Virus record (IMG/VR): IMGVR_UViG_2537562172_000001
Coordinates: 1 to 36,796 of that record
Direction: 5' to 3' (one strand)
Length of the DNA: 36,796 nucleotides
Source of the DNA: a virus
Taxonomy: Duplodnaviria > Heunggongvirae > Uroviricota > Caudoviricetes
How positions within the stretch are numbered: position 1 is the stretch's first letter; every line of letters begins with the position of its first letter. This document shows, piece by piece, positions 1 through 36,796 of this stretch. The notes beneath the pieces are model-generated. The model had not been told where the DNA came from. It ran no database searches and was given only the letters and a program-made list of their open reading frames with translations. Made by a program: the position numbers and the translations under genes.

Positions 1-282
1 ATGAAAGCTAAATTTTTTATTGGGATGTGTCTTTGTTTTGTGTCTGTGTTGGGGTACGCAAAGACTAATAAATCTGACAGTCAAATTAAACAAGAAATAA
101 TCAGAGAGTCTATTGAATCTTATCCCGGAAATTGTGCATGCCCTTATAATCATGCAAGAAATGGAAGTCGATGCGGTGGGCGTAGTGCGTACAGCCGTAG
201 CGGAGGATATAACGTGATTTGTTATGCGAGTGATGTTACTGATGAAATGGTTAGGCAATGGAGACAAGAGCATAATAGTTAA
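1..282 (+). CDS. Small secreted cysteine-rich hypothetical protein (93 aa) with N-terminal signal peptide
   Basis: Complete ORF, ATG at base 1 to TAA at 280-282. Hydrophobic N-terminus MKAKFFIGMCLCFVSVLGYA looks like a Sec signal peptide; mature part is Cys/Gly/Arg/Tyr-rich. Followed by a hairpin plus T-run. No family recognised from memory. Confidence 0.5.
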   Translation: MKAKFFIGMCLCFVSVLGYAKTNKSDSQIKQEIIRESIESYPGNCACPYNHARNGSRCGGRSAYSRSGGYNVICYASDVTDEMVRQWRQEHNS

Positions 283-322
283 TTTTAATTAACTATTTTG
301 TTGATAAAGAAATAAAAGAAAA

Positions 323-353
323 CCCGCAGTCTTTACGCTGCGGGTTTGTTGTT
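323..353. terminator. Rho-independent terminator, possibly bidirectional
   Basis: Stem cccgcag / ctgcggg with 7-nt loop, followed by TTTGTTGTT on the plus strand and preceded by an A-rich run (T-run on the minus strand). Sits between the convergent ORF1 and hok-like gene. Confidence 0.6.
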
Positions 354-433
354 CATGTCTGTGAGATAGGGTGCCTTATCGACCTTACCCTGGCAACCGA
401 TTGACGGGGGATTGCTCCCCCGTCGCGGTTTCC

Positions 434-574
434 TTACTGCTTACACTGTAAGAACGCCGCAAACTCCGCTCCCCAGAAGCTCATCCGTATTTCACACAGC
501 GAACCGTGCAGCATCCAGATGATGAGGATTGCCGTCACGCAGAACGTGATGGTCGTAAGCGATTTTTGCGACAT
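434..574 (-). CDS. Hok/Gef-family type I toxin-like small membrane protein (46 aa)
   Basis: Hand translation of the minus strand gives MSQKSLTTITFCVTAILIIWMLHGSLCEIRMSFWGAEFAAFLQCKQ: one hydrophobic helix, then SLCEIR and E-x-AAF with the same spacing as R1 Hok (KSLCEIRYRDGHREVAAF). Under 60 aa, so absent from the ORF track. Confidence 0.6.
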   Translation of the reverse strand: MSQKSLTTITFCVTAILIIWMLHGSLCEIRMSFWGAEFAAFLQCKQ

Positions 575-704
575 AGCACTTGCTCCTTTTTCGGAGAGGT
601 GCTAACCTTTCACTTGTCAAGGTAATGCGGTTAGGGCCTCGGTTAAACAGGGATGTTTTCCGGGGCCTTTCCACATCTGGCCTTCGGGTATTCCCTCCGA
701 CCAT
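492..704 (-). CDS. mok-like overlapping reading frame upstream of and overlapping the hok-like gene
   Basis: 70-aa ORF in a different frame that overlaps the 5' part of the hok-like gene, as mok does in hok/sok loci. Product is basic and low-complexity; assignment is by position only. Confidence 0.3.
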   Translation of the reverse strand: MVGGNTRRPDVERPRKTSLFNRGPNRITLTSERLAPLRKRSKCYVAKIAYDHHVLRDGNPHHLDAARFAV

Positions 705-764
705 CAGCCGAAAGGCACCCGCGCGTAATCTATCGCTTTTTTGTTACTCCGGCAATTCTGCCTG

Positions 765-1025
765 TTAATTCTGAGATAAAGGTAAACTCATCTGATTGTT
801 TCCCCTGTGTGAAGCTGGCAGATCATGCCACGGGATACCTTCTGAAGAGTGAACGCCGGAGGCGTGTTTCGATGTGAATTTATGGAAAGCTTCCAGTGTT
901 GAGAAGCATACGCCGCATTCCAGGTTGTTACACTGGTAATACTTTTGCCGCACGGTGTTTGAATCATTTTCCGGACGACTGGTGCGGATACGGGCAGATG
1001 CGCCACAAAGCGGACAACGGAACAT
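765..1025 (-). CDS. ogr: Ogr-type zinc-finger late transcription activator
   Basis: N-terminus MFRCPLCGASARIRTSR...YYQCNNLECGVCF matches the P2 Ogr C4 zinc-finger pattern (MFHCPLC...HQCQNVNC). Lies directly downstream of D as in P2. Confidence 0.8.
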   Translation of the reverse strand: MFRCPLCGASARIRTSRPENDSNTVRQKYYQCNNLECGVCFSTLEAFHKFTSKHASGVHSSEGIPWHDLPASHRGNNQMSLPLSQN

Positions 1026-1067
1026 AGCGACCTCCCTTAACGTGGTGCTGCCGCTATTCTAAGTTGC

Positions 1068-2177
1068 TCACTCTGTTTCCGCTATCCATTCCGGGATTTT
1101 TGCCTCAAGCTCAAGCTGCGTGGTAAAGCCGCTGTTATCAATGGTGTGCTCGGCTTTTGCAATAATCCAGTCCTGATTATCAATCTCGCTTTTAAATCCT
1201 GTTACCGTGCCATGCATTTCGGGGTAGAGTTCTGCGCGTCCACGTGCCAGCGTGATGGAAAATGATGCGGCTCCGCGTTGTAGCTGCTGCCACTTTGCCG
1301 CCGCTGCGCGTCTTGCTGCCTGCTCGTTCTGATAAGTTTTGCGTAACACAAATACGTTGCCTTCCGCACCTTCCATATAGTCACCTTCGCGGCTGCTGCT
1401 TTTCTCCTTTTTGGGTTTTGGCGGTTTGCGGCGTTTCACGCTGACTTTTTTCTTTTTCCCGTAATTAAGATCAAGCCAGTAGGCGCGTACACCCGTATAC
1501 GCCTCGCGGTCAGCAATGCGGAACTGATGGCGATCTCCGCTGCTGCGTGTGATGGCAAACGATGGCAACGGCTGGCCCTGCGCGTTCACGCCACCGCCGG
1601 GCATGATGAATAACAGATTACCGCTTTTTACCGTGGTGATTGCGCCCAGCATTTCCGCCATGCGCGTAAGGAAGGACATATCACTTTCTTCGGTCTGGTC
1701 GGCGTGGTCGATTTCAATATCCATCAGCATTTCGCTGATTTGCGGTTTCAGGCCGTATCGGTGAGCAATTGCAGACACCACGCGTTCAACGGTCACATCA
1801 TGCCAGGATACTTCGCGCTTGACGTTAAATTCATCCCGAAAATCTGCGCTTCTGGCTGAAATGGTCAGTCTGTCGGGCGGTCCTTCATGAGCAATTTCAT
1901 CAACAATGTAAGTGCCTTTTTCTGTCAGCGGTTCGCCTTTCCAGCCAATGAGAACCGTCAGGCGCGCGCCCCGTGGCGGTAGCTGCAACTGACCATCCGC
2001 ATCATCCAGCGTGATGGTGAGCTGGTCTGCCTCAAATCCCCGGTTGTCGGTCAGTGACAGGCTCATCAGGCGCTCTGCCACGCCTGACAGCGTTTTACCC
2101 TCCGCGAGAATATCAAAATCCGGCATTTTCACGGGGTCTGTGCCCTGACTGAGCAATTGCATGGTGGTATCGGTCAT
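1068..2177 (-). CDS. D: Tail protein D (late control D family)
   Basis: Long ORF 1068..2309. Likely start is the ATG at 2177..2175 (MTDTTMQLL...), preceded by AGGGAGGG at SD spacing. Size and position (next to ogr) fit P2 gpD. Confidence 0.85.
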   Translation of the reverse strand: MTDTTMQLLSQGTDPVKMPDFDILAEGKTLSGVAERLMSLSLTDNRGFEADQLTITLDDADGQLQLPPRGARLTVLIGWKGEPLTEKGTYIVDEIAHEGPPDRLTISARSADFRDEFNVKREVSWHDVTVERVVSAIAHRYGLKPQISEMLMDIEIDHADQTEESDMSFLTRMAEMLGAITTVKSGNLLFIMPGGGVNAQGQPLPSFAITRSSGDRHQFRIADREAYTGVRAYWLDLNYGKKKKVSVKRRKPPKPKKEKSSSREGDYMEGAEGNVFVLRKTYQNEQAARRAAAAKWQQLQRGAASFSITLARGRAELYPEMHGTVTGFKSEIDNQDWIIAKAEHTIDNSGFTTQLELEAKIPEWIAETE

Positions 2178-2334
2178 CTGTTCCCTCCCTGTGCGGCATG
2201 GTCGCATGTGCGTGCGGAAGGGGTTACTGCTTTTTGTTGTCGCCGGGTCGGGAGAACGGCGCAGGGGTGAGATTACGCGCGTGGTGGGTGATGATTGTTG
2301 CCGAATCATTTAACGGATACAAGGGGCTGAAGCT

Positions 2335-3519
2335 ATGAGTGAAACTCGTTTTCATGGTGCCCGTGTTACGGAAAATACCGACCTGGTAACAGCGATTAAC
2401 GATGTTGATTCCAGTGTTATCGGTATCGTGGCAACGGCGGATGATGCGGACGCGGAGCTGTTCCCGCTGAACAAGCCCACACTGCTGACCCGCGTCAATG
2501 ACGTGCTGGGAAAATGCGGAACAACGGGGACGCTTTATCGTGCGCTTAAGGCCATCGCAGACCAGGTGAGCACAAAGGTGATCGTCGTTCGCGTGGCTGA
2601 ACACAAAGAAGAAGACGGAAAAACGCAGGATCAACTGGTTATCGGTGGTTCTGAATCTGACGGCAGCTATACGGGGATGTATGCGCTGCTTGTTGCAGAG
2701 CAGGATGAAAGCATCGGATACCGTCCGCGTATTCTGGCCGCGCCGGAGCTGGACACGGAGGCGGTAACAAAATCCCTGTGCGTGATTGCGGGTAAACTGC
2801 GCGCGTTTGTGTATGCCTCATGTCACGGCTGTAACACGATGGCTGAGGCGATTACCTACCGCCAGAAATTCAACGAACGTGAGGTGATGCTCTTATGGCC
2901 GGACTTCATCGCCTACAACCCGAAAAGTGGCAAAAACGAAACGTTCCCCGCGCCTGCTTATGCGTGCGGCCTTCGTGCGTACATTGACCATGAGCAGGGC
3001 TGGCACAAATCGCTGTCCAACGTTCCGGTTAAAAATGTGCTGGGAATGTCCAGGCATGTGTTCTGGTCGTTGCAGGCCGAAGACAGCGATGCCAACAGCC
3101 TCAATAACAAAGAAATCACGACCATTATTCGTCGCAACGGGTTCCGCTTCTGGGGCAACCGCACACCGGAAACGAACGCCTACATCTTTGAGGTGTATAC
3201 CCGAACCGCACAGGTGCTGGCTGATTCAATTGCGGAAGCGCAGTTTGAAACCATCGACAGTCCACTGACGCCTGCGAACGTGAAGGATGTTATCAGTGCC
3301 ATCAGGGCAAAACTGGATTCGCTGGTTACTGCCGGGAAACTGATTGGTGCGGAGTGCTGGTATGACGTGGTGGATAACGGCACCACGAATTTACGTCAGG
3401 GACGTGTGCGTATTCGCTACAAATATACGCCCGTTCCGCCACTGGAAGACATGGAGCTTTACCAGACGTTTACTGATGAATTCTTTGGTCCCGCATTTGC
3501 GGTGCTGGGAGGTGCCTGA
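2335..3519 (+). CDS. FI: Contractile tail sheath protein
   Basis: 394 aa. Motifs LIRRNGFRFWGNRT and YKYTPVPPLE resemble P2 FI (LIRRDGFRFWGNRT, YDYTPVPPLE). Followed immediately by the tube gene. Confidence 0.9.
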   Translation: MSETRFHGARVTENTDLVTAINDVDSSVIGIVATADDADAELFPLNKPTLLTRVNDVLGKCGTTGTLYRALKAIADQVSTKVIVVRVAEHKEEDGKTQDQLVIGGSESDGSYTGMYALLVAEQDESIGYRPRILAAPELDTEAVTKSLCVIAGKLRAFVYASCHGCNTMAEAITYRQKFNEREVMLLWPDFIAYNPKSGKNETFPAPAYACGLRAYIDHEQGWHKSLSNVPVKNVLGMSRHVFWSLQAEDSDANSLNNKEITTIIRRNGFRFWGNRTPETNAYIFEVYTRTAQVLADSIAEAQFETIDSPLTPANVKDVISAIRAKLDSLVTAGKLIGAECWYDVVDNGTTNLRQGRVRIRYKYTPVPPLEDMELYQTFTDEFFGPAFAVLGGA

Positions 3520-4031
3520 TGGCTGTACCAAAACATCTTCGCTTTTTTACGTTGTTTGTGGATGGTGAAAACGAAGTGGGTAAAGTGACATCCGTCACGC
3601 CGCCCAAACTGACGCGCAAAACCGACAGCTATCGTGGTGGTGGCATGATGGGGGCGGTAAGTATTGATCTCGGTCTGGACGACTCCGCGCTTGATGCGAG
3701 TTTTGTTATGGGGGGAGCTGTTCGTGCGCTGTTCCTTAAATATGGCGGCACGATTGACGGCACGCTGCTGCGTTTTGCGGGTGAATACTACACCGATGCA
3801 GAAAGCGATCTGTATGAAATCGAGATGCGCGGGCGTGTGACGGAAATTGATATGGGGGAAGCCAAACAGGGCGAAGCCACATCACACACTTACGCTGTCA
3901 AAAACACCTACTACAAGCTGAGCGTTAACGATCGCCCGCTGTGGGAAATCGACCTGTTGAACCACATCTACCGGAAGGACGGCAAGGACATTGTTCCTGA
4001 CCGTATCCGTTCCGCGCTTGGGCTTGGCTGA
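3519..4031 (+). CDS. FII: Tail tube protein
   Basis: 170 aa, directly after the sheath gene with overlapping stop/start (TGATG). Size and position match P2 FII. Confidence 0.88.
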   Translation: MAVPKHLRFFTLFVDGENEVGKVTSVTPPKLTRKTDSYRGGGMMGAVSIDLGLDDSALDASFVMGGAVRALFLKYGGTIDGTLLRFAGEYYTDAESDLYEIEMRGRVTEIDMGEAKQGEATSHTYAVKNTYYKLSVNDRPLWEIDLLNHIYRKDGKDIVPDRIRSALGLG

Positions 4032-4086
4032 TAAGTAATATGCAGGCGGCGCAGTGCGTCGCCTCTGACTGAAAAGGAGAAAACTG

Positions 4087-4461
4087 ATGAAAGACATCGA
4101 TACTGAAACCCGGAATAACACCGTGGTGGATGATGTGACGGCAGGTGAGGATATGGCTGTCGAACGTGGCGTAAAACTGACCCGACCAATTGAGCGTGGT
4201 GGCGAAAAAATCACGTATGTGGAGATCACCGGGGCTATTGAACAGGCTGGATCCCTGCGTGGTCTGTCGCTGTCTGATGTGCTGAATCTGAAAGCGGATA
4301 CCATGTTCACGCTGTTGCCTCGCGTGACCTCGCCACGACTGGATGAAGTGATGATTAAAAAAATGTCGTCACGCGATTTTATTCAGTTGTGCGCTGTGGC
4401 TGTAAATTTTATGAGCGAGCCAGACTCTGGCGCGAAGAGCGTGCAGGAGACGGCAGCGTAA
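4087..4461 (+). CDS. E: Tail assembly chaperone E
   Basis: 124-aa acidic ORF between the tube and tape-measure genes, overlapped at its 3' end by a -1 frame ORF, which is the E/E' arrangement. Confidence 0.75.
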   Translation: MKDIDTETRNNTVVDDVTAGEDMAVERGVKLTRPIERGGEKITYVEITGAIEQAGSLRGLSLSDVLNLKADTMFTLLPRVTSPRLDEVMIKKMSSRDFIQLCAVAVNFMSEPDSGAKSVQETAA

Positions 4462-4625
4462 TCACCCTGGTGTGCTTTGAGCACATCGAAGATCTGGTGG
4501 CAGATATCGCCGCCATTTTTAACTGGTCGCCCGCCGAAATCTTCATGATGACGCCCGGCGAAGTGGTTAGCTGGCGTGAGCGGGCGGCACTTCGCAGCGG
4601 GAATGCAGACAATGAAGACTCTTGA
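4389..4625 (+). CDS. E' extension frame, expected to be expressed as an E+E' fusion by -1 programmed frameshift
   Basis: ORF in the -1 frame relative to E, overlapping E 4389..4461. Candidate slippery heptamer A_AAT_TTT at about 4404..4410 in the E frame. Ends with its stop overlapping the T start region. Confidence 0.55.
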   Translation: MRCGCKFYERARLWREERAGDGSVITLVCFEHIEDLVADIAAIFNWSPAEIFMMTPGEVVSWRERAALRSGNADNEDS

Positions 4626-7419
4626 TATCCGGGTCGCTTTCAGCGCCGTTGACAGACTGACCCGGCCTGCCGAAAACGCCCGCCGCCTGATGGGGCAGTT
4701 TGGTGACTCCATCCAGCGAACGCAGGGGGCGATCAAAAATCTCGAGCGTCAGGCGCGATCATTTGAGCGCGCCCGCGACGCTGTCAGTAAAGCGGATGCG
4801 GGCATCGTGAAAGCACGACGCCAGCTTAACGCCCTTAATCAGTTACAACGCACGGGTACAGTGCTCAGCGAAAAACAACAAAAACTGATGCAGCAGTTAA
4901 GCACCCGGCTTGAACGCCTGAATGAATCGCGTACACGGGAAATTCAGAAAATGCGGGAGCTTGGCGGAGAGCTGAAACGCCACGGCATTTCCCTGACAGG
5001 CAGCGATAACACCATCCAGCAGGCCATCAGACGCACCGAACAGTACAACAACCAGCTTGAACGCGAACGGCAGGCGCTTGCGCGTGTAACGCGGGCGCGT
5101 GAGCGGTATTCGCGCGCGCAGGAAACCGCGGGAAAACTGAAAACAGGTGGTGCGCTGGCAATTGGTGCGGCAGCGGCTGGCGGCTATGCTGCCGGGCGTT
5201 TTTTGCAGCCTGCGATCGGGTTCGGGAAAGAGATGTCCCGCGTTCAGGCACTGACGCGAATCGACAAAAACAGCCCGCAGTTTAAGGCGCTGCGTGAGCA
5301 GGCGTTAAAACTTGGCTCTGAAACGCAGTTCACCGCTGGAGATGCCGCCAGTGGACAGGCATTTCTTGCAATGGCGGGCTTCACACCGCAGGCCATTCAG
5401 GCTGCGCTTCCGGGCGTGCTGAGCATGGCAACGGCTGGCGGTATGGATCTCGGCGAGACGGCGGATATTGGCTCAAATATCCTGACGCAGTTCGGCCTTT
5501 CTGCTGACCAGATGGACCGGGTTGGCGACACGCTCACCGCAGCGTTTACCCGTACCAACACTGACCTTCGCGCACTGGGCGAAACCATGAAATATGCAGG
5601 TCCGGTGGCGGGTAAGCTGGGAATATCGCTGGAGCAGGCCGCAGCGATGGCGGGCGTGCTGGCGAATATGGGTATCAGAGGGAGTGATGCCGGGACGGCA
5701 ATGCGTGCCAGCCTGTCCCGCCTGGTAACACAGCCAAAGGCAACCGCTGATGCTCTGAAAGAGCTGGGGGTGGCTGTCTCTGATGCGAACGGCAAAATGC
5801 GCCCGATGGAGGATGTGCTGGCCGACCTTTATAAAGCCACCCGCAAATACGGGGAAGTTGACCGGGTATCCTTCTTTAAGGACATCGCCGGAGAAGAGGC
5901 TTTCACGTCATTTATGGCCCTCGTTGATGCGGCGGGTAACGGCTCCTTACCCAAACTGAGAAAAGAACTTGAGGGCGCACGCGGTGAGGCTGAACGCACG
6001 GCAAAGGTTATGGCCGACAACCTTGATGGCGACCTGAAATCACTCGGCAGTGCATGGGAAGGGTTGCGCATCCGCATTGCAGATCTGATTGACGGTCCGC
6101 TGCGTTCTGTCACGCAGTGGCTCACGCGGGTGGTCTCAAAGGTGACTGCGCTGGCGCAGGCCCATCCGGCACTGACGCGCCAGTTACTGATAGCGGGAGG
6201 CGCACTGCTGGCGACAACAGCAACGGTTGGTTCGTTGTCGCTGGTTATTGGGGTGCTTTACGGGAAGCTTGCCACCCTGCGTCTTGGTTTTGACATTCTT
6301 ACCCGGTCAATGAATGTCGTCAGGGTGTTGCCTGCGCTGTGGGGAATGGTGACGGGTTCCGTTTCTTTGCTGGGAGGCGCTATCGGGGCGCTGTTCAGTC
6401 CGGTTGGTCTTGTCGTGGCTGCGCTTGCCGGAGCTGCTGTTCTTATCTGGAAATACTGGGATCCCATCAGGGCATTTTTTGCCGGGGTGTTCAGCGGGAT
6501 TATGGAAAGGCTGACCCCGTTGCGCGAAACCTTTGAACGGTTTGGTCCTGTTTTTGACGCAATCGGAAGCGGGATCAGCCAGGTGTTTAACTGGTTTAAA
6601 TCGCTGTTGTCACCGATGGAGTCCAGCAAGGAAACGCTGGATAAATGTACCAGTGCTGGCGAGATATTCGGTAACGTTCTTGGTGGTGCGTTACAACTTG
6701 TTCTGACACCTGCAAAAATGCTACTGGATACGCTGGCGTGGATACTTGAAAAACTTGGCGTCCTTCCGGATGAAGCGGAAAGGGCGCGCAAGAAAATCGA
6801 AGACGCACAGCGTGCGGCCATTCTTCAGGACAAGGTTGCCTTACTTCAGGGGGACCTGGCGAAAATCAATCCGCCGAAGCCTGTGGAAAATGGCAATGGC
6901 ACCGGAGGTGATAAACCCAAAGACAACAAACCGCTTACAGACAGCAATACCGGGACGCTACGCAGACTCAGCAAAATTGCTGATAACACAGGTAAGCTGG
7001 TTGATGAGACGAAAAAACGCATTGGCCCCGGCGATATTGTCTTTAAGAACCTGCCCCGCGCACTTGCTGTTCGTGGGGAGTGGCAGGAGCGGAAGATTGC
7101 GCAGGTCAGTAAGCCTGCCCCCGCAATTAATATCACACCCGTGGTCCCGGCTCCGCTGCCTCCGGCGCTGGTCCCTGTTGTTGCGGCCAGCTCCCGCCCG
7201 GTGGCGGAGGCCATACGATCTCCAGTGGCATCAGTTCCTGTAACTTCCCGTAACCGGGAGCCTGTTGCCTCCGGATTTGGTGGTGAAATTCATGTTCATC
7301 TGCATAACGTTGTTACGCAGAATCCCCGCGAACTGGCGAAACTGGTCGGTGAAATGGTCAGGGCAGAAATGGAACGGCGCGCCCGTGCCGGACGTGGCAG
7401 TTTTTACGATAAAGATTGA
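4576..7419 (+). CDS. T: Tail tape measure protein
   Basis: 947-aa ORF with coiled-coil-rich N-terminal half and Gly/Ala-rich hydrophobic central segments; sits between E/E' and U. True start may be the ATG at 4603 or 4612 rather than the GTG at 4576. Confidence 0.9.
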   Translation: MSGRHFAAGMQTMKTLDIRVAFSAVDRLTRPAENARRLMGQFGDSIQRTQGAIKNLERQARSFERARDAVSKADAGIVKARRQLNALNQLQRTGTVLSEKQQKLMQQLSTRLERLNESRTREIQKMRELGGELKRHGISLTGSDNTIQQAIRRTEQYNNQLERERQALARVTRARERYSRAQETAGKLKTGGALAIGAAAAGGYAAGRFLQPAIGFGKEMSRVQALTRIDKNSPQFKALREQALKLGSETQFTAGDAASGQAFLAMAGFTPQAIQAALPGVLSMATAGGMDLGETADIGSNILTQFGLSADQMDRVGDTLTAAFTRTNTDLRALGETMKYAGPVAGKLGISLEQAAAMAGVLANMGIRGSDAGTAMRASLSRLVTQPKATADALKELGVAVSDANGKMRPMEDVLADLYKATRKYGEVDRVSFFKDIAGEEAFTSFMALVDAAGNGSLPKLRKELEGARGEAERTAKVMADNLDGDLKSLGSAWEGLRIRIADLIDGPLRSVTQWLTRVVSKVTALAQAHPALTRQLLIAGGALLATTATVGSLSLVIGVLYGKLATLRLGFDILTRSMNVVRVLPALWGMVTGSVSLLGGAIGALFSPVGLVVAALAGAAVLIWKYWDPIRAFFAGVFSGIMERLTPLRETFERFGPVFDAIGSGISQVFNWFKSLLSPMESSKETLDKCTSAGEIFGNVLGGALQLVLTPAKMLLDTLAWILEKLGVLPDEAERARKKIEDAQRAAILQDKVALLQGDLAKINPPKPVENGNGTGGDKPKDNKPLTDSNTGTLRRLSKIADNTGKLVDETKKRIGPGDIVFKNLPRALAVRGEWQERKIAQVSKPAPAINITPVVPAPLPPALVPVVAASSRPVAEAIRSPVASVPVTSRNREPVASGFGGEIHVHLHNVVTQNPRELAKLVGEMVRAEMERRARAGRGSFYDKD

Positions 7420-7425
7420 GGAGTC

Positions 7426-7920
7426 ATGGCCATGATGATGATCTACGGCATGTTTGTTTTTGAGCTGCGCACATTGCCGCATCAGCAGTTACAGCAAAAC
7501 AAAAGCTGGCGGCATGTGAAAAATGAACGCGTTAACCGCTCAGCAAGCTGGCAGTATATCGGTGCAGGTGATGATCGCATCGTGCTTTCCGGCGTGCTTT
7601 ATCCTGAAATTACAGGTGGCGAAGTGTCGCTTTCGTTGCTGACCACGCAGGCGTATACAGGACGCCCCTGGCCTCTGATTGATGGTGTCGGGCAGATTTA
7701 CGGCATGTATGTACTGACTGAAACGAATACGACCCGCTCCGAGTTTGATCGCTACGGTAAGGCGAAAAAGATAGAATTTTCACTGACCCTTGAACGCTGT
7801 GATGAGGATTTGCGGGAGCGCCTGCAATCCTCATCGTTCAGCGATATGCTGTCCGGCTTCAAAGATAAGGTGACATCATCTCTTAACAGCGCGGCCAGTT
7901 CAGTTAAAGGGCTGTTCTGA
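7426..7920 (+). CDS. U: Tail protein U
   Basis: 164-aa ORF immediately after the tape measure gene; size and position match P2 gpU. Confidence 0.8.
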   Translation: MAMMMIYGMFVFELRTLPHQQLQQNKSWRHVKNERVNRSASWQYIGAGDDRIVLSGVLYPEITGGEVSLSLLTTQAYTGRPWPLIDGVGQIYGMYVLTETNTTRSEFDRYGKAKKIEFSLTLERCDEDLRERLQSSSFSDMLSGFKDKVTSSLNSAASSVKGLF

Positions 7921-7931
7921 TTTAACACAAA

Positions 7932-7967
7932 AACCGCTAATGGTCAGATTAGCGGTTATTTTGTTTT
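7932..7967. terminator. Bidirectional rho-independent terminator between the tail operon and the invertase gene
   Basis: Stem aaccgctaat / attagcggtt with 6-nt loop, then ATTTTGTTTT on the plus strand and an A-rich run upstream (T-run for the minus strand). The invertase stop lies in the hairpin. Confidence 0.6.
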
Positions 7968-8543
7968 CTGACTCTTCTCTATTGTTCCGCTTGATTCTCC
8001 TGCGGGGTGGTAACGATAAATCGTCGATGTACCAATGCCGTAAATTATTGCCAGTTGTTTTCTGTCGTGACCGTTTTTAATCAGCCTTGCTATTTGCTCA
8101 TGCTGTTCTTTTGTCAGCTTCGGGCGACGTCCGCCTGTGCGCCCCCGTGCGCGCGCTGCTGCCAGTCCGGCCAGTGTACGTTCAACAATTAATTCACGTT
8201 CCATTTCAGCCAGGGCACCCATCACGTGGAAGAAAAAACGCCCCATTGGAGAAGATGTATCTATGCTGTCGGTCAGACTGCGAAAATTAATCCCTCGCTC
8301 CCGTAGTTCCCCGACGAGAGAAATCAGATGTTTCATGCTTCGCCCGAGGCGATCCAGTTTCCAGACAACCAGCGTGTCACCTTTTTGAAGGCGCTTTAAA
8401 GCGCGTTTTAATCCCGGTCGGTCTGTCTTTGTCCCGCTTAATTTATCTTCAAATATTTGTTCACATCCTGCACAAACAAGAGCGTTTCGTTGCAGGTCTG
8501 TATTCTGGTCATTTGTTGATACCCTTACATAGCCAATCAGCAC
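7956..8543 (-). CDS. Serine-recombinase DNA invertase (Gin/Pin/Cin/Hin family)
   Basis: Translation contains LIGYVRVSTNDQNTDLQ (catalytic Ser region) and a C-terminal HTH (GIGTSTIYRY) typical of DNA invertases. Probable GTG start at 8543 with GGGAGA at SD spacing. Adjacent to a gix-like site. Confidence 0.9.
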   Translation of the reverse strand: MLIGYVRVSTNDQNTDLQRNALVCAGCEQIFEDKLSGTKTDRPGLKRALKRLQKGDTLVVWKLDRLGRSMKHLISLVGELRERGINFRSLTDSIDTSSPMGRFFFHVMGALAEMERELIVERTLAGLAAARARGRTGGRRPKLTKEQHEQIARLIKNGHDRKQLAIIYGIGTSTIYRYHPAGESSGTIEKSQKTK

Positions 8544-8597
8544 GCTGAATCTCCCGTCCAAAAGCGTAAATCATGCCATGCAGGTCAGAAACGGCCA

Positions 8598-8627
8598 TTA
8601 TCTAAAACCTCGGTTTACAGGAAACGG
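8598..8627. repeat. gix/cix-like inversion crossover site (right inverted repeat)
   Basis: ttatctaaaacctcggtttacaggaaacgg resembles the Gin/Cin recombination-site consensus, and is a near-perfect inverted copy of the site at 11665..11691. Confidence 0.7.
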
Positions 8628-9628
8628 TAAATCAGGCTTCTGGCGCATTACAGAAAAAACAGAACGGCGCAGATATTCCCGATAAAAAACTATTCCTGCG
8701 TAATATCGGCACAACAAATTCAACAACCATGTCTTTTAGTGGTGGTGCTGGATGGTTCAAACTGGCAACTGTAACAATGCCACAAGCCAGTTCCGTGGTT
8801 TACATAAGCCTGATTGGTGGCGCAGGGTATAACGTTGGCTCCTCGCATCAAGCAGGCATCTCTGAGCTGGTTCTGCGTGCCGGAAATGGGAATCCAAAAG
8901 GTATTACTGGTGCATTATGGCGACGGACATCGTTTGGATTTACTAATTTTGCATGGGTGAATACATCCGGTAATACCTATGATGTTTATGTTGAAATAGG
9001 TAATTACGCCACAGGTGTTAATATTCAGTGGGATTATACCAGTAACGCCAGCGTAACGATTCATACATCACCAACTTATACAGCGAATAAACCAACAGGC
9101 CTGACAGATGGAACTGTATATGTAATTTACAGTTCGCACATTAAACCGACTGCTGCTGAGGTTGGGGCGTTGTCATTATCTGGCGGTCAATTGAATGGTG
9201 CACTGGGCATCGGAACATCCAGTGCTCTTGGTGGTAACTCGATTGTTTTGGGTGATAATGACACGGGATTTAAACAAAATGGCGACGGGCATCTGGATGT
9301 TTATGCGAATAACGTCCATGTTATGCGCTTTGTCTCCGGCAGTATTCAAAGTAATAAAACCATAAATATTACGGGGCGTGTTAATCCCACAGATTACGGT
9401 AACTTTGATTCCCGCTATGTCCGGGATATCCGGCTTGGTGGTGCTGCCACATACAAACCTGCGAACAATGGCATGACATGGACACATCAGGCACCGTCCG
9501 GGTGTGTATATTCCGGCATTATTGTTCAGGATACCGGCTCAAACTCTGCCGATAACATTGGTGGCGTATATTACAGGCCGGTTCAGAAATACATTAACGG
9601 GACATGGTATAACGTGGCACAGGTATAA
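8628..9628 (+). CDS. Silent alternative tail-fibre C-terminal cassette (promoterless; fused to H constant region after inversion)
   Basis: Frame is open from the crossover site (ORF track starts at the ATG at 8729). The first residues after the site ([17 protein letters not shown]) parallel H after its crossover site, and the C-terminus ...[12 protein letters not shown] parallels the H end ...[12 protein letters not shown]. Confidence 0.7.
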
Positions 9629-9631
9629 TTT

Positions 9632-10159
9632 ATGCAGCATTTGATAAATATAACAGCGGGTAATCCAAAAACGGTTGAACAATATCAATTGACAAAGGGT
9701 TTTGATGTTGTCTGGTTTTTTTCAGAAGATGGTAAGAACTGGTACGAAGAACAAAAGTATTTTGCTGATGACACGATAAAAATAGCGTACGACAAAGATA
9801 ATATTATCCGCTATGTGGAAAAGGATGTGACAGCTATCAGACCAGATGGATTAAGTGTTGTTGAAGTGCCAGATATTACTGCTAACCGACGGGCGGACAT
9901 TTCAGGGAACTGGATGTTTAAGGACGGCACAGTGATTAAACGAATTTATACGGCGGAGGAATTGCAGCAGCAGGCAGAAAATCGGAAAGCCAGACTTCTT
10001 GCAGATGCTGAATCCGTGATTTTGCCGCTGGAGCGTGCTGTCAGGCTGAATATGGCAACAGATGAGGAGCGTAGCCGACTGGATGCATGGGAACGCTACA
10101 GCGTTCTGGTCAGTCGTGTGGATACGGCAAATCCTGAATGGCCACAAAAGCCTGAATAA
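9632..10159 (+). CDS. Tail fibre assembly protein, alternative copy (G')
   Basis: 175 aa. N-terminus [24 protein letters not shown] is nearly identical to that of the convergent G copy, with a divergent C-terminal half, the usual pattern for paired fibre chaperones in invertible segments. Confidence 0.8.
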
Positions 10160-10164
10160 AAATT

Positions 10165-10190
10165 AAGGCCCGATAGCGGGCCTTGTTTCA
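10165..10190. terminator. Hairpin between the convergent tail-fibre assembly genes
   Basis: Stem aaggcccg / cgggcctt with short loop and flanking T/A-rich runs on both strands. Confidence 0.45.
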
Positions 10191-10721
10191 TTCTGGTTGT
10201 TCTGGAAACGTTACTGGCAGGCTGGAGGTGTCTGTGGATTCGACCTTCTGCGCATAGAGCATCCACTCGGTTAATTTTTGTTTATTCTCGTCGGAAATGA
10301 TGCCCAGCCGTAGCTGTGAGTCCCATAGCTGGGTTTTATCCCTGACAAGTTGCAACAGGCTTTGCTTTTCATTCTCTGCCTGCTGCCTCTGTTCCTCCTC
10401 GGTATAAGTTCGCTTTATCACTACGCCATCTTTGAACATCCATTTCCCCGAAATATCAGCCCGGCGATTTGCTGTAATATCAGGCAACTCAACGACACTT
10501 AAACCTTCTGGATTAATTGCCGATACATCTTTATCCATAGCAACAATTATTCCCTCTACAGTGTAAGCCAGTTTTATTGTATCTTTCTGAAAGTTTTTCA
10601 CTTCCTCATACCAGTTTTTTCCGTCTTCGGACCATAACCAGATAACATTAAAATTCTTTGTTAGCTGATATTGTTCAACGGTTTTTGGATTACCTGCGAC
10701 AATGTTTTTTAAATGCTGCAT
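10188..10721 (-). CDS. G: Tail fibre assembly protein (expressed copy)
   Basis: 177 aa, directly downstream of H in the same orientation. N-terminus [24 protein letters not shown]. Confidence 0.85.
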
Positions 10722-10723
10722 GA

Positions 10724-13075
10724 TTATACCTGCGATACGTTATACCATGTTCCGTTAATTAACTTTTGTATTGGTCTGAATACTGCCGGATCATCGCCAT
10801 CAACTTCACCGACAATGCCAAGCCCCGTAATTGCATGACCTGACTTTTCATACATCACGCCTTTTTGCATAGTCTGAACAACACGTGTGCCCAGTCGAAT
10901 ATCTCGTACATAGCGAGAATCTGATTCGGCTTTGGTATATGCACCAACATCTCCTGCTGATGGCTTGCGTGTTGTGGTATAAAACTCTGACCAGTCAGCC
11001 TCAAATCCATAACCATCACGCGCTGAACGATAAAAAATACCGCCGTTCCTGTAATTCACGCGGAACTGTACAGCAGGGCAGCTCCCCGTATTCATATTGA
11101 AGTGGAGGATTAATGTCGATGCGCCACTAATGTTTGCGTTATAGACCCCGCTATTCCAGTTCCAGCCAACAGCTTTATCATTTCCGACAGTGCTTCCTGT
11201 TCGCCCTAAAGCAAATGCAGGTTGTTGATTTTTCGTGTTGTAGTCTCGTCGCCAGCCAGGAGCGTAAGCATCACCATGATTGATATAAGTGAATTGAGCG
11301 TTAGTAATTCCGTCACCGCTGGACGTGCTCGGCGTGGTAACGCGTATGGTCATTGCGCCGCGAGTGCCAATAACTTCCACCACAGCACCTGCAAGACAAA
11401 TATTTCCGCAACCTGTATCTGTAATGACCTTATTATTTGCATAAGCCCATGAGCCTTTGCACATCCAGTAAGGATGGTTAAATGCCCCCTGACTCTCCAG
11501 CCACGAAATAAATTGCGCGGTTGTCCAGACCTGATTATCGCCACCAATATCCAGCCATGCGCTATATGCGCGGCAGGCCCCAATATTTTTGGTGAAGGTA
11601 TCTTTTCCTGGAATATCTGCGCCGTTCTGGTTTTTCTGTAATGCGCCAGAAGCCTGATTTACCGTTTTCTGTAAACCGAGGTATTCGATAACGGCGGCAA
11701 CGGTAGATTTCGCAAGAATATCCCGCCCGACTTTTGTCAGAGTTGCCAGGCTGGCGACATCATTCCCCGTAAAATACGGAAACCTGTCTGCCGCAGTATC
11801 AAGCCCGGCCAGCGCCGTCAGGGTGGCATCTTTCGGTTGCTTACCCGCAAGCGCGTTAGTCATGGTGGTCGCAAAATTCGGGTCGTTTCCCAGCGCCGCC
11901 GCTAACTCGTTCAGCGTATTCAGTGCGTCAGGTGACGAATCTACAAGGGCGGCAATCGCAGCCATAACGAAAGCCGTGCTTGCGATTTGGGTATTATTCG
12001 TTCCCTGTCGCGCAGTTGGCGTTGTTGGCGTTCCGGTCAGCGCAGGACTGTTTAAGGGCGCTTTCTTGTTCGTTTCATCCATTACCACCTTAACCGCTTT
12101 CGATGTCGCGGCCAGTGTTTCAGACGTGCTGTTGGTGGCACTACTGAGCTGGACTATCCCTTTTTGTGCCGTCGTGGCGTCCTGAGCGGTATATTTTGCG
12201 TTAGCAAGGTCATACGCGGCCTTTACTGCTTTCGGCGTTGCAGCCTGCGTTTCAGACGTGCTGTTGGTGGCACTACTGAGCTGGACAAGACCTTTTCGCG
12301 CTGTAGTGGCGTCCTGTGCGGTATATTTCCCGTTAGCAAGGTCATAGGCTGCCTTGACCGCTTTCGGCGTTGCGGCCAGTGCTTCAGACGTGCTGTTGGT
12401 GGCGCTACTGAGCTGGACAAGACCTTTTCGCGCTGTAGTGGCGTCCTGTGCGGTATATTTCCCGTTAGCAAGGTCATAGGCTGCCTTGACCGCTTTCGGC
12501 GTTGCGGCCAGTGCTTCAGACGTGCTGTTGGTGGCGCTACTGAGTTGAACAAAGCCTTTTGCGGTCAGCGAGGCGTCCGGGTGACGTCGTGACTGTTCGT
12601 GCTCTGAGATTTTGTCATCCACATATTTGCGGGTTGCCAGAACCACAGACGGGTCGATTTTCAGCGTGATGGCTTCGGTGTTCGTGACAACCAGAATCAT
12701 GCGGATAGTCTGGGTGCGTCCACTGCCTTCCTGCAACTGCGGTTTGTACGTTTCCGGGCAGTTCGCCACCGCAATGAGTACGCCTTCATCATCATAAAGC
12801 CCAATCTCACGGATCCAGAATCCTCCCTCGTTTTCAGGGATAATTTGCTCCGCAATAATCTGGCTCTGATTGTTAGGGTCAACGCTCAGAAGATTCAGCG
12901 GTGCAATGCGTTTCTGGTTAATCAGTTTTGTCTGTGCCGGGTCTGGTGTCGGTAATACACCATTCGCATCACCAACGGCCATTTGCGTCAGATTCAGCTT
13001 ACTGCCGAGCATCGTCGCGTTAGCCAGTCGTGCCGCGCCCTGATTAGTCAGAATGGCGTAGTATTTCACTGTCAT
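10724..13075 (-). CDS. H: Tail fibre protein (constant N-terminal part plus currently expressed variable C-terminal part)
   Basis: 783 aa with internal ~45-aa tandem repeats ([42 protein letters not shown]) and a gix-like site inside the gene at about 11665..11691. C-terminus ...[11 protein letters not shown]. Confidence 0.9.
11665..11691. repeat. gix/cix-like inversion crossover site (left inverted repeat, inside H)
   Basis: ttttctgtaaaccgaggtattcgataa; its reverse complement ttatcgaatacctcggtttacagaaaa matches the 8598..8627 site at most positions. Confidence 0.7.
12105..12580. repeat. In-frame tandem repeats (~135 bp unit, about 3.5 copies) within the constant part of H
   Basis: Near-identical 135-bp units are visible directly in the sequence, for example two adjacent copies starting near 12247 and 12382. 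Confidence 0.7.
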
Positions 13076-13680
13076 GCGTTTACTCTCAGGTTATCAATTA
13101 AATGAATGACCGAGGCCGGGAAATAATCCCCTCCGACAATAATGGCCTCCGGGGTGTAGGGATAAACCGTCAGGGCGTCACCGTGATAGCATCCCGTACC
13201 AACGAAAATATTTCCGTTCACACTCAGGCTGATCGCCAGCCCTGTCAGATGGCGACTTACTGGTTTTGCATCCGCAATAAGGCGCTCAAGTTCCTGATAC
13301 ATTTCATCGGTGATGCCCTGATCAAGTACTCCGACAACAATGCGAAATGTTCCCGGCTCCTCGTTGAGTTGCCACCACTCCTTTACTTCAATCAGGTAGC
13401 CGAGAGGCTCTACGGCTCTTCGCAGTGCGCTGATGGTCCCTTTGTGTCGGTGTATCAGCCATGCATCACGAATCACCTGTCGCTTTGTCTCTTCCGGCCA
13501 GTTGCGATCCCAGCGGTCAACGGAAAATGCCCAGGCGAGATAAGGCAGCAGATGCACCGGGCATGTGTCCGGCGACCACAGCGTGTTGAGGTCTACCGGA
13601 ATGTCTGTAATGCGTGTTCCGACGGCTTCGGCACAACGCATGAAACTGCTGGCTGATGGTGGTAACAGTGAATTACTCAT
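13072..13680 (-). CDS. I: Baseplate assembly protein I
   Basis: ORF 13072..13713; more likely start is the internal ATG at 13680, which overlaps the J stop by a few nt. Position between J and H matches P2 gpI. Confidence 0.75.
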   Translation of the reverse strand: MSNSLLPPSASSFMRCAEAVGTRITDIPVDLNTLWSPDTCPVHLLPYLAWAFSVDRWDRNWPEETKRQVIRDAWLIHRHKGTISALRRAVEPLGYLIEVKEWWQLNEEPGTFRIVVGVLDQGITDEMYQELERLIADAKPVSRHLTGLAISLSVNGNIFVGTGCYHGDALTVYPYTPEAIIVGGDYFPASVIHLIDNLRVNA

Positions 13681-14569
13681 TGCGCCCACCTTCGCTGATG
13701 GTGAATGACTCACAGCGCGCCGCCTGTATGTCGCTGATGGCCATATTCTGTGTGGGTTCGATTATCTCCACGCGTTGCACACCGTGCACATGCAGTGCGG
13801 CAGCAATGGCGGACAACGCCACGTCCTGACCGATAAGCCCCTGCTCAGCCAGCCACTTCCTGAACGACGATTCAGCCGCAGCCAGAATAGGTTCGGATTC
13901 CGGGCCGGGGTAAAAGTACAGTTTTGCATTCAGCCGCCATGTCACGATGCTGGCGCTCTGTACGGTCAGGCGGTCGGCCACCGGGCGGGTATCCTCTGCA
14001 TTCAGAACGGCGCGAACGGTATTAAGCAACGCCTCCGTTGCTGTGCCGTCGCCTTCAGTGGACAGGATGGAAACCGTCACATTTGCCGGAGACGGACTGA
14101 TAGCCCGCGCATCACGCACCAGACCGCTGGCGCTGCGTGCAAAATACTCGTATGCACCTGACGGGCCAGCAACACTCAGGCCGTCATACGCCCGCTGCGC
14201 CCGCAGTCTCAGCGAGGTGTCGCTTTCCATCACCGCGTCGGTGGTATCCGTTGCCGGAGTGATAACCAGGCGCTTTGTGTTCATATTGCCCGCGAGGTTG
14301 TCCAGGTCTGCCCCGGCGCTGTGGCTTAGCATGCAGGCGCGTGCACCCTCATTGACCCGCTGGCGTAACAGCATTTCACGAAACGCTGTTGTCTGGGCGA
14401 TAACGTTCAGGGGTTCCGATTCCAGCTCCAGCGCGGCGGAGACGGCTTCACGCTGTTCGGCGGGATAAGCCGCAATCATCATGGCCTTTGTATCAGCCAG
14501 AATTGCCTCAAAGTCAGGCTCCGCGATGATGGCGGGGTCCGGTAACTGTGAAAGGTCAACGGCGGGCAT
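13673..14569 (-). CDS. J: Baseplate protein J
   Basis: 298 aa (P2 gpJ is about 300 aa), sitting between W and I. Confidence 0.85.
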   Translation of the reverse strand: MPAVDLSQLPDPAIIAEPDFEAILADTKAMMIAAYPAEQREAVSAALELESEPLNVIAQTTAFREMLLRQRVNEGARACMLSHSAGADLDNLAGNMNTKRLVITPATDTTDAVMESDTSLRLRAQRAYDGLSVAGPSGAYEYFARSASGLVRDARAISPSPANVTVSILSTEGDGTATEALLNTVRAVLNAEDTRPVADRLTVQSASIVTWRLNAKLYFYPGPESEPILAAAESSFRKWLAEQGLIGQDVALSAIAAALHVHGVQRVEIIEPTQNMAISDIQAARCESFTISEGGRNE

Positions 14570-14572
14570 GAT

Positions 14573-14923
14573 TTACTCCCTCAGCGTGATGGTTAATTCA
14601 ACATTCTGCATGGTCTGCATGACAGTGCCCGACAGCGTCACCCCGGCGCGGCCTCCCGCTTTCCAGACAACGTCGATGGCATCCAGGGCAATGCGGGGTT
14701 CCCATCGTGTCAGCGCAATCACGGCAGCACTCATGCATTGCAGACGCGTGGTGTTATTCATGGGTTCGTCAATCAAATCAGGCACAAGGCTGCCATATTC
14801 CCGTCGCATAACCCGGCTTGCCAGCGGGGTGGTCAGGATGTCCCTGACTGACTGTTTCAGGTGCTCCATATCGTTCAGGTTTCCCGTCCCGTCCGGATTC
14901 ATTCCTGTGTAGCGGGTTGTCAC
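14573..14923 (-). CDS. W: Baseplate wedge protein W (gp25-like)
   Basis: 116 aa, between V and J. Size and synteny match P2 gpW. Confidence 0.85.
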   Translation of the reverse strand: MTTRYTGMNPDGTGNLNDMEHLKQSVRDILTTPLASRVMRREYGSLVPDLIDEPMNNTTRLQCMSAAVIALTRWEPRIALDAIDVVWKAGGRAGVTLSGTVMQTMQNVELTITLRE

Positions 14924-15501
14924 TGCGGGCCTCCTGTCGAATCGCTGCCGCCTTTCACGCCACCGTGTTTATGCGTATGCACGGTAATGCCGTTTGAGGT
15001 GAAGTTGCCGCCGCTGTGCGTGATATTGCCGCTCATCTTTCCTCCTTTTGTGACGTCAAGCGTCGCCGTTCTCAGAAGGTTTGTGCATTCCACGACGGGC
15101 GTATCCAGTTTCACGCTGACGGATGCTTGTAAAGTGGCCGTTTTCATGCCGCTGGCGCTCAGTGCGCCAGCGTCCGCGTCGTAGCGGAACACCGCGCCGT
15201 CCGGCGCGCTGATCACGATTTCTTTCAGGCTTTTGCCGGGTGCCGGATTGGCATCACTCCACAGGCTGCCAATTATCATGGCGGTTTCCGGGTTGCCGCC
15301 AATGCAGGCAATTACCACCTGTTCGCCTGGTGATGGCGGCAGCCACACATTGAAGGCTCCCGCGCGCGTGGTGTTCCAGCGCAACCAGCCTGTTTCCAGT
15401 TTGCCGCTGCGAACGCGCACGCGCCAGGACTTCTCATCAACTTCAGAGATGATCCCGGTGCGGATGATATTGCTCAGCAGTCGCATGAGTTCTGCGCTCA
15501 C
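14920..15501 (-). CDS. V: Baseplate spike/assembly protein V
   Basis: 193 aa with a Gly-rich C-terminus, upstream of W. Synteny with P2 gpV. Confidence 0.8.
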   Translation of the reverse strand: MSAELMRLLSNIIRTGIISEVDEKSWRVRVRSGKLETGWLRWNTTRAGAFNVWLPPSPGEQVVIACIGGNPETAMIIGSLWSDANPAPGKSLKEIVISAPDGAVFRYDADAGALSASGMKTATLQASVSVKLDTPVVECTNLLRTATLDVTKGGKMSGNITHSGGNFTSNGITVHTHKHGGVKGGSDSTGGPQ

Positions 15502-16142
15502 CGTACAGCCTCCGCAATCCGGCCCAGCACCGTGTTATAAATCAGGCGCTCATCTGCCTGGCTGATACCCAGCAGCTCACGTACCGGGTAATCGGTGAAA
15601 ATGCCCGGCGCAACCTGATCGCGCTCACCGAACTGATGAACGCGGGCAATACGTGCGGCCACGCCGCTGTAACCCACCGTCACACCGGAAGCATCTGCAC
15701 GGGCTTTCAGGTAGCGGGCGGTGCGCAGTTTTACGAACATGGGGACGCGCTTTGTGCTGTCCTGGTTGATGCGCCGGGTGCGTATTTCCAGAAAACGGTC
15801 GATGTCATCCCGGTAAAACGTGCGGATATTGTTTTTATCCTCATCCCACCCGGTAATGGTTCGCCCGTATTTCCCCGTGTCGTGATGCCAGTTTTTCAGC
15901 GTGCGTGCTTCGTTATTCCAGATAAAGCGAATGCGTTCCTGTATCCGGGTTACGCGGCGTCTGCGTGGTGTCCACGCGGTCCCGTCCGGCGCTTTCTGTG
16001 ACCGGATACGCGCCTGCTGGGCGCGGCGTAAATCCTGTGCCAGCTTTCTGGCGATGTTATTGATGGCCTGCTGATTCAGGCTGTCGCGGATGGCCTCAAA
16101 GGTTTCATCCACGCGGGTGAATGCCTTATCCATCGCTTTCAC
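15498..16142 (-). CDS. S: Tail completion / virion morphogenesis protein S-like
   Basis: ORF between R and V in the P2 S position. At 214 aa it is longer than P2 S, so the start or domain content is uncertain. Confidence 0.65.
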   Translation of the reverse strand: MKAMDKAFTRVDETFEAIRDSLNQQAINNIARKLAQDLRRAQQARIRSQKAPDGTAWTPRRRRVTRIQERIRFIWNNEARTLKNWHHDTGKYGRTITGWDEDKNNIRTFYRDDIDRFLEIRTRRINQDSTKRVPMFVKLRTARYLKARADASGVTVGYSGVAARIARVHQFGERDQVAPGIFTDYPVRELLGISQADERLIYNTVLGRIAEAVR

Positions 16143-16593
16143 CCCACGTCACATCCTGGAATACATGCGACCAGTCGCCTTCGGGAGATGGCAGGCGGGG
16201 TTTTGGCTCCGGCAGGTGTTCTGCCTGCGGCGCGCCCTGACTGCTGCGCGTGATGCGAACGCGTTCCCGCAGGGGGAGCGTAAACAGGAGATCGGCGCTG
16301 TCATCGTCATTGATAACGGCGGAGAATTTGATGTCCTGATTACGCTCCGGATTGAGCAACAACTGCGGCTGATTTTTGGATAACCACGCCAGCAGCGGCA
16401 GCGTGAGGTCGTCCAGCTCCCCGGCGTAATCCATGACAAACATCACCATCTGATAGCGGTAAACAAACGAGGGCGTTTCTCCGGTCGTTTCAATGTTGCC
16501 GCTCTCCACGAAAATGGTGAATTTTTCCGGGTTGGCCTGACACCATCGGCATGAACGGGTCATGGCTTCACGCAGGGAATCAGTTTTCAGCAT
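16126..16593 (-). CDS. R: Tail completion protein R
   Basis: 155 aa, the same length as P2 gpR, directly after the lysis cassette. Confidence 0.75.
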   Translation of the reverse strand: MLKTDSLREAMTRSCRWCQANPEKFTIFVESGNIETTGETPSFVYRYQMVMFVMDYAGELDDLTLPLLAWLSKNQPQLLLNPERNQDIKFSAVINDDDSADLLFTLPLRERVRITRSSQGAPQAEHLPEPKPRLPSPEGDWSHVFQDVTWGESDG

Positions 16594-16870
16594 GGTTGTT
16601 GTCCTCGTTGTTCAGTCGTTGCAGCCTGCGCTGTTCCAGTAATTCAATGGCCCGTTTATCCGCGTTACAGGTTTCCAGTGCATCCAGAAGGCGGTCGCCC
16701 CATATACCGAGATTTCCCCATGTGGGAGTGTCAGGGAAGGGGGGAGGCGTTACCGGTATGGTCAGCGTCTGCGGTATAAGCCGGACTGACGGCGCTGGCA
16801 GTGGCGCGTTCTGCGTGCCTGCGCAACCTGTCAGTAAAACGAGCGTCAGGCAAAGCGTGGGCGCATTCAT
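16580..16870 (-). CDS. Rz1-like outer-membrane lipoprotein spanin component (LysC-like)
   Basis: From the internal Met: MNAPTLCLTLVLLTGCAG carries a lipobox (LTGC), followed by a Pro-rich segment. Encoded in a different frame overlapping the 3' end of the Rz-like gene and the 5' end of R, as P2 lysC does. Confidence 0.65.
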   Translation of the reverse strand: MNAPTLCLTLVLLTGCAGTQNAPLPAPSVRLIPQTLTIPVTPPPFPDTPTWGNLGIWGDRLLDALETCNADKRAIELLEQRRLQRLNNEDNNHAEN

Positions 16871-17138
16871 CTTTTGCAATATCGTTGCGTAGCTGTTCAC
16901 GTCTGGCCTCTCCGTCCTGATTTCTCTGTTGATTTTCCACGCGGAGTTGCGCCAGCACCTGCTGCATATCCTGTACCCCGGTGCTGATGATATTCAGGGT
17001 GTCGACGGTACTTTTCAGGGCGCTGGCCTGCGCTTCGTTTCTGGCGTTCTCCCGGCCCAGCGACCACGACAGACGCATGGATGTTCCCCATGCGGCAATC
17101 AGAAGGAAAGCGACGCCCAGCGTGGGCCAGAGCTTCAT
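16731..17138 (-). CDS. Rz-like inner-membrane spanin component (LysB-like)
   Basis: From the internal Met at 17138 (MKLWPTLGVAFLLIAAWG...): N-terminal TM helix then coiled-coil-like region. Start overlaps the endolysin stop. Confidence 0.65.
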   Translation of the reverse strand: MKLWPTLGVAFLLIAAWGTSMRLSWSLGRENARNEAQASALKSTVDTLNIISTGVQDMQQVLAQLRVENQQRNQDGEARREQLRNDIAKDECAHALPDARFTDRLRRHAERATASAVSPAYTADADHTGNASPLP

Positions 17139-17527
17139 GCCGGATAGGCTCCGTGTGGTAACTGAAAATGCGGTCCGTCTTTCAGGGTCTTCCAGTCGCC
17201 GCCCCATTCCACCGGAATATTCAGTTCCCGGCTGGCCTGTCTGAATGCTGCTGCGATTTTTTCGTACAGCGGCCATTCCCATGACACCTGGCTGCCGATA
17301 TAAGCCACAACATCCACGGCATGCCCCGTAAGGTGGCGGCTGTTCATGGTCTGGCTCTTACCCGTGGCCACCAGTTGCTTCTGGCGGTAACGGCTGCGCA
17401 CCCCTTCGGTGATACCAAAATCCACTTCCGAGATTTCCAGTGCCCGTCGGGTCACTTTCACCAGATCAGGATTTACGCCCTGCAAATTCTTTTCGCTCCG
17501 GCTGCTGAATTTAAATGTGTTGCTCAT
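17135..17527 (-). CDS. Endolysin, peptidase M15 (L-alanyl-D-glutamate / D-Ala-D-Ala peptidase-like)
   Basis: 130 aa containing SRHLTGHAVDV (His/Asp zinc-binding pattern of M15 peptidases). Lies between the holin and spanin genes. Confidence 0.75.
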   Translation of the reverse strand: MSNTFKFSSRSEKNLQGVNPDLVKVTRRALEISEVDFGITEGVRSRYRQKQLVATGKSQTMNSRHLTGHAVDVVAYIGSQVSWEWPLYEKIAAAFRQASRELNIPVEWGGDWKTLKDGPHFQLPHGAYPA

Positions 17528-17847
17528 TCGTCCTTCTCCTTCACCCTGCGATTAAAGGCCGCAATAACCTTGTCGCGTGCTTTCTCTGCCCCCATAAAAC
17601 CGATTGATGCGCCGATAAACGTCACGGCATCTTCAGGAAAACCGAAGAAGCGCAACGACCCGGCCACGGCCATGGCAAGAACGCCGCACGCCAGCGATCC
17701 CGTTACGGTCTGAACCAGTGTTCGTCCGTCATAAAGACTCATCAGCGCGGAAATGCTGACCGCCGCGCCTACTGCATACACCGTTGGCAGGTGGTCAAAG
17801 AGCCATGCAATAACCTGCTCTGTAATCCCTGTTTGAATGGTGCTCAC
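17524..17847 (-). CDS. Holin
   Basis: 107 aa with hydrophobic TM segments and a charged C-terminus (RRVKEKDE), immediately upstream of the endolysin. Apparent GTG start. Confidence 0.65.
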   Translation of the reverse strand: MSTIQTGITEQVIAWLFDHLPTVYAVGAAVSISALMSLYDGRTLVQTVTGSLACGVLAMAVAGSLRFFGFPEDAVTFIGASIGFMGAEKARDKVIAAFNRRVKEKDE

Positions 17848-18049
17848 TGCTACTCCCCCACAACTGAATCATTTCTCGTTTCTTCTTCTCCGGCTCCGGC
17901 ATCTCCACTTCCTGCCCGGCGTCCAGAAATACCTGCTGACAGAGTCCGGGGTTGGCATCCAGCACCTTTTCGGTGACGCCCTGCGTCGTGCCGTAGTACC
18001 GGAAACAGAGCGAATCCACGGTGTCGCCTTCCAGTGCCTTCACTTTCAT
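17795..18049 (-). CDS. X: Tail protein X (LysM-like)
   Basis: From the internal Met: MKVKALEGDTVDSLCFRYYGTTQGVTEKVLDANPGL resembles P2 gpX (MKTFALQGDTLDAICVRYYGRTEGVVETVLAANPGL). Start overlaps the L stop. Confidence 0.75.
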   Translation of the reverse strand: MKVKALEGDTVDSLCFRYYGTTQGVTEKVLDANPGLCQQVFLDAGQEVEMPEPEKKKREMIQLWGSSSEHHSNRDYRAGYCMAL

Positions 18050-18552
18050 CAGCACAACTCCGCAAAGATTCGCGGGCGGCACAGAATGTCAGAGATGGCC
18101 CAGCTCACATCGCGCCACAAATCCGATGTCTGTATATCCAGTGCGTCCGCCCGGCGGTCGCCCTTGTCCGTTGTGTCCGCATCGCGGTAACGCTCCAGAA
18201 TCAGGGCGCGGGTGGCGGTGTAAACCGCATTGCGCCAGTGCCAGAGATTGACGCTTTCTCCGTTAATTACGGGTGCCGGAACATCGGCCAGCGTCTGATG
18301 GCCAGCCGCCTGCTGTTCCTGCTGCCATGTTTCCAGCTCGCGGGTAACGTGTGCCACAGCTCCGGTGGCGGTATGCAGCAGGCGGGAGGTGGTCACGCGC
18401 CCCGGCAGTCGTACAGCCAGACGCAGCTCGCGCAGCACAATATCCGGCCAGAATGCACCTGCTGAAATGCGAGTGTCGCCATCATCGGTATCGGTGATGT
18501 CGTCCTCTGCGGGTCCTGGTTCAGTTCTGGCAACCATACTCATGGGGTTCAC
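18049..18552 (-). CDS. L: Head completion/stabilisation protein
   Basis: 167 aa (P2 gpL is 169 aa), between M and X. Confidence 0.8.
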   Translation of the reverse strand: MNPMSMVARTEPGPAEDDITDTDDGDTRISAGAFWPDIVLRELRLAVRLPGRVTTSRLLHTATGAVAHVTRELETWQQEQQAAGHQTLADVPAPVINGESVNLWHWRNAVYTATRALILERYRDADTTDKGDRRADALDIQTSDLWRDVSWAISDILCRPRIFAELC

Positions 18553-18645
18553 TCCTGAAAAAAATCGGGCGGTGGGTGCGCGGTGTAAACGGTCACGGAG
18601 TCAAACCGGAACACCGAGCACGCCGCCCGCTGACGGGGTCAGTCG

Positions 18646-19446
18646 TTAACCGCGCTTCGCCTTCTGCGTCGCGGTGGTTTTTCGTGTTGCAGGCTTCCGC
18701 GTTGTCTTTTTACTTTTGCTGCTTTCGTCCTGCGCCTGCTGTGCGCTGGCGTCTTCTGGTGCGGCTGCGGAATCGGCTTTTTTCAGGGCGCGGGAAAGGG
18801 TTGCAATCTCGCGTTTCACACCTGCGTTCGGGTTCAGGTGCATTGCTTCGCGCAGCAGCTTCAGTGACAGGGCCATGCTGTCCGCATCACTCAGGCCACG
18901 GCGGGCAAAGGCGCACGCTTTGCATAATTTGGCGCGCACTTCGTCCGGCATGTCCTGGTCGGTGACAATCTCCCGGAGGGTGTCCAGTGGTTCGATAAAG
19001 GCGGACAAATCCGCGTCGGCATCCGTCCCGGCCTGCGTCAGTACCGGATTACAGATTTCTTCGGTCAGTACCGTGGCAGCAGTACGTCCAAAGTTATCCG
19101 GCATGATGAGGTTGTGACGGACCACATACGCACCAATACGCAGCGCAAGCGGAAGATCGCCGCAGTCAATCGCCCACACCATCAGCGTGGCAATCACTTC
19201 GTCCTGTTGCCCGCCGTCAGCCTCCAGCGTTCCCTCAATCCAGCCGGAAAAGTCCGGCAACAACTCTTTTTTGATGGCGGCTTTCGCGCTTCTGGCCTGT
19301 ACGCCCTTAAGCCGGGCCTGTGCCAGACGCAGACGATACAGCACCTCTTCATGCGCGGTACGCGCGGCGTGGTCCACGCCTTCAGTCGACCGGCCTGCGC
19401 GCTGTGCCATCACGTTCTGCCAGTGTTGCTGTGCAGGAGTAATCAT
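18646..19446 (-). CDS. M: Terminase endonuclease (small) subunit
   Basis: 266 aa with a basic C-terminal tail, between N and L. P2 gpM synteny. Confidence 0.8.
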   Translation of the reverse strand: MITPAQQHWQNVMAQRAGRSTEGVDHAARTAHEEVLYRLRLAQARLKGVQARSAKAAIKKELLPDFSGWIEGTLEADGGQQDEVIATLMVWAIDCGDLPLALRIGAYVVRHNLIMPDNFGRTAATVLTEEICNPVLTQAGTDADADLSAFIEPLDTLREIVTDQDMPDEVRAKLCKACAFARRGLSDADSMALSLKLLREAMHLNPNAGVKREIATLSRALKKADSAAAPEDASAQQAQDESSKSKKTTRKPATRKTTATQKAKRG

Positions 19447-19491
19447 TTGTTCTCTCCGTTACAGGCGGGCATGATGCCCACCGTGAGTTGA

Positions 19492-20544
19492 TTAGCTGTC
19501 GGCGAACTTCAGGCCAGTGACCATCGCGCACTTGCCATAGTCTTCAACGACATAAGCATCGTTGATGGACTGGTAGGTGGCGATGCGGTTGTATTCCGGC
19601 TCGTCTTTCATCAGGCGACGCATTGTTCCTTTCTGCCAGTAAATCGACAGGTTGTTGAACGAGGTGATCAGCATCGTTGAATCCGGGAAGAACGGCGCAA
19701 GGAATACATCCAGCCCGCCAATGGCGCGCGATGACAGGATGAGCTGTCCGGCAAGTAATTCCGCATTGGGATTCTGGCCGCTGATGCTGTTCAGCACGGG
19801 CAGACGCAGCGAGTTAAACAGGTTGCGCCCCATAATCACCACGAGGTCGTCAGCTTCCTTGTGCCATTCATCCAGCAGGGATGAGCGCGCGTCCTGTACC
19901 AGTGCATCAGCGTTCGCATACTTACCCGCGTGCGCCACGGTGTTGTCCATGTTGCGGGAGGTCAGCGTTACATCATTCATAACGCGCTCGCTGGCGTCGG
20001 TTCTGATGTGCTCCAGCCATCCCACGTTAACGTCCTGAAGCAGCTTGTTAGTGCTGAAGTTGGACTCATCTGCGTGAGACGTGCCGTTGAAACCGATCAT
20101 GATGCGGTCAAGCGCCACCTGCCGGGCAATCTGTCTGCTGACGCGGGACTGAAAATCAGGGTGTGCCGCCCAGGCATCAAGCTGCGGATACGAAATAAAC
20201 GTGTCGTAGTTCACCTGTTCGCACTGGTATTTGCGGTTTTTCAGATCAACCACGTTATTCGGGTTACGGCGTTTTGTGCCGTCATAACTGGTATTCGTGC
20301 GCGCAATCGGCCCGGTGGTATCCAGGAGGATTTTTTCGCCTTTCTGGTCGGTCACACCGAATACGTTAATTTTTTTTGTAAATTCAGTGCTCTCCTTTAC
20401 TGCGTTTTCAAAACGCTGCTGCACCGAGGGTTCCACGGTAAATCGCGATACCAGTGCAGATACCGGGATATTGTTAAGCGACGCCTGCTGCGCCATATAG
20501 CAACCCAGTTTGTTGCGGGTAATATCTGACATCACCAGATTCAT
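19492..20544 (-). CDS. N: Major capsid protein
   Basis: 350 aa. RFTVEPSVQQ near the N-terminus parallels P2 gpN KFTVEPSVTQ. Confidence 0.9.
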   Translation of the reverse strand: MNLVMSDITRNKLGCYMAQQASLNNIPVSALVSRFTVEPSVQQRFENAVKESTEFTKKINVFGVTDQKGEKILLDTTGPIARTNTSYDGTKRRNPNNVVDLKNRKYQCEQVNYDTFISYPQLDAWAAHPDFQSRVSRQIARQVALDRIMIGFNGTSHADESNFSTNKLLQDVNVGWLEHIRTDASERVMNDVTLTSRNMDNTVAHAGKYANADALVQDARSSLLDEWHKEADDLVVIMGRNLFNSLRLPVLNSISGQNPNAELLAGQLILSSRAIGGLDVFLAPFFPDSTMLITSFNNLSIYWQKGTMRRLMKDEPEYNRIATYQSINDAYVVEDYGKCAMVTGLKFADS

Positions 20545-20567
20545 AAAAAATTTGCTCCTTTGTCTTG

Positions 20568-21404
20568 TCAGAAGTCAGCCAGTTGGTCGGAGGCTGCGCC
20601 CGTTGCGGTGAACCGGTTCTGCGGATCGCCGTCCTGCGTGCGCAGTTTTTCCTTCAGTGCTGTCAGCTCTGTGGTCAGTGAAATGATTTTCTGACGGTCC
20701 TGCTTATGGCGGGCTTCCAGTGCATTAAAACGGTCGATAATGTCGGCCTGTGACGTTGCGACGCCTTCCACCGCTTCCTGAATGCGGGAAAAACTGGTGT
20801 CATCCGCTTTGCGGCCACGGCTAATAATTCCCATTACGCGGTTAAACCACTGGGTGCCTTCTTCCTGGCGTTGTTCTGCCATTTCGATGATTTCAGACTC
20901 GATGGCTTCGGAGATAAGCGGTGCTTCACCCTGGGCACTGTTAAACGTCATCACCGCCTGACGTTGCTGTGCCGTGAATTTCAGGCGCTCAGTGCCCAGG
21001 CTTGCCGGGGTGTCGGTCATCGCCAGCCCGACCAGATAGGCGCGCCCGTTGACGGAGAACTGCGGGTGCAGTTCGATACTGGAATAGATTTTCTTGCCGT
21101 CAGCGACAAGCTGCTTCATGCGCTCGGTCGGTTCGATTTCTGCATACAGCGCAGTACGCCCGGCCAGCGTACCTTCCGTAATGTCTTCCGTACTCAGTGC
21201 GGTGACATCGCCCATTGCGGAAAATTCGCTTGACGGGCATGGCGAGAGATAGTGCTCAACGTTCACGCGGGCAGCGTAAACATCCGGATCGAAGTTCTCA
21301 GCAGCTTCACGCAGATGCACCGGACTGATTTCGCGGCCATCAACAGTTGATCCGGAGACAGCCACGCGAAACTTTTTGCGGGATGTCTTTTTTTCATTAG
21401 CCAT
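20568..21404 (-). CDS. O: Capsid scaffolding protein
   Basis: ORF 20568..21437. Likely start is the ATG at 21404 (MANEKKTSRKKFRVAVSGSTVDGREI...), preceded by GAGGGG and paralleling the P2 gpO N-terminus. Confidence 0.85.
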   Translation of the reverse strand: MANEKKTSRKKFRVAVSGSTVDGREISPVHLREAAENFDPDVYAARVNVEHYLSPCPSSEFSAMGDVTALSTEDITEGTLAGRTALYAEIEPTERMKQLVADGKKIYSSIELHPQFSVNGRAYLVGLAMTDTPASLGTERLKFTAQQRQAVMTFNSAQGEAPLISEAIESEIIEMAEQRQEEGTQWFNRVMGIISRGRKADDTSFSRIQEAVEGVATSQADIIDRFNALEARHKQDRQKIISLTTELTALKEKLRTQDGDPQNRFTATGAASDQLADF

Positions 21405-21558
21405 AGTTTTTGCCCCTCTGACTGGTTCTTCAGTCATGATGGCAAAGCGTAACAGGCTGATACAAAGGGCTTTTGTTGTAAGAAAACGACCAGAACAGGG
21501 GGTTAAGGAGAACGGTTTCGCGCGCGGGTAATCTTCCTGTAATTACTCAGGGGGAGCA
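21405..21558. promoter_or_regulatory. Divergent late promoter region (O-operon and P/Q-operon promoters expected)
   Basis: Intergenic region between divergent O and P, as in P2 where Ogr-dependent promoters lie. No exact TGT-N12-ACA box found by eye. Confidence 0.4.
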
Positions 21559-23310
21559 ATGATTCAGGACGCTTTTGTGCGCCAGCGTGCGCGGCAACTT
21601 TACTGGCAGGGTTATCCGCCCGCAGAAATATCGCGTCTGATGGGAATAAACCCGAACACGATTTATGCGTGGAAAAAACGCGACCAGTGGGATGAAACGC
21701 CACCCGTGCAGCGTGTCACTCAGTCCATCGATGCGCGCCTCATCCAGCTTACTGAAAAACAGAATAAAACAGGCGGTGACTTTAAGGAAATAGACCTGCT
21801 GACCCGGCAACTTAAAAAGCTGCATGATGGCCAGCCGGATGTGATGGCCGCAGGAAAGAAAGGCCGGGCGAAAAAACTCAAAAATCATTTCACGCCGGAA
21901 CAGATTGCCGCACTGCGGGAAAAAATCATCAGCAGGCTGGAGTGGCATCAGCGGGGCTGGTTTGACTCCCTGACCCTTTGCAGGGAAGCCGGGATACGTA
22001 ACAGGATGATCCTGAAATCCCGACAGATTGGGGCGACCTGGTATTTTGCACAGGAAGCTCTGCTGATGGCGCTGCGTGACGATGTGGCGCAACCTTACCA
22101 GCGTAACCAGATTTTTTTGTCTGCGTCGCGTCGTCAGGCGTTCCAGTTTAAAAGCATTATTCAGAAGGCCGCGGCTGAAGTTGATGTGGAGCTGAAAGGG
22201 GGCGATAAAATCATCCTCTCCAACGGCGCAGAGCTGCATTTTCTCGGCACTTCTGCTGCGTCGGCACAGTCCTATACGGGCAATTTTTATTTTGATGAAT
22301 TTTTCTGGGTCAGTCGCTTTGCTGAACTGCGCAAGGTGGCTGGCGCTATGGCAACCCTCAGCGGACTGCGGCGCACCTACTTCTCTACGCCATCCACCGA
22401 AACGCACGAGGCATACGCCTACTGGAACGGTGACCGCTGGAACGAGAAAAAGGCCTCGCATAAACGCCAGCGTTTTTCTGTGGACTGGAAAACGCTGCAT
22501 AACGGGCTTATCTGCCCTGACCGGACGTGGCGGCAAATTGTCACGCTGGAAGATGTGGTTAATCACGGCTGGAAACACACCGATATTGATGAAATTCGTG
22601 ATGAAAACACCGAAGACGAGTTCCTCAATCTCTATATGTGTGAGTTTGTCCGAGAAGGGGAATCGGCATTTAACCTGAATATCCTGATTGGCTGCGGTGT
22701 TGACGGATACGACGACTGGAAAGACTGGAAACCTTTTGCTCCCCGCCCGATGGGGAATCGTCCGGTATGGATTGGGTATGACGCAAACGGCAGCAGTGGA
22801 AACGGCGACAGCGGCGCTGTGTCCGTGGTGGTTCCTCCGGCTGTTCCTGGTGGCCGTTTTCGAACGGTGGAGACGCGACGCGTTCAGGGGCTGGAGTTTG
22901 AAGAGCAGGCCAGAGTCATTGAAGAGTTCACGTGTCGCTACAACGTGGAACACATCGGCATTGATGTGACGGGCGGGAACGGGGAGGCTGTTTATCAGAT
23001 AGTGAAACGGTTTTTCCCTGCCGCTATTCCGTACACCTTCACGCTGTCATCAAAACGGTCGCTGGTACTGAAAATGCTGCAAATAATGCGTGCCGGGCGG
23101 TGGGAATACGATCGCGCCGAACGCGAGCTGGTCGCGGCCTTTAACGCCGTGCGTAAGGTGAAAACACCGGGCGGCTTTATCACTTACGAAACGGACCGCG
23201 CGAGGGGGATCAGCCACGGCGACCTTGCGTGGGCAACCATGCTTGCTGTCATTAACGAACCAATTGGCGGCGAAGGAGAAAACGAGCGTTTCACGGTTAT
23301 GGAGTTCTGA
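21559..23310 (+). CDS. P: Terminase ATPase (large) subunit
   Basis: 583 aa (P2 gpP is 590 aa), divergent from O and followed by the portal gene. Confidence 0.9.
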   Translation: MIQDAFVRQRARQLYWQGYPPAEISRLMGINPNTIYAWKKRDQWDETPPVQRVTQSIDARLIQLTEKQNKTGGDFKEIDLLTRQLKKLHDGQPDVMAAGKKGRAKKLKNHFTPEQIAALREKIISRLEWHQRGWFDSLTLCREAGIRNRMILKSRQIGATWYFAQEALLMALRDDVAQPYQRNQIFLSASRRQAFQFKSIIQKAAAEVDVELKGGDKIILSNGAELHFLGTSAASAQSYTGNFYFDEFFWVSRFAELRKVAGAMATLSGLRRTYFSTPSTETHEAYAYWNGDRWNEKKASHKRQRFSVDWKTLHNGLICPDRTWRQIVTLEDVVNHGWKHTDIDEIRDENTEDEFLNLYMCEFVREGESAFNLNILIGCGVDGYDDWKDWKPFAPRPMGNRPVWIGYDANGSSGNGDSGAVSVVVPPAVPGGRFRTVETRRVQGLEFEEQARVIEEFTCRYNVEHIGIDVTGGNGEAVYQIVKRFFPAAIPYTFTLSSKRSLVLKMLQIMRAGRWEYDRAERELVAAFNAVRKVKTPGGFITYETDRARGISHGDLAWATMLAVINEPIGGEGENERFTVMEF

Positions 23311-24356
23311 TGAGCAGAAAAAATAAAAAAGTGCGCATGAGTTCACGCATTGATCTCGCTGATGCGCTCAGGAAAGAATCATCGCTCAGTGCATTCACAT
23401 TTGATGGTCCTTATCGCCTGACCGGGCATGACCTGCTGGACAATATGTACTGTGCTGATAACGGGCGGTGGTATGAAACCCCGGTGGACTGGTACGGTCT
23501 GGCAAGAACTGCCCGGCAAACGTCCTGGCATCAGTCTGCGCTTTACTTTAAGCGCAATGTATTACTCGGTTGCTACATCCCGCACCCGTTGCTTTCCCGG
23601 CAGGATTTCTCGGCGCTGGCGCTGGACTGGTTTGTGTTCGGTAACGCATTCCTTGAGCTTCGAAGCAATATGCTCGGCGAACCGCTTAAATTACGGCACG
23701 CCCTGGCGAAATACATGCGACGCGGAAGCGATCTTGAATCATGGTGGTATGTGCAGGATGGCAAGGACGCGTTTCAGTTTCGCCCTGGCAAAGTGTGCCA
23801 CCTGATGAATCCTGACATTAACCAGGAAATCTACGGCATGCCGGAATATCTCGGCGCATTACTCTCGGCCAGCCTGTCTCATTCGGCGGACATGTTCAGA
23901 AAACTGTATTACGACAACGGATCCCACGCCGGGTGCATCATCTACATCGGTGCGGCGCAGGTAAACCGCGAAAGCATGGACTCCCTGAAAGAAACGCTAC
24001 AGGGTGCACGTGGTGGTGGTGCGTTTAAAAACGTGCTCATTCATGCGCCCAACGGTGGCAAAGAGGGGGTGCAAATTTTGCCGTTCCAGCAGATCACCGC
24101 AAAGGATGAGTTCATGAATGTTAAGGTGGCATCCCGTGATGATGTGCTGGCTGCGCACCGCGTTCCGCCGCAACTGATGGGGGCGATGCCAGGCGAAAAA
24201 AGTGCGTTTGGTGATGTGGAGAAGGCCGCGCGGGTTTACGCAATTAACGAGCTGATGCCCGTCATGGAGGCCATGAAGCACATCAATGACTGGCTTGGCG
24301 AAGAGGTGATCCGTTTTAATTCTTATGCTCTTCTTGATGAAAAAACAGCCCCGTGA
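23310..24356 (+). CDS. Q: Portal protein
   Basis: 348 aa (P2 gpQ is 344 aa), start overlapping the P stop (TGATG). Confidence 0.9.
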   Translation: MSRKNKKVRMSSRIDLADALRKESSLSAFTFDGPYRLTGHDLLDNMYCADNGRWYETPVDWYGLARTARQTSWHQSALYFKRNVLLGCYIPHPLLSRQDFSALALDWFVFGNAFLELRSNMLGEPLKLRHALAKYMRRGSDLESWWYVQDGKDAFQFRPGKVCHLMNPDINQEIYGMPEYLGALLSASLSHSADMFRKLYYDNGSHAGCIIYIGAAQVNRESMDSLKETLQGARGGGAFKNVLIHAPNGGKEGVQILPFQQITAKDEFMNVKVASRDDVLAAHRVPPQLMGAMPGEKSAFGDVEKAARVYAINELMPVMEAMKHINDWLGEEVIRFNSYALLDEKTAP

Positions 24357-24374
24357 TGGGGCTGTCCTTTTTTA
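24345..24374. terminator. Bidirectional terminator hairpin between convergent Q and the orphan gene
   Basis: Stem acagcccc / ggggctgt with 5-nt loop; T-run CCTTTTTT downstream on the plus strand and an A6 run upstream (T-run on the minus strand). Confidence 0.55.
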
Positions 24375-24896
24375 CCAGAGTTGAACCATTTTCTGGGTGC
24401 CGTCAGGCTTGAGATTATCAATTTCAGAGAGAACGTAATATTGAATGGCTTCACAAACGGTGGTGTATGGTGAATTACCTTCTTTAAGTGGCACGATATT
24501 ATTATTAACGCGAGCCTGTATTTCATCGTTATACATTGCGATCGAAAGAGGAGTATGCACGAAGGCGACTTCGCCAGGTGTGTCGTCAACCACTGTCTCA
24601 ATGCTGAAAATCAGTTTTCGCTCATCATTGCCGCCCCTTGCTTTGGGGGTAGCGGCAGGAATCTGAGATAAAGGCATTCTGCGAAACCCTTCAGCCGTTT
24701 CCAGTCCGCATGAAACGTAATGCTGGCGATTACCGTCGCTATCCGTCCATGTCTGTGATGGCAGCTCCAGAGAGATTTCATAAGCATCAACAATTCCCTG
24801 GGCAATGCGTACAAGCGGGGTCAGGTCTTCATTGCGGCGAAAACTCTCCTTTACCTGATCTCGTTTTTCTCGTAACTGCTTGTAATTAATGACCAT
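24372..24896 (-). CDS. Orphan hypothetical protein (about 174 aa) between portal gene and the expected cos region
   Basis: ORF 24372..24935. Likely start is the ATG at 24896 (MVINYKQLREK...), preceded by GGAGG at 8 nt. No family recognised. Confidence 0.6.
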   Translation of the reverse strand: MVINYKQLREKRDQVKESFRRNEDLTPLVRIAQGIVDAYEISLELPSQTWTDSDGNRQHYVSCGLETAEGFRRMPLSQIPAATPKARGGNDERKLIFSIETVVDDTPGEVAFVHTPLSIAMYNDEIQARVNNNIVPLKEGNSPYTTVCEAIQYYVLSEIDNLKPDGTQKMVQLW

Positions 24897-25507
24897 AGAA
24901 CAGCCTCCATTGATTTCTTTGCTCGTATTTTGCACTTATGAAGTGTGGTCGGCAAGGTGCCGCATCACTGACGCGCTTCGCTTGTCTGCTGCTTCGCCGG
25001 GGCATAAAAAATTTATGCCCCGACTCTCCAGCTCCTGTATCAATCAGATAATTTCACGACGTCTTCCGACTTATCGCTATCATCGACGGCCAGACTCTTA
25101 CACAATCCCGCCGCGCTGACTGCATGTTCTCGCCGCCTCAGTGCGATTTTGACGGCCTTACCTTTCATCCCATCAAATCAGAACACCTTACGTCTTTTTC
25201 ACGCTCAGCGTGAGCGATACAGCCATTCTGTTGTGTCGCTGCGACATCGTTCAGGGAATGCTATTTACCCCCTGAAACGCGGGCTGTTCCCCCGTCACCT
25301 GCGCGCAGAAAAAACGCGTTTTTTGTGCACGTACGGATCCTTGATGGATCCAGCTGCCATGCGGGCCTGAAGGGTAAAAAGTCGTTCAAAAAAATTGTGC
25401 AAATTTGTGCACAATCTTGCATTAAAATCAACGTTCAGTGGATGTATTTAAGCGAAAAAAAAGATCTTTGTATAATTTCGTTCGGTTACGTTGGTGAGAG
25501 GTTCTGA

Positions 25508-25909
25508 GTGAAAGACATCACATATTGGAATGATAAAATTCAGAAACAAATTGATAGTTATCCTGAAGCTGTTCGAGAAAGGATAAATTTTGAGCTTGTT
25601 GCACTGCAGAGCGATTGTCCTCATTCTTTCGACAGTTTCGATTTTCCAGTGGATGGTGATGATGCCTTGGGGGTTCCACCTGCTCAAAAAAAATCAATGC
25701 GGGAAACGATTGGTCGCTACGCAATGCAATTAACCATCAAGAGTAGTGATTCTTATCGTATGATTTACGTTGCGAAATTTGCGGAGTCTGTTTACATACT
25801 TCATACATTTAAGAAAAAGACAAATGGTGTGTCAAAAAAAGAATATGAGACAGCTGCCGCAAGATACAAACAATTAGTGGAGTATCGTCGTAAAAATGGC
25901 TTAAGATAG
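25508..25909 (+). CDS. RelE/ParE-superfamily toxin, Gp49/HigB-like
   Basis: C-terminal region YRMIYVAKFAESVYILHTFKKKTNGVSKKEYETAAARYKQ fits the Gp49-like (HigB) pattern. GTG start. Immediately followed by an XRE HTH gene. Confidence 0.65.
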   Translation: MKDITYWNDKIQKQIDSYPEAVRERINFELVALQSDCPHSFDSFDFPVDGDDALGVPPAQKKSMRETIGRYAMQLTIKSSDSYRMIYVAKFAESVYILHTFKKKTNGVSKKEYETAAARYKQLVEYRRKNGLR

Positions 25910-25979
25910 CTTGCAGGTATCTCAAATCTGATATAACATAATCAATGTCAGCAACATCGCTGATTAAGGCTGGAGAGTT

Positions 25980-26297
25980 ATGGAATTCGTCGTAGTCAAA
26001 AACCCTTATGCGTCATCAAGTAGCTCTGTAAATGAAGCTAGTGATAAACACATCCGGGCCCAATTAATGGTTATTATCCGAAAAATGATTCAGGAGCGCG
26101 GTCTTACCCAGCGAGAAGCTGCTGAATTGCTGGAAACAACCCAACCAAGAGTAAGCGAAATCATTAATGGTAAGTTAGATAATCATACCATTGATCGACT
26201 GTTTATCATGCTAAACATCCTGGGGTGGGATTTTAAGTTTGGGTATTCCGGTGGGGTTGTTACTGCGACGGCAGAACATTCCTGTCAGGTTGCATAA
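25980..26297 (+). CDS. XRE-family HTH antitoxin (HigA-like)
   Basis: Helix-turn-helix segment LTQREAAELLETTQPRVSEIINGK, 105 aa, directly downstream of the toxin-like gene and followed by a terminator. Confidence 0.65.
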   Translation: MEFVVVKNPYASSSSSVNEASDKHIRAQLMVIIRKMIQERGLTQREAAELLETTQPRVSEIINGKLDNHTIDRLFIMLNILGWDFKFGYSGGVVTATAEHSCQVA

Positions 26298-26304
26298 ATA
26301 TTAA

Positions 26305-26337
26305 GCCCCTGACGGGGCCAACCGTCAGGGGCTTTTC
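26305..26337. terminator. Rho-independent terminator after the toxin-antitoxin pair
   Basis: Stem gcccctgacgg / ccgtcaggggc with 6-nt loop, followed by TTTTC. Confidence 0.65.
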
Positions 26338-26462
26338 AACACAAAGAAATGATAGTCTGAGAAATATCATCACCTTGATGTTTTGCATGTACAACTGTGA
26401 TTCTAGTCAATCCAGGCAGATAATCAAGGTAAAAATCATTCTCAGTAAGGAGGTGATTATGG

Positions 26463-26612
26463 ATGGCTTTGAAATCAATTGTAAAAAAACCGGCTCCGAA
26501 AGGATTTCGTTGGCAGTTTTGCCGATACCGTAAGGTTCGTGGTGATTCTGGTCGAAAGCTGGATGCTCATGAGTATGGCTGGAAAGCTTGGGCGTTTCTA
26601 GTGCGAAGCTGA
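26463..26612 (+). CDS. Small basic hypothetical protein (49 aa), not in ORF track
   Basis: AGGAGG about 8 nt upstream of the ATG at 26463. Translation MALKSIVKKPAPKGFRWQFCRYRKVRGDSGRKLDAHEYGWKAWAFLVRS. Followed by a terminator hairpin. Confidence 0.4.
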   Translation: MALKSIVKKPAPKGFRWQFCRYRKVRGDSGRKLDAHEYGWKAWAFLVRS

Positions 26613-26623
26613 TATTTGATATT

Positions 26624-26652
26624 TAAAAGCATGGCGAAAGCCATGCTTTTTG
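26624..26652. terminator. Bidirectional terminator between the small ORF and parR-like gene
   Basis: Stem aaagcatggc / gccatgcttt with GAAA loop, followed by TTT; A-run upstream. Confidence 0.6.
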
Positions 26653-26655
26653 TGA

Positions 26656-26970
26656 TCATTCAGGAAAAAATTCCTGAATATTCTTTTTTATTTGACTTAT
26701 ATTCTGATTTTTGCAACCAACAGGCTCGCTGTTATGCCAGCCCCATATGTGATTGTTGGCAGGCATATTTTCCCCCTCTGACCATTCAGCCAGCCAGTAA
26801 GCAAAGGCAGGATCGTTTTTAATGAGTGCCAGTCCAGCCAGAAATGCCGCGCGTTGCGCGCGGCTGCGTTCGGAGGCTGGCAGGCTGTCGAGATAATTAC
26901 ACGCTTCCCGTTCACTCTTGACTGCAGCTGGCTTCAGATAGAAACTTATCCGTCTGGTTGGTGTCGTCAT
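26656..26970 (-). CDS. parR: ParR-like centromere-binding adaptor (ribbon-helix-helix)
   Basis: From the Met at 26970: MTTPTRRISFYLKPAAVKSEREACNYLDSLPASERSRAQRAAFLAGLALIKNDP resembles R1 ParR (..FKLNPDVNQTDKIVCDTLDSIPQGERSRLNRAALTAGLALYRQDP, recalled from memory). AAGGAG SD; start lies 4 nt after the parM stop. Confidence 0.7.
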   Translation of the reverse strand: MTTPTRRISFYLKPAAVKSEREACNYLDSLPASERSRAQRAAFLAGLALIKNDPAFAYWLAEWSEGENMPANNHIWGWHNSEPVGCKNQNISQIKKNIQEFFPE

Positions 26971-26974
26971 TGGT

Positions 26975-27934
26975 TTACTCCTTGTCCATTGCGTACAGCC
27001 CATTAACCAGAGCAAACTGTGGCACCCCGTCCGCGATGAAAGTCGCATTAACTCCGCAGGCTTCGCGGATAGCGGGTGCCACAATCTCCGCCCCGCCACC
27101 GACAACCATCACCCGCCCGTAACCCGAAAAACCCGCCAGCGCGCGGATCACGCGTTGTTTCAGTGTTTCTTCCTTTTCACGAATAACCGCCATCAGGCTG
27201 GCGTAATGCGCGTCATTGTGGATGTGCTGGCGCAGCCAGGCTTCATCATGGCGATGTTCGATAATGGTATTGGCGATGTGGTGACTGGTGCGCATACCGT
27301 TAGTGGCCATCACCGACAGTACGGCATCGGCCATCAGAGAAACGCCTACGTGTGGATCGCAAAACACCTGGCTGATACCTGCCAGTTGTCCCTGAACCTT
27401 TGCCACATCCAGCGTGGTTCCGCCTAAATCCACAATCAGCAGGGATTCAAACGGACTCATGTCAGCCAGTGCTTTAAAGCCAGCCGGAATGGATTCAGGC
27501 ATAACCCGTACGTTACGGATAGTGAATGCTTCGCCGTTCTGGTACTCCACCGGGCGCATGACGTTCGCTTTTTTGCGGTTGATGTTGGCCATGTCCGGCT
27601 GTGCGTTTGTGTCGAAATACTCGCTCAGTGGCAGGGTGACAACCACATCCACTTCCTGTGGTGTGATGCCTGATTTGACCAGCGCGTGATGAATGGCGAT
27701 TACATTCACATCGCTGTACTGGTATTGCGTGTCAGTCGTCTGGACAAAGCGATCGCTGACCGGATCAAAGCCATAGCGCACGCCATCAAGCATGTAGTTC
27801 GCGGGATGCGTGCCACCGAACGGCGCAGACCATTCCGACTTGAAGCTGTTCGGGCTGATGGCGTTGCGGCGTTCGCCGTTCTCAGTCCATGCCAGCTTGA
27901 TGTTGGTGGAGCCGTCGTCGATACAAATTTTCAT
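26975..27934 (-). CDS. parM: ParM/StbA-like actin-fold ATPase (type II plasmid partition NTPase)
   Basis: 319 aa. MKICIDDGSTNIKLAW (phosphate-1 motif), SPNSFK, YQYSDVNV..HHAL, TLPLSEY, RKKANV, VMPESIPAG and LIVDLGGTTLDV (phosphate-2 motif) align along the whole length with R1 ParM as recalled. Confidence 0.85.
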   Translation of the reverse strand: MKICIDDGSTNIKLAWTENGERRNAISPNSFKSEWSAPFGGTHPANYMLDGVRYGFDPVSDRFVQTTDTQYQYSDVNVIAIHHALVKSGITPQEVDVVVTLPLSEYFDTNAQPDMANINRKKANVMRPVEYQNGEAFTIRNVRVMPESIPAGFKALADMSPFESLLIVDLGGTTLDVAKVQGQLAGISQVFCDPHVGVSLMADAVLSVMATNGMRTSHHIANTIIEHRHDEAWLRQHIHNDAHYASLMAVIREKEETLKQRVIRALAGFSGYGRVMVVGGGAEIVAPAIREACGVNATFIADGVPQFALVNGLYAMDKE

Positions 27935-27963
27935 GTCGCTTTTCCTTATGTTGATTAATTAAT

Positions 27964-28077
27964 CGTTTACAGGATTCTGAAATCCCGCTCTTGCCTGTTT
28001 TGTGCGCGCTTCATATATCGCGGCACGTTTTTTGCTCATTTACGGGATTTGTGAATCCCGTTTCTGTCTGTTTTTTG
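27964..28077. repeat. parC-like centromere/operator candidate: two ~40-bp direct repeats, each containing an inverted repeat
   Basis: Copy 1 cgtttacaggattctgaaatcccgctcttgcctgttttgtg and copy 2 catttacgggatttgtgaatcccgtttctgtctgttttttg lie upstream of parM. Copy 2 sits within the last codons of gene A. Confidence 0.45.
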
Positions 28078-30833
28078 TTTCCACTGGTCAGGCTACCCCG
28101 CAGCAGGTCTGCTTTGCGGCGGGCGCGTTCAGTTGTTTCACTGATTCTCTGTGCGTGCTCTGCGTCGCGGATGGCGCGTAGCATGTCAGAAAGTACGGTA
28201 ACGGGTGTTTTCATGGTGTTCTGGTCTTGCTGAAGTGTGGATGCCAGGCGTGCGGCGGCTTCAGGGGCTGATGCCCCTAGTTGTTCCAGATAGCTGGCGA
28301 CCGGGTTATGGCGGATCTCCGTGCTGCTTACGCCGTGATTACGACTCAGGCGTTGCCAGAGCTGCGTGATTCGGCTGTCCGGGCGGGTATCCGGTTTGCG
28401 TACAATTTCAAATCCCTGCGGTGCAATGATGCTGCCGTCAACGTACAGGCTGCCGCCCCGTAACAGGTGCTGCATCTGCTGTTCACCGATATGCAGGCCG
28501 AGAGATTCAGCAGACTCCCGCCATTCTTTAGCGAGTAACTCGTGGTTATCAGGCAAAGGCCGTGGCTGTTTGCGGCTCTGTGTCCAGTTCTGCATTTCAT
28601 CACTGCTGTTTTTTGCCTGTTTGTCACGAAGCGAACGCATCAGCGCCCGGCGTTCGTGCCGTTTCAGTGAGCGCATCCATTCGTTCACTTCAACGCCGTC
28701 AGGGAGCTGCGGCCACGGTGCTGGCCGTTCTTTCGGCTGTTCTGTCCCGTTGTTGTCCGTTTCCTGTACACGGGGACAGTTATTGCCACGAGTCCAAGGG
28801 GCGGCAGGGCCGCCCTGAAGGTCAAAACCATTTTCACGGGCGCTGTCTTCCGCTTCCGGTTTACGTCTTACCAGCTTCCAGTTATCCGGGTGCGTGCACA
28901 CGCGGGAAGACTCCCCAATGAGCGGCGACCAGATCCCGTAAATCTGTACGCTCTGTTCGCCGTAATCGTTCAGCTCATCTGCGAGGTCGTAGGCGGTGCG
29001 AATCAGGTAGTCTTTGCGTGGAACAAGTACGCCGCCCTGTTTCTCAATGTAGGTGGCAAAACATCCGGCATCAGCGGCAGCAAGAACCGCGTCCATTGCG
29101 TCATCCTTCAGCCGTTGCGGGCCTTCCGGGTTGCGTGCCATCTGGCTGGCAAGGCGGCGGAGTTCACGCCACACCTGACGGGAGGGGATACCAAAGAACT
29201 GGAACTGGCGGACACGGTGAAGGCGCGCCCAGCCGATGGCGCGTTCCACGCTCTCGGCCATTGATTTTCCGGTTTCGTGGTCAACGCGTGGCTTGCCCGT
29301 TTTCGGGTCGATGCCATCCACGGCGCGGCTGTCCAGGTTTTTTCCGATGTAGGTGGCGATGTAGCTGGTTGGCGTGCCTTTTGAGCCGTCGACGTACTCC
29401 GCCTTAAAACGCGGAGTAATATCATCGCCCAGCTCGTGACGATCTTCCTGAATGGCAATATCGCGGGTGTGGGACACAATGGTGTCGATTTCTTCCGGAT
29501 GTGCAAAGACCATCATATGCCAGTGCACGGTGCCGTCATGGTGAGGCTCCACCGTGCGGATGCCATACCAGCGCAGGCCGTCGCGGTTCAGTTTTTTGCG
29601 GACCGCCGCAAAAAACGTGTTAACCAGGTAATCGCTGGAGTCGCGCATGGTGGCCCCGTTCCATTTGGGATTCGGATGACCGTTCTCTGTTGTGGCGTGG
29701 TATTTTGACGGGCAGGTGACAGTCAGAAACACCGCTTTGTCGCCACGGGCTTCGGCCAGAAGTTCCAGCCCTTTCATGGTAGCCATCATTTCTGCCTTAC
29801 GGTGAACCGGGTTACTTACTCCCGCGTAATACACCGTCTCGAGATCAATCGTGAACCCGTCTTCGTTTTCCAGCATGAAACTTTTCAGGAAATCGCGTGT
29901 TTTCTCGCGCTGTGCGCGAAACTCGCTTAACGCGTCCTGGCTCAGATAGGGCGATGTTTTTCTGGAAACCAGACAGGCGGCGCGGAGTTGTTCTTCTCTC
30001 CACTCGCAACGTAACAGCCACAGTTTGCGTTTCCACCATTCTGCACAGGTCAGGCGAAGGATTGCGCCCGGCAGCAGCTCCGTGTCCGGTTCGTTCCTCC
30101 GGTCTTTGTCTGTTGTCAGTGCGTCATAATGTGGAGGCATGGCGTGCAGGTGTAACGCCATGCGGGCCAGCATCTGATACGCCTTCAGGGTTACATCCAT
30201 GGTCAGCTCGCCATCGGTCGAGCCAAAGCCATCGCAGAGTTTTTCGAAGGTGCTGCTGAACATCGCCGCCGTCATGGTGGCCAGCGTCTGTATCTGGTGT
30301 TTGTTGAGCTGCGGCAGGTAAAGCAAATCGTCCAGGCGTTCGCGTCCGGCAAGGGAGCGATAACCCGGTGTCAGCCAGCGGTGATCGGTGCGCTCCAGAC
30401 GTTCGAATATTTTGCGCAGGGTCCCACGCGCATAGCGTTCTGCCTGCCTGGCGTTTTTTCCTTTCTGACGATCGGCTTCCTGTTTTTTGCGCAGGAAGGA
30501 GAGGTGGCGAATAAGCGGATCTCGCAGATAGGACGGCAGCAGGCGCAGCGAGGCCATGGCTTCATCCACCGCGCCGCGTGCCTGTTTTCTGGCGTCTCCT
30601 GCCAGTGTGATGGTTTTGTCCTGTTTTTCCTGTGCGTCCAGGCTTTTATTAATCAGGTTGCCCAGCGGCGTGGCGGAGAACGCCGCATCAGCCATTTCCT
30701 GGCGGCGCTCGTTCTCTACCCGGTAGGCATCCAGCCAGGAGGAAAGCGCGGATTCAGGAGCGGGGATCCCCGTTCCTTCACGCCCCACTGCGTGGCGCGG
30801 TTGTTGCCAGTCCCTGATGTACTCCGTTGACAT
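28011..30833 (-). CDS. A: Replication gene A protein (rolling-circle replication initiator endonuclease)
   Basis: Contains VFLTVTCPSKYH, RTVEPHHDGTVHWHMMVF and YIATYIGKNLD, paralleling P2 gpA motifs (ITLTAPSKYH, VVEPHHDGTPHWHMMLF, YIAKYISKNIDG). 940 aa from the first Met; start uncertain. Confidence 0.9.
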   Translation of the reverse strand: MSTEYIRDWQQPRHAVGREGTGIPAPESALSSWLDAYRVENERRQEMADAAFSATPLGNLINKSLDAQEKQDKTITLAGDARKQARGAVDEAMASLRLLPSYLRDPLIRHLSFLRKKQEADRQKGKNARQAERYARGTLRKIFERLERTDHRWLTPGYRSLAGRERLDDLLYLPQLNKHQIQTLATMTAAMFSSTFEKLCDGFGSTDGELTMDVTLKAYQMLARMALHLHAMPPHYDALTTDKDRRNEPDTELLPGAILRLTCAEWWKRKLWLLRCEWREEQLRAACLVSRKTSPYLSQDALSEFRAQREKTRDFLKSFMLENEDGFTIDLETVYYAGVSNPVHRKAEMMATMKGLELLAEARGDKAVFLTVTCPSKYHATTENGHPNPKWNGATMRDSSDYLVNTFFAAVRKKLNRDGLRWYGIRTVEPHHDGTVHWHMMVFAHPEEIDTIVSHTRDIAIQEDRHELGDDITPRFKAEYVDGSKGTPTSYIATYIGKNLDSRAVDGIDPKTGKPRVDHETGKSMAESVERAIGWARLHRVRQFQFFGIPSRQVWRELRRLASQMARNPEGPQRLKDDAMDAVLAAADAGCFATYIEKQGGVLVPRKDYLIRTAYDLADELNDYGEQSVQIYGIWSPLIGESSRVCTHPDNWKLVRRKPEAEDSARENGFDLQGGPAAPWTRGNNCPRVQETDNNGTEQPKERPAPWPQLPDGVEVNEWMRSLKRHERRALMRSLRDKQAKNSSDEMQNWTQSRKQPRPLPDNHELLAKEWRESAESLGLHIGEQQMQHLLRGGSLYVDGSIIAPQGFEIVRKPDTRPDSRITQLWQRLSRNHGVSSTEIRHNPVASYLEQLGASAPEAAARLASTLQQDQNTMKTPVTVLSDMLRAIRDAEHAQRISETTERARRKADLLRGSLTSGNKKQTETGFTNPVNEQKTCRDI

Positions 30834-30839
30834 GCTGAC

Positions 30840-31205
30840 TTACTCCGCTTTGCCGCTCAGTGCGGCGTGGCAGACGGCAGCCAGCCGCTGAATTTCCAGC
30901 ACGGTGTCTTCTGTGTCGGCATGGCGATGTGTGATGCGGATGCTGTCGGCAATCACATCGACGATTGCAGAAGATGGGCGCTGGTAAATGCCAATAACGG
31001 ACGGGGTGCCACCTTCAATGCGGTAAAGCCTGTAATTTCCCTCGTGGCTGTCAATCATGTAGCGGCCATCAATAACAATCTTTCCGTCAGCGAGCTGCGG
31101 TACAGGCAGGGATTTCAGGTACATGTCATAACGATCACGCACGCGAGCGGCAAGATCACGCTCTGTGTTGAGCAGGTATTCAAGAAAGTCGTTGGCGAGA
31201 ATCAT
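30840..31205 (-). CDS. Hypothetical early-operon protein (121 aa) upstream of A
   Basis: Compact ORF ending 6 nt before the A start, in the position of P2 orf82/orf83. Confidence 0.55.
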   Translation of the reverse strand: MILANDFLEYLLNTERDLAARVRDRYDMYLKSLPVPQLADGKIVIDGRYMIDSHEGNYRLYRIEGGTPSVIGIYQRPSSAIVDVIADSIRITHRHADTEDTVLEIQRLAAVCHAALSGKAE

Positions 31206-31277
31206 TGCGGCAATCCTCTTGTTACAGATGTGCGAAGGCCTCCCGCCGCAAGGTGCAGGAAAGGCCCGGAACAGGAA

Positions 31278-31505
31278 TTAATGGAGTTTGTTTTGCTGCT
31301 GGATGAGATCCTGAAGAGACAGGAGGTCTTCCGCCAGATAGCTGAATACAGCGGCGCAGTAGTCGGCTGAAATAGTGCTGTTGAGTCTGTGCAATGTGTT
31401 GGATTGCATGATAAAGGCGATGTGTGCAGCGCGGGTGAGTCTGCGATCGATTTCAGTCTGGATGTGACGACGTGCAGCGTATGCGCGCTGTTTGCGGTTT
31501 GCCAT
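31278..31505 (-). CDS. Hypothetical early-operon protein (75 aa)
   Basis: ORF MANRKQRAYAARRHIQTEIDRRL... in the early-operon orientation. No family recognised. Confidence 0.5.
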   Translation of the reverse strand: MANRKQRAYAARRHIQTEIDRRLTRAAHIAFIMQSNTLHRLNSTISADYCAAVFSYLAEDLLSLQDLIQQQNKLH

Positions 31506-31684
31506 GGTGTGGCCTCTCTGTTAGTTAGTTTTGAAAACTCACCATCCAGAGGTTCCAAGCTCGGGGTGGTGAGACGTACAGGGTTGGAACTACCGGCTAA
31601 CAGAGGACCCGGCCCAGCTGATGCTGGCCCTGTACGCCCCACCATAATTCTGACGCGAAAAAGACGTGGCGATACGGTACGCAC

Positions 31685-31704
31685 AAAAAAACCGCTGGCG
31701 CGGT
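31685..31704 (-). terminator. Intrinsic terminator (minus strand) downstream of the SPFH module, inside the early operon
   Basis: On the minus strand: AACCGC-gcca-GCGGTT followed by a run of about 6-8 T. Confidence 0.5.
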
Positions 31705-31872
31705 TGTGCGCTCTGTTAGTCTGCGGGGTTCCAATCCCGGCACCCGTTTTATGAGGTGCAGCGGGAATGTAACCTGACTGATTGCGGCATGGCAAGCGGT
31801 TTTTTTGTGAGAACGGCATACTAAAAAATCCTGATACTGCTCCGGCCAGCGGTTTTCACTGGCCGGATTTAA

Positions 31873-32703
31873 TTACTTCACGGGAACGAACGGAACAGCG
31901 GTGTTACTGGTCATGTATTGCGGCAGCGTGCCGTTCCATTTGTTGATCGCTTCCAGCTCCATAACGCCGGGATTCTGGCGCAGAGCTTCACCGCGTAAAC
32001 GAATGGCGTCGGCTTCAGCCTGGGCTTTTGTGCGAATGGCATCAGCCTGTCCGGCAGCTTCTGCGCGCAACATGTTGGCTTCTGCTTCGCGTTGCTTGAC
32101 TTCCTGTTCGCGTTGCAGGGTTTTCTGGTTTGCCGTGACTTTGGCGTTAATGCTGTCGATAACGGTTGGCGGATATTCCGGTTTACCGACATAAGAGAGG
32201 CTCATGACCTGAATGCCGATGGGGGTCATCTCTTCCTGAATATCTTTAAGTGCTGAATCCAGCAGTTCAGACTTACCACCGTCGATAAACTTATCGGTGG
32301 TCATTTTGCTGGCCAGTCGGTTGAGTGCATCGGCAATCTTCTGGCGCAGGTCAGTGTCGGTAATGTCATCCACGCCTTTGCGGTAGGTCTGAAACACTGT
32401 GGTAACTTTGGATGGATCAACCTTGTAAGCCACGCCGATGTGATAGCCGATGGTTGTGCCGTCACTCATCTGAAAGCTGAACGGCTCATCGTAGGTCTTC
32501 ATTTGTTTGAAGGTCGGGAAGATGTAAACCTCGGTATTCCAGCCAGTCCAGTAGCGGCCAACGCCAACCACTTCGCCAACGCCTTTGTCGTCGCCCAGCT
32601 TGTTGACTTTGATGCCCACATTACCTGGCTCAACGCGATCGCAACCAACCAGCAGGATGGCGGCAAAAAGCGGGATAATCTGAAAGAGTCTGAATTTCTT
32701 CAT
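31873..32703 (-). CDS. SPFH/band-7 (stomatin/prohibitin/flotillin-like) domain lipoprotein
   Basis: 276 aa. N-terminus MKKFRLFQIIPLFAAILLVGC has a lipobox (LVGC). Followed by a band-7-like core and a C-terminal Ala/Glu/Arg/Gln-rich coiled-coil segment (REQEVKQREAEANMLRAEAAGQADAIRTKAQAEADAIRLRGEA). Confidence 0.8.
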   Translation of the reverse strand: MKKFRLFQIIPLFAAILLVGCDRVEPGNVGIKVNKLGDDKGVGEVVGVGRYWTGWNTEVYIFPTFKQMKTYDEPFSFQMSDGTTIGYHIGVAYKVDPSKVTTVFQTYRKGVDDITDTDLRQKIADALNRLASKMTTDKFIDGGKSELLDSALKDIQEEMTPIGIQVMSLSYVGKPEYPPTVIDSINAKVTANQKTLQREQEVKQREAEANMLRAEAAGQADAIRTKAQAEADAIRLRGEALRQNPGVMELEAINKWNGTLPQYMTSNTAVPFVPVK

Positions 32704-32903
32704 TGTTTGATTTCCTTGATGTACTTACTGAAAAGGCGAACAACGCCTGCCGGGTACAGCATGGCAATGAAAATGCCCAGCAATACCAGGAAGGAGCTGT
32801 CTGATGAAATCATTCGGGGGAGTAGTCCTGCATACAGAATGATAGAAATGAGGACGCATACCAGCGCCCACATGTATGCGCGAAACCAAGTCTTTTTGTT
32901 CAT
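32700..32903 (-). CDS. Small membrane protein with two predicted TM helices (67 aa), translationally coupled to the SPFH gene
   Basis: MNKKTWFRAYMWALVCVLISIILYAGLLP...FLVLLGIFIAMLYPAGVV; its stop overlaps the SPFH start (ATGA-type overlap). Confidence 0.6.
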   Translation of the reverse strand: MNKKTWFRAYMWALVCVLISIILYAGLLPRMISSDSSFLVLLGIFIAMLYPAGVVRLFSKYIKEIKQ

Positions 32904-33076
32904 GTTGATTGCTCTCTTTTGTTATTCAGGAAAAAGTCAAAAACGTTATCGATGCGCATCATGAGTTCGCGCTGCATCGCTTCGGGTGTTTCCGGTTCGC
33001 CAGGCGACCCCAGCGTTGCGCAGAAATCAGCGATCTCGTGTTGAATGAGTTCTTTCAGCGTCGGTAAGGAATTCAT
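32900..33076 (-). CDS. Hypothetical small acidic protein (about 58 aa)
   Basis: ORF 32900..33118; likely start is the internal Met (MNSLPTLKELIQHEIADF...). Confidence 0.45.
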   Translation of the reverse strand: MNSLPTLKELIQHEIADFCATLGSPGEPETPEAMQRELMMRIDNVFDFFLNNKREQST

Positions 33077-33114
33077 GTGTGTGCGGCGATGCCTGCGTGT
33101 GATTCGCCTTCTGC

Positions 33115-33318
33115 TCATTTACGCTGCTCCTGTACCTGTCGGATAAGATTTACTCGCGCCACGTTGGTGGCGCAGAAGTAAGTGCCGTCAGTGAGGTAGA
33201 TGTGGTGTGCATCCTTTTCCGAACGATGTTTGTCGATAGTGGTAATCAGGCGTTCGTCGACTTCGTATTCACGTCCTCTGGAGGTAAAGCGAACGACGGG
33301 AAAATGCTTAATTGCCAT
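33115..33318 (-). CDS. Hypothetical protein (67 aa)
   Basis: Compact ORF in early-operon orientation, overlapping its neighbours by a few nt. Confidence 0.5.
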   Translation of the reverse strand: MAIKHFPVVRFTSRGREYEVDERLITTIDKHRSEKDAHHIYLTDGTYFCATNVARVNLIRQVQEQRK

Positions 33319-33347
33319 TGCCCCCCCTCTTTTTTTGTCCAGTAACC

Positions 33348-33758
33348 CTATGCGTTAAATACGGTGTGTTGGGCGTCATCAATGAATGCGACTTGAGAGC
33401 GCTCTATCAGGTGGAGATTTGTCAGAAGCGCTGATTCCCTTATGGGGTAAGGAGTGATCAGGTATTTGTCCTGTAATCCGGCGATAATGGTGTATCGCTG
33501 TGGCTCCGAGCCAATTGTGTAAATAAGGCGCCCGGTGTTAGATAAATCCAGTCCGGTGACTGGTTGAGTTTTGAAAAGCGTAAGTTCCGCACCCTGTTCT
33601 TCGATGATTTTGGCGGCTTCTGCCGTGACTTTTGCAACTATCATTGTGTGGGTAGCGACGTCTATATGATTATTTGCTACGGCTTTTTTCGCCACTTCGC
33701 TTTTCATCTTTGAAATTTCTTTCAGTGCTCTGATAATACCTTCTTCTTTTGCGTTCAT
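33348..33758 (-). CDS. Hypothetical early protein (136 aa)
   Basis: ORF with GGAG-type SD upstream. Could correspond to a P2 B-region gene; not recognised. Confidence 0.55.
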   Translation of the reverse strand: MNAKEEGIIRALKEISKMKSEVAKKAVANNHIDVATHTMIVAKVTAEAAKIIEEQGAELTLFKTQPVTGLDLSNTGRLIYTIGSEPQRYTIIAGLQDKYLITPYPIRESALLTNLHLIERSQVAFIDDAQHTVFNA

Positions 33759-33850
33759 TTTATATCTCCGTTATTTACGTGTGCGAATACCTCCGCGCAT
33801 GCGGATTGTTTTCACGTTTTCTTATTTAACCTGATGTTTTATTTGTATGG

Positions 33851-33964
33851 TTATTCACCAGTGAAAAAACGTTCGATCTTTTTTACTGAATGAATAATTC
33901 GCATAATCCCAATGGCGCAGGCCACCGAAATAATCATAACAAGCCATGAGATAAATATACTCAT
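33851..33964 (-). CDS. Candidate 37-aa hydrophobic peptide
   Basis: ATG overlaps the stop of the upstream 80-aa ORF (ATGA). Translation MSIFISWLVMIISVACAIGIMRIIHSVKKIERFFTGE has a single TM helix and a basic tail. Not in ORF track. Confidence 0.3.
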   Translation of the reverse strand: MSIFISWLVMIISVACAIGIMRIIHSVKKIERFFTGE

Positions 33965-34203
33965 GCGATATTCCCCAGCTTATACGGTTCAATATGTTCC
34001 CCGCATTCTGCGGCGCAGATAAGCTCAGAAAGTTCGTTAAGTGCATCCAGATCATCAGCGTAAAAAGCCACGTCATACAGACTCCGGATTGCCCTGGTCA
34101 ATGAGTCACGGGCTGCACGTTCAGCATGAGTGCCTGATGCGCTTAAGCGAAAATAAAAACGCTCAAGTGCTTTGTTAATGAGGGTTTTATATTCTTTGCC
34201 CAT
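33961..34203 (-). CDS. Hypothetical protein (80 aa)
   Basis: Compact helical-looking ORF in the early operon. Confidence 0.5.
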   Translation of the reverse strand: MGKEYKTLINKALERFYFRLSASGTHAERAARDSLTRAIRSLYDVAFYADDLDALNELSELICAAECGEHIEPYKLGNIA

Positions 34204-34214
34204 CGCAACACCCT

Positions 34215-34502
34215 TTAATCTGCTTTCTGGATTTCAGCTTCTGAATCCATGCAAATAATTTCGATATAGGGTTCATCGCCATTAACCTGACGTGCCTTTT
34301 CAGCTTCACTGGTGATTTCTCGTACGGTCTGGTACGGAAGTTCCACAAGCAGTCGCGTACCGTTCAGATAAACGTAAGTGGCTTCGTCGGCTCCGTTTTT
34401 ACCTGCCGGAGCCACTCCATCAATAGCGGATGCGCGTAACAACAACTCACCGCGAAAATCAATAAAACGGATAAATACACCTTGTGCATGCTCTTTGGTC
34501 AT
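34215..34502 (-). CDS. Hypothetical protein (about 95 aa)
   Basis: ORF 34215..34562; likely start is the internal ATG at 34502 (MTKEHAQGVF...), preceded by AGGTG. Confidence 0.5.
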   Translation of the reverse strand: MTKEHAQGVFIRFIDFRGELLLRASAIDGVAPAGKNGADEATYVYLNGTRLLVELPYQTVREITSEAEKARQVNGDEPYIEIICMDSEAEIQKAD

Positions 34503-34512
34503 AAAGCACCTG

Positions 34513-34863
34513 TTATAAATCAGCCTGTTTAATAAAACTTTGCCCGCGAAGCAGACGATCAACCGTGCGAAGTGCTTCGTATAATGTGAAATCCTGCCCG
34601 AAGTGATTGTCGCCGCAGCTCAATGCAAAAATGCGGTTTCCGGTAAACGGATTGCGTGGGCATTTGTGGACCACAATTCCAGCTTTCTCAATCAGCCAGG
34701 CGTGTTCGCCGATTTGTTTTACTGGGTAGCCATCCGGCGTTGCGTGTGTTTCGCTCAGGCTGTAGCGAGAGCTGCTACGTGATGCGCTGGTAGCGAAACG
34801 GTTGGCATGGCGTTCCGCCCCGTTGCGGAAGCGCTGTTGTAAAGAATTGCGCTGTTCCTTCAT
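34513..34863 (-). CDS. Hypothetical protein (116 aa), first gene after cox
   Basis: ORF in early-operon orientation; contains HKCP....SCGDNH, a possible Cys/His metal-binding pattern. Not recognised. Confidence 0.5.
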   Translation of the reverse strand: MKEQRNSLQQRFRNGAERHANRFATSASRSSSRYSLSETHATPDGYPVKQIGEHAWLIEKAGIVVHKCPRNPFTGNRIFALSCGDNHFGQDFTLYEALRTVDRLLRGQSFIKQADL

Positions 34864-34900
34864 ATCAAAATACTCCGCCTAAAATGAATTATGGTTTGAG

Positions 34901-35326
34901 TTATGCTGCTTTACCGCTGATGTTTCTGTTTCGTCTGCCACTTGTTGGCTTAAACAAAAACAGACGGTTTTCCCAGTCGTGCCATTCCTGAGGTGCGTTT
35001 TCGGTGAGGCGATCGCATGCTTCATCCCACGCTTTTCTGTTGATGTAGAGTTCAGCGTTTCCGCCTGGTTTGAGAGGGTCCGCCATATACACCGCAGGTA
35101 GCTTTCCTGCTTTGGCCATGCTTACGATGGCGTCAACGGTCTTTCCGATATACATCGCAAATCCTTCTTTTGACAGGAGATGCGAGGGATTTTCTGAAAG
35201 TCGAATTTCTTCACGTTCACGTGCTTTGCGTCCTGTTTTTTGATGCTCACCTTCTGGCATTTCTGACAGGTGATCGCATCGTGTTCCGCAAAGTGACTCA
35301 GGCGCGTTTTGAGTGCTTTCTTGCAT
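34901..35326 (-). CDS. cox: Cox-like excisionase / early repressor (with N-terminal extension)
   Basis: C-terminal 85 aa YIGKTVDAIVSMAKAGKLPAVYMADPLKPGGNAELYINRKAWD parallels P2 Cox (LIGKSTGAVRRMIDKGKLPVIDMTDP...). GGAGGA SD before the ATG at 35326. Divergent from C. Confidence 0.7.
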   Translation of the reverse strand: MQESTQNAPESLCGTRCDHLSEMPEGEHQKTGRKAREREEIRLSENPSHLLSKEGFAMYIGKTVDAIVSMAKAGKLPAVYMADPLKPGGNAELYINRKAWDEACDRLTENAPQEWHDWENRLFLFKPTSGRRNRNISGKAA

Positions 35327-35434
35327 CTGATATCCTCCGCTATTGGTGCTCTCTTCTAACTAGCACCATTTAGAACTAGTTAGCGCAATTCGTTGTGTGT
35401 TAATTGATGTATAAACTAAGTGAGTTAACTTACT
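35327..35434. promoter_or_regulatory. Immunity switch region (divergent Pe/Pc promoters and candidate C operators)
   Basis: 108-bp intergenic region between divergent cox and C. Direct repeats TAACTAG (about 35357) and GAACTAG (about 35373), plus palindrome AACTAGTT. Confidence 0.45.
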
Positions 35435-35734
35435 ATGTCAACTACCGTAGCTATGAAAATTCGCATCATGCGGAAGTCAGAAATGCTTACACAAGAAAAA
35501 ATGGCAGAGATTACTGGGCTTACTCTTGCTGCATTAAGGCAATATGAGCAAGGACGAAATGAACCCAACCTTGAGTCAACAAAAAAGCTTCTGAAAGCCC
35601 CCATGTTCCGTAAGTACCGCGACTGGTTTTTGTTTGATGAAGTTGAACCCAAGGCCGGGCAGGTTGTACCGGCTCTCGCACACATTGGGCAAGGCGAAGT
35701 GGAATCATCCCGCTCCGGCAAGAAAACTGGTTAA
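35435..35734 (+). CDS. C: Immunity repressor C
   Basis: 99 aa, the same length as P2 C. HTH region QEKMAEITGLTLAALRQYEQG and motif PALAHIGQGE resemble P2 C. Confidence 0.85.
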   Translation: MSTTVAMKIRIMRKSEMLTQEKMAEITGLTLAALRQYEQGRNEPNLESTKKLLKAPMFRKYRDWFLFDEVEPKAGQVVPALAHIGQGEVESSRSGKKTG

Positions 35735-35800
35735 CGGTTCACCAGGCATTTATTTCCCAGAGCTGTGATCAAGATGATGTTTTCATTGGAGGGCTTCCTT

Positions 35801-36796
35801 ATGTCGATTAAGAAGCTCGCTAATGGCAAATTTTGTGTGGACGTGCGGCCTGCTGGATCAGAAGGAAAGAGATTCAGGCGGCGATTTGATACTCGTGGTG
35901 AGGCTGTTTTGTATGAGCGTCATGTATTGCAGCATTACCACGACAAAGACTGGGTTGATAAGCCAACAGAACGGCGGTCGCTGAAGGAGCTGCTGGATTG
36001 TTGGTGGTTGTATCACGGTAAAAATCATCCTTACGGTGCGATGGAGCGAGTGCGTATTGCTGCGGTCATTAGTGATCTTGAAAGTATTAATGTTACACGC
36101 AGTGATCAACTTACTCGTAAAAACATAATTAATTATCGGTTATTGTTGCTTAACCGCGGAATAAAACAATCCACGGTTAATCGTTATTGCGCAATGATGA
36201 GTGGTTTTTTCACAAAACTAATTGACGCAGAGGAATATTCTGGGGCTAATCCGTTTCATGATGTAAAAAAACTTAATATCAAACAGCCTGAAATGGCTTA
36301 TTTGTATCATGAAGATATTCCACGATTACTGGAGTTGTTATCTGGTGATGAATTAAAAGCCGTCTTGTTGTGTCTGGCAACAGGTGGAAGATGGAGTGAA
36401 GTTGCAAATATCAAGGGGGAGCATGTTATTAGCGGCAAAGTCATTTTTATGGAAACAAAAAATGGGAAGCGTCGCGTTATACCTATATCGTCAGAACTGG
36501 AGTGCATGATTAAGACTAAGGCTACTGGTCGTTTAATTTATCCGAGTTATGCCGCTGTCAGAACGGCTATCAGAAAGGTGAGGCCCGATCTTCCTGAAGG
36601 GCAGTCGATACATGTTTTACGGCATACCTTTGCCACTCACTTCATGATTAATGGCGGGAATATCATCACTTTGCAGAGAATACTTGGGCATAGCACTATT
36701 CAGCAGACGATGACTTATGCCCATTTTGCACCGGATTATCTGCAGGATGCTGTGCGCTTTAATCCTGTGGCTGAGTTGTCCAGATATTGCCCATAA
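35801..36796 (+). CDS. int: Tyrosine integrase
   Basis: ORF 35765..36796; likely start is the ATG at 35801 after GGAGGG. Catalytic-domain motifs HVLRHTFATH and LGHSTIQQTMTYAH. Directly downstream of C as in P2. Confidence 0.9.
   Translation: MSIKKLANGKFCVDVRPAGSEGKRFRRRFDTRGEAVLYERHVLQHYHDKDWVDKPTERRSLKELLDCWWLYHGKNHPYGAMERVRIAAVISDLESINVTRSDQLTRKNIINYRLLLLNRGIKQSTVNRYCAMMSGFFTKLIDAEEYSGANPFHDVKKLNIKQPEMAYLYHEDIPRLLELLSGDELKAVLLCLATGGRWSEVANIKGEHVISGKVIFMETKNGKRRVIPISSELECMIKTKATGRLIYPSYAAVRTAIRKVRPDLPEGQSIHVLRHTFATHFMINGGNIITLQRILGHSTIQQTMTYAHFAPDYLQDAVRFNPVAELSRYCP

What the first reader, a model, noticed from the sequence alone, without database searches (positions are those of the whole stretch)
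380..760. Hok/Gef-family type I toxin with mok-like overlapping frame abutting the ogr end of the phage
A 46-aa ORF absent from the ORF track encodes one TM helix followed by SLCEIR and E-x-AAF at Hok spacing. A 70-aa ORF in another frame overlaps its 5' region like mok. The inferred mRNA leader (about 600..760) would reach the ogr stop at 765, so the locus either belongs to the element or sits exactly at the integration junction. A Sok-like antisense RNA would be expected on the plus strand here but cannot be delimited by eye.
Basis: partly seen in the sequence, partly recalled or inferred. Interest (0 to 1): 0.55.

Follow-up and report, generated by a model that had tools for sequence, protein, structure and literature searches.

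The report
Known Hok/Sok-type toxin module in P2-like prophage
This is a real but already catalogued Hok/Sok-type toxin and antisense-RNA module carried as cargo by a P2-like prophage; the one unusual point is that the "mok" leader frame seen here is not conserved in its closest relatives.

Summary
The 46-aa ORF (574..434, minus strand) is a Hok/Gef toxin: Pfam 29 bits against a cutoff of 22, PHROG 251 E=1e-22. RefSeq already annotates this peptide as "Hok/Gef family protein". The locus occurs in about 1,545 of 5,426 complete E. coli genomes. A peptide identical at 45 of 46 residues (cluster 72) is among 45 homologs tested in a 2026 preprint and is not among the three it lists as non-toxic.

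The module travels with ogr at different chromosomal sites and in sequenced P2-like phages such as P88. The probable att core lies about 290 bp left of the window, so hok is prophage cargo, not a junction gene.

I delimited the RNA parts:
- hok promoter at 755..727, with +1 near 720
- a 15-bp 5'-3' fold-back (720..706 with 384..369)
- a hairpin that sequesters the hok Shine-Dalgarno sequence (SD)
- a plus-strand Sok-like RNA (about 612..671) whose -10 TAACCT is invariant in 67 of 67 relatives

The 70-aa "mok-like" ORF exists. However, 34 of 67 related variants have no leader ORF reaching hok, and Hok is under equal purifying selection with or without one. It is probably fortuitous.

The locus is not the published hokW-sokW. 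Interest is low.

The parts
727..755 (-). hok promoter: -35 TTGCCG (755..750), 17-nt spacer, -10 TAGATT (732..727); the -35 box begins 10 nt after the ogr stop codon
   Evidence: Read directly from the sequence. The position is homologous to the promoters upstream of +1 in hokC and R1. A -10 of the form TA(G/A/C)A(T/A)T and a TTGNNN -35 box at a 17-18-nt spacer are present in 66 of 67 relatives (that table's spacer and -10 columns are offset by one base). The generic promoter scan did not call it.
311..720 (-). Inferred full-length hok mRNA, about 410 nt: +1 at G720, ending at the bidirectional terminator hairpin 347..320 plus U-tract 319..311
   Evidence: Rfam RF01794 model position 1 aligns to 720. 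The same model's position 1 falls at the 5' end of the hokC and R1-type leaders. Homology with the Stx-phage and plasmid copies spans only 741..369, which is the functional unit. The ends have not been mapped experimentally.
706..720 (-). tac-like 5' element GGGUGCCUUUCGGCU; pairs with fbi in the full-length RNA and alternatively with the ucb-like element in the processed RNA
   Evidence: MFE fold, RNAalifold and pair counts.
369..384 (-). fbi-like 3' element GGUCGAUAAGGCACCC; forms 15 bp with one bulge with 720..706
   Evidence: The full-length fold gives -156.2 kcal/mol, z=-7.0, with this helix present. RNAalifold predicts it independently on 39 sequences. Of the cells, 96.7% are paired against 45% or less in slid controls. 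The 3' strand shows G-C/G-U exchanges, and the divergent Salmonella copy shows a compensated change.
662..673 (-). ucb-like box (U)GGAAAGGCCCC: pairs with the GAGG region in the closed form and is complementary to tac (10 bp, U4 bulged) in the open form
   Evidence: (Rfam consensus structure). The columns are invariant, so covariation cannot test the pairing.
637..640 (-). GAGG, at the position of the mok Shine-Dalgarno sequence of R1 and hokC; three of its four bases are invariant and the A is kept in more than 90% of the 39 sequences, but no start codon follows it
   Evidence: It pairs with GGCC of the ucb-like box or with GCCUC at 600..596.
574..604 (-). Hairpin sequestering the hok SD (GGAG 586..583) and ending at the hok AUG: GCAC/GUGC plus CUCC/GGAG
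   Evidence: helix 7, 93% paired. Column pair 128/152 is G-C in 31 sequences, G-U in 7 and A-U in 1, and the A-U is the window itself.
434..574 (-). hok CDS, 46 aa plus stop
   Evidence: Pfam PF01848 29 bits against a cutoff of 22. PHROG 251 80.8 bits. RefSeq WP_000078923.1 'Hok/Gef family protein'. Median dN/dS 0.19.
402..425 (-). GC-rich stem-loop just after the hok stop; probable protective 3' hairpin of the processed mRNA
   Evidence: In one search it is helix 15: 99.7% paired, with 4 of 9 pairs changed on both sides, making it the best-supported helix. The R1 analogy is from PMC9841398.
580..608 (+). Sok-like promoter: -35 TTGCTC (580..585), 17-nt spacer, -10 TAACCT (603..608); the -35 box overlaps the hok SD on the other strand
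   Evidence: TAACCT is found in 67 of 67 relatives, and TTGNNN at 17-18 nt in 67 of 67. The position is the same as the Sok promoters of R1 (TTGCGC/TATCCT) and hokC relative to the annotated sokC. It is a weak consensus match and the generic scan did not call it.
612..671 (+). Predicted Sok-like antisense RNA, about 56-60 nt: a variable 5' tail of about 20 nt starting ACUUG, then the hairpin AGGGCCUCGG...CCGGGGCCU and UUUCC
   Evidence: The fold gives -27 kcal/mol, z=-3.5. The hairpin is conserved in 39 sequences. Its length and position match sokC, which is 59 nt. No expression data are available.
492..704 (-). 70-aa 'mok-like' ORF; present but probably fortuitous
   Evidence: No family hit.
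765..1025 (-). ogr/Delta-like zinc-finger late activator gene; upstream neighbour on the same strand, with no terminator between it and hok
   Evidence: Pfam PF04606 52.4 bits. Terminator scan.

Best explanation
The region 755..311 (minus strand), together with 580..671 (plus strand), is an intact hok/sok-type type I toxin-antitoxin module. A P2-like prophage carries it as accessory cargo between ogr and the attachment site.

Shown here:
- The ORF is a Hok/Gef peptide under purifying selection.
- The mRNA has the family's hallmark architecture. The 5' end folds back onto a 3' element. A GC-rich 3' stem-loop follows the stop codon. The hok SD sits in a hairpin.
- A promoter-like element and a hairpin for a roughly 60-nt antisense RNA are conserved opposite the leader.
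- The module moves as a unit between P2-like phages, Stx phages and plasmids.

Inferred by analogy with R1 hok/sok:
- The full-length mRNA is stable, closed and untranslatable.
- Slow 3' trimming removes the fbi element and opens the leader.
- The short-lived Sok-like RNA pairs with roughly +50..+107 of the leader and triggers RNase III cleavage.
- When transcription of the locus stops (loss of the prophage, or host shut-off by an infecting phage), Sok decays. Hok is then made and depolarises the inner membrane.

Inferred, at about 50% confidence: in this subfamily hok translation does not depend on a mok leader ORF. The Sok-like RNA does not cover the hok SD. It would therefore act through the conserved GAGG/ucb/dcb structural switch, or a ribosome standby site, together with RNase III decay.
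For: - Toxin identity.
- Toxicity of a peptide identical at 45 of 46 residues (72_1621) and of the Stx-phage variant (72_1589): bioRxiv 10.1101/2025.08.07.668861, Table S2 and text.
- Leader homology: RF01794 gives 41.8 bits, E=7e-8, full model length on the hok strand, against 118 bits for hokC and 87 bits for the R1 type.
- Fold-back helix and other helices: plus the compensated change in L134.
- Sok promoter and hairpin conservation.
- Purifying selection: dN/dS 0.19 in the hok frame against 1.82 in the overlapping frame.
- Phage membership: the same hok-ogr block sits at ytfP and at ihfA; it occurs in the phages P88, Chuche, P884B11 and 500465-2; the probable att core is outside the window.
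- No conserved mok: with dN/dS 0.22 in loci lacking a leader ORF against 0.21 in loci having one.
- R1 mechanism: PMC9841398.
Against: - There are no transcript data for either RNA.
- The Rfam score is below the family's gathering score (41.8 against 59).
- The Sok -10 matches only 3 of 6 consensus positions. Its invariance could partly reflect pairing of AGGUUAG with CUAAC in the mRNA.
- The 5' strand of the fold-back helix was fixed by the search pattern used to collect relatives, so only the 3' strand and one divergent copy test it.
- Thermodynamic modelling of SD accessibility with and without Sok gave no consistent switch.
- In R1, mok translation is mandatory for hok translation, and this window does have an ORF in the right frame.
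Confidence: 0.8

Rival explanations
1. It is a canonical R1-style locus. In this particular allele the overlapping frame (704..492, or an internal start such as TTG 620 or AUU 626) is a working mok whose translation is needed to open the hok start site. Sok would act by blocking mok translation.
For: The frame is open from the 5' end through the hok start, and it is the same relative frame as R1 mok. GAGG at 640..637 sits where the mok SD sits in R1 and hokC. Mok is mandatory in R1. Of the 67 relatives, 33 have some leader ORF in this frame.
Against: ATG 704 lies inside the tac element and has no SD. No ATG, GTG or TTG lies 5-10 nt after GAGG: TTG 620 is 16 nt away and AUU 626 is a rare start. 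Start positions differ among the variants that have an ORF (+17, +45, +72, +101). Thirty-four of 67 variants, including the 94%-identical P88 allele, have none. Hok is equally constrained in both groups.
Confidence: 0.3
2. It is a decaying, silent relic like the chromosomal hok loci of E. coli K-12. The peptide can kill if forced, but the native locus no longer expresses it.
For: Chromosomal hokA, hokB and hokC did not mediate killing in earlier work, as cited in the preprint's introduction. K-12 hokA is broken by IS150. One Salmonella diarizonae copy has a mutated SD.
Against: The promoter, SD, start, ORF, fold-back, 3' hairpin and Sok promoter are all intact here. dN/dS is 0.19. The identical peptide is found on more than 1,000 contigs. 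The module is kept in many independent phage and plasmid backgrounds.
Confidence: 0.1
3. It is a host gene or a junction remnant at the integration site, not part of the phage.
For: It is the last recognisable conserved block next to ogr, and homology with other P2-like phages stops at window position 314.
Against: The same block follows ogr at an unrelated site, ihfA, and is present in packaged phage genomes. A 15-bp direct repeat flanks the whole element beyond the 93-aa ORF, and that ORF is itself a phage family.
Confidence: 0.02

Closest known systems
Hok 'cluster 72' of Escalera-Maurer et al. 2026 (bioRxiv 10.1101/2025.08.07.668861); RefSeq WP_000078923.1/WP_000078916.1 'Hok/Gef family protein'; PHROG 251; gp52 of phage P88
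   Same: It is the same peptide, identical or differing at 1 of 46 residues, with the same position next to ogr in P2-like phages. Two cluster members were cloned for toxicity assays and are not among the three non-toxic ones.
   Different: Nothing differs at the protein level. Those sources annotate only the CDS. The mRNA ends, the fold-back, the Sok-like RNA and the mok question are not annotated, and the preprint says it left Mok and Sok aside.
hok/sok (parB) of plasmid R1
   Same: Both have a small single-helix toxin with SLCEIR...E-x-AAF. Both have a leader of about 150-170 nt matching RF01794, a 5'-3' tac/fbi fold-back, ucb/GAGG/dcb boxes in the same order, and a 3' stem-loop. Both have an antisense promoter whose -35 box overlaps the hok SD.
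   Different: Peptide identity is only 30%, and there is no blastn-level DNA similarity. No AUG follows the GAGG box and no mok ORF is conserved. The carrier is a prophage rather than a plasmid.
hokA of E. coli (NCBIfam NF007290)
   Same: It is the best-scoring named Hok: 43% identity, with both cysteines hard-coded as in HokA.
   Different: The score of 34 bits is far below the equivalog cutoff of 89. The leader is not alignable to K-12 hokA, which is disrupted by IS150.
hokW-sokW of Stx2 prophage Sp5 (Takada et al. 2021, PMC8621323)
   Same: It is also a prophage-borne hok/sok module. It was shown to be a type I TA that partly depends on RNase III and Hfq and helps lysis after induction.
   Different: It is a different locus. 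HokW is 51 aa and starts MKQQKAM, with a leader beginning GGGUGCUUGAGG (hokC/D-like; primers). The window's relative in Sp5/VT2-Sakai is a second, unannotated copy next to lom, 81% identical. The database label 'MokW-like host killing' is a family label, not an orthology statement.

Membership tests
Hok/Gef toxin family (Pfam PF01848) | Profile match above the curated gathering score | tested here: met
   29 bits against a cutoff of 22, E=8e-7, profile positions 7-42 of 42. PHROG 251 scores 80.8 bits over the full length.
Hok/Gef toxin family (Pfam PF01848) | Peptide of about 50 aa with one N-terminal transmembrane helix and the family's conserved residues (M1, C16, T18, L30, C31, E32, E41 in the preprint's numbering) | tested here: met
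   The window has M1, C12, T14, L26, C27, E28 and E37, plus the second cysteine C44. The hydropathy mean reaches 2.0.
Hok/Gef toxin family (Pfam PF01848) | Kills or arrests the cell when over-expressed | not testable with these tools
   Literature only. 72_1621 (45 of 46 residues identical) and 72_1589 were among 45 homologs tested, and only three other sequences were non-toxic.
HokA equivalog (NCBIfam NF007290) | Score at or above the equivalog cutoff | tested here: not met
   34.1 bits against a cutoff of 89. The Hok-family subfamily model NF007279 scores 21.6 against 73.
[quoted passage not shown] | Leader matches the curated hok-leader covariance model (Rfam RF01794) | tested here: inconclusive
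   41.8 bits, E=7e-8, model positions 1-157 of 157, correct strand and register, but below the gathering score of 59. hokC scores 118 and the R1 type 87. Relatives of the window score 33-48.
[quoted passage not shown] | Long-range tac/fbi pairing of the mRNA 5' end with a 3' element | tested here: met
   There are 15 bp (720..706 with 384..369) in the MFE fold, z=-7.0. It is also in the RNAalifold consensus. Of the cells, 96.7% are paired against 45% or less when slid. There is a compensated change in L134. Caveat: the 5' strand was fixed by the retrieval pattern.
[quoted passage not shown] | Alternative ucb / SD / dcb pairings that open the leader after 3' processing | tested here: inconclusive
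   All three complementarities exist: GGCC(C)CGG/CCGAGGCC, tac/GGAAAGGCCCC and GAGGC/GCCUC. The columns are almost invariant, so covariation is uninformative. The accessibility modelling was inconsistent.
[quoted passage not shown] | A mok leader ORF that starts after the GAGG box and is translated at least up to the hok SD | tested here: not met
   The window has an open frame but no start 5-10 nt after GAGG. P88, the Stx phages and the IncI1 plasmid copy are closed in all three frames, even allowing near-cognate starts. Thirty-four of 67 variants have no such ORF.
[quoted passage not shown] | Antisense Sok gene with its own promoter opposite the leader | tested here: met
   This is met at sequence level only. 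The -10 TAACCT and a TTGNNN -35 box at 17-18 nt are present in 67 of 67 relatives. The 3' hairpin is conserved. The position is as for the annotated sokC.
[quoted passage not shown] | Unstable Sok RNA, stable hok mRNA, 3' processing, RNase III cleavage of the duplex | not testable with these tools
   This needs Northern blots or RACE after rifampicin in wild-type and rnc backgrounds.
hokW-sokW of Sp5 | Orthology to the published 51-aa HokW locus | tested here: not met
   The published primers encode MKQQKAM and a GGGUGCUUGAGG leader. The window matches a different, lom-adjacent place in VT2-Sakai.
Accessory cargo ('moron') of a P2-like prophage | Lies inside the element's boundaries, travels with it, and is dispensable for the phage core | tested here: met
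   It sits between ogr and the probable att core. It is found at two chromosomal sites and in phage genomes. The window is a P2-type element with gpD, ogr, gpA, cox, a repressor and int. Absence of hok from some P2-like phages was not tested here.

The most novel reading that the evidence does not exclude
The 46-aa 'cluster 72' hok subfamily, found in P2-like and Stx prophages and some plasmids, would work without any mok leader peptide. It keeps the GAGG box, the ucb and dcb boxes and the Sok target of the R1 system but has lost, or never had, the coupled ORF. The Sok-like RNA stops about 30 nt short of the hok SD. It would then control hok through an RNA conformational switch or by blocking a ribosome standby site at GAGG, as IstR-1 does for tisB, together with RNase III decay. 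This would be a second regulatory mode within the textbook hok/sok family.
Probability: 0.4. Interest if true: 0.45.

Novelty: already known. Interest (0 to 1): 0.2.

Why it matters
As a gene find it adds little. RefSeq already names the peptide, a 2026 survey catalogued and tested its cluster, and hok enrichment in prophages is established.

Two practical points do follow:
- The antisense RNA and mRNA elements of this very common module, present in about a quarter of complete E. coli genomes, fall below Rfam's threshold and so go unannotated.
- The phage-database label "MokW-like host killing" and the name hokW invite confusion with a different, experimentally studied locus.

The lack of a conserved mok frame, with Hok equally constrained either way, would matter to type I toxin-antitoxin specialists if confirmed. 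Mok coupling is considered mandatory in the R1 paradigm, and the recent survey explicitly left Mok and Sok unanalysed.

Tried and rejected
- The generic sigma-70 scan found neither promoter. Both were placed by homology and conservation instead.
With an alignment it returned only 5 species-representative loci, three of which look like contamination, so it gave no host-range gain.
- K-12 hokA was tested as the closest named locus. It is IS150-disrupted and barely alignable, so it was rejected as an ortholog.
- I first assumed the Stx-phage relative was hokW-sokW. Reading the paper's primers showed it is a different locus.
- Modelling of SD accessibility in full-length, truncated and Sok-blocked RNAs gave no consistent switch across 8 variants, so it is not used as evidence.
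- PADLOC has no model matching the peptide.
- Literature searches for hok together with ogr or P2-like phages found no description of this locus.
- dN/dS in the overlapping frame (1.82) is not used against mok, because the Mok protein sequence is not expected to be constrained. The test that counts is the presence of a start and an open frame.

Full report
**Observation.** On the minus strand, 574..434 encodes the 46-aa peptide MSQKSLTTITFCVTAILIIWMLHGSLCEIRMSFWGAEFAAFLQCKQ. A 70-aa ORF at 704..492 overlaps its start one base ahead, and the ogr/Delta zinc-finger gene ends at 765.
- The peptide passes Pfam's Hok/Gef gathering score: 29 against 22 bits, E=8e-7.
- It matches PHROG 251 over its full length, E=1e-22.
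- It has one strongly hydrophobic segment.
- SLCEIR and E-F-A-A-F have the same spacing as in R1 Hok.

**Already in the databases.**
- The exact peptide is on more than 1,000 public contigs under the name "Hok/Gef family protein". It is annotated in the near-identical E. coli ETEC1732 chromosome as WP_000078923.1, next to ogr.
- DNA of 280..780 matches 1,545 of 5,426 complete E. coli genomes, and 1,243 of these cover at least 80% of the query.
- A 2026 preprint that catalogued 32,532 hok loci places this type in its cluster 72.
- The preprint cloned 72_1621 (45 of 46 residues identical to the window's peptide) and 72_1589 (the Stx-phage variant) for induction assays. Of 45 homologs tested, it lists only three other sequences as non-toxic.
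- The same work shows hok is enriched in prophages.

**Belongs to the phage, not the junction.**
- The hok-ogr block follows ytfP in the window's lineage but ihfA in strain 2D.
- It is present in sequenced P2-like phages: P88, Chuche, PhiR44_2, P884B11 and 500465-2, at 94-98% identity.
- The window is a P2-type element with gpD, ogr, gpA, cox, an HTH repressor and an integrase.
- In ETEC1732 a 15-bp direct repeat, CGCCACCCGAAGGTG, lies just after the ytfP stop and again near the 3' end of int by ppa. The expected number of chance 15-mer matches between the two stretches is about 5e-4.
- The probable prophage end is therefore about 290 bp left of window position 1.
- Between it and hok lies the 93-aa ORF (1..282). 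This ORF is a phage family, phrog_27544, E=2e-48. It occurs in only 9 of 5,426 genomes, always as ytfP-ORF-hok-ogr.
- Homology with Stx phages (81%) and with IncI1 and other plasmids (87%) is confined to 741..369 or 748..349. That is promoter to 3' element, which marks the mobile functional unit.

**Anatomy of the mRNA.**
- The Rfam family called "sok" (RF01794) is in fact modelled on the hok leader strand. In K-12 it hits the hokC strand from +1 to the hokC start, while sokC is annotated opposite.
- In the window it aligns end to end to 720..561 on the hok strand: 41.8 bits, E=7e-8, below the gathering score of 59. hokC scores 118, the R1 type 87, and the window's relatives 33-48.
- This puts +1 at G720. 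Upstream are TTGCCG (755..750), a 17-nt spacer and TAGATT (732..727), with equivalents in 66 of 67 relatives.
- The 355-nt RNA 720..366 folds to -156.2 kcal/mol, z=-7.0. Positions +1..+15 pair with +337..+352 (384..369), giving 15 bp with one bulge.
- RNAalifold on 39 non-redundant relatives finds the same helix.
- Pair counting gives 96.7% paired cells for this helix, against 45% or less for the structure as a whole when the partners are slid, with G-C/G-U exchanges on the 3' strand.
- A divergent S. diarizonae copy has a compensated 5' CGAU / 3' AUCG.
- Caveat: relatives were retrieved with the pattern GGGTGCCTTTCGGCT, so the 5' strand could not vary.
- The stem-loop after the stop codon (425..402) is the best-supported helix: 99.7% paired, with 4 of 9 pairs changed on both sides. 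It corresponds to the protective 3' hairpin of processed R1 hok mRNA.
- The hok SD (GGAG, 586..583) sits in a hairpin (604..574). Its outer pair is G-C in 31 sequences, G-U in 7 and A-U in the window alone.
- The ucb-like box (673..662), GAGG (640..637) and the dcb-like GCACCUC (602..596) occur in the R1 order with the expected alternative complementarities. They are nearly invariant, so covariation cannot test them.

**Sok-like RNA.**
- On the plus strand, TTGCTC (580..585), a 17-nt spacer and TAACCT (603..608) occupy the position of the R1 and hokC Sok promoters.
- TAACCT is present in 67 of 67 relatives, and a TTGNNN box at 17-18 nt in 67 of 67.
- The downstream sequence starts with the conserved ACUUG (612..616). 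It continues with a variable tail of about 20 nt, which is what a specificity-determining pairing region would look like.
- It ends in a conserved hairpin, AGGGCCUCGG...CCGGGGCCU, followed by UUUCC, ending at about 671.
- Its size and position match the 59-nt sokC.
- This is a sequence-level prediction, and no expression data were available.
- The RNA would pair with about +50..+107 of the leader and does not reach the hok SD.

**The mok question.**
- In R1 and hokC an AUG follows the GAGG box by 8 nt and opens a frame through the hok start. In R1 its translation up to the hok SD is mandatory.
- Here the equivalent position reads CGC. The 70-aa ORF begins at an AUG inside the tac element with no SD. 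The only in-frame alternatives are AUU 626 and UUG 620.
- In the 94%-identical P88 allele, in the Stx-phage alleles and in an IncI1 plasmid allele, all three frames are closed between about +100 and +135. Only the plasmid allele has even a near-cognate start after the last stop, an AUA at +131 beside the hok SD.
- Among 67 unique variants, 34 have no ATG, GTG or TTG ORF that reaches within 15 nt of the hok start. The rest start at different places: +17, +45, +72 or about +101.
- Hok is nevertheless under purifying selection. Median dN/dS is 0.19 overall, 0.22 among loci without a leader ORF and 0.21 among those with one.
- I conclude that the window's mok-like ORF is probably fortuitous and that this subfamily may translate hok without mok. 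This is an inference. The pairs are not phylogenetically independent, and RNA structure also constrains synonymous sites.

**Name confusion.**
- Phage databases label the peptide "MokW-like host killing".
- The experimentally studied hokW-sokW of Sp5 encodes a 51-aa MKQQKAM peptide with a hokC/D-like leader.
- The window's relative in Sp5/VT2-Sakai is a second, unannotated locus beside lom.
- Nor is the peptide a HokA equivalog: 34 against a cutoff of 89 bits, although HokA is the closest named Hok at 43% identity.

**Mechanism and function.**
- Most likely both RNAs are made constitutively in the lysogen. The closed full-length mRNA is inert. 3' trimming opens it, and the Sok-like RNA pairs with the opened leader and causes decay.
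- Once transcription of the locus ceases, Sok disappears first and Hok kills the cell.
- The benefit could be prophage retention, abortive infection against lytic phages, or help with lysis after induction as reported for hokW-sokW. My data cannot separate these, and PADLOC has no model for the peptide.
- There is no terminator between ogr and the hok promoter, so ogr transcripts probably read into hok. The effect of this is unknown.

**Verdict.** This is a genuine, intact and very common hok/sok-type module that is already annotated and catalogued, so interest is low. The one point worth a specialist's attention is the apparent absence of a conserved mok frame in this subfamily.

Noticed in passing
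window 1..282 (+): A 93-aa ORF with a signal-peptide-like N-terminus and many Cys and Gly residues. It has no Pfam or NCBIfam hit but matches phrog_27544 (unknown function, E=2e-48). It is present in only 9 of 5,426 complete E. coli genomes, always between ytfP and hok, and lies inside the probable prophage boundary. It is a rare end-of-phage cargo gene.
   Followed up: partly
window 31562..31759 (-): Rfam hits above gathering score to C4 antisense RNA (78.5 bits) and isrK (72.4 bits), side by side. They lie between an SPFH/Band-7 gene (31873..32703) and replication gene A (28011..30833). A 75-aa ORF downstream (31278..31505) weakly matches the 'Derepression protein' family. This looks like a P1/P7-style C4 RNA immunity cassette inside a P2-type early region.
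   Followed up: partly
window 12088..12560: Three tandem copies of a 132-bp unit, 86-87% identical over 209 nt. It is probably a repeat within a tail or tail-fibre gene.
   Followed up: no
L027 4318..4671 and 5040..5395; L107 5545..5897 and about 5999 onward (IMG/VR contigs): Two complete hok loci of this subfamily (MPQKT-type peptides) sit in tandem, 450-720 bp apart. Their Sok-target loop sequences differ, as if each copy had its own antisense specificity.
   Followed up: no
L134 2374..2710 (Salmonella enterica subsp. diarizonae): A divergent copy with 70% peptide identity. It has an 18-nt deletion in the 5' hairpin and the hok SD changed from GGAG to CGAG, so it may be decaying. Its fold-back helix is still maintained by a compensated change.
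   Followed up: partly
L006 1201..1575 (VT2-Sakai/Sp5, AP000363 44532..44906): The Stx2 prophage Sp5 carries an unannotated hok locus of this subfamily next to lom, in addition to the published hokW-sokW. Studies of hokW deletion mutants therefore still contain a second hok module.
   Followed up: partly
L130, L132, L133 (GTDB representative genomes): Near-identical copies of the E. coli/Salmonella phage sequence turn up in contigs labelled Planococcaceae MAG, Vagococcus sp. and Xanthomonas pisi. They are most likely enterobacterial contamination of those assemblies.
   Followed up: no
window 721..767 (-): No terminator lies between the ogr stop (765) and the hok -35 box (755). Late ogr transcripts probably read through the whole hok locus to the bidirectional terminator at 347..320, which also serves the 93-aa ORF on the other strand.
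   Followed up: no
L137 4547..8255 (E. coli ETEC1732): In the closest genome, the integrase of the same prophage is split by an IS66-family insertion. That copy is probably locked in the chromosome.
   Followed up: no

What the first reader, a model, noticed from the sequence alone, without database searches (positions are those of the whole stretch)
2178..7955. Tail sheath-to-U block is inverted relative to D/ogr and the fibre genes compared with P2 synteny
In P2, FI-FII-E-T-U-D form one operon in the same orientation as H-G and ogr. Here D and ogr are on the minus strand, but FI through U are on the plus strand. That leaves D divergent from FI across only about 157 bp and U convergent with the invertase gene at a shared terminator. 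This is either a lineage-specific architecture or a 5.6-kb inversion or assembly artefact. I found no convincing inverted repeats or gix-like sites at the two junctions by eye.
Basis: partly seen in the sequence, partly recalled or inferred. Interest (0 to 1): 0.6.

Follow-up and report, generated by a model that had tools for sequence, protein, structure and literature searches.

The report
Fixed ancient inversion of tail operon
The flipped tail sheath-to-U gene block is real, but it is the normal inherited gene order of a large group of P2-like prophages (P88-like and relatives), not an assembly error or a DNA switch, and a single activator site between D and the sheath gene probably drives both.

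Summary
In this P88-like (Xuanwuvirus) prophage, FI-FII-E-T-U (2335-7920, +) is inverted relative to D/ogr (765-2177, -) and the fibre/baseplate genes. D and FI are divergent across 157 bp, and U converges on a gin-like invertase at a two-way terminator.

It is not an artefact or a switch. Thirteen phage records are colinear across it, and 1,356 complete E. coli genomes carry the D/FI junction intact. None of 1,416 carries a P2-type U|D junction. The junctions have no inverted repeats or gix sites.

The same order occurs in 66 of 66 fetched relatives whose D protein is at least 59% identical to this one. These span five ICTV genera plus KSP20 and more than 25 host genera. All 21 relatives at 54% identity or less, including distant outgroups, keep the P2 order. 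The inverted loci are monophyletic for D, FI, FII and U. I read this as one old inversion, fixed in a clade.

The gap holds one TGT-N12-A(C/G)A late-promoter box (2238-2255). Minus-10-like hexamers sit 35 nt from it on both sides, matching P2's annotated single-site pP/pO pair. I infer that the block carried pF with it and that D gained a mirror-image Ogr-dependent promoter.

This is ordinary architecture for the lineage, so interest is low to moderate.

The parts
765..1025 (-). ogr, the late-gene activator (Ogr/Delta C4 zinc finger). It stays co-directional with D.
   Evidence: Pfam PF04606, 52.4 bits. The translation shows C4-X2-C7-X24-C32-X4-C37.
1056..1061 (-). Candidate -10 (TAGAAT) of ogr's own promoter, in the 42-bp D-ogr gap.
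   Evidence: Read from the sequence. Many clade members have CTGACT-N17-TA(A/G)AAT at the same place. P2 has an annotated -35/-10 in its D-ogr gap.
1068..2177 (-). D (tail/baseplate hub protein). It was left behind by the inversion and is now divergent from FI.
   Evidence: PHROG 52 and Pfam Phage_GPD. It is 99% identical to P88 D. The start at 2177 has a GGGAGGG ribosome site.
2178..2334 (.). 157-bp D-FI intergenic region, inferred to be a bidirectional late promoter.
2198..2206 (-). Predicted extended -10 of a D promoter (TGcGACCAT). The hexamer lies 35-40 nt from the box edge, and the predicted start site is about 2189-2191.
   Evidence: An nAnnnT hexamer sits at offset 35 in 91% of 58 distinct clade gaps, preceded by TG in 62%. 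The geometry equals that of P2 pP/pO.
2238..2255 (.). Single Ogr-type activator box TGTCGCCGGGTCGGGAGA (TGT-N12-AGA), centre 2246.5.
   Evidence: A box is conserved at the same position in 60 of 66 relatives. The extended motif TTGTTGT-N12-AGAAC recurs in the O/P gap.
2290..2295 (+). Predicted -10 (GATGAT) of the FI promoter (pF equivalent). The predicted start site is about 2302-2304.
   Evidence: A hexamer sits at offset 35 in 98% of 58 distinct gaps. The distance from box centre to the FI ATG is 88.5 nt, against 82.5 in P2.
2335..3519 (+). FI, the tail sheath gene.
   Evidence: PHROG 23 and Pfam sheath domains.
3519..4031 (+). FII, the tail tube gene. PHROGs labels it 'head closure'.
   Evidence: PHROG 55. 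The equivalent gene is annotated as major tail tube protein in relatives.
4087..4461 (+). E, the tail assembly chaperone. The E' frameshift extension follows, as annotated in P88.
   Evidence: PHROG 103. The P88 annotation shows E and E'.
4576..7419 (+). T, the tape measure gene. These are mechanical ORF limits, and the true start may lie a few codons downstream.
   Evidence: PHROG 28. P88 annotation.
7426..7920 (+). U, the last gene of the inverted block.
   Evidence: Pfam PF06995, 133 bits.
7932..7957 (.). Two-way intrinsic terminator shared by U (+) and the invertase gene (-).
   Evidence: Relatives mostly have some hairpin after U, but its sequence is not conserved.
7956..8561 (-). Gin/Hin-type serine invertase. 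It is context only: it serves the fibre segment, not the FI-U block.
   Evidence: Pfam Resolvase plus HTH_7. It is 92-96% identical at the nucleotide level to Mu/D108 gin. The gix cores lie at 8605 and 11673.

Best explanation
The window is a P88-like (Xuanwuvirus) P2-family prophage. In an ancestor of a large enterobacterial sub-clade of Peduoviridae, the segment [pF promoter + FI-FII-E-T-U] was inverted in place. One breakpoint lay between the fibre module and the pF activator box, and the other at the U/D boundary. The arrangement has been inherited ever since and is not flipping today; this part is shown. The rest is inferred. The block took its Ogr-dependent pF promoter with it, and the dyad-like activator box now sits in the middle of the 157-bp D-FI gap. 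D, cut off from the F operon, is transcribed from a mirror-image promoter on the other side of the same box. That promoter has an extended -10 at the same 35-nt distance and a predicted start site near 2190. The gap would then work like P2's own pP/pO pair, where one activator site serves two divergent late promoters. ogr keeps its own small promoter and would also receive read-through from the D promoter. FI-U transcription ends at the two-way terminator at 7932-7957, head-on with the invertase gene.
For: Natural and fixed: 13 phage records align colinearly over 700-8700. The D/FI junction is contiguous in 1,356 complete E. coli genomes. A synthetic P2-type U|D junction is contiguous in 0 of 1,416.

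Clade-wide: 66 of 66 fetched loci with D at least 58.6% identical are inverted, and all 18 (later 21) loci at 53.8% or less are canonical. The annotated phages SEN4, phiT5282H and KSP20, plus 3LV2017-type and Reipivirus Klebsiella phages, share the inverted order. The inverted loci are monophyletic in NJ trees of D, FI, FII and U.

Polarity: P2, SEN8, YenM56.17, Burkholderia AP3, a Mannheimia phage and a Pseudomonas phage are all canonical.

Promoter: 60 of 66 relatives have one TGT-N12-A(C/G)A box, centred 77.5-88.5 nt from the FI ATG (P2: 82.5) and mostly 66.5-82.5 nt from the D ATG. An nAnnnT hexamer sits exactly 35 nt from the box edge in 98% of gaps on the FI side and 91% on the D side, and in 26% or fewer at any other offset. 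The surrounding sequence is otherwise diverged, and the distances from hexamer to ATG vary.

Precedent: the P2 reference record annotates a single 'activator binding site; pO, pP promoters', with mapped start sites 47 nt from each box edge and hexamers at offsets 35-40.
Against: No transcript data were available, so the start sites, the Ogr dependence of the D promoter and Ogr binding are all inferred. The window's box has AGA rather than the classical ACA. The predicted D leader is only about 12-16 nt. The TG extension could make the D promoter activator-independent. Six of the 66 relatives lack a recognisable box at the expected place by my regular expression. D start codons in the relatives were chosen by rule and by eye. 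Only the best 80 of 502 genome hits were examined, so the clade boundary and possible independent inversions elsewhere are not mapped. The J (baseplate) tree does not separate the two groups, so mosaicism exists outside the D/FI-U region.
Confidence: 0.85

Rival explanations
1. D is transcribed from an Ogr-independent, constitutive or early extended -10 promoter, or only from some other upstream signal. On this reading the central box serves FI alone.
For: The D-side element has a TG extension in 62% of gaps, and extended -10 promoters can work without an activator (established knowledge). The D side also has a conserved CG-rich stretch that is absent from the FI side.
Against: The spacing from box to hexamer is invariant on the D side (offset 35 in 91%), while the distance from hexamer to ATG drifts. 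The geometry matches the experimentally mapped two-way pP/pO site of P2. D is a late structural gene in P2.
Confidence: 0.25
2. The arrangement arose by horizontal replacement rather than in-situ inversion. A foreign FI-U cassette with its promoter would have recombined in backwards.
For: P2-like phages are mosaic. The J tree is not congruent with the split, and the U-distal junction is variable.
Against: D, FI, FII and U give the same clean split, and their identities track each other: FI is at least 54% identical in inverted loci and at most 49% in canonical ones, and U is at least 51% against at most 49%. No donor lineage with a closer FI-U block was seen among the canonical phages.
Confidence: 0.08
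3. The block is an active invertible segment flipped by the neighbouring Gin-like invertase, acting as a tail on/off switch.
For: An invertase gene abuts the block.
Against: There are no gix cores or inverted repeats at 2178-2334 or 7921-7955. None of 1,416 E. coli genomes has the other orientation. 57 of the 66 inverted relatives lack an invertase. The real gix pair brackets the fibre segment at 8605 and 11673.
Confidence: 0.01
4. The inverted order is an assembly artefact in this window.
For: None beyond the unusual order.
Against: The junctions are identical in independently sequenced phages and in 1,356 complete genomes. The arrangement was already present in the KSP20 Sanger-era fragment.
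Confidence: 0.01

Closest known systems
Phage P2 F operon (pF: FI-FII-E-E'-T-U-D, then ogr), reference record NC_001895
   Same: The genes and their internal order are the same. An Ogr-type box lies about 83-88 nt upstream of the FI ATG. ogr lies downstream of D with its own small promoter.
   Different: Here FI-U with its promoter is inverted, so D is no longer the last gene of the F operon. D is divergent from FI, and FI-U converges on the fibre/invertase module.
Phage P2 pP/pO divergent late promoters sharing one activator binding site
   Same: A single TGT-N12-xxA box sits in a gap of about 120-170 bp. nAnnnT hexamers lie 35-40 nt from each box edge, and the start sites (mapped in P2, predicted here) lie about 47 nt from each edge. 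The window's own O/P gap has the same layout.
   Different: In P2 this design is used once, for the head genes. In this clade a second copy of the design appears at D/FI, apparently created by the inversion. The start sites here are not mapped.
Xuanwuvirus (Escherichia phage P88, Citrobacter phage phiSM/Shae_phiSM, P884B11)
   Same: The window is 96-97% identical at the nucleotide level and colinear over 700-8700. The rest of the window is about 96% identical over about 75% of its length. The junctions are identical.
   Different: Only cargo and fibre regions differ. The papers on P88 and phiSM that I could search do not comment on the inversion.
Mu G segment / Gin-gix invertible fibre cassette
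   Same: The window has a Gin-like invertase 92-96% identical to Mu/D108 gin. It also has a segment of about 3.1 kb between gix cores that carries alternative fibre ends and chaperones.
   Different: That switch is adjacent to the FI-U block but does not include it. The block has no gix sites and shows no orientation polymorphism.

Membership tests
P2-like phage (Peduoviridae) tail and late-control module | Homologues of gpFI, FII, E, T, U and D and of the Ogr/Delta activator | tested here: met
   PHROG and Pfam hits for every gene.
P2-like phage (Peduoviridae) tail and late-control module | Canonical F operon: FI through D co-directional, downstream of the fibre genes | tested here: not met
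   FI-U is on the plus strand, while D, ogr, H and G are on the minus strand. P2 reference order.
Genus Xuanwuvirus (P88-like) | High nucleotide identity and colinearity with P88 over most of the genome (ICTV genus criterion of about 70%, from my own knowledge) | tested here: met
   95.9% identity over 100% of 700-8700. 96.3% identity over 75% of 8700-33600.
Clade with inverted FI-U (Xuanwuvirus, Novemvirus, Reginaelenavirus, Reipivirus, Senquatrovirus, KSP20) | D divergent from FI across a gap of about 150-165 bp that holds one central TGT-N12-A(C/G)A box | tested here: met
   The window gap is 157 bp with the box at 2238-2255. The same layout is found in 60 of 66 relatives.
Ogr/Delta-activated P2 late promoter | TGT-N12-ACA-type dyad centred about 55 nt upstream of the start site, with a weak -10 and no -35 | tested here: inconclusive
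   The box (TGT-N12-AGA, one mismatch) and the -10-like hexamers are at P2-equivalent distances. The start site itself is not mapped.
Ogr/Delta-activated P2 late promoter | Transcription depends on Ogr binding to the box | not testable with these tools
   This needs reporter or footprint experiments.
Gin/Hin-type invertible DNA segment (considered for the FI-U block) | Inverted gix/hix crossover sites at both ends | tested here: not met
   There is no AAACCNNGGTTT-type core (one mismatch or fewer) near either junction and no flanking inverted repeats.
Gin/Hin-type invertible DNA segment (considered for the FI-U block) | Both orientations found among otherwise identical genomes | tested here: not met
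   1,356 E. coli genomes have the observed junction and 0 of 1,416 have the alternative.

The most novel reading that the evidence does not exclude
The inversion did more than reorder genes. It turned pF into a second pP/pO-type two-way late promoter, in which one Ogr site fires FI-U one way and D-ogr the other. That would uncouple the low-copy hub protein D from the high-copy sheath and tube genes. It would also place ogr directly downstream of an Ogr-activated promoter of its own, giving a tighter positive-feedback loop than in P2. The design has been conserved across at least five phage genera.
Probability: 0.55. Interest if true: 0.35.

Novelty: new member of a known kind. Interest (0 to 1): 0.25.

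Why it matters
The main value is as a caution. Deviation from P2 synteny here is a lineage marker, not an error or a mobile switch. The junction occurs in about a quarter of complete E. coli genomes (1,380 of 5,426), so annotators and prophage callers will meet it constantly.

The inversion is a clean, easily scored rare genomic change. It unites Xuanwuvirus, Novemvirus, Reginaelenavirus, Reipivirus, Senquatrovirus and KSP20-like prophages against the other Peduoviridae sampled, which is useful for classification.

Mechanistically, it offers a natural experiment on how an operon survives being cut in two. The dyad-like activator site allowed a new divergent promoter to form for the stranded gene D. 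This can be tested directly with the inducible phages P88 and phiSM.

Tried and rejected
1. Inverted repeats between the two junctions. Only short, low-identity pairs inside coding sequence were found, so I rejected this.

2. Secondary gix sites. None were found.

3. An exact TGT-N12-ACA search of the window. It gave 5 hits, all elsewhere and at chance level. The functional box has AGA and was recognised only through the extended motif shared with the O/P gap and through conservation in relatives.

4. The generic sigma-70 scan. It found nothing useful in the gap, as expected for activator-dependent promoters.

5. A third copy of the box at 17046-17069 (-). I considered it as a pV equivalent, but its -10 is not at the standard offset, so I left it as an aside.

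6. Small ORFs annotated across the gap in P88 (gp50), SEN4 (SEN4_27) and RefSeq E. coli. They lie on different strands in different records, and gap lengths differ by non-multiples of three, so I treated them as annotation noise.

7. A strict terminator rule downstream of U. It flagged only 21 of 64 relatives. Most have some hairpin, but the sequence is not conserved, so I make no claim of a conserved terminator.

8. Literature searches. I found no paper that discusses the inversion. The P88, SEN4, phiSM and PP4 papers contain none of the words for inversion, orientation or synteny in this context. The library lacks most subscription-journal papers, so the inversion may well have been described elsewhere.
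Full report
**What the window is**

The ORF map and family scans show a complete P2-family prophage.
- ogr lies at 765-1025(-) and D at 1068-2177(-).
- FI (2335-3519), FII, E, T and U (7426-7920) are on the plus strand.
- A Gin-type invertase lies at 7956-8561(-), followed by an invertible fibre segment.
- G, H, I, J, W, V and the head and lysis genes follow on the minus strand.
- P and Q are on the plus strand, followed by the replication genes and the integrase.

Over 700-8700 the window is 96-97% identical and colinear, in one piece, with Citrobacter phage Shae_phiSM, Escherichia phage P88 and Xuanwuvirus P884B11. The rest of the window is about 96% identical to P88 over about 75% of its length. 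It is therefore a member of the genus Xuanwuvirus.

**Checking the observation**

- D's real start is the ATG at 2177, which has a GGGAGGG ribosome site and matches the P88 annotation. The D-FI gap is therefore 2178-2334, or 157 bp.
- A 10-bp-stem hairpin at 7932-7957 has T-runs on both strands. It folds at -16.9 kcal/mol with z = -3.8. It sits between the U stop and the invertase stop.
- The P2 reference record confirms that in P2 FI, FII, E, E', T, U and D form one annotated operon, co-directional with V-G and ogr.
- A computational repeat search found no inverted repeats linking the two junctions.
- gix-type cores occur only at 8605-8616 and 11673-11684, the ends of the fibre segment.

**Not an artefact and not a switch**

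Thirteen phage records cover at least 80% of 700-8700 in a single colinear place. The multi-piece cases are IS100 insertions. A 1-kb probe across the D/FI junction is contiguous in 1,356 of the 1,380 complete E. coli genomes that contain it.

I also built the junction that a P2-type order would create, joining the U 3' end to the D 5' end. Both halves occur in 1,416 genomes, but never together in one place. The orientation is therefore fixed.

**How far the arrangement extends**

By tblastn, D has 530 matching phage records: 13 at 90% identity or more, 36 at 60-80%, and then a gap from 63.3% down to 53.2%.

Annotated or re-analysed representatives with the same order (fibre genes, then U-T-E-FII-FI reversed, then D-ogr) are:
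- Salmonella phage SEN4 (Senquatrovirus, no invertase);
- Klebsiella Kp4871-3 (Reginaelenavirus);
- Klebsiella Kp4848-1 (Reipivirus);
- Enterobacter phiT5282H (Novemvirus);
- the Serratia KSP20 fragment.

The following keep the P2 order:
- SEN8 (Felsduovirus);
- P2;
- Yersinia YenM56.17;
- Klebsiella Kp4845-2;
- Burkholderia AP3;
- a Mannheimia Baylorvirus;
- a Pseudomonas phage.

A scan of one genome per species with a D alignment returned 80 loci. I classified all fetched loci by tblastn with the window's proteins. This gave 66 inverted loci, with D 58.6-98.9% identical to the window's, and 18 canonical loci at 46.6-53.8%. There was no overlap. Three distant outgroups added later are also canonical.

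The inverted loci come from many host genera:
- Salmonella, Citrobacter, Enterobacter, Klebsiella, Raoultella, Kosakonia, Kluyvera, Yokenella and Trabulsiella;
- Serratia, Pantoea, Erwinia, Mixta, Izhakiella, Brenneria, Pectobacterium and Symbiopectobacterium;
- Edwardsiella, Hafnia, Rouxiella, Dryocola, Yersinia, Xenorhabdus, Photorhabdus, Providencia and Morganella;
- one Aeromonas MAG.

In NJ trees the inverted loci form a single group with no canonical member inside. This holds for D (63 loci), FI (64), FII (64) and U (58). The baseplate gene J does not separate cleanly. FI and U identities also split without overlap. Only 9 of the 66 have an invertase.

The simplest reading is one inversion in the ancestor of this clade. 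It is derived relative to the P2 order seen in all outgroups, and it is unrelated to Gin.

**How late control is kept**

The window's gap contains TTGTTGT-N12-AGAAC at 2234-2257. This motif recurs exactly in the O/P gap at 21473-21496. Its core is a one-mismatch version of the P2-family late-promoter box TGT-N12-ACA. That consensus is cited in PMC3931495.

Sixty of the 66 relatives have one TGT-N12-A(C/G)A box in the gap. Its centre lies 77.5-88.5 nt from the FI ATG. In P2 pF the equivalent distance is 82.5. The centre lies 66.5-82.5 nt from the most plausible D ATG, with one exception at 55.5.

I stacked 58 distinct gaps on the box. Most flanking positions have diverged, but a -10-like hexamer (nAnnnT) starts exactly 35 nt from the box edge on both sides.
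- On the FI side the hexamer occurs in 98% of gaps (GATTAT, GAATAT, GATGAT).
- On the D side it occurs in 91% (AATCAT, AACTAT, GACCAT) and is preceded by TGn in 62%.
- At no other offset from 21 to 55 does the frequency exceed 26%.

The distance from box to hexamer is invariant while the distance from hexamer to ATG drifts. That pattern argues that both hexamers are functionally tied to the box.

The P2 reference record supplies the precedent. It annotates a single 'activator binding site; pO, pP promoters' (3057-3087), with start sites at 3016(-) and 3127(+). Reading the sequence, the box TGT-N12-CCA (3063-3080) has hexamers TAGCCT and GAAACT at offsets 35-40, and both start sites lie at offset 47. 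The D/FI gap of this clade therefore reproduces the geometry of P2's known two-way late promoter.

For the window, this predicts the following.
- The FI -10 is GATGAT at 2290-2295, with a start site near 2302-2304.
- The D extended -10 is TGcGACCAT at 2206-2198(-), with a start site near 2189-2191 and a short leader that carries the ribosome site.

In canonical relatives the sequence upstream of the pF box is unconserved, being either the G terminator or the end of the invertase gene. The D-side promoter therefore appears to be new to the inverted clade. ogr retains a -10 (TAGAAT, 1061-1056) in the D-ogr gap, and many relatives have a fuller CTGACT-N17-TA(A/G)AAT promoter at the same place. 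P2 also has an annotated promoter in its D-ogr gap.

**What is shown and what is inferred**

Shown:
- the gene order and its fixation;
- its clade-wide distribution and derived polarity;
- the conserved box and the mirrored hexamers;
- the match to P2's annotated pP/pO geometry.

Inferred:
- that Ogr binds the box here;
- that D is transcribed from the mirrored promoter in an Ogr-dependent way;
- that the event was an in-situ inversion rather than a backwards cassette replacement.

Limits:
- No transcript data were available.
- Only the best 80 of 502 genome hits were examined.
- D starts in the relatives were assigned by rule.
- The literature library is incomplete.

**Novelty and verdict**

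The arrangement has been in public records since the KSP20 fragment, and it is standard in P88, SEN4, 3LV2017-type and phiT5282H genomes. The window is thus another member of a known group. None of the papers I could search remarks on the inversion. Its status as a clade-defining rare genomic change, and the two-way D/FI promoter, may therefore be unremarked. Both are modest, unsurprising extensions of P2 biology. Interest is low to moderate, at 0.25.

Noticed in passing
window 8596-8621 and about 11664-11689 (cores 8605-8616 and 11673-11684): A Mu-G-like invertible segment of about 3.1 kb. The left site reads TTATCTAAAACCTCGGTTTACAGGAA. The segment carries an alternative fibre C-terminus and chaperone (8729-10159, +) opposite the current H end and G (10188-11672, -). 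Inverted homologous arms lie at 9574-9982 and 10371-10778.
   Followed up: partly
window 17046-17069 (-): A near-copy (20 of 24 nt, including the N12 spacer) of the D/FI activator box lies inside a spanin-like lysis ORF (16731-17282), upstream of R-S-V...G. It is also present in Shae_phiSM (L002 17563-17581). It could be an internal late promoter replacing P2's pV, but its -10 is about 2 nt off the standard offset.
   Followed up: partly
window 21404-21558 (O/P gap): There is one box (21477-21494), with TAATCT at offset 35-40 on the P side and TGcCATCAT at offset 33-41 on the O side. This fits only if O starts at the ATG at 21404 (ribosome site GAGGGG), not at the ORF-list start at 21437, which overlaps the predicted -10.
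   Followed up: partly
window 31562-31649 (-) and 31685-31759 (-): Rfam matches above the gathering score to C4 antisense RNA (78.5 bits) and isrK (72.4 bits). These are P1/P7-type immunity RNAs, found here in the early region of a P2-like prophage.
   Followed up: no
window 26975-27934 (-) and neighbours: The homologous genes in Shae_phiSM are annotated as parM and a partitioning/stability protein. Plasmid-type segregation genes in an integrating P2-like phage are worth noting.
   Followed up: no
clade D-FI gaps, about 20-31 nt from the box on the D side (window about 2207-2218): A conserved CG-rich run (CGCGCGCG) lies between the box and the D-side -10 in most relatives. A similar TTTCGCGCGCGGG lies in the window's O/P gap (21516-21528). 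Its function is unknown.
   Followed up: no
L002 (OR565851.1, Shae_phiSM) 2294-4745: The gene labels in the GenBank record are shifted by one. The D homologue is labelled 'ogr', the sheath gene is labelled 'late control gene D protein', and the real ogr (1994-2251) is unannotated. The 2019 phiSM paper describes a long non-contractile tail, although the genome encodes a sheath.
   Followed up: no
L011 (NZ_JBQPOM010000071.1, 'Vagococcus sp. WN89Y'): A 226-kb contig of a nominally Gram-positive genome carries this enterobacterial prophage, with D 98% identical to the window's. Contamination or mislabelling of the assembly is likely.
   Followed up: no
window about 433-573 (-): The equivalent stretch of P88 is annotated as a MokW-like hok/gef host-killing gene, just beyond ogr at the prophage end.
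   Followed up: no
window 7921 onward, compared with E. coli genomes: Only 622 of the 1,625 E. coli genomes that match the U/invertase probe carry the whole junction. Many match only as far as the U stop. The region distal to U is therefore a swap point for different fibre and invertase modules.
   Followed up: partly

Follow-up and report, generated by a model that had tools for sequence, protein, structure and literature searches.

Among the closest described systems is the G segment of phage Mu, with its counterparts in D108, SfMu and the Yersinia Mu-like phages, in which a constant fibre part (Sc) lies outside the segment, Sv-U and U'-Sv' stand back to back, the invertase gene is found just outside one crossover site and the sites have the same central dinucleotide as those described below; in the Mu record, both gix sites read TTATCCAAAACCTCGGTTTACAGGAA. 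The Fis sites of Mu fall within the coding sequence of gin, some 550 bp upstream of where mom starts (PMC3378877). The C segment of P1 and P7 (Cin/cix) and the P segment of e14 (Pin), a defective remnant, involve the same family of Fis-dependent serine invertases and likewise switch a fibre C-terminus together with its chaperone. The inverted repeats of the P1 C segment are much longer, at about 0.6 kb. For P2-like prophages, inversion was demonstrated experimentally in EPEC E2348/69, where both orientations of the fibre segment coexist, one locus being two-state and the other having four variants based on three repeats (Goldberg et al. 2014, PMC4272514); the likeness of these loci to the one treated here is one of described behaviour. 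Also among the closest are the Xuanwuvirus phages 503458, 520873 and P88, whose records annotate a 'DNA invertase' together with two pairs of fibre and chaperone genes; inversion goes unmentioned in the P88 paper.

The DNA analysed here (the window, i.e. the whole stretch of 36,796 nucleotides) is a Xuanwuvirus-type (P2-like, Peduoviridae) E. coli prophage. It carries the P2-type genes gpD, FI, FII, E, T, U, I, J, W, V, S, R, X, L, terminase, portal, gpA, integrase and ogr in the gene order of Escherichia phage 503458, and shares with the three Xuanwuvirus phages the order gpT-gpU, invertase, two fibre end/chaperone pairs, H-I-J as well as the FI-U block on the opposite strand. The difference from these phages is one of sequence: owing to differing cassettes, megablast covers 57 % of a 3.9 kb query (87 % identity where it aligns), and their crossover sites show 2-3 substitutions. 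A gix-mediated origin of the oppositely oriented FI-U block was considered and rejected, as a degenerate gix scan of the whole window (up to 7 mismatches) returned what is expected from shuffles; a search for inverted repeats flanking this block found none. A search for the exact prophage among complete E. coli genomes gave collinear matches of at best about 91-92 % identity over 5.7 kb, and sequence 100 % identical to the window occurs only in draft assemblies (L005 and L009). A preliminary description of this DNA had proposed an invertible tail-fibre segment of the Mu G-segment type. We arrive at the same reading, a two-state, invertase-driven host-range switch in a P2-like prophage, with a probability of about 0.9, supported by inverted gix-like sites, an intact invertase, the occurrence of both orientations and homology to G segments.

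The invertase gene and its surroundings comprise the following features.
7956..8543, minus strand: DNA invertase gene (Gin/Hin/Cin/Pin-type serine recombinase), 195 aa, GTG start at 8543, assigned by domains and homology.
8364..8454: putative Fis-dependent recombinational enhancer (sis-equivalent), at about nt 90-180 of the invertase gene, proposed from homology to Mu gin.
7932..7957: bidirectional terminator-like hairpin common to gpU (plus strand) and the invertase gene (minus strand).

The protein is indeed of the Gin/Pin type that had been claimed, with the resolvase-type catalytic N-terminus, serine nucleophile and C-terminal helix-turn-helix of the Gin/Hin/Cin/Pin (Din) proteins: it contains the Pfam domains Resolvase (1.5e-50) and HTH_7 (1.1e-13), matches Gin structures over its full length (PDB 4m6f, E=9e-101; also 3uj3) and is identical to Mu Gin at 157 of 195 residues. 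An inactivating mutation, which the preliminary description had named as evidence against its reading, was looked for, and the open reading frame proved to be intact. Residues 1-122 differ from Mu Gin only by R39K and I120V, amounting to a catalytic domain that is about 98 % identical, and the serine motif YVRVSTNDQ is that of Gin, whereas the DNA-binding domain (aa ~123-195) departs from Mu, being only about 50 % identical to that of Gin and equally close to that of Hin. The invertase is in this sense a mosaic of a Gin-identical catalytic/enhancer half and a diverged, equally Hin-like DNA-binding half. Translation likely starts at GTG 8543 rather than at TTG 8561 (longest ORF), given the GGGAGA Shine-Dalgarno sequence upstream and the same start in Mu gin; the 195-aa form is also the one chosen by gene callers.

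At the DNA level, 14 positions separate the initial 330 nt of the invertase gene from Mu gin (96 % identity), with only 3 of these differences within nt 1-216; over the region of the putative enhancer, identity to Mu gin is 96-100 %, and Mu has the very same Fis-like 15-mers at nt 94-108 and 140-154. A scan of nt 1-330 with a loose consensus gave no Fis-like pair with the canonical spacing of 48 bp, the best one having 46 bp, so that the proposal of a Fis enhancer within the gene, which we infer, rests on the DNA identity to Mu gin. A sigma-70 promoter for the invertase gene was not found by consensus scan; one is presumed to exist, and one might speculate that GATAAT in the outer arm of the invertase-proximal site serves as a −10 element.

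The crossover sites and the repeat in which they are embedded are these.
8598..8623, plus strand: invertase-proximal gix-like site, TTATCTAAAACCTCGGTTTACAGGAA, matching Mu gix at 25/26 positions, central TC at 8610-8611.
11666..11691, minus strand: H-proximal gix-like site, TTATCGAATACCTCGGTTTACAGAAA, matching Mu gix at 23/26 positions, central TC (minus strand) at 11679-11678.
8594..8686: left arm of the inverted repeat, 93 nt, comprising the site and shared coding sequence.
11603..11695: right arm of the inverted repeat, 93 nt.

Alignment thus bore out the inverted gix-like sites that had been placed at about 8598..8627 and 11665..11691, with refined borders. Both have the 26-bp length of Din crossover sites, are inverted and carry TC at their centre, reading inwards; a consensus search of the 36.8 kb window allowing up to 3 mismatches returned only these two, as compared to 0.00 expected in shuffles. 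The arms of the repeat are 91 % complementary, the segment between the sites spans about 3.07 kb (~3.1 kb), and the chimeric sites expected after inversion read TTATCTAAAACCTCGGTTTACAGAAA and TTATCGAATACCTCGGTTTACAGGAA. The central TC of the H-proximal site falls inside codon L466 of H. The earlier claim that the H frame is open across both sites holds only in part at the invertase-proximal site, where the Sv' frame meets TAA (8603-8605) in the outer arm; the fusion frame is nevertheless kept after inversion, because this stop is situated outside the crossover point (TC 8610-8611, codon CTC).

Within and next to the segment, the following fibre features are found.
11678..13075, minus strand: Sc, aa 1-466 of fibre H, the constant N-terminal part, which lies outside the segment.
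10724..13075, minus strand: complete H as in the window, 783 aa, ending ...NVSQV.
10724..11677, minus strand: Sv, the variable C-terminus fused to Sc in the window, aa 467-783 (317 aa), gp37_C domain.
10188..10721, minus strand: expressed tail-fibre assembly gene, cognate of Sv, 177 aa, Pfam Caudo_TAP 4e-34, 86 % identical to Mu U'.
10164..10185: bidirectional terminator-like hairpin where the two assembly genes converge.
9632..10159, plus strand: silent tail-fibre assembly gene, cognate of Sv', 175 aa, Pfam Caudo_TAP 9e-35, 75 % identical to Mu U.
8612..9628, plus strand: Sv', silent alternative fibre C-terminus, 338 aa after the crossover codon, ending ...NVAQV.

The two alternative fibre C-termini and two assembly genes anticipated between the sites are therefore all present, and the layout is that of Mu G, with the constant N-terminus outside, two opposed sets of C-terminus and chaperone inside and the frame preserved (that of Sv' is open over 8606..9628 on the plus strand). 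The C-terminus encoded in the window orientation is, as described before, the one ending ...NVSQV. Likewise, the proposed swap of the distal ~320 aa with the chaperone stands, although the size needed refinement to 317 aa for Sv and 338 aa for Sv', giving fibres of 783 aa (H) and 804 aa (H') in the two states. H comes after gpI and gpJ on the same strand, and Sc consists of an N-terminal Phage_tail_fib domain and four Phage_fiber_2 repeats. Upstream of the silent cassette, the scan gave no promoter-like site, and promoter-like sites are fewer in the region than in shuffles.

Sv is 83 % identical over 324 aa to the variable part of Mu S', and Sv' has 83 % aa identity to fibre genes from the Yersinia Mu-like phages vB_YpM_5/6/39; over its last 167 aa, it shares 93 % identity with the fibre H tip of phage P2. 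Sv and Sv' are homologous to each other only over the first ~40 and the last ~70 residues, and match fibre tips of phages with different receptors. DNA homology of the segment to the G segments of Mu, SfMu and Yersinia Mu-like phages and to the P1/P7 C segment amounts to about 86-89 %; for the group formed by the P1/P7 C segment and the e14 P segment, the DNA similarity of the cassettes is 78-86 %. The locus differs from Mu in that its host element is a P2-like prophage, whereas Mu-like phages are transposable, in that its Sc is a P2-H-type shaft of 466 aa as compared to ~170 aa in Mu S, and in that Sv' is not Mu Sv but resembles the Yersinia Mu-like fibres and ends in a P2 H tip.

The segment is found in nature in both orientations, its junctions lying at the site core. 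In one public assembly (L008; Logan SRR12827341), the prophage is 99.9 % identical to the window and its segment is flipped; at the invertase-side site, the outer half (T6, A9) is that of the invertase-proximal site and the inner half (A24) that of the H-proximal site, and the junction is identical over 161 nt to the in-silico recombinant for an exchange at the site centre. This chimera represents real recombinant reads, since the differences are 14 nt apart and could not otherwise arise from a k=31 graph. Among relatives compared in pairs (L021/L024, L023/L025 and L016/L018), the polymorphisms of the inner half-sites move with the segment and the outer halves stay, and in two Adelaide isolates, 95JB1 and 95NR1, the segment is exactly and reciprocally inverted between flanks of 100 % identity. 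Among complete E. coli genomes, the window orientation is represented by 13 collinear records and the inverted orientation by 18. The window orientation is seen in 17 of the 18 near-identical public contigs (ten listed places and eight similar places), or at least in those spanning the junction. The outcome that the preliminary description would have taken as contrary, a single orientation throughout, was hence not encountered in near-identical or related prophages of public assemblies.

That nearly all near-identical contigs share one orientation would suit a locus whose ancestor was active and whose present copy has ceased to invert because of a weak or absent invertase promoter or a mismatched DNA-binding domain, the orientations in other genomes then being old, fixed events; the lack of a promoter-like site for the invertase gene in the consensus scan and the divergence of its DNA-binding domain from that of Gin point in the same direction. 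Such a frozen relic is very unlikely, however, as the flip in L008 at 99.9 % identity implies recent inversion, 95JB1 and 95NR1 have opposite orientations despite their identical flanks, the invertase has an intact ORF and a catalytic core identical to that of Gin, and thousands of assembly blocks conserve the exact protein, which is very common among public assemblies. An invertase may also be deemed irrelevant if RecA recombines the 93-bp inverted repeat, which in some relatives includes a 72-bp perfectly identical stretch; it is only to within this stretch that the exchange point can be placed for 95JB1/95NR1. Wherever the sequences are diagnostic, however, the exchange lies inside the 26-bp site (positions 9-24 in L008, 9-22 in L021/L024), that is, in an interval of ~14 of ~90 nt in every informative case. 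With a repeat of ~90 bp being a poor RecA substrate and a dedicated, conserved invertase and matching site adjoining, we consider RecA-driven inversion extremely improbable.

Lastly, with more than two sites the fibre could exist in several versions, examples being one EPEC prophage of the P2-like type and p15B Min. The three-repeat, four-variant module of EPEC E2348/69 (PMC4272514) provides a precedent in a related element, and the segment does contain extra internal inverted repeats (9574-9982 / 10371-10778). These are, however, paralogous coding sequences of 74-79 % similarity (assembly genes and fibre ends) that lack a gix core, only two sites lie within 3 mismatches, and sites with 6-7 mismatches are no commoner than in shuffles, which leaves this arrangement scarcely any credibility. 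Membership in the shufflon or multiple-inversion class (R64 Rci, p15B Min, the EPEC module), which calls for at least three sites, was rejected on the count of two.

For the two-state switch of the Mu G-segment type, the course of events can be sketched by analogy with known invertases. The Gin-like serine recombinase would bind the two inverted 26-bp gix-like sites and, as in the case of Gin and Hin, would be activated by Fis on the enhancer in the 5' part of its own gene, presumably with a dependence on supercoiling. Both sites would be cut at the central TC/GA, and rotation of one subunit pair by 180 degrees followed by religation would invert the ~3.07 kb. The start codon and first 466 codons of H (Sc) as well as its transcription come from outside the segment, and because of this, inversion would replace Sv (317 aa, Mu S'-like) and the 177-aa chaperone by Sv' (338 aa, with a P2-H-like tip) and the 175-aa chaperone. 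In the window orientation, Sc-Sv (783 aa) and the 177-aa chaperone would be expressed, and the two states would probably differ in receptor and host range.

A pig isolate, ETEC1732, shares a 97 %-identical prophage backbone, in which homology is lost inside the invertase-proximal site (window 8618-8622) and different cassettes follow beyond. Together with the mosaic invertase, this break led us to the tentative and rather doubtful idea that gix sites are also junctions for the exchange of receptor-binding cassettes between unrelated phages (P2-like, Mu-like and P1-like). Recombination between elements, mediated by the invertase or by the repeats, could be a route by which fibre modules move. 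The idea of fibre-module exchange is reportedly already an old one, associated with Sandmeier and the year 1994.

The fibre switch of this prophage is real, functional-looking and already known, an ordinary and well-understood phage system that offers no new mechanism and has little importance beyond annotation. Inversion accounts for assemblies that break or differ at this place, and for 'partial tail fibre' pseudogene calls beside the invertase. Judging from its sequence, the prophage may release virions with either of two receptor-binding tips, Mu S'-like or P2 H-like, a capacity that would bear on predictions of host range and of prophage spread in E. coli.

An inverted repeat whose outer ends each carry a gix-like site (gix denoting the Gin crossover sites of phage Mu) encloses the distal part of the tail-fibre region. 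The preliminary description had placed two fibre C-termini and two assembly genes between these sites, and four such coding units are indeed present:

7956..8561, minus strand: invertase ORF in its longest form (TTG start, 201 aa)
7956..8543, minus strand: invertase in its likely form (GTG start at 8543, 195 aa)
8594-8686 and 11603-11695: inverted repeat arms (93 nt, 91 % complementary), one just past the invertase 5' end
8598-8623, plus strand: invertase-proximal 26-bp site, TTATCTAAAACCTCGGTTTACAGGAA, at the outer end of its repeat arm
8606..9628, plus strand: open frame between the sites, the silent alternative C-terminus (Sv')
9632..10159, plus strand: fibre-assembly gene (175 aa, lambda-gpK/Caudo_TAP)
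10164-10185: bidirectional terminator-like hairpin between the two convergent assembly genes
10188..10721, minus strand: fibre-assembly paralogue (177 aa)
10724..13075, minus strand: fibre gene H (783 aa), its distal 317 codons inside the segment
11666-11691, minus strand: H-proximal 26-bp site, TTATCGAATACCTCGGTTTACAGAAA, at the outer end of its repeat arm

A consensus search of the window allowing up to three mismatches returned the sites at 8598-8623 and 11666-11691 and no others, with 0.00 expected from shuffled sequences. Both gix sites of the Mu record read TTATCCAAAACCTCGGTTTACAGGAA, which is matched at 25 of 26 positions by the invertase-proximal and at 23 of 26 by the H-proximal site, and alignment thus bears out the proposed inverted gix-like pair. 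Productive inversion by a serine invertase requires the same central dinucleotide in both sites; here, TC is common to the two when read from outside to inside. A multi-site shufflon was rejected, as there are two sites only and the internal repeats represent paralogous coding sequence.

The H protein, encoded downstream of gpI and gpJ on the same strand, comprises a P2-type N-terminal collar-fibre domain and four Phage_fiber_2 repeats. The crossover dinucleotide falls within its codon CTC (L466, 11680-11678), with a matching silent-cassette codon at 8609-8611. Since the crossover lies inside one codon common to both cassettes, inversion would fuse the constant part (Sc, aa 1-466) in frame to Sv', and the inverted state would encode Sc plus 338 aa of Sv', i. 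e., an 804-aa H' ending in ...NVAQV. The C-terminus expressed in the present orientation ends in ...NVSQV as initially stated, and the distal part to be swapped, initially put at ~320 aa, measures 317 codons in H and 338 aa in Sv'. The claim that the frame is open across both sites needs one amendment: the outer arm of the invertase-proximal site contains a TAA stop (8603-8605), but this lies outside the exchange point and is without consequence for the fusion frame. No promoter-like site was found upstream of the silent cassette, and the region contains two promoter-like matches versus a mean of 7.4 in shuffled sequence. In RefSeq, the silent fibre end beside the invertase is named either an "incomplete, missing N-terminus" pseudogene or a short "tail fiber protein" (e. 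g., at 6906-7616 of L015 and 2913-3572 of L014, two related prophage loci); such calls are an artefact that the switch creates in annotation and do not reflect decay.

The likely start of the invertase is the GTG at 8543, which is preceded by GGGAGA and is also the start in Mu gin and in public gene calls. The assignment as a Gin/Pin-type invertase was confirmed by resolvase catalytic (1.5e-50) and resolvase helix-turn-helix (1.1e-13) domains and by solved Gin structures matching along the whole length (4m6f, E=9e-101). R39K and I120V are the sole differences from Mu Gin within residues 1-122, while identity drops to ~50 % beyond about residue 123 (157/195 overall), and the C-terminal DNA-binding domain matches Hin (1hcr, 3e-13) and Gin (6e-13) equally well. 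The gene at 7956-8543 is a mosaic of a Gin-like 5' part and a DNA-binding domain as near to Hin as to Gin. The same holds at the DNA level, with 96-100 % identity to Mu gin over about nt 1-330 (14 differences, just 3 of them within nt 1-216) and ~50 % past about nt 400. The recombinational enhancer of Mu has its Fis sites within the coding sequence of gin, ~550 bp upstream from the start of mom (PMC3378877), which translates roughly to gin nt 100-180 and hence to window 8364-8454. Given the near-identity of the 5' part to Mu gin DNA, the Fis enhancer is very probably conserved in this interval, although a loose Fis-consensus scan of the first 330 nt recovered no site pair at the canonical 48-bp spacing (the best candidates, at nt 94-108 and 140-154, lie 46 bp apart).

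Evidence on orientation was drawn from public assemblies, in which near-identical prophages were gathered by exact-protein look-up of the 175-aa assembly protein. Loci L001-L007 have the orientation of the window (L005, like L009, at 100 % identity), whereas in L008 (Logan assembly of SRR12827341), 99.9 % identical, the segment is flipped with respect to the invertase flank. Over 161 nt, the junction in L008 equals the in silico recombinant with exchange at the central TC, and it joins the invertase-proximal outer half (T6, A9) to the H-proximal inner half (A24); with just 14 nt between these diagnostic differences, an assembly graph of k=31 needs real recombinant reads to yield it. Draft contigs of near-identical prophages start within the 93-nt repeat or at its edge (L010 at window 8620, L008 at ~8695), which fits repeat-induced or mixed-orientation assembly breaks. 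It is unlikely that the locus is a frozen relic that has kept the architecture but lost inversion, since a flipped copy exists at 99.9 % identity and the invertase gene is intact and highly conserved.

Related prophages likewise occur in both orientations. The invertase protein was found in 2871 blocks of the collection, always between gpU and the fibre segment and in both arrangements, and opposite orientations of the same segment are seen in the locus pairs L021/L024, L023/L025, and L016/L018. A 5.7 kb query in window orientation found 13 collinear records among complete E. coli genomes, and its in silico inverted form found 18. A related prophage, ~90 % identical to the window, occupies one and the same chromosomal position in the Adelaide isolates 95JB1 and 95NR1; the two copies have 100 % identical flanks and are set apart by an exact reciprocal inversion. 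E. coli DS26-1 (NZ_CP035879.1) holds two related copies of the locus (16498-21977 and 5061663-5067143); one aligns collinearly with the window as given, the other with its inverted form. Among the loci gathered with the invertase protein, each outer half-site keeps its place (TTATC[T/C]AAAACC beside the invertase, TTATCGAATACC beside H), while the inner variants ACAGGAA, ACAGAAA, ACTGGAA, and GCAGGAA travel with the segment. RecA could conceivably drive such inversions through the repeat, and in some pairs the repeat is uninformative and leaves the exchange point unplaced; however, the exchange maps within the 26-bp site in every informative case, making RecA an unlikely agent.

The expressed C-terminus (Sv) shares 83 % identity with the Mu S' variable part, and its 177-aa chaperone 86 % with Mu U'. 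In Mu, S'/U' confer the G(-) specificity, whose hosts include Citrobacter freundii, Shigella sonnei, and E. coli C. The silent 175-aa chaperone is 75 % identical to Mu U, and Sv' shares 93 % identity over its last 167 residues with the tip of phage P2 fibre H and 83 % with fibre genes of the Yersinia Mu-like phages vB_YpM_5/6/39, whose receptor is the LPS core (PMC10434027). As the resemblance between Sv and Sv' is confined to the ~40 N-terminal and ~70 C-terminal residues, inversion is expected to change receptor specificity. Additionally, the fibre shaft contains a 132-bp (44 aa) tandem repeat (12088-12560 within H, minus strand) in 3.6 copies, versus 5.7 copies in the relative from E. coli ETEC1732 (L015 3770-4517); with H ranging from 700 to 855 aa among relatives, fibre length thus varies by copy number.

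The window comprises nearly an entire P2-like E. coli prophage. Its genes run from ogr and a Hok/Gef gene through gpD, FI-FII-E-T-U, the switch, and H-I-J-W-V-S-R to the lysis genes, X, L, capsid genes, terminase, and portal, followed by a ParM-like gene, gpA, an SPFH protein, C4/isrK RNAs, and, last, the integrase. Escherichia phage 503458 (Peduoviridae, Xuanwuvirus) has the same order, with a DNA invertase and two pairs of fibre and chaperone genes annotated in its record. Prophages of pig ETEC strains match the left end of the window at 99.9 % identity; E. coli records of this identity have positions 1-1067 annotated as a hypothetical protein, a Hok/Gef family toxin, and an ogr/Delta-like zinc-finger late activator. 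In canonical P2, H G FI FII E T U D all lie on one strand. In the window, by contrast, the sheath-tube-E-tape-measure-U block (FI-FII-E-T-U, 2335..7920, plus) runs opposite to gpD (1068..2177, minus) and H-I-J, an arrangement also present in phage 503458 and in all relatives retrieved. Neither inverted repeats flanking the block nor gix-like sites that would account for its orientation were found. Two Rfam families score above the gathering cutoff in the early/control region, C4 antisense RNA (31562-31649, 78.5 bits) and the Hfq-binding sRNA isrK (31685-31759, 72.4 bits), both on the minus strand, and the accessory/early region encodes a ParM/StbA-type actin-like segregation protein (26975-27934, minus) and an SPFH/Band-7 protein (31873-32703, minus).

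By mechanism and direct DNA homology, the system belongs to the Mu G/P1 C/e14 P family of Fis-dependent invertible fibre segments, as the Mu G-segment reading of the preliminary description had it, and the family-defining features of enzyme, crossover sites, segment layout, and dual orientation are present, with Fis dependence and an effect on host range predicted. The finding is real but already known: coexisting orientations of such segments have been demonstrated experimentally in P2-like E. coli prophages (PMC4272514). Less ordinary are the mosaic invertase and a homology break in the sister prophage L015 (E. coli ETEC1732, NZ_CP122823.1), which tracks the window at 97.3 % identity from position 1 as far as the inner half of the invertase-proximal gix site. 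Megablast-level homology ends at window 8618-8622, i. e., inside the site, with different fibre cassettes beyond, so that the mosaic boundary coincides exactly with the crossover site. Together, these two observations fit the old idea that such sites serve as junctions for fibre-module exchange between phage families.

Follow-up and report, generated by a model that had tools for sequence, protein, structure and literature searches.

A toxin-first Gp49/HTH_37 gene pair and a small-protein cassette as probable acquired cargo of the cos-proximal hotspot of a P88-like prophage

Described systems and the place of this locus among them

[quoted passage not shown] Structurally described relatives of the toxin treated in this work are HigB1 of M. 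tuberculosis (Rv1955, the toxin of the TAC system; Gp49 family, PDB 7nbu/7awk) and the toxins of S. pneumoniae HigBA (PDB 6af3/6af4) and V. cholerae HigBA2 (5mje, 8a0x). The gp49 family has been listed among ribosome-dependent mRNase families with the toxin-antitoxin gene order (PMC11980606), and toxin-first modules that combine Gp49 (PF05973) with HTH_37 (PF13744) are known in Tn3 transposons (PMC7157771). As to genomic position, the closest described counterpart is the cos-proximal (tin/old) defence hotspot of P2, located between gpA and gpQ (Rousset et al. 2022, PMC9122126).

The locus analysed here resembles the modules of Tn3-family transposons in that the same two Pfam families occur in the same order as passengers of a mobile element; the likeness is one of family and order, and the carrier is a hotspot of a P2-family prophage rather than a transposon (PMC7157771). 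Sequence identity of the toxin to the structurally described proteins is low, amounting to 15% for HigB1 and 12-21% for the S. pneumoniae and V. cholerae toxins, and no detectable sequence match was obtained between the antitoxin and those of the S. pneumoniae HigBA and V. cholerae HigBA2 complexes. The M. tuberculosis TAC system includes a gene for a SecB-like chaperone, whereas none is present here and the antitoxin belongs to HTH_37. A further difference from HigB1 is an acidic, disordered insert of 25-40 residues between a2 and b2, which characterizes the clade of the toxin described here. In RefSeq, genes identical to the pair are labelled as a RelE/ParE toxin and an HTH protein. The TA pair is thus of an already described type, since the toxin is named in RefSeq and Gp49/HTH_37 modules are known; it adds one more type of cargo to the P2-family defence hotspot without any conceptual change. 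The sole unusual part of the cargo is a cassette encoding a small protein, referred to below as p49.

The cargo, its position and the p49 cassette

The window, i.e., the whole analysed stretch of 36,796 nucleotides, contains the portal gene at 23310-24356 and gpA at 28011-30833. Between portal/cos and parMR-gpA lies a hotspot of a P88-like prophage (Peduoviridae, P2-family), in which homology to related prophages ends at about 25422-25424 and restarts at about 26655. The 1.23 kb of DNA enclosed by these breaks (25424-26655, plus strand) carries the toxin gene, the antitoxin gene and the p49 cassette. Its GC content is 40.3%, compared with 52.3% for the whole window and 52.5% and 55.6% for the flanks, which makes it the lowest-GC stretch of the window at the 1.2-kb scale. 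In three related prophages (L002-L004), the same site is occupied by HTH and PIN genes, by HTH and hypothetical genes, or by no annotated genes, so that the location between gpQ/cos and gpA is accompanied by the variability expected of the cos-proximal hotspot. The cargo was found in only 2 of 5426 complete E. coli genomes, and a megablast search against phage records returned no match to it.

We estimate a probability of roughly 80% for the joint reading in which this segment was acquired horizontally, as cargo of the cos-proximal variable hotspot, and its core is a toxin-first type II TA operon, as judged from comparative sequence data. Both the separate acquisition of a low-GC moron and its placement in a tin/old-equivalent hotspot had been proposed in the original prediction and agree with the junctions and the flanking genes. 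The proposed extent (25380-26340; GC 39.9%) held for the toxin and antitoxin genes but missed the third cargo gene, p49 (26463-26612). Relative to the portal gene, cos and gpA, the position corresponds to that of the P2 tin/old cargo, and in both cases otherwise near-identical prophages differ in what they carry; unlike in P2, the P88-like lineage has parMR between the cargo and gpA (PMC9122126). In the supplementary tables of Rousset et al. (PMC9122126), as far as their accessible part extends, neither the RefSeq accessions of the pair (WP_000652085 and WP_000397568) nor the terms Gp49 and HigB occur. A PADLOC search yielded only sub-threshold matches (NsnC, E=0.0026; PDC-M64C, E=5.4e-5) and no significant system membership. 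In the lysogen, the module may serve either in abortive-infection defence or in selfish addiction/stabilisation.

The gene pair is followed, as had been predicted, by a terminator. It is a bidirectional hairpin (26303-26334) with a 13-bp stem containing 9 GC pairs and with compensatory changes among loci, and in several loci the minus strand has the better T-tail of the two. Beyond it, a structured leader (26348-26445, plus strand) precedes the gene of p49 (26463-26612, plus strand), an unannotated basic protein of 49 aa and pI 10.8 that matches phrog_33859 (E=4.8e-24). The leader contains hairpin A (26348-26354 with 26365-26371), helix B (26372-26379 with 26423-26430) and a long-range helix C (26357-26363 with 26439-26445), which abuts the SD at 26447-26456. 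This structure is backed by covariation: 94% of cells in the alignment are paired, and 10 pairs are changed on both sides, compared with 3.3 +/- 1.4 in shuffles, while helix C is present in 8/8 leaders in 6 sequence versions. On the minus strand, the promoter scan matched a candidate antisense promoter (-35 TTGATT, 26427-26422; -10 TAGAAT, 26405-26400), and the pattern TTGAnn, 16-18 nt, TAnnAT or a close variant of it recurs on the minus strand of 7/7 leaders despite the variable surrounding loop. Together with its promoter, the predicted antisense RNA occupies 26296-26427; it would be about 95 nt long, running from about 26393 to 26296 and ending at the bidirectional terminator. When 25000-27000 was searched against Rfam, no family reached or approached its gathering score, and scans of the sequence collections for the leader returned only copies identical to known leader sequences.

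The p49 protein itself is conserved, with 28/49 residues invariant and with differences distributed over the three codon positions as 155, 98 and 362; the wider family comprises 65 cluster representatives. It is hydrophilic (GRAVY -0.69), has no membrane helix, and gave no match in Pfam or NCBIfam and no credible match in the PDB. Downstream of the gene, a terminator, AAAAGCATGGC...GCCATGCTTTT (26625-26650, plus strand), is conserved in all loci and forms the right end of the cargo. In architecture, the cassette resembles type I TA systems (hok/sok-like): its small ORF follows a long structured leader whose helix C abuts the SD, a cis-antisense RNA is predicted to start from a separate promoter, and the terminators are strong. 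The typical product of those systems is a small hydrophobic or toxic peptide, whereas p49 is basic and hydrophilic and has neither a membrane helix nor Rfam/Pfam matches.

How p49 relates to the TA pair is a separate matter. It lies 3' of the pair in 7 contexts, and the weak plus-strand T-tail of the intervening terminator in several loci is compatible with read-through, which lends some credit to a three-part unit in which p49 would be a regulated output or a third TA component rather than an independent passenger. A further point in its favour is that elsewhere, in Escherichia, Acinetobacter and additional genera, phages and plasmids carry the cassette behind pairs of XRE and ImmA/IrrE genes, which are likewise XRE-regulated modules; an exclusive association of p49 with the HigB-like/HTH_37 pair was rejected on this ground. 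Against a three-part unit stands the fact that about half of the TA loci have no p49 (L005, L008, L009, L012, L103 and L104), and the presence of its own terminators and of a different type of upstream module means that the cassette behaves as a separable unit. We regard the three-part arrangement as doubtful and keep the two-gene operon as the core of the cargo. Tentatively, the cassette (26298-26655) might be a previously undescribed mobile unit that docks behind XRE-regulated two-gene modules, its translation being gated by helix C and the cis-antisense RNA, with p49 acting as an effector or output upon triggering of the upstream module. In any case, a conserved and unannotated small-protein cassette with candidate RNA-level control travels alongside XRE-type modules.

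The toxin and antitoxin genes

The two genes are co-oriented, as originally proposed. The toxin gene (25508-25909, plus strand) has a GTG start preceded by the RBS GAGAGG (25496-25501, plus strand) and encodes a 133-aa protein, carrying the motif SYRMIYVAKFAESVYILHTFKKK, which belongs to the Gp49 family of HigB1/HigB2-like toxins with a RelE fold. Residues 58-121 match Pfam Gp49 (PF05973) with E=3.2e-13 and 50 bits, well over the gathering score of 23.9, and a profile of the clade of this toxin retrieves 1271 PF05973 proteins; a search against NCBIfam gave no match. A scan of genome contigs found only distant Gp49 relatives, with at most 54% identity over a short segment, and did not help the analysis of the spacer discussed below. 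The AlphaFold2 model was built with an alignment of 119 sequences and reached a pLDDT of 81.7; it replaced a model from a 21-sequence clade alignment, which was set aside at a pLDDT of 54.7. The predicted topology, b1-a1-a2-[disordered loop 38-53]-b2..b5-long a3, is that of the RelE/BECR fold and includes the long C-terminal helix found in Gp49-like toxins, and its nearest structures are M. tuberculosis HigB1, S. pneumoniae HigB and V. cholerae HigB2. The suggestion of a Gp49/HigB-like first gene with a RelE fold is thereby borne out by both the Pfam match and the predicted structure.

Residues R84 and K103 align with R73 and K92 of the S. pneumoniae protein, which correspond to R77/K95 of HigB1 and to R61/R81 of RelE (PMC9098466), so that the basic residues of the catalytic site have equivalents in the toxin. 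Among the 119 sequences, K62, Y87 and H99 never vary, and conservation reaches at least 90% at R84, K103, K104 and R119. By analogy with HigB1, S. pneumoniae HigB and V. cholerae HigB2, the toxin would most likely be a ribosome-dependent mRNA endonuclease; it seems improbable that it poisons gyrase in the manner of ParE or is an inactive protein with a RelE fold.

The antitoxin gene (25980-26297, plus strand) encodes an XRE-type protein of 105 aa, and an HMM search supports the earlier assignment of the second gene: HTH_37 (PF13744) is matched with E=7.7e-19, its 67.7 bits exceeding the cut-off of 27, and PDB 2a6c with E=2.8e-11. Outside the HTH, the N-terminal motif MEFxxxxNPYxSS is invariant. 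The score against the HigA equivalog (TIGR02607) is 14.3 bits, with a cut-off of 47.7, and the antitoxin, as classified from its sequence, is HigA-like in role only. It would most likely neutralise the toxin via direct binding and repress transcription.

In every homologous locus examined, the antitoxin gene lies 3' of the toxin gene, and the toxin-first pair recurs in at least 10 unrelated mobile-element contexts, which include lambdoid, Mu-like and P2-like prophages, a Rep3/ParA plasmid and integrase-flanked islands. Adjacent and co-oriented genes for a toxin and a DNA-binding antitoxin, kept as a pair across genomes, are among the features expected of a type II TA system of the HigBA type. 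XRE proteins are frequent as phage regulators, and the PHROG matches of the second protein are labelled as HTH DNA-binding proteins or transcriptional regulators, which might point to a phage regulatory cassette made of a Cro/CI-like regulator and an accessory protein. Such an explanation is very unlikely, however, given that the first gene is a bona fide member of a RelE-fold family and that the pair moves as a unit among plasmids, islands and phages of unrelated types without regard to their immunity regions.

Candidate promoters and operators

The TA operon would be transcribed from a promoter, P1, whose candidate -10 element TATAAT is located at 25471-25476 (plus strand). A GTATAAT/GTATGAT/GTATACT-like element about 30 nt before the start codon is present in 8/10 homologous loci. 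The module had been credited with its own promoter near 25473, and the -10 is indeed present and conserved, but a sigma-70 scan, for want of a good -35, did not report a complete promoter at 25471. In a comparison of the homologous modules, no operator-like element at P1 was conserved across them. AAAGATCTTT (25460-25469, containing GATC) was considered as a P1 operator and rejected, since the homologs do not share it. An unregulated P1 would mean that the module departs in its regulation from the textbook autoregulated operon.

Upstream of the cargo, at 25395-25421, the phage backbone carries the repeats TTGTGCAaatTTGTGCAcaaTcTTGCA, which lie outside the TA module and include a 10-bp palindrome, TTGTGCACAA, at 25405-25414; TTGTGCA also occurs at 25395-25401 and 25323-25329. 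The palindrome with its TTGTGCA flank had been placed at the promoter. It exists at the predicted position upstream of the toxin gene, but about 57 bp away from the toxin -10 and to the left of the cargo junction. The surrounding backbone DNA shares 91-93% identity with 78 other E. coli genomes, whose prophages do not have this TA and continue into different cargo beyond about 25422-25424. Most relatives read TTGTGCACTA at the position of the palindrome, which is not palindromic, and carry three direct TTGTGCA repeats in 10-bp phase (period 10); in L002-L004, with other cargo, the repeat region reads TTGTGCAaatTTGTGCActaTTGTGCA. The linear end deposited for the related phage P88_4B11 maps to about 25375, at a distance of 20-45 bp from the repeats. 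In addition, none of the 10 homologous modules found elsewhere has TTGTGCACAA ahead of its toxin gene. Perfect 10-bp palindromes number 27 in the window, compared with 36 +/- 6 in shuffles, and so the palindrome by itself carries no meaning; TTGTGCA is clustered, with 4 of its 8 sites in the window within 92 bp. On these comparisons, TTGTGCACAA belongs to the conserved phage backbone near the deposited genome end, whatever the cargo, and is not a part of the TA module. The original proposal that the palindrome and its flanking repeat form an autoregulatory operator of the TA promoter, despite their presence and the clustering of TTGTGCA, is therefore very improbable and is abandoned here. That a proposed operator turned out to be a backbone element by cos calls for caution when regulatory sites are read at cargo junctions. 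The TTGTGCA repeats were also considered as a ParR centromere and rejected, as a different repeat pair, CGGGATT(C/T)ACAAATCCCGTAAA-like, is found upstream of parM.

The best operator candidate in the locus, and a better one than TTGTGCACAA, lies in the 70-bp spacer between the toxin and antitoxin genes, where the antitoxin would have an additional internal promoter, P2 (25911-25939, plus strand). This candidate promoter consists of the -35 TTGCAG (25911-25916), a 17-nt spacer and the -10 TAACAT (25934-25939). Its -35 is found as TTGCAn/TTGACC in 7 loci and is missing in three, whose toxin genes have a stop codon overlapping the element, while TAnnnT stands in the same register in 10/10 loci. 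The spacer of P2 and the first bases of its -10 are covered by an 18-bp imperfect palindrome, TATCTCAAATCTGATATA (25918-25935), in which 7/9 pairs match. It occurs once in the window, but 18-bp palindromes of its quality are common there (53 sites), and hence it is the cross-locus conservation, and nothing else, that argues for TATCTCAAATCTGATATA. Across the 10 loci, 11/18 of its positions do not vary and another 5 reach at least 90% conservation, compared with a mean column identity of 52% for the alignment of the whole toxin-antitoxin spacer; in L008, the element is a perfect 20-bp palindrome. The conservation could also be explained by a promoter or an RNA feature rather than by a protein-binding site. 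As the operator of the antitoxin, TATCTCAAATCTGATATA would provide negative feedback that keeps the antitoxin in excess, and the conserved palindrome and promoter in the spacer together make a concrete regulatory model.

The 5' end of the P2 transcript would be formed by an antitoxin-leader hairpin (25947-25964, plus strand), just 3' of which lies the antitoxin SD GGAGAG (25972-25977, plus strand). The hairpin is found at the same position in 10/10 loci, with stems that differ in sequence (CAGC/GCTG, CAGTT/AACTG, GUCUG/CAGGC, CCTGC/GCAGG and CCGC/GCGG).

The cargo and its setting

The prophage in the window belongs to the P2 family and, within it, to the P88-like group (Xuanwuvirus). The terminase (21559-23310) and portal (23310-24356) genes are followed by a variable minus-strand ORF of the phrog_5091 family (24372-24935, 187 aa, E=4.3e-65), the cos region and the cargo, and then by the minus-strand genes for ParR/StbB (26656-26970), ParM (26975-27934) and the gpA replication endonuclease (28011-30833). 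The interval from gpQ/cos to gpA is the tin/old-equivalent hotspot according to Rousset et al. (PMC9122126).

In alignments with related prophages, homology breaks off on the left at about 25422-25424 and returns on the right at about 26655, immediately ahead of the parR terminator; the cargo is therefore delimited as 25424-26655. In a megablast search of 5426 complete E. coli genomes, it had two full-length matches (99.1% identity), while 78 further matches covered only query bases 1 to 122-128, that is, the window from 25300 to approximately 25424. In three of these 78 prophages, the next genes are HTH plus hypothetical, HTH plus PIN, or none annotated, and the alternative cargo is followed in all three by the same parR-parM-gpA block.

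The original prediction was partly confirmed in its observations and partly supported in its interpretation: the toxin–antitoxin (TA) pair, the moron and the hotspot stand, and the proposed operator does not. The ORFs, the quoted peptide motif, the TATAAT at 25471-25476 and the strong hairpin at 26303-26334 were all found in the sequence. The segment is indeed AT-rich, with 40.3% GC vs 52.3% in the window and 52.5% and 55.6% in the 5-kb flanks, and it is the lowest-GC 1.2-kb stretch of the window by windowed GC.

The toxin–antitoxin pair

The proposal of a Gp49/HigB-like toxin of the RelE fold is supported by an HMM search and by the predicted structure. The product of the first gene (25508-25909, plus strand) matches Pfam Gp49 (PF05973, E=3.2e-13). 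Its close relatives are few (22 clusters, 47-99% identity), and a profile built from them retrieves 1271 PF05973 proteins. The AlphaFold2 model (pLDDT 81.7, alignment of 119 sequences) consists of b1, a1, a2, a disordered loop at residues 38-53, four strands and a long C-terminal helix. In a PDB profile alignment with S. pneumoniae HigB (E=2.4e-5), the predicted catalytic residues R84 and K103 of the toxin correspond to R73 and K92, which have been equated with R77/K95 of HigB1 and R61/R81 of RelE (PMC9098466). Across the 119 sequences, conservation reaches 90% or more at R84 and K103 and is complete at K62, Y87 and H99. The clade differs from other Gp49 proteins in an insert between a2 and b2, which comprises 25-40 residues vs about 12 and is 32% Asp/Glu. 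In the window, this acidic, disordered segment of variable length, missing from canonical Gp49 proteins, lies at 25610-25680 (residues ~35-58) and is the shortest among proteins more than 60% identical to the window's toxin.

The second gene (25980-26297, plus strand), predicted to encode an XRE HTH protein, does so, as its product matches HTH_37 (E=7.7e-19). The antitoxin resembles 2a6c, a structural-genomics HTH protein, and scores well below the threshold of the HigA equivalog model. Its 14 N-terminal residues (MEFxxxxNPYxSS) lie outside the HTH, are nearly invariant, and presumably form the toxin-binding segment.

The same gene order, toxin followed by HTH_37 protein, was found in Enterobacter lambdoid prophages, a Mu-like phage, another P2-like phage, a Rep3/ParA plasmid, integrase-flanked islands, and genomes of Photorhabdus, Pantoea, Serratia and Endozoicomonas. 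Toxin-first Gp49/HTH_37 modules have been described previously (PMC7157771; PMC11980606), and RefSeq names this very toxin a RelE/ParE-family toxin and its partner an HTH protein; the pair is thus of an already known type, and its novelty is low. As to its role, the hotspot location would favour an anti-phage, abortive-infection function, and relatives on plasmids and transposons would favour addiction or stabilisation. PADLOC gave no significant assignment of the cargo genes to a known defence system.

Candidate promoters and operators

A -10-like element (GTATAAT in the window), some 30 nt before the toxin start codon, is kept in 8/10 loci; further upstream of the toxin gene, no conserved sequence was found across the 10 loci. 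A block in the toxin–antitoxin spacer is conserved across the 10, a candidate internal promoter composed of TTGCAn (25911-25916 in the window; this or TTGACC in seven loci), a 17-nt spacer and TAnnnT (25934-25939). An 18-bp imperfect palindrome, TATCTCAAATCTGATATA (25918-25935), extends over the promoter spacer into the first bases of the -10; across the 10 loci, 11/18 of its positions are invariant and another five show conservation of at least 90%, and its Photorhabdus counterpart is a perfect 20-bp palindrome. About 10 nt downstream of the block, every locus has a hairpin, with differing stem sequences, followed by an SD. These features suggest an internal promoter that would be repressed by the antitoxin and whose transcript would begin with a stabilising hairpin. 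Alternatively, the block could be kept purely as a promoter; palindromes of TATCTCAAATCTGATATA quality are common, with 53 in the window. The two most divergent modules have longer spacers, of 189 nt (L012, 3442-3630), with three direct repeats and one inverted TTTATACA repeat, and of 153 nt (L104, 2894-3046), with inverted repeats. These other motifs would fit a role of the spacer as regulatory region in this TA family.

A perfect 10-bp palindrome with a GATC (Dam) site, AAAGATCTTT (25460-25469), abuts the -10 of the toxin promoter; it is probably incidental, since homologous modules do not share it.

The palindrome first proposed as an autoregulatory operator, TTGTGCACAA (25405-25414), is present with a further TTGTGCA at 25395-25401, but it lies left of the cargo junction, in backbone DNA, where relatives read TTGTGCAaatTTGTGCActaTTGTGCA, three direct repeats with a period of 10 bp and no palindrome. 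The operator reading is not supported, because perfect 10-bp palindromes occur at chance frequency (27 in the window vs 36 +/- 6 in shuffles) and no such motif was found upstream of homologous TA modules elsewhere. For phage P88_4B11, the end of the linear genome as deposited corresponds to window ~25375, which places the repeats 20-45 bp inside that end, probably as a component of the cos and packaging flank. Together with one copy at 25323, the backbone TTGTGCA repeats (25323-25421) may form part of the cos region that terminase recognises.

The p49 cassette and other features of the prophage

The sole unusual element of the cargo is the p49 cassette (26298-26655). An unannotated ORF (26463-26612, plus strand), located between the hairpin behind the antitoxin gene and parR, encodes a basic 49-aa protein of pI 10.8 that matches phrog_33859. 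With 28/49 residues invariant and differences by codon position of 155, 98 and 362, the ORF is, judged from its sequence, protein-coding. Its 165-nt leader contains three helices supported by covariation (94% of cells paired; 10 pairs changed on both sides vs 3.3 +/- 1.4 in shuffles), of which the long-range one abutting the SD of p49 was found in 8/8 leaders, in six sequence versions. A candidate sigma-70-like minus-strand promoter in the leader loop is conserved amid varying surroundings; a predicted antisense RNA of about 95 nt would run from it to the bidirectional hairpin at 26303-26334. The cassette carries its own terminator and follows this TA pair in seven contexts. Elsewhere it stands behind XRE+ImmA/IrrE pairs, namely in an E. 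coli chromosome (L115), in a lambdoid phage (L118) and in Acinetobacter plasmids (L116), and one small E. coli plasmid (L117) has it next to such a pair. The cassette can thus be separated from this TA pair and is not confined to it. The wider p49 family has 65 cluster representatives.

Among related prophages, the phrog_5091 ORF between the portal gene and cos occurs in L002 and L004 and is missing from L001 and L003; variability thus extends to the portal side of cos. In another P2-like contig (L011), the TA and p49 cargo adjoins the portal gene. Downstream of gpA, 26656-28060 holds an actin-type ParM/ParR (StbA/StbB) partition pair, with two CGGGATT(C/T)ACAAATCC(C/T)GTAAA-like repeats upstream of parM as candidate parC sites, which suggests a plasmid-like maintenance option for this P2-family prophage. 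In a second low-GC stretch (7956-10721, ~43%), the gene for a Gin/Hin-type serine invertase (Resolvase, E=1.5e-50) neighbours an ORF for the tail-fibre tip and two tail-fibre assembly genes in opposite orientations; the arrangement resembles the invertible host-range segments of Mu and P1.

What the first reader, a model, noticed from the sequence alone, without database searches (positions are those of the whole stretch)
26440..26612. Unannotated 49-aa basic ORF with a strong Shine-Dalgarno between the toxin-antitoxin pair and the partition cassette
AAGGAGG followed at optimal spacing by an ATG opening MALKSIVKKPAPKGFRWQFCRYRKVRGDSGRKLDAHEYGWKAWAFLVRS, closed by a clean terminator hairpin. 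It is very basic and Trp/Arg-rich. It could be a small DNA/RNA-binding regulator or a third component of a neighbouring module.
Basis: seen in the sequence. Interest (0 to 1): 0.45.

Follow-up and report, generated by a model that had tools for sequence, protein, structure and literature searches.

The report
Antisense-gated small basic protein gene
The unannotated 49-codon reading frame is a real, widely conserved gene that always travels with a structured RNA leader and a predicted antisense RNA, and it is the unnoticed last gene of stress-switch cassettes found in many bacteria, prophages and plasmids.

Summary
The ORF (26463-26612, +), its perfect Shine-Dalgarno and its terminator are all there. 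It is a genuine gene. It belongs to PHROG 33859 (function unknown), with more than 290 protein clusters, synonymous sites saturated and pN about 0.18. AlphaFold gives a confident small beta fold with no known relative.

The ORF never travels alone. A leader of about 160 nt is conserved with it, and Rfam has no match for this leader. On the + strand the leader forms hairpin P2. The purine-rich loop of P2 pairs with the pyrimidine tract just 5' of the SD, making a pseudoknot with strong covariation. That same tract can instead fold onto the SD.

On the - strand every locus carries a sigma70-like promoter at a fixed position, plus a hairpin with a U-tract (P1). Together these predict a cis-antisense sRNA of about 100 nt that covers P2. 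No + strand promoter exists in the leader, so the ORF is probably expressed by read-through from the upstream operon. That operon is XRE-HTH + ImmA/IrrE in most loci and HigB/HigA-like in this window.

The logic matches the antisense-versus-pseudoknot control of repZ on I-complex plasmids, and also type I toxin gating. The protein's function is inferred only: most likely a tightly gated, stress-induced effector or toxin.

The parts
25508..25909 (+). Upstream operon, gene 1: Gp49/HigB-like (RelE/ParE superfamily) toxin. Context only; presumed source of read-through transcription.
   Evidence: Pfam PF05973, E=3e-13. PGAP names the identical gene a RelE/ParE family toxin.
25980..26297 (+). Upstream operon, gene 2: HTH_37/XRE antitoxin-like repressor. 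Its stop codon lies 6 nt before P1.
   Evidence: Pfam PF13744, E=8e-19. The same Gp49-HTH_37-small ORF order occurs in Serratia and Pantoea.
26303..26334 (-). P1: 13-bp GC-rich hairpin with loop GGCCAA (UUGGCC on the - strand). Predicted Rho-independent terminator and kissing loop of the antisense sRNA; also present in the read-through mRNA.
   Evidence: flags it as a - strand terminator. An A-run precedes P1 in 24 of 39 loci, while a T-run follows it in only 1 of 39. The loop is CGCCAA or TTGGCG in 23 of 84 loci, against about 9 expected.
26296..26393 (-). Predicted cis-antisense sRNA of about 100 nt. It has a single-stranded 5' end, an anti-P2 hairpin and the P1 terminator. Both ends are inferred.
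   Evidence: Promoter. Fold of 26293-26393(-): -39.4 kcal/mol, z=-5.9.
26349..26370 (+). P2 hairpin of the mRNA leader: AUGAUA paired with UAUCAU, loop GUCUGAGAAA.
   Evidence: 97.2% of cells paired and 7 of 7 pairs show compensatory changes. G-U 26 versus A-C 2, so it is a + strand RNA helix.
26357..26363 (+). Pseudoknot 5' half: CUGAGAA inside the P2 loop (an SD-mimic, acting as anti-anti-SD).
   Evidence: Pairs with 26439-26445. 81.9% of cells paired and 8 of 8 pairs show double changes, although this helix was not in the covariance model.
26373..26379 (+). P3 5' half (CCUUGAU). Pairs with 26423-26429.
   Evidence: 85.4% of cells paired and 8 of 8 pairs covary. There is no strand asymmetry (G-U 16, A-C 13).
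26400..26427 (-). Leftward sigma70-like promoter: -35 TTGATT (26427..26422), 16-nt spacer, -10 TAGAAT (26405..26400). TSS predicted near 26393.
   Evidence: A promoter sits at the same position in all 39 class I loci, with mean score 9.8 against 5.0 for the + strand. It is also present in the other 46 loci.
26423..26429 (+). P3 3' half (AUCAAGG). Overlaps the -35 of the leftward promoter.
26436..26445 (+). Pyrimidine-rich pre-SD tract (AUCAUUCUCAG), acting as an anti-SD. 26439-26445 is the 3' half of the pseudoknot; 26436-26444 can instead pair with the SD at 26450-26458.
   Evidence: Pseudoknot. Local SD-sequestering hairpin: SD pairing probability 0.66 in the window and a mean of 0.82 over 39 loci, against 0.49 in the shuffled control.
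26446..26455 (+). Shine-Dalgarno UAAGGAGGUG.
   Evidence: Invariant in the class I seed alignments.
26459..26533 (+). Out-of-frame ATG, 5 nt after AGGAGG, opening a non-conserved 24-codon frame. One of the twin start codons.
   Evidence: An out-of-frame ATG precedes the in-frame start by 2, 4, 5 or 7 nt in 38 loci.
26463..26612 (+). Small basic protein gene, 49 aa (family PHROG 33859).
26625..26651 (.). Bidirectional intrinsic terminator (AAAA-GCATGGC-GAAA-GCCATGC-TTTTT), shared with the convergent parR-like gene.
   Evidence: Sequence. An equivalent hairpin with a T-run follows the ORF in homologous loci.

Best explanation
The 49-aa ORF is a real protein-coding gene that forms a portable unit with its leader of about 160 nt. 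The leader has no rightward promoter, so the ORF is transcribed by read-through from whatever autoregulated, stress-responsive operon lies upstream. In most loci that is XRE-HTH + ImmA/IrrE, a CapH/CapP-like DNA-damage switch. In this window it is a HigB/HigA-like pair.

Translation is gated by a three-element RNA switch. The pyrimidine tract just 5' of the SD folds onto the perfect SD (OFF). Alternatively it is captured by the purine-rich loop of hairpin P2 as a pseudoknot, which frees the SD (ON).

A leftward promoter inside the leader makes an antisense sRNA of about 100 nt that ends at hairpin P1. This sRNA is complementary to P2 and P1. It would bind through loop-loop contacts, prevent the pseudoknot (and probably trigger cleavage of the duplex), and its convergent transcription would also interfere with read-through. 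The protein would then be made only when upstream transcription rises well above basal level.

The product is most likely a growth-arresting or otherwise potent small nucleic-acid-binding effector, the 'payload' of these cassettes.

Shown: the gene is real; the leader helices P2 and the pseudoknot exist as + strand RNA constraints; the leftward promoter and terminator signals are conserved; the synteny holds.
Inferred: that the sRNA is made, the sign of its effect, read-through, and the protein's activity.
For: Gene:
- PHROG 33859 at E=5e-24; 65 clusters at 50% identity and 291 at 90%.
- Invariant residues A35, Y38, G39 and W43.
- pS 0.89 against pN 0.18, while the frame-shifted control gives 0.27/0.35.
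- AlphaFold2 pLDDT 88.8.

Portable unit:
- Homology starts at the upstream stop codon even where the upstream gene differs.
- 70 of 85 loci have a same-strand gene ending 100-230 nt upstream.
- The upstream gene is Peptidase_M78 in 46 of 83 loci, preceded by HTH_3 in 42.
- Flanking genes beyond the cassette are not conserved.

Leader RNA:
- The covariance model finds the leader directly 5' of the ORF in about 39 loci from Enterobacterales to Xanthomonas and Acinetobacter.
- 82.9% of cells are paired, against 55.5% when shuffled and about 43% when slid. The covariation score is 0.597 against 0.185, reached by 0 of 500 shuffles.
- The pseudoknot was not part of the model, yet it is 81.9% paired with 8 of 8 covarying pairs.
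- G-U versus A-C is 26:2 for P2 and 45:19 for the pseudoknot.
- The SD is sequestered by the pre-SD tract, with P=0.82 against 0.49.

Antisense RNA:
- The - strand promoter sits at a fixed position in 39 of 39 class I loci and is also present in the remaining 46 loci. The + strand has none.
- P1 has an A-run before it and no T-run after it.
- The P1 loop is CGCCAA or UUGGCG, the loop motif named for the ColIb-P9 Inc RNA target.
- The predicted sRNA folds with z=-5.9.

Payload idea:
- On 4-9 kb ColE1-type plasmids, HTH and ImmA are divergent from the operon holding the ORF. This is the canonical CapH/CapP geometry.
- Makarova et al. predicted an unknown third component for Xre-COG2856.
Against: - There are no expression data of any kind. 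The sRNA, its ends, the read-through and the translation of the ORF are all predictions.
- The protein resembles no known toxin or nucleic-acid binder. It also lacks the hydrophobic helix of typical type I toxins.
- The sign of the pseudoknot and of the sRNA (activator or repressor) cannot be decided from sequence.
- In the window, P1 is followed by UUUU and could terminate part of the read-through.
- P4 is poorly paired (64%), and P3 shows no strand asymmetry. Part of that conservation is therefore promoter DNA, not RNA.
- About 15 of 85 loci lack an obvious same-strand upstream gene under my crude ORF calling, so some copies may have their own promoter.
- Helix counts on a model-fitted alignment lean towards P2, P3 and P4 (though not towards the pseudoknot).
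Confidence: 0.55

Rival explanations
1. An autonomous 'moron': a small DNA/RNA-binding regulator with its own promoter, functionally unrelated to the neighbouring toxin-antitoxin or HTH-ImmA genes.
For: The protein is basic and aromatic-rich, with a confident small beta fold. It has its own strong SD and terminator. It sits in variable moron positions of different prophages and plasmids.
Against: No + strand promoter is found in the leader of any locus. 70 of 85 loci have a same-strand gene ending 100-230 nt upstream. The covarying leader helix P2 lies upstream of any possible internal start, so the mRNA must begin further upstream.
Confidence: 0.12
2. A true third protein subunit, such as a chaperone, adaptor or inhibitor, that physically acts on the neighbouring proteins (HigB/HigA here, ImmA/XRE elsewhere). 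This would resemble known tripartite toxin-antitoxin systems.
For: Gene order is strictly conserved within each cassette type. Makarova et al. proposed three-component systems around Xre-COG2856.
Against: The same protein family (60-85% identical) sits behind at least four unrelated partner sets: ImmA/IrrE, HTH_37, an unknown 190-aa family and an unknown 256-aa family. On small plasmids it is separated from HTH-ImmA and lies on the other strand. Specific protein-protein contacts would not survive such swapping; only the RNA leader is constant.
Confidence: 0.12
3. An autoregulatory RNA-binding protein. The small basic protein binds its own pseudoknotted leader (as ribosomal-protein leaders do, or as a type III-like RNA-protein pair does), and the RNA is the partner that neutralises or titrates it.
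For: The leader and the ORF are inseparable. The pseudoknot lies next to the SD. The protein is very basic.
Against: The leader has no tandem RNA repeats, which define type III antitoxins. Nothing links protein residues to RNA features. The antisense promoter and terminator already explain most of the conserved leader.
Confidence: 0.1
4. The pseudoknot is the repressive state and the antisense sRNA is an activator (or the leftward promoter is itself regulated). The parts are the same but the sign is opposite.
For: A stable helix ending 1 nt before the SD could hinder 30S binding. The sRNA loop has the same sequence as the pre-SD tract and would compete with it for the P2 loop.
Against: The pre-SD tract by itself sequesters the SD in 38 of 39 loci, so removing it into a pseudoknot should open the SD. 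In the one experimentally known system with this geometry, the pseudoknot activates and the antisense RNA represses.
Confidence: 0.15

Closest known systems
Replication control of I-complex plasmids (IncI-alpha ColIb-P9 repZ, IncB pMU720 repA, IncL/M): antisense Inc RNA/RNAI versus an activator pseudoknot
   Same: An antisense RNA made from the leader binds a leader hairpin loop. This prevents a pseudoknot between that loop and the sequence next to the RBS, and that pseudoknot is needed for translation (reference titles). The RBS is otherwise sequestered. The loop motif UUGGCG/CGCCAA also occurs.
   Different: The regulated gene is a 49-aa protein, not a replication initiator. No leader peptide or translational coupling is evident. 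Here the UUGGCG-type loop sits on the terminator hairpin P1, while the pseudoknot uses the P2 loop. No Rfam antisense family matches. The element sits at the 3' end of stress operons rather than at a replicon.
Type I toxin-antitoxin systems (hok/sok, symE/symR, tisB/istR-1)
   Same: A very small ORF, a structured leader that hides the SD, and a constitutive cis-encoded antisense sRNA with its own promoter and terminator. As with the SOS-controlled tisB and symE, mRNA synthesis is tied to a stress repressor (own knowledge).
   Different: The protein is hydrophilic with pI 10.8 and has no membrane helix. Toxicity is untested. The mRNA has no promoter of its own and appears to be the last cistron of a protein-regulated operon.
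CapH/CapP, ImmR/ImmA and DdrO/IrrE repressor-protease switches
   Same: Most homologous loci carry an XRE HTH gene followed by an M78 peptidase gene. PADLOC gives capH at 4e-10 and capP at 6e-11 for the E. coli lambdoid copy. Pfam gives HTH_3 and Peptidase_M78.
   Different: Canonical CapH/CapP control a divergent multi-gene immune operon. Here the only conserved companion is the small ORF, downstream on the same strand, except on small ColE1-type plasmids. The window itself has no ImmA/IrrE gene.
Phage P1/P7 c4 antisense RNA controlling icd-ant
   Same: A same-strand upstream RNA hairpin loop is complementary to the ribosome-binding region of a downstream small ORF within one transcript (own knowledge).
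   Different: In c4 the pairing represses, and there is no opposite-strand sRNA. Rfam C4 and c4-a1b1 do not match this leader, although a true C4 RNA was found elsewhere in locus L023.

Membership tests
PHROG 33859 (phage protein family, unknown function) | Significant full-length match to the family profile | tested here: met
   E=4.8e-24, residues 1-49 of 49.
Type I toxin-antitoxin system | Small protein (under about 60 aa) encoded next to or overlapping an antisense RNA gene | tested here: met
   A 49-aa ORF. A leftward promoter and terminator are conserved in the leader of all loci examined. This is in silico only.
Type I toxin-antitoxin system | The antisense RNA is expressed and represses toxin mRNA translation or stability | not testable with these tools
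   No transcriptome data are available. Only promoter, terminator and complementarity could be assessed.
Type I toxin-antitoxin system | The protein is toxic when expressed | not testable with these tools
   There is no hydrophobic helix, and no similarity to known toxins.
I-complex-type antisense/pseudoknot translational control | A pseudoknot between a leader hairpin loop and the sequence adjacent to the RBS | tested here: met
   81.9% of cells paired and 8 of 8 pairs covary. The helix was not in the model used to align the sequences.
I-complex-type antisense/pseudoknot translational control | The RBS is sequestered in the absence of the pseudoknot | tested here: met
   SD pairing probability is 0.82 against 0.49 in the control, and exceeds 0.5 in 38 of 39 loci. 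This is thermodynamic prediction only.
I-complex-type antisense/pseudoknot translational control | A leader peptide whose translation is coupled to the main gene | tested here: not met
   No conserved leader ORF exists. There is only an out-of-frame ATG 2-7 nt before the start.
I-complex-type antisense/pseudoknot translational control | Sequence homology to known countertranscripts (Rfam CopA, ctRNA, C4 and others) | tested here: not met
   No hit reaches the gathering score. The best are ctRNA_pGA1 at 20 bits and sar at 17 bits on the - strand.
CapH/CapP-regulated module | Adjacent XRE HTH and M78 (ImmA/IrrE) peptidase genes | tested here: not met
   Not present in this window, which has Gp49 + HTH_37 instead. 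Met in 40 of 83 homologous loci.
CapH/CapP-regulated module | The regulated operon is divergent from capH-capP and shares the promoter region | tested here: not met
   The ORF lies downstream on the same strand in most loci. It is divergent only on small ColE1-type plasmids.
Type III toxin-antitoxin (ToxIN-like) | Tandem repeats of antitoxin RNA upstream of the toxin gene | tested here: not met
   TRF finds no repeat in the leader.
HigBA-type type II TA (the neighbouring pair) | A Gp49/HigB-family toxin followed by an HTH antitoxin | tested here: met
   PF05973 and PF13744. This concerns the neighbours, not the ORF.

The most novel reading that the evidence does not exclude
The leader-plus-ORF unit would be a previously unrecognised, widespread class of RNA-gated effector. 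It would be the long-predicted 'unknown third component' of Xre-COG2856 (ImmA/IrrE) cassettes and of some HigBA-like operons. The effector would be a non-membrane, highly basic mini-protein toxin with a new fold. Its synthesis would be licensed by repressor inactivation and filtered by an antisense-versus-pseudoknot switch, a mechanism so far known only from plasmid replication control. It would also add a new structured RNA family and a new sRNA family in Proteobacteria.
Probability: 0.35. Interest if true: 0.8.

Novelty: new variant of a known kind. Interest (0 to 1): 0.68.

Why it matters
Xre-ImmA/IrrE (COG2856) pairs are among the commonest two-gene 'toxin-antitoxin-like' modules. No convincing toxin has been found for many of them. 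An overlooked 45-50 codon gene at their 3' end would explain what a whole subfamily of them controls.

The locus also offers three things:
- an RNA motif with unusually clean covariation, including a pseudoknot;
- a predicted sRNA, both absent from Rfam;
- a mini-protein fold with no structural relative.

If the antisense/pseudoknot gate works as proposed, a regulatory device thought to be specific to plasmid copy-number control has been reused for stress-induced effectors on prophages, islands and plasmids, including clinical Acinetobacter and Klebsiella plasmids. Practically, annotation pipelines miss this gene in many genomes.

Tried and rejected
- **Protein family libraries.** Pfam, NCBIfam and PADLOC scans of the protein gave no family.
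- **Solved structures by sequence.** A PDB profile search found nothing.
- **Rfam.** Searches on the window and on six loci gave no family for the leader.
- **Minus-strand peptide.** I considered a hydrophobic peptide in the leader (ORF 26260-26394). I rejected it because the changes between Serratia and the window do not preserve the amino acids and instead follow the hairpin complementarity.
- **Rightward promoter.** I considered one in the leader (TTGATG-18-GATTCT) and rejected it: + strand scores are at shuffle level in all loci.
- **P1 as terminator of the upstream operon.** Rejected as its main role, because the U-tract is on the other strand.
- **P4 as an RNA helix.** Downgraded (64% paired, A-C at least as frequent as G-U). 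It coincides with the spacer and -10 of the leftward promoter.
- **Anti-SD role for the P2 3' strand (AUCACC).** Seen only in enteric and Vibrio loci, so not general.
- **Type III (ToxI-like) repeats.** None found.
- **P0037.** This 630-aa 'homologue' is a low-complexity false positive.
- **Literature.** Searches for the protein accession, the PHROG number and ImmA-linked type I systems found nothing.

Full report
**1. The observation**

The window is a P88-like (P2-family, Xuanwuvirus) prophage of E. coli. At 26463-26612 on the + strand there is an ATG-initiated 49-codon ORF with exactly the quoted product. It is preceded by UAAGGAGGUG (26446-26455). It is followed by a 7-bp GC-rich hairpin flanked by an A-run and a T-run (26625-26651). 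That hairpin also serves the convergent StbB/ParR-like gene.

The neighbours are as described. A Gp49/HigB-like toxin and an HTH_37 antitoxin lie upstream, and ParR/ParM and a replication protein lie downstream on the other strand. RefSeq annotation of two E. coli chromosomes that carry the identical stretch leaves the ORF unannotated.

**2. It is a real gene**

A 73%-identical stretch occurs in lambdoid prophages of other E. coli strains. There PGAP does call a 49-aa hypothetical protein, WP_023277296.1.

- The protein matches PHROG 33859 (unknown function) over its whole length, E=5e-24. It matches nothing in Pfam, NCBIfam or PADLOC.
- A profile search of 1.8 billion representatives finds 65 clusters at 50% identity. 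The 90%-identity collection holds 291 clusters, all 'hypothetical'.
- One genome per species yields 131 loci, mostly Gamma- and Betaproteobacteria.
- The core is aPxGFRWvFCRYRRV(K/R)(G)NSxkvLDAHDYGYeAWxFLVR, with A35, Y38, G39 and W43 invariant.
- Over 28 alignable codons in 85 loci, synonymous differences are saturated (mean pS 0.89) while pN is 0.18. The same bases read one frame off give 0.27 and 0.35.
- AlphaFold2 with 90 sequences gives pLDDT 88.8. The model has a three-stranded beta sheet with one short helix and a basic, less ordered N-terminus.

**3. Gene neighbourhood**

In Serratia and Pantoea the ORF again follows Gp49 + HTH_37, with the same spacing of about 170 nt. Across 83 non-redundant loci the commonest arrangement is different. 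There, an XRE HTH gene of about 120 aa (42 loci) and an M78 ImmA/IrrE peptidase gene of about 180 aa (46 loci) sit on the same strand and end 110-200 nt before the ORF.

- The E. coli lambdoid pair scores as capH and capP in PADLOC.
- Eleven loci have an unknown family of about 190 aa instead, and four an unknown 256-aa family. Neither has any library match.
- In all, 70 of 85 loci have a same-strand gene ending 100-230 nt upstream.
- Genes downstream of the ORF and upstream of the HTH gene are unrelated between loci. The cassette is therefore self-contained and the small ORF is its last gene.
- On 4-9 kb ColE1-type Klebsiella and E. coli plasmids, HTH and ImmA are divergent from a two-gene operon (a 60-aa ORF plus the small ORF). 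This is the geometry described for CapH/CapP and their target operons.
- Acinetobacter pOXA58-type and Legionella plasmids also carry the family. Only one of 50,697 phage records does.

Makarova et al. [quoted passage not shown]

**4. The leader is conserved as RNA on the + strand**

Homology between the window, Serratia, Pantoea and the E. coli lambdoid copies begins at the stop codon of the upstream gene, even though that gene differs. Inspecting the 200 nt upstream of the ORF in all loci showed recurring complementary segments whose sequences differ between taxa.

I built a covariance model from 13 sequences with three nested helices, P2, P3 and P4. In 84 sources it found about 39 true hits, every one directly 5' of the small ORF on its strand. 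The hits range from Enterobacterales and Vibrio to Pseudomonas, Xanthomonas and Acinetobacter; the window scores 94.7 bits at 26344-26464.

On that alignment I added a fourth helix that the model did not contain. It joins the P2 loop to the 8 nt immediately 5' of the SD. Results of the pair count:

- 82.9% of cells are paired, against 55.5% in shuffles and about 43% when partners are slid.
- The covariation score is 0.597 against 0.185, reached by 0 of 500 shuffles.
- P2 is 97% paired, with compensatory changes at 7 of 7 pairs.
- The pseudoknot is 82% paired, at 8 of 8 pairs.
- P3 is 85% paired, at 8 of 8 pairs.
- P4 is only 64% paired.

G-U pairs outnumber A-C 26:2 in P2 and 45:19 in the pseudoknot. 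These two are therefore helices of the + strand RNA. Rfam 15 has no family for the leader. The window leader folds with z=-5.2.

**5. An anti-SD**

The tract that forms the 3' half of the pseudoknot is pyrimidine-rich (for example AAAUCUCUCUUGG and AAUCUCCUCCCGG). The P2 loop is purine-rich and SD-like (CCAAGAGG, CCGGGAGG).

I folded 20 nt upstream + SD + 12 nt in isolation. The SD pairs with that tract with mean probability 0.82, and above 0.5 in 38 of 39 loci. The value is 0.49 when the upstream 20 nt are shuffled. In the window, AUCAUUCUC (26436-26444) pairs with GGAGGUGAU (26450-26458).

The tract therefore has two mutually exclusive partners, the SD or the P2 loop.

**6. A leftward promoter and terminator**

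A simple sigma70 scoring of the P2-to-start region gave the following:

- The - strand has a -35 TTGnnn, a 16-18 nt spacer and a -10 TAnnnT at the same alignment position in all 39 loci.
- The mean score is 9.8 on the - strand against 5.0 on the + strand.
- 22 of 39 - strand sites beat at least 95% of shuffles. No + strand site does.
- In the window the site is TTGATT-16-TAGAAT at 26427..26400.

The 46 loci not captured by the model show the same thing (mean 9.9 against 4.5). The -35 is the reverse complement of the invariant CAAG of the P3 3' half, and the -10 lies in the 'P4 loop'. This explains why P4 looks conserved but is poorly paired.

Hairpin P1, just after the upstream stop codon, is preceded by at least 5 A in 24 of 39 loci. 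It is followed by at least 5 T in only 1 of 39. It is therefore a terminator for the - strand, as one search had flagged in the window.

Together these signals predict an antisense sRNA of about 100 nt (window about 26393 to 26296). It would have a free 5' end, an anti-P2 hairpin and the P1 terminator (fold z=-5.9).

The P1 loop is CGCCAA or, flipped, UUGGCG in 23 of 84 loci, against about 9 expected. In the window the - strand reads UUGGCC. [quoted passage not shown]

**7. Mechanism proposed**

No rightward promoter exists in the leader, and the covarying P2 lies upstream of any possible internal start. The ORF mRNA must therefore come from the upstream operon and pass through P1, which has no U-tract on that strand in most loci.

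In that RNA the anti-SD tract can close the SD (OFF) or be captured by the P2 loop (ON). The antisense sRNA is fully complementary to P2 and P1. It would prevent the pseudoknot and probably create an RNase III substrate. Its promoter also faces the incoming polymerase, so basal read-through and sRNA synthesis should interfere with each other. The result would be a threshold response.

This is the logic established for repZ/repA of I-complex plasmids. [quoted passage not shown] It also resembles type I toxin gating (own knowledge).

Upstream, an XRE repressor cleaved by an ImmA/IrrE-type protease on DNA damage would supply the transcriptional trigger, following the CapH/CapP, ImmR/ImmA and DdrO/IrrE paradigm. 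In the window that role would fall to the autoregulated HigBA-like operon.

Such multilayer silencing, the cassette-like mobility and the presence on tiny plasmids suggest a potent, probably growth-inhibiting product. This last step is inference only.

**8. What remains uncertain**

- Expression of the sRNA and of the protein.
- The sign of the switch.
- The extent of termination at P1 in the window, where UUUU follows it.
- What the protein does.

A second leader class accompanies the unknown 190-aa upstream family. It reads GGAAUGGGAGGCCCAC...GUGGAUUCC, with GGGAGGC complementary to a GCCUCCC upstream of the SD. It shows the same logic and the same leftward promoter, but I examined its helices by eye only.

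**9. Novelty**

The protein family is catalogued only as an unnamed PHROG. I found no paper on it, nor on a small ORF or sRNA attached to ImmA/IrrE cassettes. Each individual mechanism is known, but the combination, the RNA motif, the predicted sRNA and the protein fold are not described. I therefore rate it a new variant of a known kind.

Noticed in passing
window 26459-26465 (and the equivalent site in 38 related loci): Twin start codons. An out-of-frame ATG sits 4-6 nt after AGGAGG, and the in-frame start follows 2, 4, 5 or 7 nt later (ATGnATG, ATGTG and similar). The out-of-frame peptide is not conserved in length: 24 codons in the window and about 35 in L002. It may act as a decoy start that lowers output of the main ORF.
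   Followed up: partly
L023 2501-2701 (-): A bona fide C4 antisense RNA (Rfam RF01695, 80.9 bits), with sub-threshold c4-a1b1 and isrK-like matches next to it. It lies about 1.3 kb upstream of the small-ORF cassette in a gammaproteobacterial MAG.
   Followed up: no
L037, L044, L046, L048, L049, L053, L058, L061-L063, L065, L066, L069, L070, L076-L078, L080, L086, L089 (about 150 nt upstream of the small ORF): A second leader class with conserved GGAAUGG(G/A)AGGCCCAC ... (A/G)UAGUGGAUUC. In 11 loci it lies behind an uncharacterised family of about 190 aa (M..KDYSLDALNKF...) with no Pfam or NCBIfam match. An internal GGGAGGC is complementary to a GCCUCCC before the SD.
   Followed up: partly
L093 (NZ_CP073787.1, 4.6 kb) 2185-3924; L094: Tiny ColE1-type Klebsiella and E. 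coli plasmids carry divergent HTH + ImmA/IrrE genes facing a two-gene operon: a 60-aa ORF (MKPGNRATRSGQYEIIG...) plus an unannotated small-ORF homologue. The leader there is a different variant but again has a leftward TTGGCT-17-TACACT promoter; I read that promoter off the sequence by eye.
   Followed up: partly
P1 hairpin loops, for example window 26316-26321, L002, L023, L068: The loop hexamer appears as CGCCAA in some loci and as its reverse complement TTGGCG in others, on otherwise similar stems. Hairpin-loop inversions have apparently occurred while the kissing-loop motif was kept.
   Followed up: partly
P0025, P0033 (E. coli-like homologues): Frameshifted or truncated versions of the small protein exist in public data, for example ...KVLDVYWLKLDLVLLLHRT. 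This might reflect inactivation of a harmful gene, or sequencing errors.
   Followed up: no
window 26658-26679: A second perfect 9-bp inverted repeat (ATTCAGGAA-AAAA-TTCCTGAAT) followed by a T-rich run overlaps the 3' end of the parR-like gene, just beyond the shared terminator.
   Followed up: no
window 24372-24935 (-) and 26975-30833 (-): The cassette sits in a variable 'moron' slot of a P2-like prophage. On one side are the portal gene and an uncharacterised 187-aa ORF. On the other are a ParM/ParR partition pair and a 940-aa replication protein. Related P88-like phages share the flanks but not the insert (query coverage 65-77%, in 2-3 aligned pieces).
   Followed up: no

What the first reader, a model, noticed from the sequence alone, without database searches (positions are those of the whole stretch)
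26656..28077. Complete ParM/ParR/parC-like type II partition cassette directly downstream of replication gene A
A 319-aa actin-fold ATPase with both phosphate-binding motifs (IDDGSTNIK and DLGGTTLD) is followed, 4 nt after its stop, by a small RHH-like protein whose N-terminal half resembles R1 ParR. Two ~40-bp direct repeats with internal inverted repeats lie upstream, as a parC-like site would. This is the gene order of plasmid ParMRC loci, not of P2-like phages. It occupies the position of orf91/tin/old, a known cargo hotspot in P2. Possible roles: segregation of an episomal phage-plasmid form, positioning of replicating phage DNA, or exclusion of incoming elements.
Basis: partly seen in the sequence, partly recalled or inferred. 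Interest (0 to 1): 0.8.

Follow-up and report, generated by a model that had tools for sequence, protein, structure and literature searches.

The report
ParMRC partition cassette in P2-like prophage
An integrating P2-like prophage carries an intact actin-type (ParM/ParR/parC) DNA-segregation module next to its replication gene; the module is real and under selection, but it is already annotated and discussed in the literature, is present in about a quarter of complete E. coli genomes, and its function has not been tested.

Summary
On the minus strand, gpA (28011-30833) is followed after 76 nt by a 319-aa ParM (26975-27934; 47% identical to R1/R100 ParM). Four nt later comes a 104-aa ParR (26656-26970; Pfam Plasmid_stab_B, E = 9.5e-26), then a terminator.

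The upstream repeats are real. Each contains an 18-bp CGGGA-N8-TCCCG box, 73 bp apart. The same two-box layout sits upstream of parM in P2-like prophages of Plesiomonas and Hafnia.

parM is under strong purifying selection (pN/pS 0.055). ParR keeps its DNA-binding N-terminus and a C-terminal KKN..FFP motif shared with R1 ParR; its linker varies freely.

It is not new. The cassette occurs in phage P88, phiSM and 1324 of 5426 complete E. coli genomes, with PGAP and PHROG annotation. Rousset 2022 and Pfeifer 2021 already noted it and proposed plasmid-like maintenance.

1468 of 1470 E. coli copies are chromosomal, and the element has an integrase and a rolling-circle initiator. I therefore favour action on transient extrachromosomal circles (as SrpMRC does in ICE R391, or AlpAC in prophage CGP3) over a permanent plasmid prophage. 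No experiment supports any of these roles.

The parts
28011..30833 (-). Replication initiator gpA (940 aa). It is the upstream neighbour, and its last ~22 codons contain the distal ParR box.
   Evidence: Pfam Phage_GPA, E = 2.2e-131. Annotated 'replication endonuclease' in relatives.
28036..28077 (-). Distal 42-nt repeat unit, inside the gpA coding sequence.
   Evidence: Direct-repeat family D1, 74% identity, spacing 73.
28043..28060 (.). Distal candidate ParR box CGGGATTCACAAATCCCG (sense strand), starting 126 nt upstream of the parM ATG.
   Evidence: Perfect match to the palindrome pattern. The outer GGGA/TCCC positions are conserved and the centre varies across 55 distinct upstream variants. 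A GGG-N10-CCC match lies at -131 in Plesiomonas and -128 in Hafnia.
27963..28004 (-). Proximal 42-nt repeat unit, in the 76-nt gpA-parM spacer.
   Evidence: It resembles a duplicated gpA 3' end; locus L079 carries a single-copy variant produced by a 73-bp deletion.
27970..27987 (.). Proximal candidate ParR box CGGGATTTCAGAATCCTG (sense strand), starting 53 nt upstream of the ATG. Most relatives have ...TCCCG.
   Evidence: The equivalent box lies at -59 in Plesiomonas and -55 in Hafnia.
27952..27963 (-). ATTAATTAATCA, a candidate -10 element of a parM promoter (inferred).
   Evidence: ATTAAT.AA is one of only three conserved islands in the E. coli/Plesiomonas/Hafnia upstream alignment. The strict sigma-70 scan did not call it.
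26975..27934 (-). parM, actin-like ATPase, 319 aa. AAGGA Shine-Dalgarno at 27943-27947.
   Evidence: pN/pS = 0.055 across 82 loci.
26656..26970 (-). parR, 104 aa. N-terminal DNA-binding domain (invariant RRISFYLKP), variable linker at about residues 65-89, and a C-terminal KKNIQEFFPE motif.
   Evidence: Per-domain pN/pS: 0.15-0.20 (N-terminal domain), 0.69-0.78 (linker), 0.14-0.26 (C-terminus).
26625..26650 (.). Bidirectional intrinsic terminator hairpin, 6 nt after the parR stop. It ends the gpA-parM-parR transcription unit.
   Evidence: 11-bp stem followed by a U-run on both strands; z = -5.1 and -4.0.

Best explanation
This is a functional type II (ParMRC, actin-type) DNA segregation cassette. 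It belongs to a phage-associated subclade of R1-type systems and forms the last two genes of the early/replication transcription unit of an integrative P2-like (P88-like, Xuanwuvirus) prophage.

Shown by sequence:
- ParM retains all nucleotide-binding and catalytic motifs.
- ParR retains the DNA-binding N-terminus and the C-terminal motif that, in R1 ParR, docks onto ParM.
- Two conserved 18-bp boxes (CGGGA-N8-TCCCG, 73 bp apart, about 7 helical turns) lie just upstream of parM, next to a conserved ATTAAT.

Inferred mechanism: ParR dimers occupy the two boxes on circular phage DNA and probably also repress a promoter there. Their C-terminal helices capture the ends of ATP-ParM filaments. Filament growth between two ParR-parC complexes pushes sister circles apart.

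Inferred role: the element has a tyrosine integrase and a rolling-circle initiator, and it is chromosomal in more than 99% of complete genomes. I therefore propose that the cassette acts when the phage genome is a free, gpA-replicated circle, that is, after infection before integration or after excision. It would distribute copies to both daughter cells and so reduce loss of the element. This is what SrpMRC does for ICE R391. Identity as a ParMRC cassette: about 0.95. This specific role: about 0.45 (the confidence value given for this explanation refers to the specific role).
For: - Protein identity.
- Selection: parM pN/pS is 0.055, and ParR is constrained exactly at its DNA-binding and ParM-binding ends (alignments).
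- cis-sites. The two-box layout recurs at the same positions in Plesiomonas and Hafnia, whose ParM is only 62-63% identical.
- Conserved context: gpA...parM-parR...portal in five genera. The ParMs from phage context form one clade of 16 representatives that excludes plasmid and ICE ParMs.
- Operon structure: no terminator between gpA and parM, and a strong terminator after parR.
- Integrated state: 1468 chromosomal versus 2 plasmid places. An integrase is present and the prophage lies beside yecA.
- A circular replicating form exists for a ParMR-bearing relative. The O157 P2-like remnant keeps int, the early genes, gpA and parMR. Its Sakai counterpart Sp13 excises spontaneously, and its circles increase about 30-fold on mitomycin C (PMC2669165).
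- Functional precedent: SrpMRC plus a toxin-antitoxin system stabilise the excised, rolling-circle-replicating ICE R391 (PMC4489591). This window also carries a RelE/HigB-like toxin-antitoxin pair next to the cassette.
Against: - There is no experimental data for this cassette in any P2-like phage (literature searches).
- Only two ParR boxes are visible. R1 parC has ten 11-bp iterons, so the boxes could be a mere operator.
- E. coli-clade ParR lacks a ~12-residue segment found in R1 ParR and in the ParR of the other genera.
- In an intact inducible phage, excision normally ends in lysis, so the benefit of segregating circles is unclear.
- No consensus sigma-70 promoter was detected, so the timing of expression is unknown.
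Confidence: 0.45

Rival explanations
1. Organiser of lytic replication, like AlpAC of prophage CGP3. ParMR are made with gpA from the early promoter. ParM filaments position or disperse the replicating circles and raise replication and packaging efficiency. Inheritance by daughter cells is irrelevant in this model.
For: - parMR sit directly behind gpA with no terminator between them.
- AlpA/AlpC are early-induced, bind their own upstream region and are needed for efficient CGP3 replication (PMC4446434).
- The cassette is conserved in fully functional phages such as P88 and phiSM.
- From background knowledge (not tested here): P2 packages monomeric circles, so circle separation could matter.
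Against: - ParM here is a close R1-type segregation protein (47% identity), not an AlpC relative.
- The O157 remnant, which can no longer make virions, still keeps intact parMR.
- There are no data on burst size.
Confidence: 0.25
2. Stable plasmid prophage (phage-plasmid). The cassette lets the phage persist long-term as a low-copy episome instead of, or alternating with, integration. Rousset 2022 and Pfeifer 2021 suggested this.
For: - A partition cassette sits next to a toxin-antitoxin pair.
- One 34,461-bp circular 'plasmid' record, NZ_CP148288.1, is an entire ParMR-bearing P2-like genome.
- Published suggestions.
- A P2-like plasmid prophage does exist (KS14).
Against: - 1468 of 1470 and 1645 of 1647 E. 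coli places are chromosomal.
- In PLSDB, only one phage-sized circle carries the whole element. Most other hits are large replicons of 228 kb to 1.4 Mb with an inserted prophage, and one is a 26.8-kb Shigella record with a partial match.
- The circular record is 100% identical over the 4.8-kb gpA-parMR query to a chromosomally integrated copy in another strain.
- The element keeps a tyrosine integrase and has only the rolling-circle initiator gpA. KS14 instead has RepB plus ParA and no gpA.
Confidence: 0.12
3. Interference device. A prophage-borne ParR/parC (or ParM) destabilises incoming plasmids or competing P2-like elements that use related partition systems, through partition incompatibility.
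For: - The locus borders a known anti-phage and cargo hotspot.
- ParR is unusually diverse: 46 variants among 81 loci whose ParM is at least 99% identical.
- Genomes can hold up to 3-4 copies of the cassette.
Against: - Neither protein matches any PADLOC family.
- The DNA-reading strand RRISFYLKP is invariant, and box variants do not track ParR type.
- The variable part of ParR is a linker evolving near neutrality.
- ParM is only ~47-53% identical to plasmid ParMs, so cross-talk is unlikely.
Confidence: 0.06
4. The repeats are not a centromere. They are a duplicated gpA 3' end, or hairpins acting as terminators of antisense transcription, and serve at most as a ParR operator. The cassette is then a hitch-hiking plasmid module of no use to the phage.
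For: - The proximal repeat would encode a gpA-like C-terminus, and a single-copy variant exists.
- The distal hairpin is flagged as terminator-like on the + strand.
- There are only two sites.
Against: - The palindrome centres vary without compensation while the outer GGGA/TCCC positions are fixed, which fits a protein-binding site rather than a hairpin.
- The Plesiomonas boxes have only 3-4 bp arms around a 10-nt centre, yet keep the same length and the same 72-bp spacing.
- In Hafnia the boxes lie inside a different gene, so they travel with parM and not with gpA.
- Strong purifying selection and conservation across five genera argue against a useless passenger.
Confidence: 0.07

Closest known systems
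ParMRC (StbA/StbB/parC) of plasmids R1 and R100
   Same: - Gene order parC-parM-parR, with parR starting a few nt after parM.
- ParM is 47% identical over its full length, with all nucleotide-binding motifs.
- The ParR N-terminus is 44% identical, and the C-terminal K-K-N-x-x-x-hydrophobic motif is shared.
- The half-site ACAAATCCC resembles the A/C-rich R100 iterons such as AAACAAAACCC.
   Different: - The host replicon is an integrating rolling-circle phage, not a theta-replicating low-copy plasmid.
- The candidate centromere is two 18-bp palindromic boxes 73 bp apart, both upstream of the putative -10. R1/R100 has about ten 11-bp direct iterons flanking the promoter.
- ParR is 104 aa rather than 116-117 aa and lacks a ~12-residue segment.
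- The ParM belongs to a separate phage-context clade.
The same cassette in phage P88 / Xuanwuvirus, Citrobacter phage phiSM and E. coli O157 prophage Sp13
   Same: Essentially identical: 94-97% nucleotide identity over gpA-parM and the 5' end of parR. Already annotated as ParM plus 'plasmid partitioning/stability family protein'.
   Different: The 3' half of parR and the cargo downstream differ between elements. In many relatives homology to this window stops inside parR, at window position 26775 or 26903.
SrpMRC of SXT/R391 integrative conjugative elements (PMC4489591)
   Same: A type II partition system on an element that normally lives integrated but has a transient circular form replicated by a rolling-circle mechanism. 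In R391 it works alongside a toxin-antitoxin system, and it was shown to reduce loss of the element.
   Different: SrpM and SrpR are only distantly related to ParM and ParR of R1. The carrier is a conjugative element, not a phage. Function has been demonstrated for Srp and not for this cassette.
AlpC/AlpA of Corynebacterium prophage CGP3 (PMC4446434)
   Same: A prophage-encoded actin-like filament with a co-transcribed adaptor that binds the operon's own upstream region. It is expressed early after induction and acts on circular phage DNA.
   Different: A different actin-like family and a different adaptor fold, in a Gram-positive host. Its demonstrated role is replication efficiency, not segregation.
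Burkholderia phage KS14, a P2-like plasmid prophage (PMC3091744)
   Same: A P2-like virion module combined with a partition function.
   Different: KS14 has RepB plus a ParA (type I) system, a serine recombinase and no gpA, and it is isolated as a plasmid. The element here has gpA, a tyrosine integrase and ParMR, and it is found integrated.

Membership tests
ParM (type II partition actin-like ATPase) | Full-length match to both ParM domains above the curated cut-offs | tested here: met
   StbA_N scores 274.5 bits (cut-off 24.6) and the ParM C-terminal domain 230.5 bits (cut-off 27.4). phrog_691 'partition protein', E = 3e-90.
ParM (type II partition actin-like ATPase) | Actin-fold nucleotide-binding and catalytic residues: phosphate-1 DDGSTN, the residue equivalent to E148, phosphate-2 D170-LGGTT, and adenosine motif GGGA (R1 numbering) | tested here: met
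   All are conserved in the pairwise alignment with R100/R1 ParM, as D6-D7, E147, D169 and GGGAE.
ParM (type II partition actin-like ATPase) | ATP-dependent, dynamically unstable filaments stabilised by ParR-parC | not testable with these tools
   Requires purified protein or live-cell imaging.
ParR (PF10784, RHH centromere-binding adaptor) | Family match, and encoded immediately downstream of parM | tested here: met
   Plasmid_stab_B scores 89.9 bits (cut-off 25). The start codon is 4 nt after the parM stop. The N-terminus is 44% identical to R100 ParR.
ParR (PF10784, RHH centromere-binding adaptor) | Ribbon-helix-helix fold of the N-terminal domain | tested here: inconclusive
   The AlphaFold2 monomer model has low confidence (pLDDT 57). 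It shows helices at 20-29, 32-52 and 54-62 and no strand, as expected for an RHH protein modelled without its dimer partner. The sequence match to the pB171 ParR structure 2jd3 has E = 0.0035.
ParR (PF10784, RHH centromere-binding adaptor) | C-terminal ParM-interacting helix | tested here: met
   The motif (K/R)(K/Q/N/G)N(A/I)xx(L/F)(F/I)P aligns with R100 ParR ...TKKNAMKLIN, and N97 is invariant. It is conserved across 40 E. coli variants, with pN/pS 0.14-0.26 against 0.7-0.8 in the linker. Physical binding was not tested.
parC centromere | Repeated sites directly upstream of parM, conserved together with the system | tested here: met
   Two boxes lie at -126 and -53. The layout is the same in Plesiomonas (-131/-59) and Hafnia (-128/-55). 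The Serratia/Enterobacter clade has a different paired-repeat layout that accompanies a divergent ParR.
parC centromere | R1-type organisation: two blocks of five 11-bp direct iterons flanking the promoter | tested here: not met
   R100 parC read compared with the two palindromic boxes here.
parC centromere | Specific ParR binding, and cis-acting stabilisation or incompatibility | not testable with these tools
   Requires EMSA or footprinting and plasmid-loss assays.
Phage-plasmid (P1, N15, SSU5 or KS14 type) | The prophage resides as an extrachromosomal replicon | tested here: not met
   1468 chromosomal versus 2 plasmid places in 5426 complete E. coli genomes. One phage-sized circular record in PLSDB. 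The closest match is integrated beside yecA.
Phage-plasmid (P1, N15, SSU5 or KS14 type) | A plasmid-type replication initiator | tested here: not met
   Only the rolling-circle initiator gpA (PF05840) was found. No Rep gene appears in the annotated relatives.
P2-like (Peduoviridae) prophage | gpA, Cox, tyrosine integrase, and P2-family portal, terminase, capsid and tail genes in P2 order | tested here: met
   94-97% nucleotide identity to P88/Xuanwuvirus.

The most novel reading that the evidence does not exclude
In integrative P2-like phages the ParMRC module is not a plasmid-maintenance device. It would be a phage-adapted actin spindle with a minimal two-box centromere, acting on gpA-generated circles during infection or induction. 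That would make it the first actin-like DNA-positioning system shown for a temperate phage of Gram-negative bacteria. It would also explain why a quarter of E. coli genomes carry an apparently 'plasmid' function inside a chromosomal prophage.
Probability: 0.35. Interest if true: 0.6.

Novelty: already known. Interest (0 to 1): 0.28.

Why it matters
About 24% of complete E. coli genomes, including O157:H7, carry this conserved and strongly selected actin-type partition module inside an integrated prophage, and nobody has shown what it does. If it segregates or positions free phage circles, that would add a cytoskeletal step to the life cycle of a classic model phage family. It would also further blur the line between prophages, ICEs and plasmids.

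As a scan hit, however, it adds nothing that annotation pipelines and two published surveys have not already flagged. The details added here are:
- the two-box parC layout conserved across genera;
- the three-part selection pattern along ParR;
- a ParM clade specific to P2-like phage contexts;
- the 1468:2 ratio of integrated to episomal copies.

Tried and rejected
1. Compensatory changes in the palindrome arms. I first read the T>C / A>G variant pair as compensatory. Explicit indexing showed that one change lies in the centre, so there is no compensation. The pattern is a fixed outer GGGA/TCCC with a free centre.

2. Co-variation between the two ParR N-domain types and the box-centre variants. 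None was found.

3. The capsid gene as a denominator for all P2-like prophages. Megablast recovered only the same lineage (1104 genomes), so it is not a usable control.

4. Whether the strain carrying the 34-kb circle also has an integrated copy. That assembly did not appear among the listed best E. coli genome hits. Only an integrated copy, 100% identical over the 4.8-kb query, was found in a different strain.

5. Sigma-70 consensus scan. No promoter was called between gpA and parM. The ATTAAT proposal rests on cross-genus conservation only.

6. AlphaFold2 model of ParR. Confidence was low (pLDDT 57), so I ran no fold search.

7. NCBIfam. The only ParM model that appeared, the PRK13917 equivalog, scored far below its cut-off (19 vs 417 bits), and ParR had no hit.

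8. PADLOC. Neither ParM nor ParR matched a defence family.

9. Literature searches for function or expression of this cassette. They returned only annotation-level mentions and the two speculative sentences.
Full report
**What is in the sequence**

All features are on the minus strand.
- The 940-aa replication initiator gpA (28011-30833; Pfam Phage_GPA, E = 2e-131) is followed after 76 nt by a 319-aa ORF (26975-27934).
- Four nucleotides after that ORF's stop, a 104-aa ORF begins (26656-26970).
- Six nucleotides after the second stop lies an 11-bp-stem hairpin with U-runs on both strands (26625-26650; z = -5.1 and -4.0). No terminator separates gpA from the first ORF.
- So gpA, parM and parR form one transcription unit that ends at a bidirectional terminator.

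**The proteins**

The 319-aa protein is ParM.
- Pfam StbA_N scores 3.4e-82 and the ParM C-terminal domain 1.3e-68.
- phmmer against PDB sequences gives E = 1.6e-92 to R1 ParM.
- BLASTP shows 47% identity to R100/R1 ParM over 318 residues. Phosphate-1 (IDDGSTNIK, residues 5-13), E147, phosphate-2 (D169-LGGTTLD) and the GGGAE adenosine motif are all conserved.

The 104-aa protein is a ParR.
- Pfam Plasmid_stab_B scores 9.5e-26.
- Its N-terminus is 44% identical to R100 ParR over 62 residues.
- Its match to the pB171 ParR structure 2jd3 has E = 0.0035.
- An AlphaFold2 monomer model has low confidence (pLDDT 57). It places helices at 20-29, 32-52 and 54-62, a disordered stretch at 63-89, and a C-terminal helix at 90-101.

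**The candidate parC**

- Each contains an 18-bp palindromic box, CGGGATTCACAAATCCCG (distal) and CGGGATTTCAGAATCCTG (proximal). With at most 1 mismatch, these are the only two such sites in the 36.8-kb window.
- The distal box is inside the last ~22 codons of gpA. The proximal repeat looks like a duplicated gpA 3' end. Locus L079 has lost exactly one 73-bp unit and still encodes a similar gpA C-terminus.
- Across 55 distinct upstream sequences from 82 loci, the outer GGGA/TCCC positions are fixed and the central 8 bp vary without compensation. This fits a protein-binding site rather than an RNA hairpin.

The strongest evidence is comparative.
- In P2-like prophages of Plesiomonas (ParM 63% identical) and Hafnia (62%), GGG-N10-CCC boxes lie at -131/-59 and -128/-55 from the parM start. 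In this window the equivalent matches lie at -125 and -52. Background frequency is 0.1-0.5 per kb.
- In Hafnia both boxes lie inside a different upstream gene, so they travel with parM and not with gpA.
- A three-genus alignment conserves only the two boxes and an ATTAAT.AA element between the proximal box and the ribosome-binding site. I propose that element as the -10 of a ParR-controlled promoter. This is an inference; the consensus scan did not call it.
- The Serratia/Enterobacter clade (ParM 54-58% identical, ParR beginning NRKISFYLKPAHSRAD) instead has 14-20-nt inverted arms 26-28 nt apart. The site layout therefore changes together with ParR.
- R100 parC is an array of A/C-rich 11-bp direct iterons. 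The R1-type layout is not met, although the half-site ACAAATCCC resembles those iterons.

**Selection**

I analysed the window together with 81 loci whose ParM is at least 99% identical to it; most come from IMG/VR viral contigs.
- parM has pN/pS = 0.055.
- ParR has 46 distinct sequences.
- ParR pN/pS is 0.15-0.20 for residues 1-64, 0.69-0.78 for the linker (65-89), and 0.14-0.26 for the last ~15 residues.
- The strand RRISFYLKP is invariant in 40 E. coli variants.
- The C-terminal motif (K/R)(K/Q/N/G)N(A/I)xx(L/F)(F/I)P aligns with ...TKKNAMKLIN of R100 ParR. That R1 ParR's C-terminus docks onto ParM is from my own knowledge of the ParM-ParR peptide complex (PDB 4A62), not a tool result; 4a62 did appear among the ParM hits.
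- This three-part pattern is what a working centromere-to-filament adaptor should show.

**Is it new?**

No.
- Megablast finds the cassette at 94-97% identity in phages P88 (Xuanwuvirus), phiSM, 503458, 520873 and others.
- It is present in 1324 of 5426 complete E. coli genomes, annotated by PGAP as 'plasmid segregation protein ParM' and 'plasmid partitioning/stability family protein'.
- PHROGs has families for both proteins.
- Rousset et al. [quoted passage not shown]
- Pfeifer et al. 2021 flagged P88 as possibly having 'episomal and integrative states' (PMC7969092).
- The arrangement gpA...parM-parR...portal also occurs in Plesiomonas, Hafnia, Serratia and Enterobacter.
- In a neighbour-joining tree, all ParMs from verified phage contexts fall in one clade of 16 representatives (at least 54% identity). 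That clade excludes R100 ParM, a Dickeya ICE copy and two plasmid-type copies. The tree has no bootstrap, and context was checked for only part of the clade.

**What it most likely does**

The window is an integrative P2-like prophage with a tyrosine integrase at 35765-36796 and Cox. Its closest relative sits beside yecA in the chromosome.

Evidence against a permanent plasmid prophage:
- Of 1470 E. coli places, 1468 are chromosomal.
- PLSDB holds one phage-sized circular record carrying the whole element (NZ_CP148288.1, 34,461 bp). Over a 4.8-kb gpA-parMR query it is 100% identical to an integrated copy in another strain.
- KS14, a genuine plasmid-borne P2-like phage, has RepB and ParA and lacks gpA.

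Evidence that free replicating circles of such elements exist:
- The O157 P2-like remnant keeps int, the early genes, gpA and parMR but has lost its head and lysis genes.
- Its Sakai counterpart Sp13 excises spontaneously, and its circles rise about 30-fold on mitomycin C (PMC2669165).

Two experimentally studied systems show what an actin-type module can do for an integrated element:
- SrpMRC, together with a toxin-antitoxin system, reduces loss of the excised, rolling-circle-replicating ICE R391 (PMC4489591).
- AlpAC of prophage CGP3 is needed for efficient replication after induction (PMC4446434).

I therefore favour action on transient circles. My estimates are about 0.45 for segregational stabilisation, about 0.25 for organising lytic replication, about 0.12 for a stable plasmid state, and small weights for interference and for a functionless passenger. 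None of these roles has been tested for this cassette.

**Verdict**

The claim that it is foreign to P2-like phages is wrong. The finding is already known at the level of annotation and hypothesis. The remaining interest lies in the untested function.

Noticed in passing
window 25508-26297 (+): A toxin-antitoxin-like pair in the cargo region next to the partition cassette. It consists of a Gp49/RelE-HigB-like toxin (PF05973, E = 3e-13) and an HTH_37 antitoxin-like protein (E = 8e-19). RefSeq annotates the toxin as a RelE/ParE family toxin in the closest relative. ICE R391 has a similar pairing of a toxin-antitoxin system with a type II partition system.
   Followed up: partly
window 26656-26903 (parR 3' part); loci L003-L082: Homology to many relatives stops inside parR, at window position 26775 or 26903. 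There are 46 distinct ParR sequences among 81 loci whose ParM is at least 99% identical. Synonymous divergence rises towards the 3' end of parR (pS 0.12, 0.19, 0.28 in one allele group and 0.28, 0.57, 0.69 in the other). This suggests that the recombination boundary of the cargo hotspot lies within the gene.
   Followed up: partly
window 28011-29320 (gpA C-terminal part); locus L079: gpA is 940 aa, with about 440 residues beyond the Phage_GPA domain (which covers residues 179-503) and of unknown function. Its last ~22 codons are duplicated as the proximal repeat. One relative (L079) has a 73-bp deletion that leaves a single box and a gpA ending ...TGFKNPVTD.
   Followed up: partly
window 26463-26612 (+): An unannotated 49-aa basic ORF (MALKSIVKKPAPKGFRWQFCRYRKVRG...) with a strong AGGAGG ribosome-binding site. 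It lies between the antitoxin gene and the bidirectional terminator. It has no Pfam match.
   Followed up: partly
window 24372-24935 (-): A 187-aa ORF beside the portal gene, in the region where P2-like phages have their cos site. It matches phrog_5091 (unknown function, E = 4e-65) and has no Pfam or PADLOC hit. It is another cargo gene of the gpA-gpQ hotspot.
   Followed up: no
window 31873-32703 (-): An SPFH/Band-7 domain protein (PF01145, E = 6e-31) encoded within the early region of the prophage.
   Followed up: no
L002 (NZ_CP148288.1, 34,461 bp, circular): A complete ParMR-bearing P2-like genome, including its integrase, deposited as a plasmid of a cat E. coli isolate. Over a 4.8-kb gpA-parMR query, a 100% identical copy is chromosomally integrated in strain Z1323HEC0067. 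I could not determine whether the circle is a true episome or an induced replicative form.
   Followed up: partly
L093 (E. coli O157:H7 chromosome, locus 5500-26400): A degraded P2-like prophage corresponding to Sakai Sp13. An IS element sits immediately after parR, and the head, packaging and lysis genes are gone. int, the early genes, gpA, parM and parR remain intact in many O157:H7 genomes.
   Followed up: partly
L086 5887-5940; L087 5883-5950; L094 about 1220-1290: P2-like prophages of the Serratia/Enterobacter clade carry a different putative parC: 14-20-nt inverted arms (GGGAACnAnATAGAAAAAT) 26-28 nt apart, followed by a GCCGTTTAAACGGC-type palindrome. Their ParR is longer (133-134 aa).
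   Followed up: partly
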